From the NCBI GenBank assembly GCA_021613535.1, contig CP075494.1, positions 13,330,001 through 13,394,000 on the forward strand: a stretch of DNA of 64,000 nucleotides, given 5' to 3'. Below the pieces are notes generated by a model, which saw only the letters and a list, made by a program, of their open reading frames with translations, did not search any database and was not told where the DNA came from. Positions 1 to 64,000 of the stretch are shown here, piece by piece (position 1 is the stretch's first letter; each line of letters starts with the position of its first letter). The DNA is from Adineta vaga. Lineage: Eukaryota > Animalia > Rotifera. The position numbers and the translations under genes are program-made.

Positions 1-1758
1 GTGTAATTTCACCATTGATAGAATTCATTCAAAAAGATATTCCTGTTACTTTTCTTCGAAATGTTACATGGGTTATCGTTAATCTATGTCGTCACAAAGA
101 TCCACCCTTACCAAACAATTCTGTTCAAGATATTTTACCTGCATTAAAATATCTTCTTTCATTCGTTGACGTTACTGTATGTTGTTTGAAATTTTAGGTT
201 TAACAAATGTCTTATTTGTTTCGATTAGATTCTTGTGGATTGTACATGGGCATTAGCATATCTTCTAGATTCAGGAAATAATATAATTCAAGTAAATTTT
301 TTTTGAAAATAATTTATATTGAATATTAATCATTTGTATTTTAGTTGGTAGTGGAAGCTGGTTTGATACCTCAGATTGTTAAATTATTAAATCATAATGA
401 AATTAAAATCGTTACAGCTGGTAAAATAAAAATGATAATGATTTTAAAATTGTTTTTCTTTATCACTTTTCGTTTAGCTTTAAGAGCTGTTGGAAATGTT
501 GTAACGGGTACAGATGAACAAACACAACTTGTCTTAAATCAAGGAGCTTTGAATTGCTTTTCTAAATTACTCAAACATCCAAAAGATAAACTTAATAAAG
601 TAAGATTAATAACGAAGTCCAGGAATGTACATTGTTTATATTGTTAGAAAGTTCAGGGATAGAATGATAATAGCTAGTTTATATGTCAAGTTAGTCGATG
701 ACGTCATATCTTTTGTTATGATTGTTGACTTCATAACAGATGAAGATTGAATGGATTGATAAAAGGAATGTTCTTTCATCAGTTATCAAGGATAAGAAAA
801 TTTGATATAGGTGAAATCCATTATAATTGTACCTGGATTGTAACCAAATTGAATAATAATAATAATATCAAGAATTGTTGAAGAAAAACTAAATTGAGTT
901 TGCGAATATCTCTCAAAATCTCCTCAATTTCTATTTATCATTATTTTTATCTTAGGAAGCTGTTTGGTTCTTATCAAATATAACAGCAGGCAATCAACAA
1001 CAAGTTCAAGCTGTGATTGATGCTCAACTTATACCTGATGTAATACATCATTTACAACATGTAATTTCATCTAATTTATATTGGAACAAACGACTTTATT
1101 TTTCTGTTTTGTTTTTTTCTCAATAGAGTGAAATTCAGACACAAAAAGAAGCAGCATGGTGTATATCAAATTTAACCATGAGTGGTTCTGTTCAACAAAT
1201 TCAATATGTCGTGCAACAACATATTATTCCTGCCCTCTGGTAAATTTAGGATTTGTTTTTTCGAACTTTTCTCTTCAATAATTTTATCTTCATTTTTAGT
1301 AATCTCTTACAACAACAGGATTCTCAAATTCTACAAGTTTGTCTTGATGCAATACATAATATTCTTAAACAAACTCCTGAAGAAAATCTTGAACCTTTAA
1401 TTACAGAAATTGAAGAATGTGGAGGTAGTAAAATGAAAATATTTCTATTCGTATATATTGGATTTTTTGTTTTTTTTGATAAATCTAGGACTTGATAAAA
1501 TTGAACATCTTCAAACTCATGCAAATAGAGAAATCTATCAGCAATCTTATGAAATTATTGAAAAATATTTTCCAGCAGATAATGTATGTATAATCAGATA
1601 TCTTATCGAGAGAAATGAATGTAATCATGATTTTCTTTCTACATTAGGATGATGATGTATCTTCAATGAGTCAAGTACCACGTAATGAAGAGTTTCCGTT
1701 TGGTAATAATAGTACTAATCAAACTGTACCTGAAACTAATCTTCAATTTAAATTCTAA
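1..1758 (+). CDS. KPNA: Importin subunit alpha (karyopherin alpha, KPNA3/4-like), 3' part, multi-exon
   Basis: ARM-repeat peptides across exons: [89 protein letters not shown]. Last exon ends ...ETNLQFKF* (TAA 1756-1758). The 5' end lies outside the window. Confidence 0.95.
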
Positions 1759-2351
1759 ACTATCATTTCCGAAGCATTTTCAGTTTATTATTATCTACTT
1801 TATTTGTTCTTTCTTTTTTAAATATGCAAACAAAAATGATTTGTTTCTCTTCGTTTGTTTTTATATATATATCATGATGACATAGATCAGGAATCTTTGA
1901 TTTATGTATTTGTTGTTGTCTTTTGCAGATAGTTTCGAGTAAAACTTTAAAAAGAAACAAAGGAATCGAGATCTGTTTATATACTTGCATTTTTGTTGTT
2001 ATTATTATTATTGTTGTTGTTGTTGTTGTTATTTGTATTTCATCTTTTGTTCGTGTGCATGTGCCTTGTTATTTTCAAGAAGTCCGAAGAGTGACATAAA
2101 AAAAACGGATGTACGATGATAAATATTGTTTGTTTTAGTATGCTAATCAAAAGTTAAGAAGAGTGAATTTCTTCATTTCTGAGCAAATTTAGATTGAAAA
2201 ACTAACGAAATTGATGTATGAGTATTTAAATCTTCTTTTATAGTGAATTAGATAGCGATATGCTTTAGAGAAAGATTAAGATATATGAAATATTATAACA
2301 GAGATACAATATAAAAGATTGATTTATATATATATATTTGTTTATTTCTAG

Positions 2352-4848
2352 ATGACTCCTGGCACAAAAAGAACAATCATCACGTCGAAAACGACTGGTC
2401 GACGTTATTTTCTGGTCCGTTCTGCTAATCGACCAAGTGGTCGACGGTATTATGTTTGTACAAATCCAACATGTAAAGCACGTGTATCTCGTGAAGCAGA
2501 TCTGTATTGTAAAGCGTAAGTTACGTTCATTTTCATTAAAAAAATATCTATATATAGAACATATTTCTTCATTATGTTCTAGTCATTTACAAAATCCCTC
2601 AGAAGAACTAGAACATCAACAGGAACCTGAAAGTGAAGATACAGCTGATATCTCAACAAAATCCGATCAAAGTAAATAACGAATCGGTAACTGATTGTTT
2701 TACTATAATGTATATTTTAGTTGATGAAAATGATATTCAAGATAATGGAGAAATCATCGAAGAAGGTACTCCAACAAAAGTAAGAGAAAAAAAATGAAAG
2801 AATTCCTAAAGTCTTTTTCGTCATATCTTTTAGACAAGACAAAGTACTAAAACAGAATCAAGTTCTGCAGAACAGCTCGAAGGAAATGAGAATAATGGTA
2901 TGTAGAGATAAATATCTATTGATTTGAAAATTTTATTCATTTCTTCGATTTCAGATTCTGTGAATAAAGATGATACTGAAGAAGTCAACGGTAATATAAC
3001 AACAGATAATTCAACACCACTTTCACCCAATTCTCAAGTTGGTTAAATGATTATCATTCATACTCCGTGTCTATCTATTTTTATTTAGATAAATCGTCAA
3101 GTTCAAATTGATGAAGTAACAGGTGCACGTTCTTTTCGTGATACATCTGGTCGTCGTCGATATCTCTGTACTCAAGATCCATGTTCAAATATATTACGGC
3201 GACAATCAGATATGTTCTGTCGTTTGTAAGTTATTTGTTCTCGTCAATTTTCCACAAACAATTTATTTACATCTTGTAGACATCTGCCTTCAAAAAAATC
3301 TGATCCTGAAAGTGATAAAACAAGTCGAGCTATAAAACGTCACTCAGTTTCAGATGTAACTGATTCATCTAAGAAGAATCGATATCGTTCACCATTTCAA
3401 ACACCACCACCACCACCACCACTACTACCACCGCCACCAACGACAATCTCATCGTCACTATCAGAAAATGGAACTAATGGAAATCAAACAGAGAAACAAA
3501 AATCAACTAAAAAAGTATTATACTTTTCTTCATACGATCAATTGTTTTACAAATAAATCCTTCTGTTTAGACCAATCCTCCACAACGTACTGGAACAACT
3601 CGATCATTTAGAGATGCTTCAGGAAAACTACGTTTTCTCTGTTCTATTCCAACTTGTCACAGTCGTGTACCGCGACAAAGTGAATTATATTGCAGACGGT
3701 AATAAACTAACATTTTTTCATTTAAATAGACAACTTTTTCTCAAAATTCAGACATACACTTGAAATGCAAACGAAAGAATTGGAAGAAAATGGTTCTCAA
3801 TCACCTAGTACAAATGGAAATACAAATGAAAATAAAGGTAATTAGCTAAATGTTATATCTAAAATATATTATAATTTATTTCATTTTAGTGAATAATAAA
3901 GTTGAACAAATGGACATCCAAGTAAGTTTATAAAGAGAATAATAAATCATTTCGACTAAAATGTATTTTTTTTATTATAAACAATAGAATGAAACGAAAT
4001 CTTCATCTCGTCCATCAACATTTGATGTTACATTACATTCTGAAAGTAAAAAACGTAAACGTGAATCTTCAATACAACATTCATCAATTCCACCAAATGA
4101 AGTACGATATCATCTATTTCTTTGAAAATTTTCTTCCATATTCGAATTCTTTAGATTGTTATTGCCACAACAACTCTACTGGATGATCAATGGGTATGTC
4201 AAGTAAACACTCGAAAAGTTATGAACTCAAAAATTTATTTCGTAGGTTGACGTTCTCTCATTTATTCGTCATTTTCCTCAAGTTCAATTGTCAACAAATT
4301 TAAATGTCAATAATTTAACTACACATCTACTCGTTGATGATAGTGAAAATCAATTACAATGTACCATAACAAAGAAAATTGTTCAAGCTGCTGTTCGTCA
4401 ACATATATTCATTATTTCATCACGTTGGCTAAATGAATGTGTACGTTTGAATACATTCACTGATGAACATCCCTATGAAATTCAAACCGATTCTCATACA
4501 AGTCTTCGCTTATCAAAACAAGATTTAACTCTTACAAATCGATATCTATTTAATCCATCGTCACAGATAGTTCATGCATTTGCTATTGAATGTCGACAAT
4601 GTCAAGGTTCAATAAATCGAAGTGAATTGATTGAATTAATTCAATTAACTGGTGCACAACTATTTCAAATGGAACAAGCTGTTGACATGTTGATTGTTTT
4701 ATGTGATATGAATGATAAAAATCTCAATAAAATTAAAGAAAAATATCTTCAAGCACCAGCATCGAATATCAAATATGTAACAAGTGATTTTTTATTGAAA
4801 TCAATTATAAAATTTGAAATTCAAGATATTGACAAATATTCTTTATGA
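2352..4848 (+). CDS. Multi-exon protein with three C-x4-C-x11-C-x2-H zinc-finger-like motifs, acidic/Pro-rich linkers and a C-terminal tandem BRCT domain
   Basis: ATG 2352 follows tttctag. Motifs CTNPTC-x11-CKAH, CTQDPC-x11-CRLH and CSIPTC-x11-CRRH are assembled across introns. The last exon has BRCT hallmarks (TTHLLV...CTITKK...IISSRWLNEC; ELIELIQLTGA...YVTSDFLLKSI). Confidence 0.8.
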
Positions 4849-5534
4849 AAACAAAGTATATATTTCTAACAACATCTGCTTCTTATTGTTATTATTAACT
4901 AATCGTTGTGTAGTGGTTTTGTTTTTTTTTGTTTTTCTTTCTTTCTTTCTACTTTTCATGTGTGCGTGTGTGTGTATGGTTGTAATTGTTTTGTTTGGAT
5001 GTGAGAAAAAGAAAATATAAAATATAAACTCTGTTGTGAAGTGTCGATGTGTGTGTGTGTGTGTATACAAATAAATCATTTGTGATCTTTTTCTTTCTTA
5101 TTTAGAATTATATTAGTAAGAATGTTCAGATACCACAATCACTCAATTATATCCTTTCAATTCACAAGACATTTAGAACAGGTTTGCAGAGTTTTGGTTT
5201 TTGTTTGATATTTTTCAATCTGTTTCTTTTTGTTGTAGTTAGAATATACATGCTATTCGCTGTATCATAGCAGAAACAAACGTAATTTTCTTTTTCTTTC
5301 TCAAATCGTGACAGAAAACAATTATCCAAATAGATCCATCATTGAATCAACTGATAATTAGATCATATTTCAGCAAGTTTATGAATGTTCACGACATAAT
5401 TTCTAGTATAGATGTGATATTGTAGCAGCTTTGTATAGAAATATCTTTAAATATAAATATCATTCATTTACATAAAACAATCATGTATGTATTTTTTAAC
5501 ACAAAATTATATACTTATTATATTGAATTCTTTC

Positions 5535-5795
5535 AGGATGGACACTTCCATTAGAAATTAGAGAATATATTTCAATAATACCTTTATACATTATTCTCTC
5601 CTACTAAATGCAAAAGATTTACTTCAATATCGCAGACAGTAGATGCATTTACTGTTGAATGTCGACAATGTCATGATTCAATTTAAAAAGTCTGCTTCGT
5701 ATTGTGACTATCAACTAATTGTTGTGTAATATTTATTTATTCTATTTTCGTGTGTATGTGGGTACATATAAATAAATCATTTATAATCTTTTGTC
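5535..5795 (+). pseudogene. Decayed, internally deleted copy of the last exon and 3'UTR of the 2352-4848 gene
   Basis: 5634-5685 (cagacagtagatgcatttactgttgaatgtcgacaatgtca) matches 4563-4615. 5691-5730 matches 4876-4915. 5750-5792 (tgtg...aataaatcattt...atctttt) matches 5050-5092. Confidence 0.75.
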
Positions 5796-6548
5796 ACTTT
5801 TATCCTCACGATCAAATATATATTTATGTATACATTCTTATTTAGATAGTCGATCGGAAAAGAATATACATATTTCTACTTTCTAAATGGTTTAATATAC
5901 GGTATGTCCGATTGAATACGATTTTACATTCAATAGAGATTATGCTTTGTATAATATTCACTTAGATTCTTTTAAATTCTTTCGTTATGATGAGATAGAT
6001 GTGTTTAGTTTTAAGATGAATAAGCATGTAACATATATGATATGAAAGAAAATTTCTTCCTCTATGTTTCTATTATTCTAAAATTACGGGTCCAAAGATT
6101 TGTCATATTTGAACAAAATAATCAAAGAAAAGTTTTTGAAGAGAAGGATGTATCACGGGTGTTCAATTCATTGTTCAGCTCATCATCGTTCGATTCGTAT
6201 ACCCTGTTTAGCTACAAAATATCAATTTAATCCCTTGCCTTGACTTTGTTTTATTACACAATCGACAATATTTTATCTATTTTAACACTAAAATGATTCA
6301 TGTACATATTAATTTATGTTCACACAATGTTTTTATATTGTAAAGATATATATCTAACAAATAAAACAGCGTCTTCTTCTTTTTTCATTCTTATCTAATC
6401 TTTTCATCTATCGATCTAAATAGATAGTTCATATAAAAAATATTCATTTCGAAAAAAGTCATTCTCTATTGAACATTGCGATATGATTTAGATGATATTC
6501 AATGATAACTATCGTCCAATGAAATGTGTTTTCTTTTAGATTATAATT

Positions 6549-7702
6549 ATGATCGCAATCAATAATGACGACAGTGATGATGATGATGAACCTTTCTTTC
6601 GTGTACATTTCGTCCCAGATAAATCAATTCCAATCAAATTTGGTTATTGGGAAGAATATAATCGATTAAAAAAATCTTGGACACGTTATTGTTTGAATTG
6701 TACGAGAAAGGTTTGTAAAGCATCAGGAAGTTTATGTCGATATCATTACAATAAAGAAAACAAAACAAAATCTCAAAAGATGAAGAAAAAAACCAAACGT
6801 CTAGATACAAAAACAAAAAATAGAAAAAAACAAACATCTCCATTCGAAACAAATCATGATATTCAGGTATGACGTTTCTATGAATATATATGATTGATCT
6901 TCGTAAATTTTATTATTTATAGATAGAAAATATTCATAAAGATGAAAATGATAATATAAATGAATCATTGGGAATCGTCATTTCTATTGCATCATCTTTG
7001 AATAGAAAACAAATAGTAAGTAAAACAATCACTTTCAATCTTTTGAATACGAAGAATTTGACAACAAAAACTTTCTTCTAGGCTCAAATCAAAATGTTTA
7101 TTAAGAAATTTCATACTACCTCTCATCCTGTTCAATTTACATGTGAATCTCACCCTGATTATGTTGATAATACTACAACTCATGTGATAACAAATGATTG
7201 CGGATCTTTCACAACCGTTCTATCGAAAGAAATCATTCAGGCATGTATTCATCATATATTTGTTAGTTCAATTCAATGGATCATTTCTTCGATCGAACAA
7301 TCAACGATTCTCGATCATTTTCCTTACGAAATTTTACGTGTTAAATGTGCAATAAAAAATTCCCGTGGTATAAAACAATGTCGTTTTGATAATTTACCTG
7401 TCTTTCCATCATCCTATGTTATATCTGTTGAATGTCATTCAGGTGTTAGATCAATGAAAATGACACGAAATGAATTAGTTGAAATTGTCGAATTATCCGG
7501 TGCTACTTTATATCCTGATCATAATCAAGATCAATCATTAATTGTTTTATGTAATTCGAAAAAAGAAATGTTGAATGTCAAACAACATAATAATGAATTA
7601 TTGACAACGAATGAAAGAACGATCTATTACTGTAAACCAGAATTTCTATTTGATTCAATTGTTAGACATGAAGTACAGACTATTGATGATTATTATTGGT
7701 GA
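6549..7702 (+). CDS. Paralogous CCCH-zinc-finger (C-x2-C-x11-C-x2-H) plus tandem BRCT protein, 3 exons
   Basis: Exons ~6549-6867, 6923-7015 and 7082-7702. Finger CLNCTRKVCKASGSLCRYH. BRCT segments TTHVIT...IFVSSIQWIISSI and ELVEIVELSGA...CKPEFLFDSIV align with the upstream gene. Confidence 0.75.
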
Positions 7703-8072
7703 ATTTTTTGAAATGAAAACAAATAAAATTAGATCAAGTGTTTTTTTTGGTTTATATTTGTGAATTAATAAATTAGTTCATTTTTTTTTCTCTAATTTTC
7801 AGATAATGTCTGGACATTTACAAAAGAACAATGGTATTTAATTTCATCGAATATTTAATTATTTCTAATCATTGGTTCTCATATTTTCCTTATCATTCGA
7901 TATGATGACTCACATTGTATGATAACCTTCATCTAATAATAAGTAGTGAAGCAGAACATGTTTATATGACAATTCTACAGTGACATACAGATCATATTCA
8001 TCGCTATCACATAAGACTTATTATAATATGTTTCAATGTACATGAAGATCTTCTTTTTTTCCTAAATTTTAG

Positions 8073-9059
8073 ATGAATATTAAGCCATCACGTTTAGAAG
8101 TCTTTCCTGATGAACTTTTTCTTGATTTATTTTCTTACATTCCTTCCGCAGAATTATATCATGTATGGCACGGTCTTAATCATCGTTTAAGTGCAATAAT
8201 TCGTTCAGTTCGAATCAGTTTTGATTTAAATGATAACACTGAAAGCAGTATTCAGGCGTTGAATTATTTTTCTCTGCAAATCGTTCATTTACATATTCGC
8301 AATTCTTTCGATGCTCTTAATCTAAGATATTTTCCGAATTTACGTTCATTAATTATTGATACGAAATTAACGAATGAACAACTCGATGCTATTCAACCAA
8401 CTATTTTACCTCATCTTCAACGTTTGACTTTTTCCGAATGGTGGATTCATCGAGAACCATTGAATAACCTCATTTTTCTTCCACATTCATCTAATCATCT
8501 ACCAATCTCATGGTTAAAAGTTTATCACATACCAACGATGCCAAAATGTTTTCTTACACAGTATCAACCATTATCTTATATTCAAACAGCGATTTTCGAT
8601 CGTGTACATCCGTGTAATATTAATATAATTCTATCTTTACTTACTTTATTACGTCGTTTAAAAGTAAATGTCGTACGTTGGATGCCTGATGATGGATTAT
8701 TAAGAGTAATACCACCTATTCGGCAATATAAACATACATGTTTAGTACATTTTGATATAACGATGAATACTTGTGATAAATTAGATGAATTATATCCAAT
8801 TTTATCTTATTTATCTTGTTTAAATCATCTTCATGTTGCTTGCGATAGTTTAACCATAAAAGATTTTAAGCAATTGGCATCAGAATTAAATAAACGATTA
8901 TCAACACTTAAACGATTTACTTGTTCATTTAAACAAACATATATAGACAATATGAAGATATTATATTGCATGTGTCCATTATTTCATCGTATGATATGTA
9001 AAAAAGTCGAATGGGGTGGTGGATGGCATTATTATTGTGTAACAACAAATGATATTTAA
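8073..9059 (+). CDS. F-box domain / LRR-like protein
   Basis: N-terminal LEVFPDELFLDLFSYIP...WHGLNHRL F-box signature, then LRR-like FPNLRSLII and LPHLQRLTF. Single coding exon of 328 aa. Confidence 0.8.
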   Translation: MNIKPSRLEVFPDELFLDLFSYIPSAELYHVWHGLNHRLSAIIRSVRISFDLNDNTESSIQALNYFSLQIVHLHIRNSFDALNLRYFPNLRSLIIDTKLTNEQLDAIQPTILPHLQRLTFSEWWIHREPLNNLIFLPHSSNHLPISWLKVYHIPTMPKCFLTQYQPLSYIQTAIFDRVHPCNINIILSLLTLLRRLKVNVVRWMPDDGLLRVIPPIRQYKHTCLVHFDITMNTCDKLDELYPILSYLSCLNHLHVACDSLTIKDFKQLASELNKRLSTLKRFTCSFKQTYIDNMKILYCMCPLFHRMICKKVEWGGGWHYYCVTTNDI

Positions 9060-9388
9060 AAGAATCAAATACTCCGGTGTTTTAATTATATTCATCTTTC
9101 GAATATTTCTGCATGTTAATGAGAGAAATTTTATTTTTATTTATAGAACAAATAAATAAATAAATAACTACATTTGTCCTTATCAAATATTCTATGACAC
9201 GCTTTGGATCATTCATTGTTTTTTTTACATAATTACAATTATTATCTGTATATTTTCATTGGCTATCATCTAGAAAAACAAACGACATTACATACGTGAT
9301 AGAGAGAGAAAAAAACGATTTGTTCTTGAAGAACAGGTTTTTATATAAATACGATACTAAATTTCGTGTTTTGTCGTTATTCATAAAT

Positions 9389-9639
9389 ATGTCGAGTGAT
9401 AAACAATCTTGGCCTGAACTGATCGGTAAACCAGTTGATGAAGCAATTGAAATAATAAAAAAGGAAAATTCGAGTAAGAAGATAATTTCAATTGATAAGA
9501 ATTCAATTTCAAATTTATAGATTTGGATGTAATTAAATTAAAAGAAGGTTCACCAGTAACAGAGGATTTTCGAAGTAATCGTGTACGTGTTTTCTTCAAT
9601 AAAGATGGAAATGTATCATCAACACCAACAATTGCCTGA
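9389..9639 (+). CDS. Potato inhibitor I family (MEROPS I13, eglin c/CI-2-like) serine protease inhibitor
   Basis: Exons 9389-9473 and 9521-9639 give [67 protein letters not shown], with the WPELIG, PVTxDF and NRVRVF signatures. Confidence 0.93.
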
Positions 9640-9925
9640 ATCGGACTATTTTCATATCTAACTAGTACATTGATGCATCACATTTTTGTATTCCTTCCAT
9701 ATTCTTTTCTTCTGAATCAATAATAATAATACTACTCTTTTCTACAAATTTAATCAGAATGGATATTAACGATCTTTCTATTCATACAAAATATCCTTAG
9801 CATTTCTTAATAGTTAATTAGCTATCAAGTCGTATGATGCAGATACGTGTGTATTATAATGTTTGTTTTGAGAAAGAAAAACAAATATCATTGATTAGTT
9901 TTTATAAAGAAACGGAAAAACAAAG

Positions 9926-10114
9926 ATATCAAGTAAAAGTATAAATTCTGGCCTCGATTGTTCGATATAACAGTGAATGAAATCGTTGCAACTCTTCAAC
10001 AAGAAAATCAACGTAAACAGATAGGATGTCTCTCTCTCTGGAGATTTAAACATGCAAAAATCTTGTATATTGCATAGTTATAATCGTGTACGTATCTTTG
10101 ATGATGACAACTGA
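9926..10114 (+). pseudogene. Degenerate tandem copy of the I13 inhibitor gene
   Basis: Reads KFWPRLFDITVNEIVATLQQENQ with a GT donor at the same position as the intact gene, then YNRVRIFDDDN*. The start looks mutated (ATA TCA AGT vs ATG TCG AGT) and the reactive loop is not recognisable. Confidence 0.65.
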
Positions 10115-10594
10115 CTTAATTCAAAAGTGATTTCATATGTAATTCTTAAAATAATCGTTTAACTATTTTCACGTGTTATTCAATTTTAAATTGAAAACGT
10201 TTCATTGAGCAAATCTTCTTAACATGTTTTATTTTCACAGTGAAATACAATACGATGCGTTTTGTTTTTCTTGTGAAATGAACTTTTAAGATTCTCGAGT
10301 TTCTATTTTAAAATTAATGTATATTAAAGAGGATGATGATACTTCCTTTTTTTTGTTCATCGGAAAACAAGAGGAAAAAAATTGAACAATGACGCACAAC
10401 TATATTCACTCATATACTTCATAGAAGCTATCAAATTGAATAAATAATAATGCAAATATTTTCTTCTTCAGAAATATCTAGCAACGTCAGGTTTCTTTTT
10501 CCCTAGCAAATATTTGTTGTTAAATAATTGAAGAATTCTTTCTTCTTTTGTGAGTTATCATTTCAAAAAAATTTATTTAAATTGTAGGAGAGAA

Positions 10595-13297
10595 ATGAAC
10601 AGTAAAAACAAGCAGCAAACGCCAACAAAAACCGATAAATTTTATAATAATCCATTGTACAGATTACTTTCGAATCGAACATTGAATTCAAATGAACTTT
10701 TAGAACAACTCAATTCATTACTCCACGAACAACCTGATCTAGTCGAGTTTACACATCCAAAAGAAGGATCTTATTTTCATGTTGTTTGTCACAATTTCAA
10801 TCGACAAGAGAAGTAAACTATTTATTTCGTTGATTTCAATCAATTGTGATTCTTTTCTTTTACGTTTAGTATTGCTTACAGAATAATCTATGCATTGAGC
10901 AATGCTGGTGGTGATCCAAATGTAACAGATAAAAAAGGTAACACAGCATTACATGAAGTTATTAAAGAAGGATTATTCAATAACAATTTTGATTTAATTC
11001 AAGTATGAAACATCTCTCAATTGATAGAATTTATATATGTTCGATTTAGGCATTGTTTCGTATTGGTATCGATCCACGTATTGTAAATCGTGATGGTAAA
11101 ACAGCAAGTGATTATATTAAAAATAAACCTCAATTAACAACTTTTTACAATGCTTACGGTGAAGGTATTTGGGATGCAATTGAAATGAATGATTTGAAAG
11201 AAACTCAACGATTAATGAATGGTAAATATCGAAGAATAGTGAACTTTTTCTATCAAAATAAAAACATATTTTTTAGGTTTTATTAAAGTTGATTGTAAAC
11301 ATAATTCAAATAAGACTTTATTAGATAAAGCTCGTGATCTAAATTCAACATTCATGATTGATGTTCTTGCTGATTATCAAGTAACAACTGAATTTGTTCA
11401 TTCAATATTAGCATTCGATTGGGATCGAGCAAGTCTAATTTATGAACATGAAAAAGAATTTTTCAAACCAAATTCAATGGATTCAATTCATCGATTAACT
11501 TCTCTTCGACAATATTCAAAATCATTGTTAGATTATTGTCTTGAAAGTCAATGTTCGAAACCATTTGAAATTTTATTTCATTCGCCATTAATTTCAATCA
11601 ATGTGAATATCTTATGTACTGATGGTTTACCATTTTTCTTTCATTGTTTTCAATCGTTCATATCGAAAGATATTCGTAATAATATTCTATTAAATTCCAA
11701 TATGTTAACAAAATCATCCAAAGGTGAAACATTTCTCTTTCATCTAATTCATTTATATTCTCTAAATACCAATCCGGACTATATTCATCTTTTCAAAAAC
11801 ATCATAATCAACAATCCATTACTTATTGCACAACGAAATGAAGATGAACGAACTATAGTTGAAGTAATCGAATTGAGTACATCAATGAATTTATACAGTA
11901 AATTACGACCATTCTATGATGCAATCAAACATTTAATAGTTTTACAATTGAAAAATGATTCTGTTATTGAACAATTAATTTTAAATTCTTTTGGTTATGA
12001 TTTAATTATTTTCTGTCGAAATAAAACATTCTTAATGACAAAATATGTTTATCGATTATTGCGTAATTTAAAATTACAACATGGTCTAACTGTATGGATA
12101 TCAAGTTTTCTTCGAGCTGTTGCGACAAATGATTTAATGAAAATTGAATATATTTTAAAATTAAAATCTAATATTTATCTTGCAAACGATTCATTCGGAA
12201 GAACTTGTGCACATGTAGCAGTCCTTCATCAACAACATGATATTTTGAAGTAAGCAAAATCGATGAGATTTCAATTCGTAACTCAGTGAAATAGTCGAGT
12301 GTATAAAAGAAACTTGTCTGTTACTAAGCATCGCTAATGTTTATCACTTCATTGATATATCATGTAAATTATTCCATTTGTACTCAAAATAGAGTTTTAA
12401 CAAAATGAACTCAATTGAATATTTTTAGATTCTTTGCTGAAAAATATCCGAATGTAATCAATTCAAAAGATAATATGAATCGAACATGTTTTCATTATGC
12501 TTGTTTGATGAATGATATGAAATCGATTGAAATTCTTGAACAAATTCAAGCTATTCAAGTAGGAAATTAGGAAATTCTTTTGCATAGATTTTCTTCAACT
12601 TATTTTTTAGTCGATTGATGGTTTAAATTTTACTCCGAATGATTATTTATTGAATCATAAATTATGTTTCAAAGAATTTTATATCGATGATTTTTCCAAA
12701 GTTGAATTACAACGAAAATCATTGGCAATGAGTAATTTCTTAAAGATTGTTTTTTATCCAAGTTTAAAAAAAGCAATTGAAACAAGTTCGATCGAGGATA
12801 TAAAATTACTTAATAGTGATTTAACGAAAATGGGTTGTCATTTGAAAGATTTCAATCCAATTTCTCAATCAAATGATTTTGTACAAGGTCAACGATATAT
12901 TCCATTTCTATTTGTTGGACTTGAACATCGAGCTATATTAGCAATCAAATGTTTATTACAATTAGGTTTACCATTCGTCGGAAAAATTTATATGATGAGA
13001 AATCAATTAAATCAATATTTTCTATCGAAATATTTTTCTTTGCGACCAGATATACTTCAGTGTTTTGATATTGTGGAATTGATCGATGGTATTAATGATG
13101 ATGATGAATTAAAAGATGCATTTAAACAAGAATTACCATCGACAGAAACAGGAACGAATGGAACTTTGGTAAAAATCGAACATGAACATCGAATGAAATT
13201 AAAAATATTAGCAAGAAGACAAATGATCTTAGCCAATCTAATAAATGGAGATAAAAAAACTGACATTAATAATTCAAAATCGTGTGTTATACTTTGA
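10595..13297 (+). CDS. Multi-exon ankyrin-repeat protein with C-terminal CaaX box (CVIL)
   Basis: Ankyrin motifs GDPNVTDKKGNTALHE, DPRIVNRDGKTASDY, DSFGRTCAHVAV and KDNMNRTCFHYAC. Ends ...SKSCVIL*. Confidence 0.8.
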
Positions 13298-13756
13298 AAC
13301 AAAAAGCGAAGAAACTTTTATATGTATCATTGATTATATTAAACAAAAAATATTAAGATTTTTTTTTTCGAATCATTAAAAAAGAATTTGTTTTTCTCAC
13401 AACAATTGATAGACAGAAAAGATGCAACTCGGTTGTACCATTAAAGCCATGATTTGATTGATTTAATGTAAAAACACTTTTGGATGATTCTTTCAAACGG
13501 AAGGATATTTATTTGTACTTTTCAAAGATCGAGATTCGACTATATTAGATACCTTTGTTTATTACATAGAGGTAATTTGATTTATTAAAAGAAAATGTGT
13601 TAATAATGAATACTACCTATAAGAAATACAGAATATGTACCTCGAAGAAACTGATTTCTTTCTTGGTACTTTCTGCACTTGTTATTTGTTAAAAATGAAA
13701 ATTAATATTTAGTGAATGTCTATATGTCTTTTCAACGAGGGTTTTTTTCTATTTGT

Positions 13757-15354
13757 TTACGATCGTATACATTGAGTATTGTCGGTTAGTTCATGTGGAC
13801 AATCAACTTTTTTGAATGTCATTGATGGATTATCAGCATTTTGAAACCATTGAAAACGCCAATAACAACCAGGTCTTAAGACAGCTGGTAAATTTTCACA
13901 TTGTCCTATGCTGCTAACACCACCATATCTTGCACCCCATAGATCTATATTAGTAATTCCAAATTGTCTTGAACAACCATCGAACAAACCAAGACCACCA
14001 CCAGGCATTTGAAGATCAAAATGATTGTTACCAAGATCACCACCTGTATTTGTTACTTGAACCATCATTTTCTTACCAGTAACAGGTCCAGATGTAAATG
14101 TTAATAAATAGCAAGCACAACACCAATCTGATTCACCTTGGTTCTATAGAAAACAGAACAAAAATGTATTACTGTTTAATAAGAACTTCTTTTTGCCTCT
14201 TACACTTATGTGAGCAGCAGCATAACCGAATGAGAAAGTTGAATTAACACTCCATGGTTGTTGATTATTACACATAGAAGATTCACCACCATCGCAAACC
14301 GATACAGCGTTAGCGTCGATTGAATCAACACCATTTTTTTTACATGATTGAACCGGACTTGATACAGAAGCTTTGCCTGGCCATGCACAGCTGGCTTTAC
14401 AACAATCCCAATAACGAGTGGTAACACCAGCTTGTTCATTACCATTGTTTGCTTGTGTTGACGAGGATGAAGATGATGATGATGAACCAGCAGAACTACT
14501 GGTAGTAGATGGTGGAGTTGCGGTTGGATTTCCATTCGGTAAACATTGATAATAGTAGTCATTTAAATAATTACATGCAGATCCATCGCAACATGTTGTT
14601 GAACCATAATAATTTATGCCACCACATTGTTGATACATAACAACGCAATTTTCTAAAAATCAAATTAAACAGTTTATTTATTAAACTATGGTTCTGTACT
14701 TACGATTTGCTGCGCTGCTAGAGCTTGTTGTACTCTGAGTAGTCGTTGTGGTACTTTGAGTGGTAGTTGCGGTGCTTTGAGTTGTAGTCGTGGTACTTTG
14801 AGTGGTAGTTGCGGTGCTTTGAGTTGTAGTCGTGGTACTTTGAGTGGTAGTTGTAGTGCTTTGGGTTGTTGTTGTTGTTGTAGTTGTTGTATCAGGTAAA
14901 CATTGTGAATAATAGGGATTAGAGACGATACATGCTGAATCGATACAGCATGTAGCTCCTCCCCAATTTTGACCACCACATTGACTGTAGACGGTATTAC
15001 AACCTATTTATATTTATTACTACGTTGAATAGAACAATAATTTCTTATCATTATTACCTTGATTGGCGGTGGTAGTGCTTGTTGTTGTTGTGGTGGTGCT
15101 GATAGTGGATGCCGTTGTTCCTTGTAAACATTGATGATACCAAGGGTTAAGTTCTGTACATGTCAATGAATCGCAACATGATGTATCACCAGAATAATTG
15201 ATACCACCACATTGATTCCATTCAGCTACACATGGTACTATAGAATAGAATCATAAATGCTGAGTATTTCAAATAGGTTTGATATATTATGTTTCTTACT
15301 TGTTTTCGGTAAATTGGAAAATCCAATGAGTAATATAAGAACAAATTTTAACAT
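13757..15354 (-). CDS. Secreted GH45 endo-1,4-beta-glucanase with three N-terminal CBM1 modules and Thr/Ser linkers (fungal-type)
   Basis: Signal peptide [13 protein letters not shown]. Three CBM1 modules: WNQCGG..YHQCL, YSQCGG..YYSQCL, YQQCGG..YYYQCL. GH45 motifs [23 protein letters not shown] and [22 protein letters not shown], with both catalytic Asp present. Five exons. Confidence 0.96.
14736..14890 (-). repeat. 21-nt tandem repeat (42-nt higher order) encoding a [14 protein letters not shown] linker
   Basis: Repeated gtactttgagtggtagttgcggtgctttgagttgtagtcgtg units inside the cellulase exon 3. Confidence 0.9.
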
Positions 15355-17638
15355 CGTTCCTCGTTACTAGAGTATCTAACACACGAATTACTAATTACTT
15401 TCCTCTTAATAACTGTCGATTCTTACCTTCAATTATAAAAGTTTGACAAAATTGAGTTTTTTCGCTTTCTTGAGTTTGTGTTGTTGTTGCAATACTATTT
15501 ATACCCTTACCTAGCAACTTTCCGTTGCCAACCTTTCGTTTTTTTCTTCTACTTGATGACGAACTTGTTTTTGTAGTTGTCAATCAAAATTAATAAATGT
15601 ACTTTTTCTCTTTCGTTCAGCGTTTATTTTAGGATCCAAAATAGAAGAAATAAAAGTAAACATAAAAATGCTGTTGAATAATTATCGGGTAGATTCGTTG
15701 ATATGGTGAATGATAATATCTTGTTTCTGCTTATTTTAGTAATGTATGTCATGCTTTTCAAAAACATACTACGGCATCAATATATTGCATAACATGTTCG
15801 TGAATATGAAGTTCATTTGGTTCTCTGTTAATATAGAGTTCAAATATATATATATATATAATAATTTCGATTGTTTCTGATGAATTCTCAATAATGTTCT
15901 ATCACATTTTGATCATGAATCCTTATTAGTAGATCAAACCTTGTTTTTTTTTCGTTAGGTACGTTTGAAGCAAAAACAAAATTTCGAGGTTGAATGTCAT
16001 TCAAGTGCATGAAAAAATTGATTCGTTTTTAAGGACATTTTTTTCGTCAATAACATAACGACGTTTATATTAACTCATTACGTTCTATTTCTCTCTTCTG
16101 CATGCCCTCATAACCTTTTCGATCGTATATGTATGCAACCAAACTATTTGTTTTTTGTTGTTGTTAATCAATCCTCTTCACTGTTTTGATGTTTTCGTTA
16201 CTTATATAACGCATAATCACTGCTTTTAAGAACATAAGCTATTATAGATTCAACATTTGTTTTTCTCTAACGAAAAGGCTAGATTTAGTTTTATAATTTG
16301 AAATAATGATGATTAATACTATTCATATATTCAAATGTCACCTGTTGCCGAAAGTTAGATGATAAATGAATTGTCCATTATTCATATTCATATTTCTTTT
16401 CCACTTCATTGAACAAGTTGTTGCTCTTTTGTATAAAAGATGATGGTATCTTTATAATCTTAGTCATTAGTCTTTGTTTGAAATCAAAAATAGGTCAATG
16501 ATATGTTGCAAGTATTTGTATTTGATTTCCTTTCTCTTCGAGACATCAATCATGATTTTTTTTCTTCGTCTTTCTATTGATCAAGTGGAGATGACTACAG
16601 ATGATATGATCGATATTCCCGTCTTTGATAGAAAATGATCGATATTTTTTCTGGTATATTATCTCTATCGATGAGAGAATAACTAGAATGTGTTATTCAT
16701 TCAATTGAAAACATCAATCACAATGCGGTTATCATAGAAAGTATTCACTTAAGAAATAAGTGAGAATTGTTCTCTGAGATTTAATTTACTTCTGTATAAG
16801 TCACACTTAGATAATCTGTAACTAATATCATCTTCTGGGAAGATATGAGTGTATAACTAATCATCGAAAAATTTGACTGTCATTCTCAGCATTGTCTAAT
16901 GTGAATTGTTGATCAAATTTAAGTGTTAATGAAATGAAATTCTGTCAATAACAGATGTTGTTACCTGAAACTTTCTTTTTGTCCTTCTATTTTCTTTTCA
17001 TAAATAATATGGTCATATTTTATTCTAAAAGCCTATCACACATTCATAGAAGCGAGAAAAGACATTATTTTTCTTTGAAATCTATCTATCTGTACAAGCA
17101 TGCATGTCTGATGTATGTATGTATGTATGTATGTGTGGCTGTCTGTCTGTCTGTTCGTTATGTTATGTTAGAAGATAGATAAGTGAGTATCAATTCGTTA
17201 TGCATGTCCAATCAAACAGGTGACAGTCAGACATTTATACTACTATTCTCTTGAGAGATCTCTTCTTCAACTTTTTCTTCTGTCTACATTGTCTATTCTT
17301 TATCTTTCGTATTTTAAGCTGATTGATTGAGGAGGCTTGCAATCTGTCGAAATTGACCTTTTTCTTTTTGCTGTTCAATACACATATCTCTTATGTATAT
17401 CGAAATGAAATCGATCTCTTTACGTCTCTCTGATAGAGTATTGAAAATTGAGCTTCTTACATTGTGTACATAGAGACTAAATGACATATATACATATATA
17501 CACTTTTTTTTTCAATTATATATATTTAAAATTTAACCTTTCTTTTGTCGTCTGTGTCATGCAATATATATTGCTAGTGATTATTAGTTCTAAATCTGGA
17601 TGTCGCCGTCAATGATTGCTGGAGGGAAATAAGCGAAG

Positions 17639-17640
<2 letters not shown>

Positions 17641-17674
<34 letters not shown>
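17641..17674. repeat. (GA)n microsatellite
   Basis: Perfect GA run visible in sequence. Confidence 0.95.
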
Positions 17675-17676
<2 letters not shown>

Positions 17677-20600
17677 ATTGCAACTTTATTATTACTATTC
17701 TAGAGCAATCAAAGGAAAACATGAATAGTAGAGAAAGTTAACTAGTGCTTTTGTAGGTTAAAGGTGCCGAAAGTGACTGCTACCACCCTAGTCATTATAC
17801 CAAAAGAAAATGAACAAAAAGAAGAAAAAAACAGAATGCTTCTGGCTGTGCGCGTGTGCTCTTCGATTGTTCCCATCATCACCTACGTTTGATGTATATC
17901 GCCTTTATTTTGTGCTTAATGATCGCTGTCGTTCAAACATCTGTCTCATTGACAAGATATTCTTCTTTCGTTCTTATTGCATAAGATTGGCGACAAGAGG
18001 CAGATGTGAACAGAATGATAGAAAGCAAACTAGATGCAGGGCGGAGTTAGCATGTGTTGTAATTGAATAGAATGACATTTGGTATCTTGAACTAGTGGCA
18101 TAGCTATTGTTTGTCTACGACGTGTGGCTCGTCATTCATACATATTTGTACAATCATTCAACATACAGTGATAATTGCAATGTTGATATCTAATCAAATG
18201 CCAATCAATGAATAGGAGTTCTATTTAATTGATCCACATCAAAAATTCAATTATCTTGACCATACAAGACGAAGATTTTCGTTATTAAAGAAAATGAAAT
18301 AGATCTGTCAATCATTTTCCTCACTAGAAAAACAGTGATGGGATACATGTGGTGGTCAAAGATTGAGATAAGAATGTAGAGTAGCCTTGAGATAAAACAA
18401 GAGCTTAATTGTGAATCTGCTTTATCTGAATGTAATGATGAACATTTACAGATGTGTATGTATGGACAGCATGAACATAGCAGTTAAAAATAACAAACGA
18501 ACTGCTATCGTACGTGTGTCATCACCATCAACATATGATTAGGAATGCGAATTGATTTTGCCACATATATACATAAATGACCGTAGGACAAGAAAACGAG
18601 AGAGAGAGAGAAAAAGATTTGTGGATCTTTGTCTTCTTCACTTCTATATAACTCAACAGGAGAAGAAGAAGAAGAAGAGAGAAAGAGAAGGACATTAATG
18701 GAGTGTCAATGAACGACACACACAGCTGGTGCGCACACACTCTCAAGAAGGTAAGTAAGGGAGCCATCTGTACAATGAGTAGGTGGAAAGTACTTGAACA
18801 TTTTACTTTGTCTTAACACTTCTATTAAAAATCCCCAAGTATGCCCTACTAGATATAATTTTCATACATTAAATCTTTAAAAAAAACAGGAAATGTTTAT
18901 TGATAAAGATTAACAAATTGAAGAAAAAAAATGTAGCATCTATAGGTGAAATAACACTTCATACCATATCGTCTAATGGTATTTTTCACACGTTAATGCA
19001 TTTACATTTAATGTAGACAAATATCTCGACACTTTTCTTTTTGTTCTACTTTCAAACAAAAACATACATCATTTTCTATGACTTCATCTTCTTTATTTTC
19101 ATACAATTGAATTTCATGACCGACTCTTATATAGTTTCAATACTTAAATCTCGATCATCATCATCATCATCATCACACTTCTTCACGTTTAATAGTTCCT
19201 AAGACTTCATACAAGTATGTATATAAATATATACACATATGAACATTGGTTGTCGTAACAATAACAACTTTCTCCCTCCCTTACTCTAATTGTTCACTGT
19301 TTAAGCCGTTTTCTTTCTCTTTTAACTGCTTCGAATAGACGCCAATTGTATATAAGAACAATTGAAAAATAAAGTTACTATTGTCTGGACGGTACCGAAA
19401 AGAGAAGAAGGAAATCGTTAGGGTACCACCCCACTAGAGAATATTCTTATGTATATGTATATATTGAACACATTCGATTAGCACAAATGAGTTACATGAA
19501 CATTTCTTTTACTCTTTTTCTCTCTCTCTCTCCCTCTCTGTCTTTTATTTTATGGGAAATGTCACATCATAGTGACGTGTCGAATACAAATAGAGTTTCT
19601 TTTTAAACTGATTGAATGAGCGCTATCATCCTCTTTTCTCTCTTGTTACTGATTGAAAATCCATTTAGCGCTCGTCTGTATAATCCATCCGGCATGTCAC
19701 TTTCTCGTTACACATGAATTCGCCTTTTTCTCTCGTTCTAGATGATACATTTTTCAATTAGCATCGCTATCGATACGTTTGTGAATATCTCGACCTCCTG
19801 TCGGTCGTTTTGATGAACAAAGTCGAAATGACGAGGTTAATTGTAAGGCGATAAAGAATGACACTCTCTTGTTTCAATATACAATAAATGAAGGATTAGA
19901 AAGATTCTCTATTCTCTTTCACATTTGTTCATTTACTCTCTGCATCAGTGAGAATTTTCGCGCTCTTGTTCTTTCTTTCTCTCTCTCTCTCTTCCTCTCT
20001 TTCCTTTTCTCCTTCTCTCAGTGCATTCGTTCATTCATTCATCCATCCATCATTTTATAACTCTTTACCCCATACTGGGCCGTGGCGAGTATGACCTTCT
20101 TCTTTCTATCATATATCTATTCAAAAGTATATTATAAAGGTAAGGATAAGTCTTCGCTGTTTTATTTCGTACACTCGGAAATCAGTAGGTGAATCCATGA
20201 AAGGAAACGAAAAGCGTGAGGTATTCTTAATTGCAATATATTTTAACTTGATAAATCAATTTGTCATCATCTTCTTTACTTTATGTCTGTTTCGTATTCC
20301 GCGATATGCATATATCTTGTGTTGAGTGAATAAGATACATCAAGATTATCTTCTATCTGTCTGAATATGTTTGTTTCATCTCGTCTCTTCCCGGAGGCGG
20401 CTCTCAACAACAATAACAGCTGTAATTTGTGAAGGTAAAGTTCTCAGAATAGACAGTGAAGATATAGATGCTTCAAGTTTTTTATTTACACACATGACTC
20501 AGCGTGTGTCGATACAATGCATTTGATTCATATCAAACTCATCATTCATTTCTAATTTCTAAGAGTATAACTTTGTATTTCGTCGGTATATATTTTGATT

Positions 20601-21261
20601 AAAGGCTATAAAAAAAGAAGATGAAGAAGACAAATGGTGATGCGAAGTGATCAAGTGTGTAGATCATATAGATGAATATCAATGATAAGTATCATCATGG
20701 TCACACGAATCAGAAAAGGTGTGAGAGTTAAATCTCGAAAATTATAACTGCTGTCGATTGAAATGATCGATTATCATTATGATTGTGTTCAATTTCTTAT
20801 TGACATGCAACATTCTTTTCTCTCTCTCTCTCTCTCTCTTTCTCGTCGATGTTAGTTGTATACAAACAAAAAGCTTTATTTGTTCATATTTTTAAGGTTT
20901 AATAGTAAATGAGAAGTGGATGGATTGTGTACAGGACGTGATGCAATCAGCATCACTCGTCGTCGTATTCGTGTGTCCGAAAGGCTAAAAGCTCTTCTTT
21001 ATGTTTGTTAAGACACATACATGTATATGAAAGGAAATAGTCGAGTGGAGGTATGTCTACAATGAAGACACAGTTTGTTTCGAAGTTGTCTTATGTAAAC
21101 AATGACATTCTTTTCGTAGAATGTGCTTATGTATGTGTATGAAGCTTTATTTTCAATGTCCGGATGTTTAAGGATAAAAAAGGATATAGAGAGAAGGATT
21201 TTTATTCTTCTTGAACAAATCATTAACTAGTTGAATATATCTTTTGTTTAAATTCTAGATA

Positions 21262-23723
21262 ATGCCATTGAACATTTTTCTAATCTTTTTTCTTCTTACT
21301 CCAATATTGTCAATTAATCTTCTTGATTTATGCCAATCAGGAATTCGTGATGATGGTTCAAATTATGTTCATTGTGCACGAAAATCACTTTCGGAAATTC
21401 CACATTTTTCATCCCATCGTTTATTTAATTTAGCATTTGATGAACTTATTCTTTCGGATAATGCTATCACACATATTCATGCGAATGCCTTCAATGGTTT
21501 ACGTATTAAACGTTTAATTATGTCCGGTAATCGTTTAAAATCTATTGATAAAAATGCCTTTCGAGAATTGGAAAATTATCTGGAACAATTAACATTAGAA
21601 TTTGATCCATCAATTGTTGATACAATACCTGAAGCAATTCAAACAAATCTTGCAAATATACGAAGTTTAACATTAACTGGATTGAATCTACGAAATTTAC
21701 CAGTCAATGTTTTTGAACAAATGAAAAAATTAGAAATTCTATCATTAAAATCTTGTAATTTACAAACAATTGAATCGGATGCATTTCATTCAATTGAAAA
21801 ACAATTAAGACATCTTTATTTAGATTATAATCAACTTGATTATCGAATATCAAATGTTATGAAACATTTAACAACATTAGAAACATTATCTATATCACAT
21901 AATCGTCTTAATCAATATGAATTGAAATTAATCAATAAAAATCTTCGATATTTAGATTTATCTTATAATGGTTTAGCAAAATTATTCTTAGCAAATATGT
22001 CCAATTTACAAATTTTAAATGTACAAAATAATCTTCTAACATCCGAACAAATTATTGGTTCAATACCTAATCAATTAAAAGAATTAATATTAGATTTTAA
22101 TTCTATTCGAACATTTAATGGAAATTTTCTTATCGAAAATAATTCATTAGAAACTTTATCTTTACAAAGTAATGATTTTTTATTGAATTATTCATCAATA
22201 TTTCAACATTTAAATAATCTTAAACGATTAAATCTAGCTAGAAATAATATTCAAACAATACCAAAAGGTAAATATCTTCTCTCTTCGAGAATTGACAGAA
22301 AGGAAGGAAGGAAGAGACTTGTAAATACAGACAAATCAAGATAGACATTGTTATTTTCTTTCTTTTTCTTTTTCAAATAGGTTTATTTAATTTTACTCGT
22401 TCACTTGAACATTTAAATATGGATCGTAATCCATTACTACCATTATCAATTGATACATTCATTGGTATTGAATTATCTTTACGTAATATTAGTTTTCAAT
22501 CATGTTCATTAACATCAAATTCTTTACCAGCATTTTCTCGTTTGATTAATCTTGAACGTTTAAAACTTCAATCAAATTTATTAATTGATATTCAACCTAA
22601 TACTTTCTTTTCATCAATGTCACAACTTATTGCAATTGATTTACAACGTAATCAATTGACACATATTCCATCAGAATTTCCTTCATCATTACGTGAATTA
22701 GAATTAGGAAATAATCATCTAACAATTTTACCATTTACGAATCAAACATTTCAACAACTATCTCAATTAATTACATTAGATTTGAATTCAAATCCATTAC
22801 AATGTGATTGTCAAATCAAACCATTATATCATTGGTTATTAACACATTTTCAATCTGAATTAGTTCCTTATGTACAATGGATATGTGCACAACCTAAAGA
22901 ACTTTCTGGTAAACAATTAGGTTCCTTAGCAGAAAAACAATTGAAATGTGAAGAGATTCAAACAACAACAACAACAACAACAACAGTAGAATTTAGTACT
23001 CAAGTAACAACTGAAATGGAATTGTTTCCTTCATTTAATGTTTGGTTAAAAGATTCAGAAACAGCTATTCTTGAATGGTCCTATGTATCAAGTCCATTGA
23101 AATTAATTGTACATGAAAATGGTTATAAATTACCAATACTCGTTTTAAATTCCAGTGAAAGTTATTTTCTTTTGGAAAAATTGAAATCATCGACAAATTA
23201 TACTTTATGTCTTCAAATAAAACAACAAAATTTATGTCGAGATTTACAAACACCATTGAAATCTCCTCGACAAAAAGTATTATCTCTCTCTTCTTCATCA
23301 AATTCATTTGAAAAACCATCATTGATGAATGATATTCAATATCTAATCACCGGTATTGCTTGTGGAATTATCGTTGTATTACTTATTCTTCTCTTAGTTG
23401 TTATCTTTCTCATTAAATATCGTACAAAATTTCCTCATCATCATTCATCAAAAACAATTGCTACTGATTCTTTCTATCAAACAACTGGTTCTGATACAAC
23501 ACAAATAGGTGGATCGTGTTCGATTGAAGACCGTTCAACAAATGGAAGTACAAATCAACCATCATCATTAACACCGATGTTTTATTATTGTCGTTCACCA
23601 CCGATTTCGACTTGTTGTCAAGAACAACAACCATATCATTTCTATCATGAAATTCCTTTTACGACATCATCGACTCAGTTACATCCACCGCCATGTCTAT
23701 GCAGGCCACCTATGATAATTTAA
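21262..23723 (+). CDS. Type I transmembrane LRR protein (signal peptide, LRRs, LRRCT, FN3-like domain, TM helix, cytoplasmic tail)
   Basis: Many LxxLxLxxNxL repeats, LRRCT NPLQCDCQIKPL...C, FN3-like LKSSTNYTLCL, and TM segment ITGIACGIIVVLLILLLVVIFLI. One phase-1 intron at 22268-22380. Confidence 0.9.
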
Positions 23724-24899
23724 ATTTTCATTTTGTTGTTTTCTGTTTTTCGAACAGTTGTTTTTCTTTTGTCTTCACTAGTCAGATATGCGCCGTACAT
23801 TTTTGTTATTTTTCGTGCTTCACTCAAAGAACATCATTATGTGTCTTATCGATTGAAAAATATCTCATTAAATCGTGTCAATTTTTACACATTTATCTCT
23901 CTCTGTACATATATACAATGTGTGAAATCATTTGTAAGCAAATGGTGAACTAGATTGAATGGAAGAAGAAGATAGGACAGATGACAGATGGATGAATTGA
24001 AAGACATTTGATGAGAAAGATATGTGCAATCGAGCATGATGATGATGATGCACCATATGTGATTCAAAGTTTATATGAACAATTTGTTTCAAATTTGTTG
24101 TTGATTGAATGATGATATTCACAGCAATGATAATTTTTGTCATGAGAATATTATATCACTGACAAATTAGTACGTGTTAGAGAAATTTTAACTAATTGTT
24201 CAAGAACAAATGAAACTATGGATACAAATGACTGAATTATTATGGTGACGCAGATACACTAATTCATCTTGAAGAATCGAAGCTTTCCATGAAACTATGA
24301 TAATAGATTTATTGCTATCAAATAATTATATTGACATTGGAGATTCAATGAGGTTTAACTGTTTTTCTAAAAATGTGTTTCGTTTACTGATCAACTATAA
24401 TTTTATTGTGTGAGATGGGTGTGTTTTTGCAACGAAAATATTGTATGACTCAAACAGCAGTCACTGTCGAACAATTTTACTGCATAAAATATCTTTGACG
24501 ATAATTACTGTTTTTCTTTTCATTTCGTTTATTTTTTGCATTCATGCGTTACCAATGACGCGTGTCCGTGGATAAGATTTAGTAAAGAAAAGAAAGATAA
24601 AACGAGAAAATTTTTCTTTTCGCGCAGTAGCCATAACCAAACTCATACGTTTAGTAATAATCGGGATGAGAGGATAATATTATCAATAGGTTTGTAGTTA
24701 AATGCAGTAAGTAAGTTTGTGATATTTTCATATAATAGAGATAAATTCAATCAAGTTTTGTGGCGGATGAGAGTCGGAGAAGACAGATGTACTTGTATCA
24801 TTATAATTGAGATAAATATATTCAGATCTTTTATTTTATAGATATCAACAAAGTGATCTAAACCTATCTTCCGATGCATAATCACAAAAAGTGATATTC

Positions 24900-27800
24900 A
24901 TGGCATACAGTCGTATCATTGACAAAACGTTTTTAGATGTTCATAACGTTACTTGCAGTTTATCCGATGAATATCAGAGTCTACCGATTCTTCAATTAGA
25001 AGATGCAGTACAACCGATAAAATCAATTATTCCTGGTATTTTCGATCATGTTTCTACAGCTAGACAGAAGTCTATTGGAGATTCAATTTTAACGTGGAAC
25101 GAATCGGCAGCTATACGTCTTTACACAATGCCATCAGCAATATCCACTCCTTTGAATAAAATACTTCAAAATGAAAATCGAAACGTTCGAAAGCCATGGT
25201 TGGCCTACTTAAAATTACTCATAAGTGCTTTCGAGAAATTACCATGGACTGAGTCTATTACTGCATGGCGTGGAGTTAATTGTGATTATACTTTGACATT
25301 CGTCGAAAATGATGTGCAGGTCTGGTGGGGTATAACTTCTTGTTCGAAGAACCCTAATCGCGTTGAAGCCTTTTTAGGCGACAAAGGTACTTTGTTTGTG
25401 ATTGAAAAATGCTGTGGAAAAGATATATCCGCTTATTCAGCAGTGAAGGATGAACAAGAAGTTATTCTCATGCCTGGAACTCGCGTGCGTTGGAAATATG
25501 ACACTCTACAAATCGCCGACCAACATTTCATTCTTCATTTGGAAGAAGTAAATCCTCAACGGTACGTTCATGAAATAGTTGCTAATTTCGCATACCAAAA
25601 AGCAGCATTAAAGTCGAAAATATCCGATCTTTCGAAGTTGCAAGTTTTTGATGATATCATGCAGTTCGTTCAGTAATATTTGTGTATAAAATAGGAAATC
25701 GATTATAGTGATAAATCTTGTACACAAGAGAGAGGAAGAAGTTTAGGATATGCTTAATCAATTTATATAAAAAATAAGCTAGAAAGCCGTTGATTTTTAA
25801 AAACTCCTGTATAATTTTATTACATTTTAGCAGTGTTCCGAAATCAGAATCAAGTGGTCTGTGTCTACAACTCAAACAAGAATATCTACAAAACAATCGT
25901 ATTGAACTTATTATGAATCCGTCCAGATCTTTTTCAATCGGAGACACATATATCAACTTGACTATCGTGGAAATAAAAGAGCAACAGGAAAAAGAAAAGA
26001 AACTCTTGGATACGAAAGATAATGGTGAAATAATTAACATTTTTGAAGAAATCTATAGTATGAAGAATACGATTGAAGTCAAAGACGTTTTTGCACGATG
26101 TACAGAAGATACGAAAAGAATACTTGTGCTTGGACCTGCTGGAATAGGAAAAACTACATTTTGTCGATATGTTGCTCACCAATGGGCAACTGGTAAACTT
26201 TGGCAACAGTATCAGTTACTTGTTTTTATTCGATTACGTTCCTTAACATCAAATCGTTATCCTTCGAATCGCAGCTACTTGCCAATCGATCTTGTTGAAA
26301 GAGAGTACTTTCCATGTGATCCATTATCAGAAAAACTTCGTGACGAGTTTAAAGAATACTATGACAAAGAACAAGTGTTATGGATCTTAGATGGGTACGA
26401 TGAATTTGTGCAAAATATTCCTGAGCAACTGAAAGATGTATTTGATCATATATACACAAAACAACATCATATTTTGACATCTCGACCATTTTTAATCAAC
26501 CTAACATATAATACTCAACTCGAAATTGTCGGCTTCACAGATAATAATATCAAGGAATATATAAATAAATTTTTCAATCAAATCAACGATCAATTAGATA
26601 ATGCACAGTTGAAAGTCGAAAATTTGCAGAGATTTTTGCAACTAAATCCACGAATGTGGGGTATTTCACATATACCAGTAATTCTAGAACTAATGTGTAG
26701 TCTTTGGTGTGATACTGATTGGTCAGAAACTACAAGTTTGACAATGACAGTTGTGTATGATAAGATGACAGAATGGGTGTGTCGAAGATATTTAGAAAAG
26801 CTAAATAAATGCTCAAGTCAAATGACAAAAGAAGATGTTTATAATTTCTGTAATAAAGAATTAGCATTCCTCGAGAGTTTAGCTTTTTCAGGCATACAGA
26901 GTGGTGACATTGTCATTCGTCCAAAAGTACTACGAGCAGCGATAAAAGAGTCTGGTTACTCTTCACAAGATGGATTGTGTTCGTTAAATATCGGAATATT
27001 AAAATCTTTGGACTATAAAGCGATTGGAACTCGCATCGAAACAGACAAAACTCATTACTTCGTTCATCTCAGTTTTCAAGAACATTTTGCAGCACGATAC
27101 TTGTTGAGAGCTCTCTGTGGTACTGAATGCACTCAGAAAAAAGCGACAGATTTCATCAAAACCCACAAATACAATCAACGCTTTGAACTAGTGCTCAATT
27201 TCGCATGTGGCCTTGTTACTGATAGCAACAATGAACAATTGACAAAAATGTTTTGGGATACGTTACTAGGAAAGCCATTGGATCTTATCGGTTACAGACA
27301 TGCACAACTTCTTATCACATGCTTCGAAGAGGTTGAATGTGTTAGTAACTTTCCCTGGTATCGTGAATTGGTGAAGTTGATAATAAAATGGATCGATTAT
27401 TATATACGCAAAGAACATCATCATCCGGAACATCCTTTAGCACCTTTACTTAGAAGAAGTCCGTCATTAGTAAATCAATCCGACTTGCTCGATGCATTCA
27501 CGAAACTGATTAAATCCTCAGATCCAATGATAAAGGAAAGGACATCTCGTTTATTATCTGATTTACCAATTACATATCCATCATTTGACTTGATTAACGC
27601 ACAACTAGAAGCTTTGAAAAACAGCAATGAGAACGTCAAGAAGGGTGCATGTGGATTTTTCGAAAATATCCACGGAAAATTCGTAACTAAAGATTTAATT
27701 GACATTCTCATGTTTGTGTTCACCGATGCGAACTCTCATTTTACTGTGAAACACTGTGCATTTCTAGCTCTTCTCAAAATAAGTGAGAAAGTGAGTATTG

Positions 27801-30694
27801 ATATGATGATTAATACATTGATGGTCTATATGGGAAGTATTGACAATGCGGTCAGTCACGATGCATACAAGCTTTTTGGAATATTGATTCGGAACACGGC
27901 TATCGATGAAGTGGTTCGTAAGCTACTTAATCTACTTAATGATGTAGATCTTGATAGAAAACGCGGAGCCAGTAAAGCACTTAGTCAGATGGATATTCTA
28001 ACTGTTTCCAATGAACTTCTACATGCAGTTCTATCTATCATGGACCATAAAGATGATTTGATAAGAACTAACGCATTTCAAGCTCTCGAAAAGCTAGCTA
28101 AAAATGTGTCAGACGCCCAAGTAGTTAACAAACTTCTTCATGCACTTGATGATCCAGTCGACGAGATTCGACGTATCGTGTGTTCCACTCTCAGTGCTAT
28201 GGGACAAACAACAGCAAGCGAAAAGATAATATCTCGGCTTGCGATTGCTGTTAAAGACACAAATATTTTTGTAAAAAGTGCTGCTTGTCGAGCTCTCGGC
28301 GAAATTGGTCAGAAAGTGGCAACTCGCGATGTGGTCAATAACTTAACAACTGCACTTGACGATAAGAATGATATAGTCATCTGTAGTGCCTGCCAAAGTA
28401 TAGGGAAATTGGGAGAGAGAGCAGCGACGGATGAAGTAATTAGTAAGCTGGCCAACATACTTAGAAATGGTACAACTTTTGTGAAGTATAGTGCATGCGA
28501 GACGGTGTCTAAAATGGGACACAAATCAAGGACTGATGAAATAATCAATGAACTTGTCAATGTGCTTGGAGACGAGGATTCTACTGTTCGAGCAAGTGCA
28601 TACAGGACTCTTGCGCAAATATGCGGGGAAACTGTGAACAGTATCGTGATTTATGCAGTAATGCGAGGACTTGCAAGTTCAGATGATTTTATTTGTGAAA
28701 AAGCCTGTGCAGGCCTTCAAGAGATTAGCACAAAAATGCCAAACAACGAACTTTTTCAAGTACTAAGTGTACCAATGCAGCATAAAAACAGCAATATAAG
28801 ACAAATCGCATGCGACACTCTGCTAAAAGCATCAAAATCACGACCAACAAACGAAACCATCGATATTTTGAATCGATTCTTAGAAGCCCCCTATGCTGAT
28901 GTTAGAATCAGGGTATCTCTTATTCTTATAGATATAGACAAACACTCAATAACTCCTGTAGTAATCAGTGGACTGATCGAAGCACTTAAAGATCCATCGG
29001 AAACCGTTAGACAGAATGGAATTAAAGCTCTCATGTCTATAGATCAACAGTTCATAACCGCTGAAATAGTTACTGCATTCGTTCATGCGCTCAATGATAC
29101 ATCGTCAGACGTCAGATGGCAAGCGATTGGTGCTCTGAAATCCAAAGATAAACAGTTGATAACCGCTAAAATAGTTGCTGTATTCTTTGCTACGCTCAAT
29201 GATCCATCGTCAGACGTCAGATTTGAATCAATTAGAGCTCTTAGATTCATAGGTCAACAGTTTATGACAGTTGACATGATTGCTGCATTCGTTGCTGCGC
29301 TCATTGATCCATCGTCAGACGTCAGATCGCAAGCGATTGGTGCTCTTAGATCCATAGATCAACAGTTGATAACCGCTGAAATATTCGCTGTATTCGGTGA
29401 TGCACTCAATGATCCATCGTCAAACGTTAGATGTGAATCAATTAGAGCTCTTAGATTCATAGGTCAAAAGTTTATAACAGCTGACATCGTTGCTGCATTC
29501 GTTGCTGTACTCAATGATTCATCGTCAGACGTCAGATTGCAAGCGATTGGAGCTCTTAGATCCATAGATCAACAGTTTATAAAAGCGGAAATAGTTACTA
29601 CATTCGTTGATGCGCTCAATGATCCATCGTCAAACGTCAGATGGCAAGCAATTAAAGCTCTTAGGTCCATAGATCAACAGTTTATAACAGCTGACATCGT
29701 TGCTGCATTCGTTGCTGGGCTCAGTGATCCATCGTCAACCGTCAGATGTGAAGCAATTGAAGCTCTTCGATCCATAGATGAACAGTTCATAACAGCTGAC
29801 ATCGTTGCTGCATTCGTTGCTGGGCTCAGTGATCCATCATCAGACGTCAGACAAGAAGCAATTAAAGCTCTGAGATCCATAGACAAAGACCGGATAACCA
29901 CTGAAGTATTCAAAAAAGCGCTTTGTACACAAGAAGATACAGAGGAGCGTATTGAGTGGAGTGTGCGTTATGTTGTCAATCGCAAAACGGACCGAACAGC
30001 AATGACTGAAATTATCGATTTACTGAATAATGCATTAAAAAGCTCAAATGGTCATATCAGGTTGAATGCATGTCGAGTATTAAAAGAAGCTAATATTGAG
30101 GCGGCAACGACTGCAGTAATTGTTACACTCGTCATGTTACTGAAAGATCCTATTAGGGATATAAAATTGAATGTCTGCAAAATTCTGAGTCGTATGAATG
30201 CGGTTCCTTCAATTAATGAAGTTCTTGATACGTTGTTAGATGTGTACTGTGATGACCCTGATGTTGAATTTACGGTGTCTGAAACAATCAGTACTCTCCA
30301 AGCTTCTCTAACAGATTTATCAAACCTAAAGTCTCATACGGTTAGCAAATTGCCGGTATGCATAGAGAAACTTGAATGGGAAGCTTTAAGGAAATGGCCT
30401 CCAGAACAATTGATAGAGACGTTTTTTAATACAGAAATGGAGTTTTGGCTTCCCATCATTGAAAGGATTTTCATTATTCACCAATATGGCGTTTCTATTG
30501 ACGAAAGTAACATTACAGTATATGGTCGAGGAGAACCTATCAAAATGTCTTTTAAAAATGTACGACTTTGTCATAGAATGATGGACTATTTTACTCGAGA
30601 AATCGATGATGAATCCCTCAACAGCACAAATATGAAACAAAATCACCAAACAGATGTCGTAACACCTCACGACCGCTTACTCGCTGCTTCCTGA
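24900..30694 (+). CDS. NLR-like protein: mono-ADP-ribosyltransferase (ARTC/R-S-E type) + NACHT NTPase + HEAT repeats, about 1840 aa, 2 coding exons
   Basis: Exon 1 has AAIRLYT, AWRG, ITSCS and DEQEVIL. Intron 25562-25830 (CG|gtacgt...ttttag|C) joins the exons in frame. Exon 2 has Walker A GPAGIGKTT, Walker B VLWILDGYDE, ILTSRP, IPVILE and WHD motif YFVHLSFQEHFAA, followed by HEAT repeats. Confidence 0.9.
28991..29900 (+). repeat. 105-nt (35-aa) near-identical tandem HEAT repeat array, 8 full units plus a partial ninth
   Basis: Unit starts (gat[c/a/t]catc) at 28991, 29096, 29201, 29306, 29411, 29516, 29621, 29726 and 29831. Consensus DPSSDVRx[Q/E][A/S]IxALRSIDQQFITAxIVAAFVxALN. Confidence 0.95.
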
Positions 30695-31225
30695 GCTGAT
30701 TAGGAAAAGAAGATACTCATTATACGTTTTTATTTAACCATTAAGGTAGTTCAAAAGATCGTTCAATTATTTTGTCCGACGAATAAGCAGAAAATATAAA
30801 TCTCGCTTGACTATAAGCTAATTTGATAATTTTTTTTGTAATTTATTCTTAAGTGTTATATCTATTCAATAAAGATAAACAATACTTTTAATCAGTCTTT
30901 TATATTTTCATCGACAAATACATACTAGTAACGCTCATCCTCTGGATTCGCCGACCCTTTTCTGAAAGAATGATGATAGTGCTCGGCAACACCCGCAAGC
31001 TGGACCTGGACTTGATCGGATCCCGGTCCAAGCAAAATTTATACATAAAACCTTTTTAACAGTGTTTTTCATCTTTTCACCATTTCAAAGTATTATTAAA
31101 TCATTTCTTGAAAGAGAAGAGCAAAAACAAGTGCTGTTTGTAAATATTCATGGATCAGATCCCTTGATACTTCTCAAAAAAAGCATTACCCATATTTATT
31201 TTCTTTTTTATAAGGCTATTAAACA

Positions 31226-31615
31226 AACGTCTAATCGCTCGTCGGCCTTCCTCCGGTCGGCCACTCGCGACTGGTCGCTAACGCGCATGCTCTTTTTTCC
31301 TATTTTCCTTTCAATCATATGAGTGTAATGGAAGAGATTTGCTTATCATAGTAGCTCAATTCATAACCGAAAACTTAGAAAATTTGCATGATCGAGTCGT
31401 TTCCAGTGTAGGTTTCATTCTCTTTTTCATTGCCAAGGAACAGAACGTTGTCGGATTCGTTCTCGTAGATCATCAAGTAAGTGACTTCGGAGAAACATCC
31501 AAAGCACGTGAAAGTGATTCAAATCCATATTCTGAAGTATCACTCTCTAAATCAACGGCTAGTCGTTCGTCGACCTCCCTCCGGTCGGCCACTTACGACA
31601 CGACTAGCCGTTAAC
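31226..31615. mobile_element. Two copies of a ~60-bp GC-rich palindromic element (putative non-autonomous TE terminus, Helentron/MITE-like)
   Basis: 31226-31290 and 31554-31612 share ctartcgytcgtcgrcct.cctccggtcggccact. The second copy has a perfect 13-bp inverted repeat (aacggctagtcgt / acgactagccgtt) enclosing an inner hairpin. Confidence 0.5.
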
Positions 31616-31653
31616 ATGAACTCCTTCATTGTTTCGTCTACTTTTGATTCATA

Positions 31654-32145
31654 CGTGTAGTTAATGTCGTTTCAGCAGCGGGATTCTTTGCTTTTCCAAA
31701 TACATCAGCTTACTCAGCATCGAAATATGCCATGAAATCTTTCTCTGATTGTCTTCGTCGTGAAATGTCTTCATGGAATTTACGTGTTAGTACAATTGAA
31801 CCAGATGCTTTGAAAACACCAACGATGGAAAACTATGAATAAAGATGGAGAAATGTTTGGAATACACTTTCAATTGATGTTCAACAACGTTGGGGAATTG
31901 ATTATTCAAATGGAAATATTACAAACGTAATCAACAGTCCATTTATGATCAATGCAGATAGTCCACAAACAGTTGTTCGATCAATTAAACATGCTATAAT
32001 GAGTGCGAGACCTTGTACTCACTATCAACCAGGTTGGCAAGGAAAACTAATCTTTTTCGGTTTATATTTATTACCAACTTGGATTATTGATAAAATAATA
32101 GAAAATGTTTGGAATTTTATTCCAAATGGTATACGAGATCAATAG
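31654..32145 (+). pseudogene. 5'-truncated SDR (retinol/17-beta-HSD/BDH-like) pseudogene
   Basis: RVVNVVSAAG...AYSASKYAMKSFSDCLRREM...STIEP is recognisable. In-frame TAA at 31840-31842. No Rossmann N-terminus upstream. Confidence 0.85.
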
Positions 32146-32679
32146 TCAGATTAAAGATAAATGATAAGGAGAGAAATACAATTAATTTTTTATATGAACC
32201 GATTGACAATTGAATATATGTCAATGAAGTAAATTTGCTTAATAAGAAAATATAATAAGTACGATCTTGACCATGAAAAATCAGGTTTTCTCTATTATAA
32301 TATTATCATTATTGGATAAAGCTGATAAAAAGTATACAATAGAATAGGATGCTTTAATTCATTGATTGTGTTTTTCTTTTGATGAAATATGAGAAAGTTT
32401 AGTAGCAGTTATTAGTGAAAATTTCAGTTTCTGTAATGTTAATATATCACACACATATGAAAGAAAAAATGTAAAGCATCATGCATATGTGGAGAAGGAA
32501 GATTAACGAACAATATTGATGACAAGAATTGAAAAAAGTCTATAGAAAAGAAAAACGTAGCTGTTTTTACATATGTGAATAAGAAAATAAGAGAAAAATG
32601 ATTAAGAAATCTTTACAAGCAACATTCAATAGTTTATGTCAATGTTTTTAAAACATCACTACTGAAGATCAGGTGATTG

Positions 32680-33501
32680 TTAATTTGGATTTGATGGTGG
32701 TTCATTTGATGCACTGGATAGGTTTAATATATTAGAATGAATATCCATATTCTAAAAGAAAAGGAAGGACTTCTAAATTGTTCTTTTAACATTTCATTGT
32801 AAATTTTTACTGTTGTTTGTGATTGTGGAATATTTACACATGCAGATAAATGTGTGCGAGAATCACCTTGATATTCCAATTGTTTATGAGAATTCGATGA
32901 CATTGGTGTACATATTTGAGAAGTTATTGACTAAATAAAAAGAAAAAACTTCAAACTGTTCTTGATAAGGAAAAAAAGTATACCTGAACTATTTGATCGA
33001 TTAATTTATTTAATCTTTCATCGAATTCTTTTTCTTTTATCCATCTAAAAGAGTAAAATTTGAATGATTTTTTTCAAAAAAAACAATATCTTACTGGAAA
33101 TCGTCATTAACATATTGGTTTAAATCAGATATCAATTGTTCATCTATATGAATAACTTTACTCTAAAATTGGAAAAAAACCTTAATATTCTATTTATCAA
33201 AAGGAATTATTTACTTCGATAATACAATGAATTTCATTTTTGTTCTTTTTAATATTCATTCGAAGATAGACGTCATTATATGTATAATCAAGTCCAAGAC
33301 AATTACGATTAGCAGTACGTGCTAATTCAATAAGATTATCGTCACTCTTAAAAAGATAAAATACATTGAAAGAGAACAAGCTGTAAGTTTTTTTCTTACT
33401 GGATCAGAATTTAAAAAGAAACTATTTTTCCGAAGAAAACCATGGATACGTTTGAAAATAAATTGAAACTTCTGTTTTGTATTATCTTTTGTCGGCGCCA
33501 T
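32680..33501 (-). CDS. Small multi-exon protein, possibly with an FP (PI31/FBXO7 N-terminal) domain; 3' end ambiguous
   Basis: Spliced read MAPTKDNTKQKFQFIFKRIHGFLRKNSF...CLGLDYTYNDVYLRMNI...LISDLNQYVNDDFQ...LNKLIDQIVQ. It stops at 32884 in one frame. Another frame continues to a last exon ending at 32680. Confidence 0.5.
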
Positions 33502-34708
33502 TTTCTTTGAAATCTAGGAATGAAAACAAATTTCAATAAATCAGTAGAACGACATGAATAGTAAGATTCGCCGAAGAAAGAAAGATATATTCATTATCTT
33601 CTAGCCATTTCTTTATTCTATAGCGTCATTTCTGTTCTATTTAAGCACGTATATAGATAGATTCTGTGGTGATTCATTCGTTTATTTAAACTAAAAATTA
33701 AATTTATTTGTTTTTCTATTCCTGTCCATTTTTTATCTTCAGATTTCGTTTTGTTTCTCTTCGAATTATTCGAATATACGATAGCTTTATGAGATGTACT
33801 ATACATAAAATGACTTCAGTCAGTTCCTTTATAATAGATAAGTTTATTAATAAGAATATGTTACAAATAAAAATGTTTCTGTAAATAAGCTTCGATTTTG
33901 TAAAGTCGACAAACAATTTAAGTTCAATATAGAAACTAAATCAATTCTAATTCTGTTGTTATTTATTTAATCATGAAACAAGTTAGTGATATAGTTATTG
34001 CACAAAAGAATTCATAAAAATATTTATATATGTAAATATTCGTTAGATATATTAAACATTTAACATATAAAATGTCAAAGTTCTCTTCTAGTCACTTATT
34101 GCAGTCATGATATGAAAGGACTTAATCAGCCAGAGATGTCGATCTCACAGAGAAGCAGCAGATATTCAACCAATAAGGACATCTCTGCAAGTTCAAAGAG
34201 AAGAAAAATTGAATTTTATTTGCTAAACTAGAAATTATTTATCCAATAATAAATTTATTCATATATACGCAAGTGTTTAAAAACAAACTTGCATCATTCT
34301 CTTATCTTAGGATCTTCTCTTTTATCATTCAGAGAATATATGCAAATCAGAGCATTAGACTTGAATCTTTGACAACTAGAACCGATAGATATAATAATTG
34401 CCCTCATATATATATATATATATATATACATCAATCTTCTACGAGATGGTGAAAAAACATCGGAAAGTCGAATGATCAAACAAGAGATTGCAAAATTAAA
34501 ATAAAATGTACTCGTTAGATCTTTCTTTTCCAAATTATGATGAGAAACATTACGAGAATCCTATCAAACTCAATTCTATCTTCACTGTATCATTCGAACC
34601 ACAGTTATATGGTTTTCACAAACATAAACAACAAGACGACCAAAAATTGTTAACACCGATAATCATTATCATATATTTATTTAAATAAAATTTCACCTTA
34701 TTGTTTTG

Positions 34709-36456
34709 TCATCCAAATATTGATGAATAATCTATTTCTGCACAAGGAAAATATTCTTGTAAAATATTCGACGGTTCTGATTTCCCACATAAATATAATT
34801 TATTAATTTTAGTACAATTATTTCGTGTAATATCTCTTGTGAAATTATGTGTTACTCGTTGTAAAGATTCATATTTGATATAAAGAGTAAAATTATTTAA
34901 TAAAGATGTATTAGAATCAAATAGAAATTGTTCAATATAATTATCGTGAACATTAATAATACTAAGTTGATAAAGAAAAGAATATATAATACGATTGTTT
35001 TTTGAACGATAAGATTGTTTACGAAGCTGCGGTTTATAATTAATCACAGATAATTTTTCCAAATATGGAAAAGATTTCTGAATTTCAAAGAAAAATTCAT
35101 GTTCAAAAGATTTTTCATCAACCAATGATATTACACGAACAGTTTTAAATAATCCACCTGGAAAGTTATTTGAAATATAACCGTAATATATCATTCTAGG
35201 TGGATATGAATAAACATGACATAAGCTTTCTTTTGCCTCTAGAAAATGATCAACATAAGAAATTATTTGATTATTTGGAAAATCAATAAATGTTCGTTGA
35301 ATATCTTCTGTTGATAATAAATTCATTTCATTATCAATAGAGACTAATGATCTAATATAAAATGAAAATACATTTAACAATGGCATCGAATAAATAATAT
35401 CTTTTTTTAAATCATTTCCATCAAGGAATTTTTTCAGATGCGATACTGGAACATACAAACCGAGTTGTTCTAAATTTGACATTCGATATAGAAGTGATAG
35501 AATTATTTCGTCATAACATAATGTTGCATGAAGAGATGAAAGCGAAAAGCACTTTAGATGTGGCAAATTATCCTAAAAAAACGAAATGTTTTCTAACAGA
35601 TAGCTTTTCTCATAACTGACTTGATTTTGTATGACGTTTGACCAACGCATGTGAACTAAATCAATATGAAGTGTGTGAAGTTGATTAAAACGACCATCGA
35701 GAAGAATAAGACAATCATCAAAACATTGTAATTTAATATCTAATTTCAGAAGAGTTGAAGAACGAAACGTAGACGGTAGATTCTCAATAGATAATAGAAA
35801 ACGTCCCGCATACGATGATTGATGTAATATTAAACAATTTAAACTGGTAAAAGTAACCAAGATATAATGAAATATATTCATAAACGTCAATAACATATCA
35901 TGGTAATCTTCACCATTGTCATTATCAAATGTAATTAATAGTTTTGTAATCTGATTTTCGAGAATGCCACATGAAAACTCTTCATCTAAACAAAAGATAT
36001 TCAATGATTCAACAATTTACATGAATCTTCTATTTGTTTGGAAAAACAATTCAACTGCAATATCTTACCAATAAAAAGAGATCGAATACAATCTTCATTA
36101 ATATTATAAATACTAAGACAATGTATATTTGGATAATGAGCAGCACGTAAAACATGTTTCATAGATGATGAATGAAGATCAAGTCGTTTGACTTTATCGC
36201 AAATTTTAGGTAAAATTTTTTGACAAATTCGATCAAGTATTGTATGACAAGAAAGCAAATCGATAAATTTATTTGGGAGCCATTTGATGAAACTCAAATG
36301 ATTTGTAAAAGTTGAATCATAAATAATTGTATTTAATCGCTGATTGACATTCTGTAAAGAATAAAGTACATCGAAAGTGCTTAATTTTTCAAAAATAATC
36401 ATAAGAATTTCATCTGGTAATTCATTTAAACCAATGTATGATTGTTTCATGCTCAT
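34709..36456 (-). CDS. F-box/LRR protein of a lineage-expanded family, 3 exons
   Basis: LNELPDEILMIIFEKL F-box, then family motifs CLILLDGRFNQLHTL, ISNNFPGGLF, SFEHEFF..I.KSFP and LQRVTHNFTR. Confidence 0.88.
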
Positions 36457-36654
36457 TTTTCTCCACTTATTTATTCTTTTCGATTTATCAAACTGAGAAT
36501 ATATATATATATATCTACATCTTTTTCATTTGACCGATATCGTCAACATGAACAATAATGCATTTTCTGCATATAATCGAAATTGATCATGACTAAATGG
36601 ATGGTTTAAAGAAAAAACTTTCAATAAATGCTTTATATGCATTACTGAATAATA

Positions 36655-36760
36655 CGGTTCAACTGCACCTTCATGACACTATTACATTCAATTAATATAT
36701 TGCACACACAATCAGAGTGAGGGTGAAGGGGAAGGGTGTCACTAAAGTGCAGCTGTACCT
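36655..36760. mobile_element. Short MITE with imperfect 24-bp terminal inverted repeats
   Basis: ggttcaactgcaccttcatgacac (36656-36679) versus the reverse complement of gtgtcactaaagtgcagctgtacc (36736-36759). TA lies at the left flank. Confidence 0.55.
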
Positions 36761-37184
36761 CAGACATGATGAATACGACAAGAATTAAAGAAAAAAAAAT
36801 AAAGTAATTCATTTATTTGCTTGTATCGGTACGTATGAAAGATGATGATCAAATCCAACTCATAACAATAGACGCGGCGCGAGTGGGATAAGAGAAAGAG
36901 TATCTGTAACAGTCAATGACCGTTATACTTCACCTGACTATGATCCCTTCACTGTGGGCTGCCCTTCTCTTCGTCCTCTCATGTGTAACCGCTTGACCTG
37001 TATCTGTAAAATGCGCGTGCAAGGAGAGAGACGATGCATTTTGTGTGATGATTTAACCAAATAAACACTGTGCCGAATGGTACAGAGAGGAATTCATTTT
37101 CGTTTGCCTTTACAGTATCTCTCCCGTATTTTCAAGCTCAATGGTAGATTTCTTCTATTTCAATAATATTTCTAATCAGTTTTC

Positions 37185-37800
37185 TTTGGGTGTGTGTATG
37201 TTTGTCTGTGTCAGGGTCAAAGGTCATCATCCAAAATACGACGCCTCAACGTGAGAAGTGTATGATCAAAAGATCAAAGGTCAAAAGAATATTTTTTTCG
37301 AAATTGTCCATTCAGTCAAAAGAATTCGATACATGATGGATTCTAACGTTAAACAAACAAGTTTCTAAGCTTCTAGGGTTATTCAATGACACAACTGTTT
37401 TTAATAATGAGACGTGGACCGATGAGAGTTTTTCATGGCCTAGCATCACTTACATTTGTTTCTTTGACCTTAGATTTTAGATCGATCATGTTTCTTCGTT
37501 CAAAAAATCCAGTCAACTACGGATTTTTCGATACTCACCTATGGACCAATATAATGTTTTATCAGGCTAGATATTGGGTCAGTCAAAAATTCTATAATGG
37601 TTTGTTCCTTTGATTGTGGTGATGGTCATGCGAAAAAAAAGTTTGCATATGTGTTTGAGAATGTCGATATGGGTCAAGAGAATACCGCTTAGGACTAGAC
37701 GTAGTTTAAAAAACCCATGATTCCGGTACTCCCGGGAGGTTCTGAACCGCTATATTATGAAGATATTCATAGCTTCTGAAAGGAGCAATTTTAATAAGCT
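37185..37800. mobile_element. Probable relic of a non-autonomous DNA element (HINE/Helentron-like)
   Basis: Degenerate GT/GTCT microsatellite followed by repeated (g/a)gtcaaaggtca motifs and an inverted tttgacctt copy at ~37463. No credible ORF. Confidence 0.35.
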
Positions 37801-38159
37801 TATATGGCTGTAAGATCTGTAAAAAATATAAGACAACACGACTGAAGTCTACAGAAGCTATAAAAGTATTTGAGACGTTAAAGTGTGAAGCCCTAGTTTA
37901 TTTATAGGCATATATATATATATATATCTAATGTATGTATGTGCCTATTGGATTTTAGCTCAACCTTTGAAATAGTGTACCATTAACAAGAAAGAAAAGC
38001 CATGCAGTATGAACGAGTTTACGCTGGTGCCATCAAAACGCCATGGTAGATGTATGCAGTCTATTAACGTGCTTCTTTTATGCAGTATGGAATAGATTAG
38101 CAGTGAGCATGTGAATATATGGTATTTTCATCTGTTTGTTCGACACTCCAAACACATCT

Positions 38160-38285
38160 TGATCTGCTTCTGGAAAAGAGGCGTTTGCGAGCCCCCTGCT
38201 TTCGAAAATTTCGTTTTTTTGCTCGCCAAAATGATACAATAGGATTTGCGCCCTCCTCGTATGACACCCGAGTTACGCCCCTGCC
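38160..38285 (-). mobile_element. GC-rich fragment resembling a hAT-like MITE end (CAGGGGCGTAACT...)
   Basis: The minus strand from 38283 reads caggggcgtaactcggg. Only a degenerate partner is present, near 38166. Confidence 0.3.
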
Positions 38286-39116
38286 TATAACCCTTTCTTT
38301 CAGAAAAAGGAACATTGAAATTGAATGATTTTCTTTTATTGCCTCATGAGAATGTTGCTTATCGATTTCTTGGAAAGATAAGCGACCAAATGGCATAATA
38401 AGAATTTTAGTCTAACTCATATTGCAAAGAGTAATGTTAGCATCAACGACTTTGATCTGAATATTTGTATTTCGTGTACTGTGCAAGTTAAATAAATTCT
38501 TAACTTTGTCTTCTTCAAGCTATGAATCGATTTGTTAAAAATCTCTGAGAATGTTCGTAATGATATAAAGAATACGAAGTATACTCGTGTTAAATGATAA
38601 ATCTCATCAATATCTACACATAAAACCTCAGTTGCGTCCTCAAGTTATAAATAATTCTTGACCAGGTGATGGTCAAATCTTTCATTTATCTCGTCTTCTC
38701 CCCGCTCACCCACACCCACACCTTCAGTTTCAAACAATCAGAAATATGGCTATCAATTTTACAATGAAAGTTTTATGAACAATTTCAAGAATATTTATAC
38801 ATTCGGTACACATCTCGTTCACTGTTTAAAGATTCTATTTTAGGACATCTTTGTTATTGATTATTCTGGTTATTTATTTAATTGGAAAAAAATGTCCAAC
38901 AGAACGGTACAATATTTGTCTACCAGGTCATAGAATGCATGATATATAGCCATTTATTTTCATTCACATTGCACAATCATTTATTTTATTTATTTATTTA
39001 TATTGACTTCAAACTGAAAAGAACGAAATAAAGAAGAAAACTGTGACAATAAGAAATTCGAAGCACCACAGGGATTATAAGTATCTATATTTGTTTTCTG
39101 TTTCTCTTAATTTACA

Positions 39117-40525
39117 CTAAGTAGTGGTATTTGTAGTTAATAGTCGTTCATTTTCAAGCGTATCTGTTGTTATTGCGGTTGAATTCGTTTCAATTCTAAT
39201 CTTTTGATTATCATTTGAATTGACTTTTAACGTAACACCTCTCATCGGTTGTTGTTTACGTTGAATAGCATTAAAAGCTGCATTTTTCCCAGTTTGACTT
39301 GTATCATTTCCATTTTGTTTTGTCAAATGATTTGATATAAGTTTTGAACATGTTAAAAATTGTTGAAATGCTTTTCGAAATGGTTCTGATAAGAAAGCAT
39401 ATAAGATTGGATTAACACATGCAGATATATACACAAGACTTTGAGCAACAATAGCAAATAAGATTGTTACTTTATTATGATGTGTATGTATTAAATAGAT
39501 TTGCATTGGTGTCCAACAGATGATAAAAGATGATATAACAGCAGATACCATTTTTGTTACACGTTTTTTACCTTTTGCAACTTGTTGACCTTTCGCATTT
39601 TTACGTAAAACATTGATAATCAAACCATAGAGTATAACAATAATGATTAATGGAACAATTAAACCAAATAATGCAAAAAAATAAGCTGTTACTCGACGTG
39701 CCGTATTTAAAAATGGTTTATCAGCACGAAATAAACAAACTCGAACATCCGCAGTTGTATCAACTAGTAATACATCGTAATAAAACCTTCAAGAAAGAAA
39801 AGAATACAAAAAACTAATCTATTCAATATTTGCAAAGCTTACATATTCGGTGAAGCAAATATAATTCCAATTAACCAAACAAAAATGACGGCTAAATGTG
39901 CATTACGTTCTATTCGATATTTCGTTGATTTAACAGCGAAAACAACGCCAAGAAATCGATCAACAGACATTAAAACAAGAATATAAATACTAACATATGC
40001 ACTTAAATACATCAATGTATTTGCTAATTTACATAGAAGACTTGGAAAATTGTATGAATGAACAACATAAACATAGATCGTATGTGGTATACACATGAGA
40101 ACAAAAGATAAATTTGCAATTGCTAAATGTAAAATCAATGCATTTGTTGTATTACGCATTTGTTTAACTGTAACAACAGTTAGAATGACAAGAATATTTC
40201 CAATAGTACCAATGACAAAAACAAGTGAATAGAGTGGGATTATGAGATAGAGAAGATAATCAGATGCTTCATCATCAGTTGATAAATTTTCAGGAGAAGT
40301 TGTCGTATAATTGAAAAGAGTTGAATTGGATAAGGTTGTTTCGTTTGTTGACATGGTATTGAAATTATTAAGAAGATATTCAAGTGAATAATAACGCCAA
40401 TTAGGATGCGAAGATGAATATGAATATTGCTGTAGATCAGATGACGAGACACCGGGCAGAAGACGAGATAGTTGATATGATGATCCATGTGGATTGGTTG
40501 AAGAATAATCGATCTCGCCGAACAT
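39117..40525 (-). CDS. Allatostatin-A/galanin receptor-like class A neuropeptide GPCR, 2 coding exons
   Basis: GTIGNILV, MRNTTNALILHLA, LVLMSVDRFLGVV, KKRVTKMV...CWTP and SACVNPILYAFLSEPFRKAF. Intron ~39788-39842. Confidence 0.9.
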
Positions 40526-43500
40526 ATCCAAATTTGAAGGAACGATGAATTAATTCTTTAGAAAAAAGAAAACATCGATCAATCAAATTGCTTTTCCCAT
40601 GAGTCATTATAGTTATCTCAAAGAGTGAATATCAATCAACTGATTGATTTAGATTGATCAAAGATAATTGTATACATAATGATTAGAATTTTTATTTCGA
40701 TATTTAACAAATCGTCAGGGAAAAGAGAAAATATTTCTTATCACATCGACATTAAAATTCATTGCAATTGTTTGGTTTTCTTTCTCCGTTCTCTTTCTTC
40801 AAAAGAGTAACAATAGTTTTCTTTGTTCGATGTAGTCAAAATAGTACTCTTATTGATAGTTAACTAAATGAATTCTTAGCAATACGGAGTCTTTTAACCG
40901 TCATGTAGTCTCTCTATGACTTAGTTTTTCTTTTCTATCCGAAAGACGAAAACGATCGAACGAGACATGTGCCGGAAAATAGTTTGCCTCTTAGAATTAA
41001 TTATCCGCAATGGATACGAGTCGATTAAATCGTGTGATACTTTGTCAACGAACTAAATATGAGTATCATTGATTTTCGTCGAAAAATAACATCTTCTCGT
41101 TCGTTATTTTCGAAATATTTATGTACATATAAATGTTTGTTTTTTTCGATAGAACGATCGAAAAACATACTTCTCACGTCAACATATCTCTTGAGAAAAT
41201 ATCTAACGATTAGTTCGTTGTTATTGACGTTGAACGGAAGTCTCATTTGGCTCGAATATGATTTGAATTTATAGCAAGACGGATGAAAGCGGCAAGAGAA
41301 AAAAGAAACGGATTAGAAGATACATTTAGTCTAACTGTGATCGTGATATAACTTAAAATAATCAATACCTACTTGTGAATAACTTTATGTTTGATGAGTG
41401 TAAAAGAAAAAAAGAAAAATAGGATATTTTTCTTATCTATCTCACTACTCCACCCACACATGAGATATGAAATATTGATTGGACAGAATAATGAAGAAAT
41501 AGAAGATGATGATGTAGAATCACATATGTTTTTAATCGATCTATTAGTCCATCGAACTAAAAACGATCGTTTCCATTCATTTGATTATTCAATAGATTTA
41601 TCTAATCTACCTGACAAATCAATATGCTATTATTATTTTTCTCGAATAAACATAACTACGAATCATTTGACAGAATCATTCATCTCTTTCCATTCATATA
41701 CGTTTCCAAAAGAGTAATCAACTGAATAGATTCAATGATTTTTATTAAAATAAGAACTAAAGGAAAAACAAACGATAGAAATGAAACAAAGCATCTCCAG
41801 ACATATTGTTTTGTATTCAAATACTATGATTTGTTATTCAAAGAAGCCGACAAATCAGTGATATTTTTCTTCGTACTAATGAAGATAATTAGAAGACAGA
41901 ACATCATTTCTTTAACATTCCTTTTCCTGTCATTATTACCAATAAGCTTCTTCGAAACATAGCCCTAGGAATAACATCATATGTCTCTTATTTCTACATG
42001 ATCGCTAAATTAGCTCATATTTCTATTCAGACGTGAATATATGATCTTCTGGAAGATGCTAACGAGAGTAGAAAAAAAAAGTAGATTAATGAGTAAAAAT
42101 AAACAATACATCGAATGGATGAGATATCTTTGGATATGTTTATGTATGATTAACGTACCCGATGCCATCCTTGGTTATTTTTGCGTGAACGTTTTTGTGT
42201 TATTGAGATACTTGTTGTCAATCGTTCGCAAATGTGTTGTGAAGACTTGTGCGGCGATAGATAGATATATATATATATGTGCGGGCGTACGAACAAAGCT
42301 CAAGAGTCTTGGAAAGTTGTCAACATTAAGTGGAGGAAGCAATCACGAGAAGACGAGCAGAAGACTTTTTGCTTCTGCTTTTCACTTTCTCTTATTTCTC
42401 TGTCTTTTTTTTCTGTTGAATTTCTAATATAGAGAGATATTGCTAGTAGAAAGAACAATACTTCTCGGAGTTTTTCTCTCTCGTCCGACAAAAAATACAA
42501 ATACATCAGACGTCAAATAGTGAAGTGCATAGCTTTCTTCTTCCTCTTCTTCTTCTTCTCCTCCTTTTTCACTGAAGTCTTGTATTACATTTGTTAGTTT
42601 TTTGTTTTGTTACTAAAGAATGTCAAATATGCATAGTCAAAACACTCGACTTGTCTCATTAATAAGACAGCTTCTTAGGTTTTCATATGTCTTTAGTTTT
42701 GCTAACAATCACATTACTTGTTTTGTCTCAATAGGAGTCAAACTAATGAAAACATGATGGAAATCAGTAATTGAAAACATGTCGAAGTTGGTTTTTTTTC
42801 TAGTCAAGAAGATTTCTATAAGTATTTTCCATGTGACACATATGTTTTATTTCAAACGTCAAAAAATATGAACGAACAAATAAAGAAATATATGTTTGTT
42901 AACATCCTTACGGCTATTTTTTAGTTTAGTGTCGAACAATGAAACGACAAATTTAAATATCCTCAATTTAATGGAATAAAATGTTACAGATCGGAAATAG
43001 TTTTAAATGAACGAAGAAACCTGTTTTTTTTTATTATTATCTCAACGGAACCAACGGCTTAAAGGCAAATATGTAAAATTTCACAGATTTCGAAAATAAG
43101 AACTCGAGATGTTAAGCAAACATTCTCCGAAACAGTTCGATGTATGTGAATAACTGAATTATTTTTAAATTTAATCAGATCGCACAAGTATTTTGTTGTA
43201 CTTATTAATCTTCAGAAATACGAAAATCACGATCGTCTGTCAGATAAATGTTCATTAACACCGAAAAATCAATATGAATTTTTCTTTTTTTCCGATCACA
43301 TCAACACTTTTACTGTTCTCTGTTAGATTCGATGATTTCCTTCAAAAATACATCTATCTCTCTCCTAAACAACTTTTAATCTCATTAGAAAAGAAAAACA
43401 GAACATAATCCATTTATAATTAGATTCTATATCAAAAACCAACTGCCTTACATACATAAAAATAGATCATATTAGTCAATTACAACTCTATTGTGTCATT

Positions 43501-45779
43501 TCATGTGAACATTTTCCTACAGTAAAATTATTCTCTTTTTTCTCACATGCAATGCCATAAGCGAATTGAAATAAAACTCAATCGTTCAAATTATTTCTTG
43601 ATACATTTGTATATCGCAGTTCTATAGACTCACATTTATAAATTCTTCTATTTCTTTTTATATCTTGCGAATAAAGTAAATTCTAAAAAAGAATTTATAT
43701 CTCTCGATGATTATGATTAAATGAATAGAATAATAATAGTATTACTGCCATTGAAATGTTATAGCATGCAGTAATCATAAAAGAAAAACCCTCTGAATAC
43801 GCTTTCTATTTGAACATATCGTTTGTTAACAAACTGAAAAGTCAGATATGAATGAATATCTCGAGAAAAAAAAACTTACCACAATAAACAATGTTTCTTT
43901 CTTGTACAAAAGAGAAGAAAATGAATAGCAGACAAATAATCTACCAGATATTCATAGATTCGCAAGAGAGGGACAAAGATAGAAACACATACATAAACAA
44001 AACAAAAGAGATACTCAAGCAAAAAAAAAGAATTATTAATGGAATCATAAAGGCACTTTTTCATTATTATCTGCACACTTTGTCTTTTCTTTTTTCTTGT
44101 TCGTCACTTGTCAACTGAGCAAACAATACATTTACTTCAAAAGAATAGAAAATATGCCTTCTCAGTATCGATATAGTTAAAGGCGAAATAGGAAATGAAA
44201 TTTTATAAGTTTTATTACATACTATTGACAATCATATGGGACTTTCTTTCTCTCTCGATTTAATCATCGATTAGTACATCGCGTTCTATTCTCAAGATTC
44301 ATTAGACTATGATCTTCTGCATTGTTGCAGAAGAAAATTTATCATTCGATCAATAAACGCATAGAATTATCTAAAGCATGAATAATATTTTGTTTTTTTT
44401 CTATTAGATTGATTCAGAGAGAGAGAGGGAGAGAGAAAAATGAATCGAACAGATCTACAATTGTTCACTTACAAAAATTAAGTTAATAATAAATCCTTGC
44501 CATTTTTATCATTAAAGAAAAGAAATTCTTTTGCATGATTAATTAGAGATACTTCAGTTATTTTTTAAAAGATAACCATCAATGAGTAATTGAAAATAGT
44601 TACACAAGGACATGTGAGAGATCTGATCAAGTGTTGTTTGATGTATCCCCCGAGAGTGTAGATAAGAACGAAGGAAGAGATGTTCTGTCATAATGATCGA
44701 GTATTGAAGTTGAGAAAATAAAAGACTGTTTGTGTGCATTTGTCATTGGGATAAGTAGAAGAAATAAGAGGAAAAAAAGAGATTCGAGATCGATATTGAA
44801 CACAGATTTTCTTTTTCCTTTTGATTCATTCGTCTATTCAGTTGGGCAATGTACTCTATGAGACAAAACGAAGGATTATCGGGTGTCATTGAAAGAAGCA
44901 AAAGAAGAAGCAGAAGAGAATAACACCAGTTTTTTTCGCCTCGAAGATGAGCAACAATCGATTGGGCGGAAACACAATTTGTTATTGTTCGATCGTTGTC
45001 AATGACTTAGTTTCTTTTACACTAGAATTAATACAGCATTTGGCAAAGAAATTTTAAATACTATTTGTGTATATATGGAGATGTTTAAATAGACTAGAGA
45101 ATTATCGATAGAATGGAAAAAAAAGATTGATAGTGCAAGGATTTAAATCTTCACTCTCAGAAGAAATTTGCTCCCTGTACTATTCAATTAATCGGCAGAC
45201 TTTGTAACTACTTTAGTACACTGTTTTTTGACGAAATTGTAATTTAAAAAGAAAGAGTTAATCATAAACTAAGTTACATATAAATTTGTAGAATCAACAT
45301 ACAACAATATATATTTGCTCGAATTCACTTTCATTCATGACTGTCAAGTTTCTTACGAATGCATCGGAAAAGAATTGACTTTACCAACGCTTGATGATGA
45401 TGAATATGCAAAATATAACATAGTGATAAGGTTAAGATTGTCTTCTTAAAATGTAACGAAAGCCATCGATTGCTACGTCGTCAGTCAAGAGGAAGAGATG
45501 ATAATGTATGCAATCGAAAACATGATCTACGAAGAGAGGATGCGCGTAGTCTCTAGTTAGCAACTATTTTTCTGATTTTTGTTGATAAAAATCAGTTGCT
45601 TCTTTATAATAAATATAAAATTTGTGATGAATTATTGAATTAAGAGGGATAGAATTGAACGACAATGAAAGGATTCCAACCTTCACTCGCATAGTGAATT
45701 TGCTTACTACATTATTCAAATAGTAGGCACACTTCGTAATCACATGAGTACAATATCTGTTAGATTGAATGCAGATCAT

Positions 45780-46216
45780 TTATTTGCGTAAGATTGAAAT
45801 GAATAAATTTTTGAATATTACAAACATAAAAGACAGAAGAATCAAAATAGGCATTGGATACGAGTACTGTCCTTGATTGCAAAGATGACTCAGGCAACAG
45901 AAAGAATTAGAACTGGAAATACATCTTTGACCCGATGAACCACGAATGATAATACCCATTATAATATTCTTCTGAAAAATGATTAAAAAATATTCTAATC
46001 TCAAAAGATAAAAATTCTATTTACATAACACCAATCATTTCCATCGACATTGATACGTAGTGTTGTAATATTATTGAATACTTCATCGCACATTGTACAA
46101 TGATAACATTGTTTAGTTAGAGTGTTTCGAACTAGGAAAAGCAGTTGATAGTCGATGATCGAATAAGAATTCAACTTACCTAGGAAGAAGATAATTATAA
46201 CCGATGTCAATGACAT
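45780..46216 (-). CDS. Ly6/uPAR three-finger (quiver-like) protein, probably GPI-anchored, 3 exons
   Basis: Signal peptide, QCYHCTMC, WCYK, RG, CCLSHLCN and a hydrophobic C-terminal tail. Confidence 0.75.
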
Positions 46217-46466
46217 AGTTTTATATTTGAAAATAGGATTTACTGATTATCCTTCTTTAAAAGAAAGTATGAATATTTTATCGCATTGTTGAATGATGAA
46301 AGAAAGGTTGAAAATTCCTTTTTATCGATAAGCATAAGAGTACTGCATACATATCGAAATGAGTTATCGACAATGACGTCTTGTTTAACAAGGAATTTAT
46401 TAGTGAAACAAAAAAAAAATTTTTAGAAAAAATATACAAGTTAGCTTGATTAATTTTTTTCATCGT

Positions 46467-47608
46467 TTACTTTCGTCGTCGATTATCCATAATATAGAGA
46501 ATTCGAATGAATAAATTGATAAAATCAAGGTAAATACTAAGTGCATCATTTATGGGTGATAATTGTCTTTTATCATTAGCTGTTTCTGCATGTGCAATGA
46601 TTTTTTTTGTATCCCATAAAACAAGACCAGAAAAAACAGCAACTCCACCATAGATTGAAACATTTTCTAAGACTGATAAAGTACGTATAGCTGTTACTGG
46701 TAATAGAAGAGATCCAAACGAAGCAAGACATACAGTAACGAGACCAGCCACTAAAAGGATAAATAGAAGAATATGTCTTAGAAATAAGTCTGATTTGAAT
46801 ACTTATTCAAACTTACTAAGTGGAGCACCTAACCATAGATACTGTTCACGACGTGCTGTCATACCAACGGCAGAAATTGAACCAACGATTCCTGTTGTCA
46901 TCAGAGCGGCACGAGCAAGTAATGCTGGTTGCATAAAACATAATGGTGCTAATGAAAGACCCATAATACTATTAAATAAAGTCCATGATCCATATTTAAG
47001 TCCTGGTTGACGTTGATCATCGATAGCCATCGTCATATACAGAGAGCCTATGGTGCCTACAAGTGTTACACCTAAGTATGCCCATTTATTCACTACAACA
47101 AACATTGTTCATTCGATTTAAAGTAATACAAGTGATGAAATCTTACTGCTCATGAAACGTGCCGACCATCCATTTCGATGAAAAGCATATGCAAATGCTC
47201 CTGTCATACCAAGACCACCAGCAAAATGTGCATAGGTTGAACGTAAATGTTCTTTGACAATCGATGAAAAAGCTCGATTTGCTTCGACAGCATCAGTAAA
47301 AGACATTTGGTTCGATTTTGTTAACGTTCCAGGTGCTGCAATAGTTGGACTATTGAGAACCTAATTAACAATCGAAATCATTGAAATGAAAGATGATTTT
47401 AAATTAGATTTTTTGTTTTTCTTACTTTATTTAATAAGTATCCGGCACCACCGATAGCAACAAGAGCAACCCCACCTCGGATTAGTGCTTGTTGTTGTCG
47501 GTTAGCTGCACGTTGATTAACAGCAATTGATTGTGTTCGCTTCAAAACTTGATGCGATAAAGATGAACTTAAACGCATCGTTGGTAGACGAATAAGCAGT
47601 GGCAACAT
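46467..47608 (-). CDS. GHITM: GHITM/MICS1 (TMBIM5; Bax inhibitor-1 family) mitochondrial membrane protein, 4 exons
   Basis: Arg-rich presequence, VKEHLRSTYAHFAGG, RAALMTTGIVGSIS...YLWLGAPL, SIYGGVAVFSGLVLWDTKK and PINDALSIYLDFINLFIRIL. Confidence 0.92.
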
Positions 47609-47785
47609 TTTCGTTTAGCTTAGTGAAGTAGCAAAATGTGATGAAAAATGAAATGAATGATGAAGTTTCTAGAATATTCAACAAAAATAATAGAGATTTA
47701 TATGAATGATGAAATCGTTTTTTCCTATTTGTTTTTATTCGTAACCAATAAAAAGAGTAGGCAAAATATTGTCGCTAGTAGTTGT

Positions 47786-48241
47786 CTATTCCGAAATTGT
47801 TAGATCGAACATGAATGCGTATTCTCCAGTAGCTTTCAATGTTTTCGTTGTATAAACTGCTGTACATCTGCGTAATACATCATTGTTGGCACCACATGTA
47901 TACGTACATGTCAAATTGTTAACAGATAGTCTTGGAAAATTCAAAAAATATAACGTGTGTGCAGTCAAAGTTAATAAAGTTCCACATGGTGACGAAGACC
48001 ATGTACCTTGAATAGCACTTTGAGGACTACCAGTGTCAGGAATAGTAATTAGAACAACAAAATTTCCGTTGGATGATAGAAGTAAAGTTCCAGAATAGGA
48101 CATTATACCCGGCGAAGAGATAGTCATATCATAACGAATCGATGTTGAAATTGTTGTTGAAGTTGGACATAATATTAGTGATGCCAATGCTTGAAAATTT
48201 AAAAACGAGCAAATAAAAAGACTTCGAAAGATGAAAATCAT
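47786..48241 (-). CDS. Uncharacterised small secreted, beta-strand-rich Cys-containing protein
   Basis: Intronless ORF from MIFIFRSLFICSFLNFQALAS (signal-like), about 151 aa. No family recognised. Confidence 0.55.
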   Translation of the reverse strand: MIFIFRSLFICSFLNFQALASLILCPTSTTISTSIRYDMTISSPGIMSYSGTLLLSSNGNFVVLITIPDTGSPQSAIQGTWSSSPCGTLLTLTAHTLYFLNFPRLSVNNLTCTYTCGANNDVLRRCTAVYTTKTLKATGEYAFMFDLTISE

Positions 48242-48439
48242 AGTGTAATGGGTAGATAAATGAAAAGAACCGTATATTATCGTAACAAATACAACTGAAT
48301 AGATGAAATCAAGCATGTAATCATATAGTGACAACGTTTCTTTTTTTCGTTTATTTATTCAAAAATATCAATGCGAAACACACACACATAATATCAGTAG
48401 AACGTCTTTTATTGATTAAGGAAAAGAATAGTTGCAAGA

Positions 48440-48989
48440 TTAAATTGCTGTATAACCACCGTCAGCAGTTAAATTAGCATCTGTTATAAATGCACATAAA
48501 TCTGATGCAAGAAAAACAACCAAATTTGCAATTTCTTGTGATGATAAAGAACAATATGTCTGATCATTAGAGCATACTCACAAACATTAACATCTAATGT
48601 ATGTGACCAAGCCTCATCTGAAAGATCTTCGAGGAAACCTAAAGTAAAATCAGCAGTAATAAAATAATGAAAGATCAACTTAGTATGATATTCAAACTAA
48701 TCATACTCATACATACACATTGACGAGTACATGAATAGTACCCCATTTGTTTACAACAGTTTTTACTTCTTGTTCATTAACTGTATCAAGTTCTAAACTT
48801 ATAACTCGATCTGATTCTTGTTTTTGTCCTTCGACAATATTTGCTACTACTTTATCTGTAGCTACTTTATTTATATCAGATACTACAATTCGAGCACTTT
48901 GCAAAGCACATGTTTGAGAAATAACAGAGCCAATACCACCACCGACACCCGTAATAAATACAACTTTATCCTGTAAAATGTGTTACCAT
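48440..48989 (-). pseudogene. Classical (FabG-like) SDR pseudogene with frameshift and internal deletion
   Basis: LQDKVVFITGVGGGIG...WGTIHVLVN...WSHTLDVNV, then jumps to EIANLVVFLASDLCAFITDANLTADGGYTAI*. The YxxxK segment is absent and the ATG is out of frame. Confidence 0.8.
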
Positions 48990-49229
48990 TGATTATTTTC
49001 GGTTGTGATTGTATAGATGGATAAATAGACAGAAACTATATATAGTCTAATTGATCATCTCGTTCTTTGTCTTTTATTTTAAGACATGTTTTTTGTCTAG
49101 AGTTTTCATTGTTTATCACATAGGAATATAAAACAAATAGTCAACAAAGAAAAGAGTGAAGAAAACGAAAAGGTGAGATCATTATTATACATTGTCTTTT
49201 GACGAGAATATTCATTATGATTGATAAAT

Positions 49230-50099
49230 TTAAGCAAGACGAAAATCTTCCAAATCGCTACGTGGTAAGACATTTAATGAAAATTGATTTGGAAAATTAC
49301 CCGGTGGATAATAAAGTGCAACACCGTACCTAAAATAAAACAGATATTCTCTTCTGAATAGAAAATAAGACAAAGATATTTACCATTGTTTTTTATCTTC
49401 TGTTTGGCAACGACCAAAACCAACTTCTTTTGTATTTTTCCAAACAAGTTGTGAAAAATGAAGACTATTCTCTTGTAAATCACTATTGAAATCATGTCGT
49501 CGAACTTCGCGATACCACATTTCAGTCATACGATCACCTCGAAGAATTGGACCAATAAAATAAGCAAGACTTTCACCTAAAACTGAACCTTGATAACGTC
49601 GCCATTGATCAGGACTATGTTTAAGTTCATTTAATCGTGCTAATTCACGTGCCCAATCACCTGCCGCTTTATTCAAATATTCATTTGCTGTCAATGGTGC
49701 AACACCATGTTGTATACGATATTGATTATGTTCCATTAAAGCTTCAATAGCAAATTTTCCATCATCATAATCTTCAATATCTAATGGATTATCTATTCCA
49801 TCTTGTTTATTTTGTTCAACAGGAACGAAGACACTTTGTTGTGGTTTTGTAATACCCCAATCTTTATTGTATAAACGTTTGTCTCCTGTTTTCGGATCAA
49901 TTTGATTTAATCTTCGATGATGACAGAAATAATAAATGATGGCTCCATTAACAGCAATTAAAGCAACGACAGCAAGACAAAGAATTAACCAAACATACCA
50001 ATAATATTGAAAGAAAGCAGTGACTTGATCAGCTGAATTCAATTGACCAAGACCAGTAAAGAAGTTTTGAATATCACCAAAGACATTATTTTGACTCAT
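49230..50099 (-). CDS. CAP/SCP-domain (GLIPR2/GAPR-1-like) protein with N-terminal transmembrane helix, 2 exons
   Basis: TM segment YVWLILCLAVVALIAVNGAIIYYF, then HNQYRIQHG, GESLA, WYRE and HFSQLVWKNTKEVGFG. Last exon WYGVALYYPPGN. Confidence 0.9.
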
Positions 50100-50254
50100 T
50101 CTTACTTACGAAGATAAGATTTTATCAGATACTGTTTCAAACAAATCGAAGTTCACGTGTAAAGAAGAAATTCTTGAAAAAAAATTGCGTTTGTAGTGAA
50201 GTTTGTTTCTTCTTTTATTGTTGTTGTGTGTACACGCCCTCCTTTCTTTTAAGT

Positions 50255-50258
<4 letters not shown>

Positions 50259-50297
<39 letters not shown>
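50259..50297. repeat. (TC)n microsatellite upstream of the CAP gene
   Basis: Perfect TC run. Confidence 0.95.
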
Positions 50298-50301
<4 letters not shown>

Positions 50302-51255
50302 GCATTAATTCGTCTTTGAGAGAGTAAAGCAGCGCAGAACGAATCTTATGTATTGTTTGTTTTAGCTGTTTTCGTTTAATGCGTTACAACTCAGGAATCG
50401 TACTGTTCGGTTTTTTCACTCAACTCTGGTTGTTATTTCAACAATATTTTTTGTTGAAGAAACGAAAAGAAAACAATGCGCAGTTTATTTCTTCTTTTCT
50501 TCATTGATTCGTTTAATCACTCAACAGATTTTGCTGATGATGCAAGTATTATGAATTAGATCAGCAATAATAAAAACAGACGAGTGCAGGTCGAAGAATA
50601 ATTTCAGATGACATTGGTTGTTTAAATGACAGAAAACCTTGGAAATCATCGAATTGAGTTTTTTTTATCAAATTTTTGTTTTTTTTCTTATTATGTAACT
50701 CAATTCAAGAAATAAAGGGATTTCACTTGAAATAGGAACATCTTTGATGAATGTGTTTACATCAAATTTTCTCCAATCTTTGTCGTCAACAAACAAATTT
50801 TAATTGTCAACAAAAGAAAATCTTTCAACAGTTAATGCAAAATGAATGTATGACACCATCAATGTTTTGTCATCAATACGCCTTTTATCCATTTGAAAAA
50901 AGAACATTTCGTTCGATTATTAGAATTCTTGATTGGTTATAGCAAAAAGAAAATAAATAGATGAAAGCACTCATGTATTCTTCGATGTCTTAACACTACT
51001 GTGTCAATATAACGGAATGATATCCTTGTATTCTTTTCTCCTTCTATAACAAGTTATCGGTTTTGGCTTCTTCTCTCTTTTTTTTATCCGAGGAAAAGTT
51101 ATTTCTTGCTCGTTCTCCGATCGGAATGGATAATCTAAGAATACATTTTCCAGTAACAATCTGGTAATATTTCTTCTATTTGCTATCCGACTGATAAATA
51201 GTCTTACATACGTACGTACGTACAGATAGATAAACAAACGTCGAAGAAAAAGAAA

Positions 51256-52035
51256 ATGGCATCAGTTAATTCTATTGAAGATGAAGCTGAACTTCAGAAA
51301 ATGGTTTGATGAATTTTTTTAACCAAACGATTTATAATATGAATTTCATTTTCTTGTAGTTTAATGCGGCAACAGATCCGGAAGAACGTAAAATTGTTCG
51401 TAAACGTTTATTAGAAGTGAAGAAAATTAATAGTGGTATGTATTGTTATTATTTCGAAGAAATCGTTTTTCAGTAAGATTTCTGATAGAAAAACGTGAAA
51501 AAGAACGAATTGAACGTGAACAACGTCGAGACGATGATATTAAACGACGAAATCAAGCTCAAATTGAAGAAAATCTTCAACGAATGAAAGTTTTTGAAGA
51601 TACAGCGAAAAGTTTTGGAGCAAAACTTGAAACATCAATTGATAAATTAAGAGATCAAGCACTTAAAGATAAGCAAGCCTACATTGAAAAAGAACGCAAA
51701 GCGTAGGAATCTTTGAATTAAATTTCTACTATTTTTCTTTGTTTCTTTTCTCTATCAGTGAATTAGCTCGAATTGAAGCAGCAGCTAAACAACATTTATC
51801 CGCAAGTATTGGTACCGATAAAAATGATTCAATGAAAGTATATATCGATTGAAAATCATCGTATTGATGTTAATATTTCATTTTGTTTCAGCAACGTCAA
51901 CAATGGGTTATGGAAGATAAAGAAATAGATAAGAAAAATTTGAAAGATTTATCAAAATATACAGCAGGTTCAACATGTAAGTTGATTTTTTACGAAGTTT
52001 TACATAAGTTTTTCTTTTATTTTTTAGCGAAATAA
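51256..52035 (+). CDS. Small coiled-coil protein with an N-terminal smoothelin-like motif, 6 exons
   Basis: MASVNSIEDEAELQKMFNAATDPEERKIVRKRLLEVK resembles the smoothelin repeat (IEDE..L..M...TD.EER..IR). Clean GT-AG introns; TAA at 52033-52035. Confidence 0.7.
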
Positions 52036-52107
52036 ACAAGAAGCGAGAATACATGTATATTTTATCTACGAACACACGCACACAAAAAACAAACGGACTG
52101 ATTTCTT

Positions 52108-52947
52108 TTAAATAAAAGCAACTATAATCATTGAAATAATAATCATTATATTTGATATCATTTTATATGAGCTGTTAACAGTTGAAGTTGGAGTTGGAGT
52201 TGGAGTTGGAGTTGGAGTTAGAGTTGGAGTTGCAGTTAGAGTTGTAATTGATTGACAATGAGTATCTAGACGATACGTTGTATTATCTATTGAACTTGCA
52301 TATTGAGTATAAATACAAACATTATAATATGTTTCTGCCATTAAATTTGTAAAAGAAAACGTCTGTATATTCGTAAATGTTACATTGGAAGTTGCATTTG
52401 TAGTTGTTGGTGTTAGAGTTCCATTTATATTCGATGTTATATTAACCATATCATAGGGTAAAGTTTGAGGATAATAAACTTGAACCATTATTGTATTATT
52501 TGTAACGAGTGAAGCTGTAATATTCATTTGATCAATGGGTGGTATTGTGGAATTTAGTGGTGCTCTTGTTAACATACAGTCATGTGTATCATCAAGTATT
52601 GAGTTGTTTTGATATGTTCGAACCCATTGAAAACATCCGATTACATAATCTCCCGGTATTAAAGCTGCACCGGGAGTAACCCATGGTAAAGATGTATTAC
52701 CATTGGAAAAATTTGCCCATTGAAAAGGATAAATTTGAGGATTTGTTTTTTCATTGTTGACAAAATCATAAATATTAAATCTTATAAAAAGATTATCGAA
52801 ACGAAAATCATTTGGATAAATTATTGTGAAATTCAACAACGAACTATCATTTGTTGATACATATACTGGACCAAGAGTGGGATGAGTAACATCAGCATGA
52901 ATTTGTGATAAAGAAAGTAACGAAAGAAAAGTAACGAAGATAAACAT
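52108..52947 (-). CDS. Secreted or GPI-anchored glycoprotein with FN3-like domain and (TP)n stalk
   Basis: Signal peptide, many N-x-S/T sites, FTNLMAETYYNVCI (FN3-like), TPTPTP and a hydrophobic C-terminus. Confidence 0.75.
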   Translation of the reverse strand: MFIFVTFLSLLSLSQIHADVTHPTLGPVYVSTNDSSLLNFTIIYPNDFRFDNLFIRFNIYDFVNNEKTNPQIYPFQWANFSNGNTSLPWVTPGAALIPGDYVIGCFQWVRTYQNNSILDDTHDCMLTRAPLNSTIPPIDQMNITASLVTNNTIMVQVYYPQTLPYDMVNITSNINGTLTPTTTNATSNVTFTNIQTFSFTNLMAETYYNVCIYTQYASSIDNTTYRLDTHCQSITTLTATPTLTPTPTPTPTPTSTVNSSYKMISNIMIIISMIIVAFI

Positions 52948-53720
52948 GATTAAATCTTATGTTATACTAAATAATCGAAATAGGGGTATTAATATAAATG
53001 AGATCGCTCAAGCATATTACGCGTATTATAGAGTACACAAATATGATGGATTTCTTTTGTAGAAGAAATTTAAAAGTTAATCAAGCGAATATATTGTTAT
53101 TTAGAAAATTGTTTTGTTAGAAAGGTGTATAGATGTTCGTTTGATCCGAACTACGTATAAATGATTTATGATATAATTTCAAATATTTTTTACCTATCTA
53201 TATATGAATCATATATGCAAACAAATCTCTAAATATCTATTTTTTATTGTGCGTAGTATTGTAGTCATATGATATGATTGATTTTGATTTACAAATGAAT
53301 TTACTCCTCAAAAGTTTAACAAAAAAAATATATAAATCATTTTAAAAAGAATTAACAATGATTCAGTCTATAGCAAATCGACTTGGATTTTACGAAATGA
53401 ACAAAATATCTAATCTAAAAGATTAAACATAAATTGTCTTCTATCATAGAAGAGGACGCTAGTATCCGTTTTCTTTCGTTCAACTGTTGTCCGTTCGTTC
53501 ATTATCCATCCACCCACATACATATACAAGCTCTCTATGTATTTCATCCCCAATGATGATTTTTCTTTTTTTCTCTCTCTCTGATTATGATCACGATCAG
53601 TCAAGAGATGGAAGAAAAGTCTTAACGAATATTTTCTTTAATCTTGTCATTCTATTCAATAGAAACTCATTTATTAATTGTTCTCGCTTCTCTTTTTCTC
53701 TTCTTCAAAAAGACAATAAA

Positions 53721-55465
53721 ATGATGTCAATACCATTTATGGATCAATCAGTTACATCAATTGCATCTTCATCTACACATTTCGATCTCATATCTCATCG
53801 TCCATCACATTCACCAGCTTCGACATCATCCTTACCTGTATGGAAATCATATTTATACAATTTACAAATGCAAGCACCAAAACCAATTCCAATCATATGC
53901 CGAACATCTCAACCACGTCGTCCAAAACAATATGGTTTAGAATTTCATGGTCTTCTATCACGTACAGATGCCGATCAATTAATGTCAACATCAACTGATG
54001 GTTCATATCTTGTTCGTGAATCATTAAATCCACCAAATTCTTATACATTAGCAATAAAATTTAATAATGAAGTGAAAAATTATAAGTTATTTTTCGATTT
54101 ACAAACATCCACACATTATGTGGGTGAAAAACATTTCGATACATTGAATGATCTCGTACATGATGGATTAATCTCATTTTATTTGGAATCAAAAGCAAGT
54201 GATTATATTGCTCTAATGGCATGTGATTCGCAATGTTATACAAATGAAAGTCCATACGGACAATATAAAGCACAATTATTACATCGTGCACAAACACAAA
54301 ATAATAATTTCAATTCAAATGACAATCATGTATGAATACGAAGAATACATTGTTCAAATTCTTTCTTTTGATTATTTTTTCTTATAGGATTCACCAATAA
54401 ATCGTTCTATAACACAGAATCAACCACAAATTGATCAAACGAATTTAAATTATCTTTCACCATCACTACGCAATCCATCAACTGTTCAACAACGTTCATC
54501 ATCGATAATAAATTCTACACCAATGAATCCTAGTCAAAAATTTCCAGCATCAAATCCATTATTCTTTGATCGAATTCTTATAATGCAAGCAGAAAAAGGA
54601 CATAATTTCAAAATGTATTCATTTAAAGGACCACATTGGTGTGATTATTGTGCTAATTTTCTTTGGGGTTTAGTACAGCAAGGTGTCAAATGTGCTGATT
54701 GCGGGTTTGAAGCACATAAACGATGTTCAGAAAAAGTTCCACAAGATTGTGTAAGAGTTTTTCTTTTTGCATGACGCGCTTAGTAAGACTACTTGAACTG
54801 ATAATGTAATACGATTTTTATTCTTTTAGGTACCACAAATGAAATATTTAAAATCAATTTTTGGTGTTGATTTAACAACGTTAATTAAAGCAACAACTCC
54901 AGCTTTATCAGCTGCTTCTCTAACACCAGTCGTATTAGAAAAATGTATTAATGAAATTGAATCACGTCCACATGCACTTGATACTGAAGGTCTCTATCGA
55001 ATTGCTGGCTTTTCTGATACAGTTGAAGAAATCAAATTAGCATTCGAACGTGATTGTGATCATGTTGATCTTTCTCAAGAACGTTATCCTGATATTCATG
55101 CCATTAGTTGTTTATTGAAATTATATTTAAGACAATTACCCATCCCCCTTGTAACATTTGATATACATAGTCAATTACTTGAACTTCGTCCATCTGCTCT
55201 ATGTGTAACAACAGTTCGTCCAATTATTCGTCGTTTACCACCAGCTCATTTTCATACATTAAGATATTTATGTGAACATCTATTAACTGTTTCTCAACAT
55301 TCAATGCAAAATCAAATGACAATTGAAAATTTAGCTATTGTATTTGCACCAACAATTATGCGATCAGAAAATCCCGATCCAATGATTGGATTAAAAAATT
55401 CGAAATCAATTCAACGTCTACTAGAAATTATCATCGAACAAGTACACGATATCTTTGCTGCTTGA
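53721..55465 (+). CDS. CHN: Chimaerin (SH2-C1-RhoGAP), 3 exons
   Basis: [17 protein letters not shown]2 FHGLLSR...GSYLVRES, C1 [17 protein letters not shown], Rho[13 protein letters not shown] and [12 protein letters not shown]. Confidence 0.95.
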
Positions 55466-56101
55466 ATGCAAAAAAAAACAGATTCTTTTTTTCTTTCATT
55501 CTATCTAAAATACTATGACATGTACATTTATATCTTATATTTGCAATATTTGACAGAATAAATGAATTACTCTGAAATATACAATGTTTGTCCAATATGA
55601 TAATATCATTACCTAATGGAAAAGGAACGAACGCGAGTTAGGCACCTTGATTTTGTTTAATTACAAAAATGGATTTTGTTTTTGAAAAAGTGTCATTATT
55701 TATATTTATCTGATCATCATTTTCTACATATTCGTCGTTTCAGTTGATACAAACAGAAAGGTAGTATACAAAGTATGGGTTCTGATTAAAGAAAGATGTA
55801 CACTGATACGGCGTTATTTGTGATTAAATTTCGTCTATTTCTCATATCTAATTTAATTTTCGTCGCTAAAATCTCCGAGTAATATGTCTCTTTTCTTTTG
55901 TGTGACATGAAGCGTACTTCCTCACGCGTAGTGCGATTTTCGTCCAAGTACTCATATTTAATTTATGATATTTTTCTATATTGCACTTATTTCTTCACAA
56001 CTACTGAAAAAGCACTGCTTATAGGATAATCAGTGACATTATTTGCTCGTAAAGTAAACAGATTAATACTTATTTCATACTGATCAAGTCTAAGTCAAGA
56101 A

Positions 56102-57376
56102 ATGCCTGGAGTTGCAGCTATACTTCATGCTCCGGCTCTCTTCTTACGAATTTTTCTTAATGTAGCAGCAGGAAGTGCTGGTGTGTCTGTCGTTGCTGCA
56201 ACTGTTGTTATCGGTGTTGTTATTGTAGGAAAAATGACGGATCCTCCACATCCAGGTGACGATCATTTTCGTGATACAACAATAATATTACAATCATCTG
56301 CATCAATTGCTTTCAATCGAATAATTCAAGTGTATGAAATGGACGTATACTACAATGCAACAGAAGCATTGTTGGATCTCTCGAAACGATTAAACGACCA
56401 TCTGAAACAAAAATTTCCAAGAATGTTTGTTAAAGCTGTTACTTCGGGATTTTCCTTAAAACCTCAGACAGATGTCTCTCGGAGAAAACGACGATATCCG
56501 TACTGTCATGAATGTCTTCTCAAACTATTGGCAGAAAACGCTGCTAGAGAGAAACGTGATTCTTCATCGGTAGACCATGGTGTAAGAGACCATTTGCTGT
56601 ATCCACCTTCTATCATAGGCGAAACTTCAAAAGCAACAACTACAACAACAACAACTACAATAACAACAACAACAACAACAACAACAACTACAACAGAAAC
56701 AACAACTACAACAACAACAACAACAACAGAAACAACAACTACTCCGGCTGCAACTAGTATGATTGACGATAGTTCTACCGAGACATCAGCCTATATAGAG
56801 ACAGATACTATTGTGACGTCAATCTCCCCAGAGACAGATTCTACTACGATTACCGGCATTGTCTCGACTGCTTCAGCTTCTAAATCAACCAACACTATTA
56901 GTGCGAGCTCCATAACAGCATCCGAGCTACTAACGACCTCTAATAATATCAATGTTAGTAATTGCAGTCTTTCGACGCATAATGGTACTATCAAAAAATC
57001 CGTTATTTTTATCAATAGTACACTTTATTTCAATGTTACAACTTTTAAGGATATTGATATTGCATCGATTATTGATGCATTAAAGTCATTTAATCCAATT
57101 ATTGAATTGGCTGATAAATGTATTAAAAAAAGTCCTGATACAAGTTCCTTCAATGCCACGTTGTCTAAAGTAGAACCGCCGTATAAGGTCGAAGTTGATC
57201 TGTCATTCTTGAAAGAAGATAATACTATTCCACCATCATTATTGAGTCAAGCGAATTCGATTATTCCACCCATCGTAATAGCAGAAAATGGCACAACAAC
57301 AACAACACCAACACCCACACCTACACCAACCACAGCAACGTCAACGATAACAACTGGAACACCCGTTGTAGGATGA
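56102..57376 (+). CDS. Thr-rich mucin-like protein with N-terminal hydrophobic anchor and furin-like RRKRR site
   Basis: 424-aa intronless ORF with hydrophobic VSVVAATVVIGVVIVG, RRKRR, and a poly-Thr tract encoded by (ACA)n at ~56635-56740. Confidence 0.7.
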   Translation: MPGVAAILHAPALFLRIFLNVAAGSAGVSVVAATVVIGVVIVGKMTDPPHPGDDHFRDTTIILQSSASIAFNRIIQVYEMDVYYNATEALLDLSKRLNDHLKQKFPRMFVKAVTSGFSLKPQTDVSRRKRRYPYCHECLLKLLAENAAREKRDSSSVDHGVRDHLLYPPSIIGETSKATTTTTTTTITTTTTTTTTTTETTTTTTTTTTETTTTPAATSMIDDSSTETSAYIETDTIVTSISPETDSTTITGIVSTASASKSTNTISASSITASELLTTSNNINVSNCSLSTHNGTIKKSVIFINSTLYFNVTTFKDIDIASIIDALKSFNPIIELADKCIKKSPDTSSFNATLSKVEPPYKVEVDLSFLKEDNTIPPSLLSQANSIIPPIVIAENGTTTTTPTPTPTPTTATSTITTGTPVVG

Positions 57377-57729
57377 AATTATTATATCGAAATAAAACTT
57401 TTTATGTATTCTGATCAATTGATCAAAGTGTTTTTCATGTATTTGCTGTAGAAAGTGTCTTATACGATAAATAAAAACGAAATAACGCATTTAAATTACA
57501 TATCTATTTCGAAGCTCCTTGATTTCGTTCATTCATATTAAAAAAATGACCGTAGGCAAAAAGGTTTTTCTGTCTGAAATGCACACGTGCGAGCAAAGAT
57601 AATACATAAACGATTTATATACCAGTTACTTTATTAAGAAAAAAAGATATATATATATGAAAATATAAAATACAATATTGCTAGATTAAGAAATGTGCAT
57701 AACTAATGTTTACATGTTAAATCGAGCTT

Positions 57730-58030
57730 TTATTTTATACTCTTTTGATGAGTACCACTTTCATCTTTGATTTCGAGTCGATCCGGATGACCTTCATTAG
57801 TGTATGATGAAGCATGTGCATCAGAGACTACTGTTTTACCATGCTAAACAAAACGAATGTATACAGATGATAATTCTAACTGAAATCGTATATCAATAAC
57901 TTACATCGAAAGTACCTTCAGCAGATGCGTCTTTGCCTTTAACTATTGCTGGGTTATCACCAATTTTTACTGATGATGCTGAATGTGAATGTGTTTCCCA
58001 ATGTCCTTCGGTTTTAGAATGATCCGACAT
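57730..58030 (-). CDS. 79-aa hydrophilic His/Ser-rich protein, 2 exons (missed by the ORF track)
   Basis: Exons 58030-57905 and 57843-57730 give MSDHSKTEGHWETHSHSASSVKIGDNPAIVKGKDASAEGTFDHGKTVVSDAHASSYTNEGHPDRLEIKDESGTHQKSIK*. The intron is canonical gtaagt...tttag, and a TATATA-like box lies upstream. Confidence 0.7.
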
Positions 58031-58466
58031 ATTGATATTTCGAAGAGGTTAATAAGAACGATGTATAAAATCTTTTGACTTTATGTATCAATGAAATGAA
58101 CGATAAGAAGGTAGATGGTACATATATATACACACACACACTATCTTTTTCTTTTCTTTTCTTTTCGTTTTTTTTCTTTCAGGGCAATCAGTATGAATAA
58201 AACATAGGAGTGCCTAAATATAGTCTCTAGACAACAACCAGGCCTTCATCCAGCCCCATAAAATGAGAGATTAAAGTACGCCATATTTTTCTTCTCCTTA
58301 ATCATCGATATTTGCGTCTTTATATGTCCTAGAAATGACAGCTATCGACGGAGATTTATCTGCGGACATTTTCATAGATATTATTCAAACGAATACTTTC
58401 TTTTGTTCTATAGTTTGCACACGATATATTCTTTGACGTCATTCTTGTTACTCTGTATATTTCAAT

Positions 58467-59795
58467 ATGACATCTGAAGGTGAAATTTTCGATGTAATTA
58501 TTGTAGGATGTGGTCCTAGTGGTATATCAGCAGCAATTGAATTTCAAAAGACACCATTACTAAAATTTACTTTACTCGAAGCACGAGATCGCGTTGGTGG
58601 TCGTGTTATTACCGATATAGATACATTTGGTAAAACTGCTCCCGTAGATTTAGGTGCTCAATGGATGCATCATTATCGACCTGAAAATCCTCTACATAAA
58701 TATCATCAATCATCCGAAAGTTTTCATTTAGACTATCATTTTATTTTGCGTTCACCAACGACACCTATCTTTGATATTGATGGTGTACAAATATCTACAG
58801 AGAAAATCAATCAAGCTGACGAGATTTTCAATCGATTATGTACACAAATCGTCGAATCATCAGTAGCACTTTCAGTCGATAAATCAGTATATGATGTCAT
58901 TAAAATTGAATTGGAAAATTTGAATATCGATTCTCAAGTGAGACGATTAATTGATTTACATTTTGGTTTTATAGAACAATATGAAGCAGAAAATCTCGAT
59001 AAACTTTCTGCAAAATCTTTTCTAAAATCTGATGATGGTCTTGAAGAGTTCAATTTAGCAATGCCGAATGGCTATGGTACATTAATCCAACAAATTGTTC
59101 AACAATATCAATTACCCATTCAATTAAATTCAATTGTTACTCGAATAGATGCATCTTCTTCTGATTCATTCGTTCGAATCTATACACAAGATGAACGAAT
59201 ATTTCGTTGTAAATATGTTCTTGTGACTATTCCACTCGGATGTTTAAAACATCATTCCATTGAATTTATACCAAAATTACCCGAATGGAAACAGAATGCT
59301 ATTGACATTATGGGTGTTGGTGTGGCAGATAAAATTTTCCTTCAATTTCCATATGTCTTTTGGGATACAAAGTATACTACTATACTGTGTACATCACCTC
59401 GATTTCGTTTTATTTTATGTCGACCGAATGATTGTATTCTTCAAGTTAAGATTGTTGCTCGTGTAGCAAAAGAAATTGAAGAAAAGCCTGACCAAGAAAC
59501 CATTGATGAATTAATGATTTTATTACGAAAATGTTTTCCAGATCAAAATATTTCTGAACCAAGTCGATATTTGATTACAAAATGGAATCAAGATCCATTT
59601 GCAAAAGGTGCTTATTCGTATTTTGCTGTAGGTGCAGATAATCAAACTTTAATTGATCTAGCTCGAGAATGTCATGAACGAGTTTATTGGGCCGGTGAAC
59701 ATGCGAATTATAATGGAACACTTGGATGTGTGGATAGTGCATTCAATAGTGGACAATGTGAAGCGAAACGAATAGTAGAGAAATTGAAAATATAA
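58467..59795 (+). CDS. Flavin-containing amine oxidase (polyamine oxidase/LSD1-like catalytic domain), intronless
   Basis: VIIVGCGPSGISAA, LEARDRVGGR, DLGAQWMH, VTIPLGCLK, WNQDPFAKGAYSY, WAGEH and DSAFNSG. Confidence 0.93.
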   Translation: MTSEGEIFDVIIVGCGPSGISAAIEFQKTPLLKFTLLEARDRVGGRVITDIDTFGKTAPVDLGAQWMHHYRPENPLHKYHQSSESFHLDYHFILRSPTTPIFDIDGVQISTEKINQADEIFNRLCTQIVESSVALSVDKSVYDVIKIELENLNIDSQVRRLIDLHFGFIEQYEAENLDKLSAKSFLKSDDGLEEFNLAMPNGYGTLIQQIVQQYQLPIQLNSIVTRIDASSSDSFVRIYTQDERIFRCKYVLVTIPLGCLKHHSIEFIPKLPEWKQNAIDIMGVGVADKIFLQFPYVFWDTKYTTILCTSPRFRFILCRPNDCILQVKIVARVAKEIEEKPDQETIDELMILLRKCFPDQNISEPSRYLITKWNQDPFAKGAYSYFAVGADNQTLIDLARECHERVYWAGEHANYNGTLGCVDSAFNSGQCEAKRIVEKLKI

Positions 59796-59972
59796 GAAAT
59801 GAAAATCGTTTTTGTTCGATTATTCAGCTGAAAAACAAATATTTTCGTTTTAAGTTTAATCCAAGTACCTTTTTCTTGTATTTATTTTGATGAAATATAC
59901 TTTTATTCTCTTATTCATATCATCTGTTAAAATGACTAGATTTGATTTTCAAGAATTTAAAACATATGAAAA

Positions 59973-59985
59973 TTAATGTCTTATT

Positions 59986-60018
<33 letters not shown>

Positions 60019-60485
60019 TTAGAATTTTCGTCAGTAGTCTCTGCAGCTACTGTTATCGTTGTCGTTGTTGGACTAGCGATTGTTCGTGGACGACGTTGTT
60101 GATTAGCAAGATTAGTAATTTGACTAAGCCGTAAGTAAAGATCATGATAAATTGTTCGCTCTGGATCACATGAAATCAATTGATGACATAATCTTTTCGC
60201 TTGTACCCATGCTTTACGTTGTATAGCGCTCAATAAAGGATACATTAATGTATCTGGTGGTAGATATTGCGGTGATAATGATGGTACAACACGTTTTCGT
60301 CGTCGTCGTGATGCTGGTGTCGATCGTTCAGGCAAAGATATACTTCGACTCCAGAATAAACGGGACTATAAACAAGCGCAATCGAATAGATATAACGAAT
60401 GTAAAACATAATTTACCTCTTCATCTATTTTCTCGATGTTTAGTGAAAGGGAAGATTGTATTTCTTGGTTCTTTTCGTTTGCCAT
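59973..60485 (-). CDS. Small protein with ERICH2-like helical motif and acidic tail, 2 exons
   Basis: MANEKNQEIQ...EE spliced to SRLFWSRS. PPDTLMYPLLSAIQRKAWVQAKRLCHQLISCDPE resembles the ERICH2 AKKLCQMILIYEPE segment as I recall it. Confidence 0.5.
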
Positions 60486-60818
60486 TGACACAATACATTT
60501 ATTATGTTTGCAATTTATATTGAAGAAAATCTCATATTTTATTGCGTGTCAGTTAAAGCGATACTATTAATTAATTTAAAACAGGAGAAAAGATTTACAG
60601 ATTAACATGTCTAATCATACATAGCAACAAAATAGTTCGTTGTTATTTCGATCTGTTATACTGATAAATAGCGCCCTCATGTCAATCGATTGACCATTTC
60701 ATTGTATATGCACTGCTGACATATGTTTCGATTGGTTTGACCGAACGAAGAATAGAAAAAAACTGACCTTTCCTACTTCAACAATAATTTATTTCGAAAA
60801 CATACGACCATTACAATC

Positions 60819-62173
60819 ATGACTGAAGTTAAACGTGGTACACTTAAATATTATCATCGTACGTCAAGATTTATAGTAATTTAAATAGAGAATTTCTAAT
60901 TATTTTTATATATTTATAGGAGGTTTATTGAGTAAAAAGTGGAGAGAATATCGATTTATTTTATACGATTCAAGTTTACTTACCTGGTATGCAGATATTA
61001 AACATAAAAAACCTGATGGCATGGTTTTACTCAAAGTAATTCTTGTAATTTACATTTATTTTTGAAAATTATTTCTTCGTCTTGTTTAAGGATGTTGAAC
61101 GATTTATTTGTGTTGGACCATATACTAGGTGAGTCTATTGATATTTACTTCTTTCTATCTTTTTCATACAATTTCAATAGATTTTTACCTGATTTTCCTC
61201 ATTTGGATAATGAATATGATCAAGTCGCATTAATTGCTTTTCCTATGTCTATCAAATATCGTGATCGAGATATTGTTTGGCTTTTATGTGAAGATGTCAA
61301 TGATTTAAAGTAAGTAATCCTTACATCAATCAAATTATTAACGATTCTTTCTTTTGAAGTGACTGGATGAAAGCAATTGTTCAAACAGTATGTCGAATCA
61401 TCAAATTTTCTTTTCATTCTACTATGTATATATTCTTTAGTTACCATCTCATACATTACGTATGGAAAGATTAGTCCAACCATCTTCGCCATCAATGGAA
61501 AGTGAATCTCAACTGACATCTGAAATAACTTCACGTATGTATTTGATTTGATTTGATTTCAACAAGTAGATATTTATGAATACATCACTTTTGTGTTTTC
61601 TAGCTGAAGTTGATAGTCCAAAACCATTACTATTTCGAGCTAGTGAAATGGGAATTCCATTAGTAGCAGGCTTTGTTGGAACTCGTCTTCAAGGTCATAC
61701 AATGGGGTCCAAAGAAAATCCATTACAAAAAGCAGGTTATGATTATGGTGATACTCTTTGGGGAACAGGTGAAGGTTGGGGTAACTTTTCCCCGGTAAAT
61801 AAATATACGTATTATAAGTAGTGAAGAATTCTTTGTTTTTGTTTTTCTTCAGATGGATGTTCCTGGTTTTGCTGCTATTGGTGGTAGTGGTTGTTATTCA
61901 AATCATATAGATTTAATTCGCAATGACGATGATGAAGAACGATTAAAAGATGTTGAAGATCGTGTTGGTGAATTAGCTGATTCTGAAGAAGCAGTTGAAG
62001 AAGCGACCTATGAATTATCCAAAAACAAAGTTGATGATGAAGAAGAATCATATCAGCGAGATGATGGAAGTGATGAGAAGAGTTCATCGTCAAGTGATAA
62101 CGATGAAGAAGATGAAATTATATCACAGATTGAAGAAGATTTACAAATGATCGATAGCGAGGATGAAAATTGA
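60819..62173 (+). CDS. PH-domain protein (PLEKHB/evectin-like N-terminus) with acidic C-terminus, multi-exon
   Basis: MTEVKRGTLKYYH..GLLSKKWREYRFILYDSSLLTWY...ICVG...WLLCEDVNDLNDWMKAI assembled over short introns. Confidence 0.8.
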
Positions 62174-62340
62174 AGAATGTTTCTCATGTAAATTTTTTGT
62201 TGTTGTTTTTTTTTCTTTGGACATAATTATTCATTTAAATTTAAACAGAACTATCTGTTATTCCAGCAAGAAAATAAAAAGCTTTTTCATAATAATTATT
62301 CATTTAATTTATTTGAAAAAGCAAAAAGTACAAGTGAAAT

Positions 62341-63312
62341 TTACATTGATATCTTTCTAAAGCAACGTTTTCTTTCCATCCATAGAAATCTCTTCAATTC
62401 ACGACGAAATCGTTCTGATGTTAATATATTTACATAGAATGAAACAGAAAATTGTGCATAATATACTGTCACGATAATAAATCGAATAAATCGTCGTTGA
62501 AATTTATGTTTCAAAGAATTCTCTTTTTGCGATATAAAATACGATAAATAAATCAATCCACCCGTATAAAATAATGTGAATATAACACTAACAAAAACAT
62601 TACTAATTAACATTAAACTTAAATAATGATTTCGTCATATGGAACGTCGATATAGAAGTACTCGTCGTTGAATAGAACGAAGTTTGTTCAATGTTAACAT
62701 ACCAAAAATAACCATTAAACATGGAAATAGAAATCCTGATAAAATGAGATTATGTACAGAAATAAAAACAACATAAAAAGAATTCGAATAATAACAAAAA
62801 TGATTTTCAATAGATATATCACTATAAATAATCATATGAGAAAGAATTATACTCCAAAATATAACAAGAGTATAAATAATTCGATTGGCCATGGATTTTG
62901 TTAATAATCGACTGTAACAAGGTTTATTTACGCTAACCAAATATCGATTTATACAAGCGAAGAGTATATAACTTTGAGAGAGAAATCCTCCGATATTAAT
63001 GAAATAATTTCGAAGTTTACATAGAATTGATGAGTGATGAAATGGAGAAATACCAAAGCCATATTCAAGAATTGTACAAAGAAAACCAATATTTAATTGA
63101 AATGCATTAGCAAATGATGCAGCAAGAAAATAATGTGAACATGATGAAGAGATTAGATATGGACGACGAAAGATTATTGTATTTAATAAACATCCAATAT
63201 TACCAATAATAAATAATGTAATTAATAATGTATATGTCAATTGTGTTTGTAATGATTTCAATCTATCGATTATATATTGATCTTCGATGGTAATATTACT
63301 TATTGTATTCAT
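62341..63312 (-). pseudogene. Orphan rhodopsin-like GPCR interrupted by a single in-frame TGA
   Basis: GNIGCLLN, CKLRNY, ACINRY and seven hydrophobic segments over two ORFs in the same frame. The junction reads ATA TGA CGA AAT at 62640-62629. Confidence 0.8.
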
Positions 63313-64000
63313 ATTGAAATGAAAACTAGAATAATTTTATGAGAAAACAAAGTAGAATATCAACAACAAACTGCGTACATAGTAATATTTTATTGTTAAA
63401 TAGAAATATCGCGTGTAGAAAGTGTTACATGCAACTTACAATATGACAGGTGATTCTATTATTAAAACTTTGTTATAGTTCCTTTCATTATCCAAAAGTT
63501 TCTATTCTGTAGTGATTAAATTTCTATAATCTCGAATTTAATATGAATAGAATTCACGTCTCAAAGAACAGATCTAACGAAAATCGAAGTAATAAATATA
63601 GCGAAATGTTAAAACTATTTTCTGATTCTATATGACTTAAAAGTATATGAAAACTCAAATTTATAAAATTTGAGTTAAACAGATGGTAATCTTATTGATT
63701 GTACTTTTTCCAGGGTTTATCTATTTTTTCAAAAATAACATGATTAAATTCATGGAGACTCCTCGATAAAAAAAAATTCTTCTCGGTAATATGAACAAAT
63801 AGAATTTATTTTTGACAAAACATATATTTTTTCAAAGAAAATAAAATAAATAACTGAAAGACACTCATGAAATCACATTATTTCCCCAAAAAAGATATTT
63901 GATTGTAAAAAGTATACTTACACATTGAAATAGTTCTTTGTCATCCATAGAAAAATCTTCTTAGCACGAACTTATCTATTATTTATAGTCGTATCCGACA

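Follow-up and report, generated by a model that had tools for sequence, protein, structure and literature searches.

A homogenised HEAT-repeat array with variable residues on its predicted concave face in an NLR-like ART-NACHT-HEAT gene of the bdelloid rotifer Adineta vaga

Described systems and the rotifer gene

Fungal NLRs of high internal conservation (HIC), among them Podospora HET-D/HET-E/NWD and others carrying ANK or TPR repeats, share with the A. vaga gene described here an effector-NACHT-repeat layout with homogenised repeats (PMC4986451, PMC13449251); the two also have in common changes in repeat number and order, exchange between paralogues, and positively selected concave-face residues, the face being predicted in the rotifer. 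The rotifer gene differs from the fungal ones in its animal host, its 35-aa HEAT units, an ART effector on a separate exon, and an identity below 85% in copy A; moreover, allele length polymorphism and a function in cell death or recognition are described for the fungal proteins and would be predictions for the rotifer gene. HIC-NLRs have been reported in animals, plants, and bacteria in a cross-kingdom survey from which HEAT repeats were excluded (PMC13449251).

A second close comparison is with the alphaRep binders and their natural PBS-lyase HEAT parents (PMC3754942, PMC4613692), which have the same two-helix unit and register as the rotifer arrays, and in which the six positions that were randomised are the six most variable in the rotifer arrays. 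The alphaRep units are engineered, 31 aa long, and have been shown to bind, whereas the rotifer units are natural, 35 aa long, attached to a NACHT domain, and predicted to bind. Bacterial and archaeal NACHT-HEAT STAND proteins share NACHT together with HEAT_2/HEAT_PBS, form the nearest look-alike clusters after Rotifera, and several are internally conserved, but they are only about 25-32% identical to the rotifer gene over the array; PADLOC returned no strong match for the rotifer gene, only a weak hit. Animal NLRs (vertebrate NLR-LRR; coral NACHT-WD40/LRR and NB-ARC-TPR; PMC10236652) have in common with it a NACHT with an NLRC4-like HD2 and combinatorial N-termini, the rotifer gene carrying HEAT repeats in place of their LRR, WD40, or TPR. 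In corals tandem duplication of whole genes predominates, with little conversion (PMC10236652), whereas in the rotifer it is the repeats within the gene that turn over.

The principle is thus known from fungi and reported for animals, and we found no description of a HEAT version in bdelloids, which appears to be new: our literature search, thin on subscription journals, returned no account of bdelloid NACHT-HEAT receptors or of animal HEAT receptors of this kind.

The host gene and its array

The window, by which we mean the whole 64,000-nt stretch of A. vaga DNA analysed, contains the array within an intact, spliced ART-NACHT-HEAT (NLR-like) gene on the plus strand, which we searched exon by exon, each separately. 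Exon 1 (24900..25561) encodes an intact ADP-ribosyltransferase effector domain (Pfam ART, 1e-7; rat ecto-ART2, 5.6e-6); its translation can be aligned to rat ART2 and has the motifs of the R-S-E (ARTC) type, Arg, Ser-x-Ser, and Glu-x-Glu, at R124, S147/S149, and E185-x-E187, which by sequence would place it in that class. A 269-nt phase 2 GT-AG intron (25562..25830) joins this exon in frame to the NACHT-HEAT part; two runs that we take, as a guess, to be RNA (X2 and X16) yield contigs with the corresponding spliced joint, which is absent from the DNA runs, and both parts are present in the NCBI model, a hypothetical A. vaga protein 1850 aa long. Contigs of both this gene (copy A) and its paralogue (copy B) occur in the probable RNA runs, and the gene is therefore probably expressed. 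Contigs from two DNA runs are missing over 24850-25446, most of the ART exon, which both RNA-like runs cover; filtered records leave such holes.

Exon 2 (25831..30694) is an uninterrupted open frame of 1634 codons that runs from NACHT through helical domains and a HEAT solenoid to the stop codon (Pfam NACHT, NLRC4_HD2, HEAT_2). The NACHT NTPase (26117..26578; Pfam 1.9e-16) has Walker A at 26132-26155 and Walker B at 26381-26404, and past it lies a winged-helix F-x-H-x-S-F-Q-E motif at 27059-27082. A central NACHT with these three motifs intact, combined in a single protein with an effector at the N-terminus and superstructure-forming repeats at the C-terminus, is the layout of NLR-like STAND proteins of the NACHT class, to which the gene would belong on its motifs. 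The open frames and a dN/dS of 0.015/0.044 in NACHT between the paralogues rule out a pseudogene.

About 14 divergent, unhomogenised 35-aa HEAT repeats (27500..28981; Pfam HEAT; lag-105 identity 0.38-0.53 over 27900-28950) lead into the homogenised array of nine 105-nt units (28982..29890), and the last divergent repeats follow, with a C-terminal cap (29891..30694) typical of the family, similar C-termini being found in paralogues and homologues. The original prediction had described nine similar units with divergent HEAT repeats on either side, and this description holds: TRF reports a single 105-nt array (29020-29883; 8.2 copies, 81% matches, zero indels), and identity at a lag of 105 nt is 0.76-0.85 within the array vs 0.26-0.53 in the flanking repeats. 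The units start in frame at 28982, 29087, 29192, 29297, 29402, 29507, 29612, 29717, and 29822; units 1 and 9 are edge units, unit 9 conforming for only about 22 codons, and units 2-8 have a mean nucleotide identity of 83% (range 76-90%). The 210-nt alternation that had been noticed is also present, extending over units 2-7, with 10-16 nt differences at lag 2 vs 16-25 nt at lag 1.

By the fungal HiC threshold of at least 85% over at least 100 aa (Dyrka 2014), array A falls short, with a self-identity of 76% over 100 aa, and paralogue B passes at 100%; by the Psim threshold of 0.7 (Ament-Velasquez and Saupe 2026) both lie above, at 0.78 for units 1-8 of array A and 0.87 for B, where Psim was calculated here as identity to consensus rather than with T-REKS.

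Within the units, the most variable codons are those at unit positions 11 (29012 + 105n) and 15 (29024 + 105n). The residues following VR (Q,W,F,S,C,L,W,C,Q) and those four further on (K,G,R,G,R,G,K,E,K) are in all nine units exactly as the prediction gave them. Its picture of a few hypervariable positions stands only in part: positions 11 and 15 do vary most, but eight others (1, 3, 8, 12, 28, 32, 34, and 35) vary too, and over whole units pN is close to pS (0.171 vs 0.165, units 2-8). A diversity-generating retroelement can be rejected as the source, since codon 11 varies as T/G/C at its second and third positions, with no adenine bias and no template.

Repeat turnover between paralogues A and B

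The sole other genomic match to the array is the coding array of paralogue B, an ART-NACHT-HEAT gene with 20 homogenised units on the minus strand (L006:1747-9265; G000:C5, about 13260247-13267765), which lies about 93 kb upstream of A in inverted orientation and is about 5% diverged from it (160 differences in the 3147 nt before the array). In the protein database no closer relative of the array was found than the gene itself. Comparing repeat number and order with a paralogue was among the checks proposed for the array, and it is informative: A has nine units and B 20, in different order. In B, units B3-B8 differ from one another by 0-2 nt, B15-16 and B17-18 form an identical 210-nt block, and B9-11 differ from B12-14 at 5 of 315 nt; judged by these identities, one, two, and three units at a time have recently been duplicated in frame.

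Exchange between the copies has left two traces. The region of unit 8 (29696..29779) differs from B15/B17 by 3 nt and has exact matches of 76-78 nt to several B units, consistent with a transfer of repeats between the paralogues. Further downstream, a tract of 446 nt (29854..30299) is identical in A and B against a background divergence of about 5%, as expected of recent gene conversion. This tract appears as one contig at the summed depth of A and B in two DNA runs (64 vs 33+31; 480 vs 238+254), which identifies it as a real conversion tract and not an assembly collapse. As read from these alignments, copying, conversion, and in-frame reshuffling of units have taken place inside the gene, and units have also passed between it and the paralogue 93 kb away, so that the gain, loss, and shuffling of repeats and the inter-paralogue exchange that mark the fungal HIC genes appear to have their counterparts here.

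Beyond the array, synonymous divergence between A and B ranges from 0 to 0.24 along exon 2, the NACHT regions are about 97-98% identical, the ART exons are 74% identical (123 of 222 aligned positions at the protein level), and introns and flanks do not align. The overall pattern would fit an old duplication followed by repeated, patchy conversion; the difference between the ART and NACHT identities is accounted for either by an old duplication with conversion restricted to exon 2 or by swapping of effector exons. In a four-gamete test 23% of site pairs were incompatible, and no significant decay of recombination with distance was seen among these pairs (p=0.83).

The read data bear on both copies. 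Contigs without a mismatch to A, and others with exactly the differences of B, were found in four studies, and in four runs, probably of one lab strain, only A and B appear in short-read contigs. No third allele is seen among the 40 read differences listed for these runs (142 more were counted), all 40 being those of B. Depth over unit 8 is at least 12x the single-gene depth, as expected from the expansion in B. Short-read contigs confirm the order of units from unit 1 to about half of unit 3 only, with zero differences (28892-29253). A read joint of 29000-29736 looked like an allele with seven units deleted, and was rejected as such because it matches paralogue unit B1 instead. No wild copy turned up in metagenomes, whether these were scanned by protein or by DNA pattern.

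Variation and selection at the predicted binding face

AlphaFold2, run on the single sequence, models the array as a solenoid of helical hairpins (mean pLDDT 77) in which unit position 7 begins a helix, and Foldseek matched PP2A-A and alphaRep proteins. Alignment to alphaRep chains places unit positions 7, 8, 11, 12, 15, and 19 at alphaRep positions 18, 19, 22, 23, 26, and 30, which are those randomised in that library (PMC3754942) and which lie on the concave face of helix 2, the target-binding surface in co-crystals (PMC4613692). The two variable sites, 11 and 15, correspond to alphaRep 22 and 26. The expectation that the variable residues would lie on one face of the solenoid is in this sense borne out: by helix register and by analogy with the alphaRep crystal structures, they are predicted to sit on helix B where it lines the concave binding face of such solenoids. 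Array A has exceptions, since position 7 is constant in units 2-9 and position 19 is only S or F.

The per-codon comparison of amino-acid and synonymous change that had been suggested for the array supports the same positions. In array A, pN/pS is 1.9 at the six positions vs 0.65 elsewhere, highest at positions 11 and 15 (3.0 and 2.7), with some helix-A positions also near 1.5. A fixed-site codon model gives omega 2.17 for the six sites (p=0.014), and the M1a-M2a comparison picks position 11 (p=0.023). We also used the DNA of eight family genes, from which ten other arrays were tested: tree-free pN/pS is 1.4-3.9 at the six positions vs 0.44-0.73 elsewhere, and omega is significantly above 1 in nine of the ten (p<0.05), with an LRT of at least 12.6 in six. 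Significance is not reached by paralogue B on its own (omega 1.27, p=0.49) or when A and B are pooled (p=0.14). The codon test is a simplified custom implementation in which multinucleotide changes may inflate omega, and the six-site set, although taken from the alphaRep literature, was fixed after the protein-level variability had been seen. In simulations with a neutral face, gene conversion, and matching identity, the LRT of array A was reached in 0-3% of runs and a value of 12.6 in 0 of 296. On these data, an excess of amino-acid change at the face positions has moderate support in array A and strong support across the family, which would agree with the positive selection at a few concave-face positions known from the HIC genes, with the face predicted here.

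We consider it fairly probable that the array acts as the diversifying segment within the sensor domain of a STAND protein of NLR type, subject to concerted evolution of the fungal het-e kind, with immune activation suggested by analogy; a concerted-evolution sensor of this type, family-wide in bdelloids, is the best reading of the data. Unequal exchange or replication slippage, together with ectopic conversion, would keep the framework of the units uniform and recombine face residues into new surfaces, which would be favoured by selection for binding to changing foreign (or guarded host) proteins. Ligand binding could then lead to NACHT oligomerisation and switch on the N-terminal ADP-ribosyltransferase, as for the death effectors of fungal HIC-NLRs; the ligand, the activation, and the immune role are all extrapolated from STAND/NLR biology. 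The original prediction of a het-like diversifying strategy is in this way upheld with respect to the NLR-like host, the concerted evolution, the reshuffling and exchange, the predicted-face variation, and the amino-acid excess, but HEAT repeats are not new to the strategy, given the one Podospora NACHT-HEAT gene with internally conserved repeats (PMC13449251).

The main alternative, which we regard as unlikely, is neutral turnover, in which slippage or expansion during DNA repair is tolerated in a solenoid and exposed residues are merely unconstrained; the gene may still be a receptor, but its array would contribute no specificity under selection. Several observations would sit well with it: the near equality of pN and pS over the array, the recent expansion of B to 20 units without significant selection, the many DNA breaks that bdelloids repair (PMC8494291), and the fact that natural HEAT-PBS repeats vary at these positions anyway, which was the basis of the alphaRep design. 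It does not, however, predict omega above 1 at a predefined face both here and in nine of ten other arrays, beyond what conversion-only simulations produce, nor that positions 27, 28, 31, and 32 on the other helix should average only 0.1-0.6 across the family arrays.

We think it improbable that diversifying selection is real but directed at a partner other than a pathogen, such as self/non-self, a selfish element, or a fast-evolving host complex. The sequence signature leaves the ligand unspecified, fungal HET-E/HET-D act in allorecognition (PMC13449251), and the terms NACHT and NLR are absent from a study of bdelloid infection (PMC11258130); against these points, the occurrence of ART, TIR, and ankyrin before a shared NACHT-HEAT core is the kind of combinatorial arrangement that defence STAND proteins typically show. 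At 7 h in A. vaga infected by a fungus, the horizontally acquired genes that are down-regulated are enriched for ART annotations, a result that concerns the class of 431 such A. vaga genes as a whole rather than this gene in particular (PMC11258130, Supplementary Data 3). That the array is an assembly artefact, or that two alleles were set next to each other as A and B, is highly implausible and was rejected, for although false palindromes occurred in an earlier assembly of the species (PMC8494291) and A and B are inverted, at equal depth, and with no third variant seen, the A-perfect and B-specific contigs of four studies, two open frames, ART exons only 74% identical and unrelated, unalignable introns and flanks (vs a mean allelic divergence of 1.7%), and a depth over unit 8 that fits the expansion of B all speak against it.

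The bdelloid family and neighbouring genes

The A. vaga genome contains seven closely related NACHT-HEAT genes, whose N-termini are ART or TIR-like, among at least 19 NACHT matches above the Pfam cut-off. An orthologue in A. ricciae groups with A and B (tree support 1.0) and has seven units of the same type that are unhomogenised, with a mutual identity of 27%, so the homogenised state is lineage-specific. Close relatives of the NACHT region number at least 207; all that carry a name are from bdelloids (Adineta, Rotaria, Didymodactylos), and the metagenomic ones are presumed to be bdelloid as well. Among the best 120 of these homologues, 23 have a self-identity of at least 85% over 100 aa and 62 of at least 75%; by a similar though not identical measure, Dyrka et al. 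reported values above 85% for 16% of fungal NLR repeats and 0.8% of metazoan ones (PMC4986451). In 54 homogenised arrays from 39 family proteins, the six alphaRep positions are the six most variable (mean pairwise difference 0.57-0.70; next 0.46). The homogenised state is scattered on the NACHT tree (29 changes over 116 tips), and ART, TIR, and ankyrin domains alternate before the shared NACHT-HEAT core; many of the family sequences come from short-read assemblies, and their unit counts may be wrong.

Taking these observations together, we tentatively propose, while giving it somewhat less than an even chance, that bdelloids possess a family-wide natural 'alphaRep library', in which NACHT-HEAT receptors with ART, TIR, and other effectors might rebuild their binding surfaces by in-frame shuffling and ectopic conversion and so yield heritable recognition variants among clones without outcrossing, keeping pace with parasites. 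It is a standing question how bdelloids, which have no regular sex, hold out against coevolving parasites, and descriptions of their recognition receptors are scarce. This locus offers a concrete, testable mechanism: the units of the two genes can be counted, the codons of the predicted face are defined, the conversion tract can be seen directly, and the host is a laboratory species for which long-read genomes exist and a fungal pathogen is known. Natural variation here gathers at the six sites chosen by protein engineers for randomisation in alphaRep binders. A. vaga recombines between homologous chromosomes (PMC8494291), so a special link to asexuality is at this point hypothetical.

Several other family members have features of their own. 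A TIR-like-NACHT-HEAT paralogue (L012:5097-5773) contains a duplicated block of 315 nt (three units) at 84% identity, and three others (L008, L009, and L010) have canonical, less homogenised repeats, with a 21-copy 105-nt array at 67% matches in L010. In an ART-NACHT-HEAT paralogue on the minus strand (L011; G000:C2, about 15.63 Mb), the HEAT region is spread over three open frames, reflecting either frameshifts, short introns, or assembly errors. The bdelloid homologues P0063, P0065, P0094, P0096, P0113, P0116, and P0161 carry additional ankyrin, TPR, or ART and TIR domains. Outside the rotifers, the HEAT-repeat proteins P0006, P0015, P0016, P0020, P0024, and P0028, one fungal and one cyanobacterial, have self-identities above 80%, and most have a NACHT domain.

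The remaining genes in the window include ordinary neighbours with BRCT (7094-7702), ankyrin (11354-12253), F-box (36001-36456), rhodopsin-type GPCR (39839-40531), CAP (49380-50099), SH2 (53487-54335), and flavin amine oxidase (58467-59795) domains. Just upstream of the ART exon, two LRR open frames (21262-23723) with weak LRRCT and fibronectin-III matches probably encode a surface LRR protein. On the minus strand, a 285-aa open frame (34709-35566) has a weak match to Pox_A22 (RuvC-like resolvase; E=0.009). A GH45 cellulase with a fungal-type CBM1, also on the minus strand (14144-14875), adjoins a 21/42-nt tandem repeat that is probably a linker, and is a candidate for horizontal acquisition.
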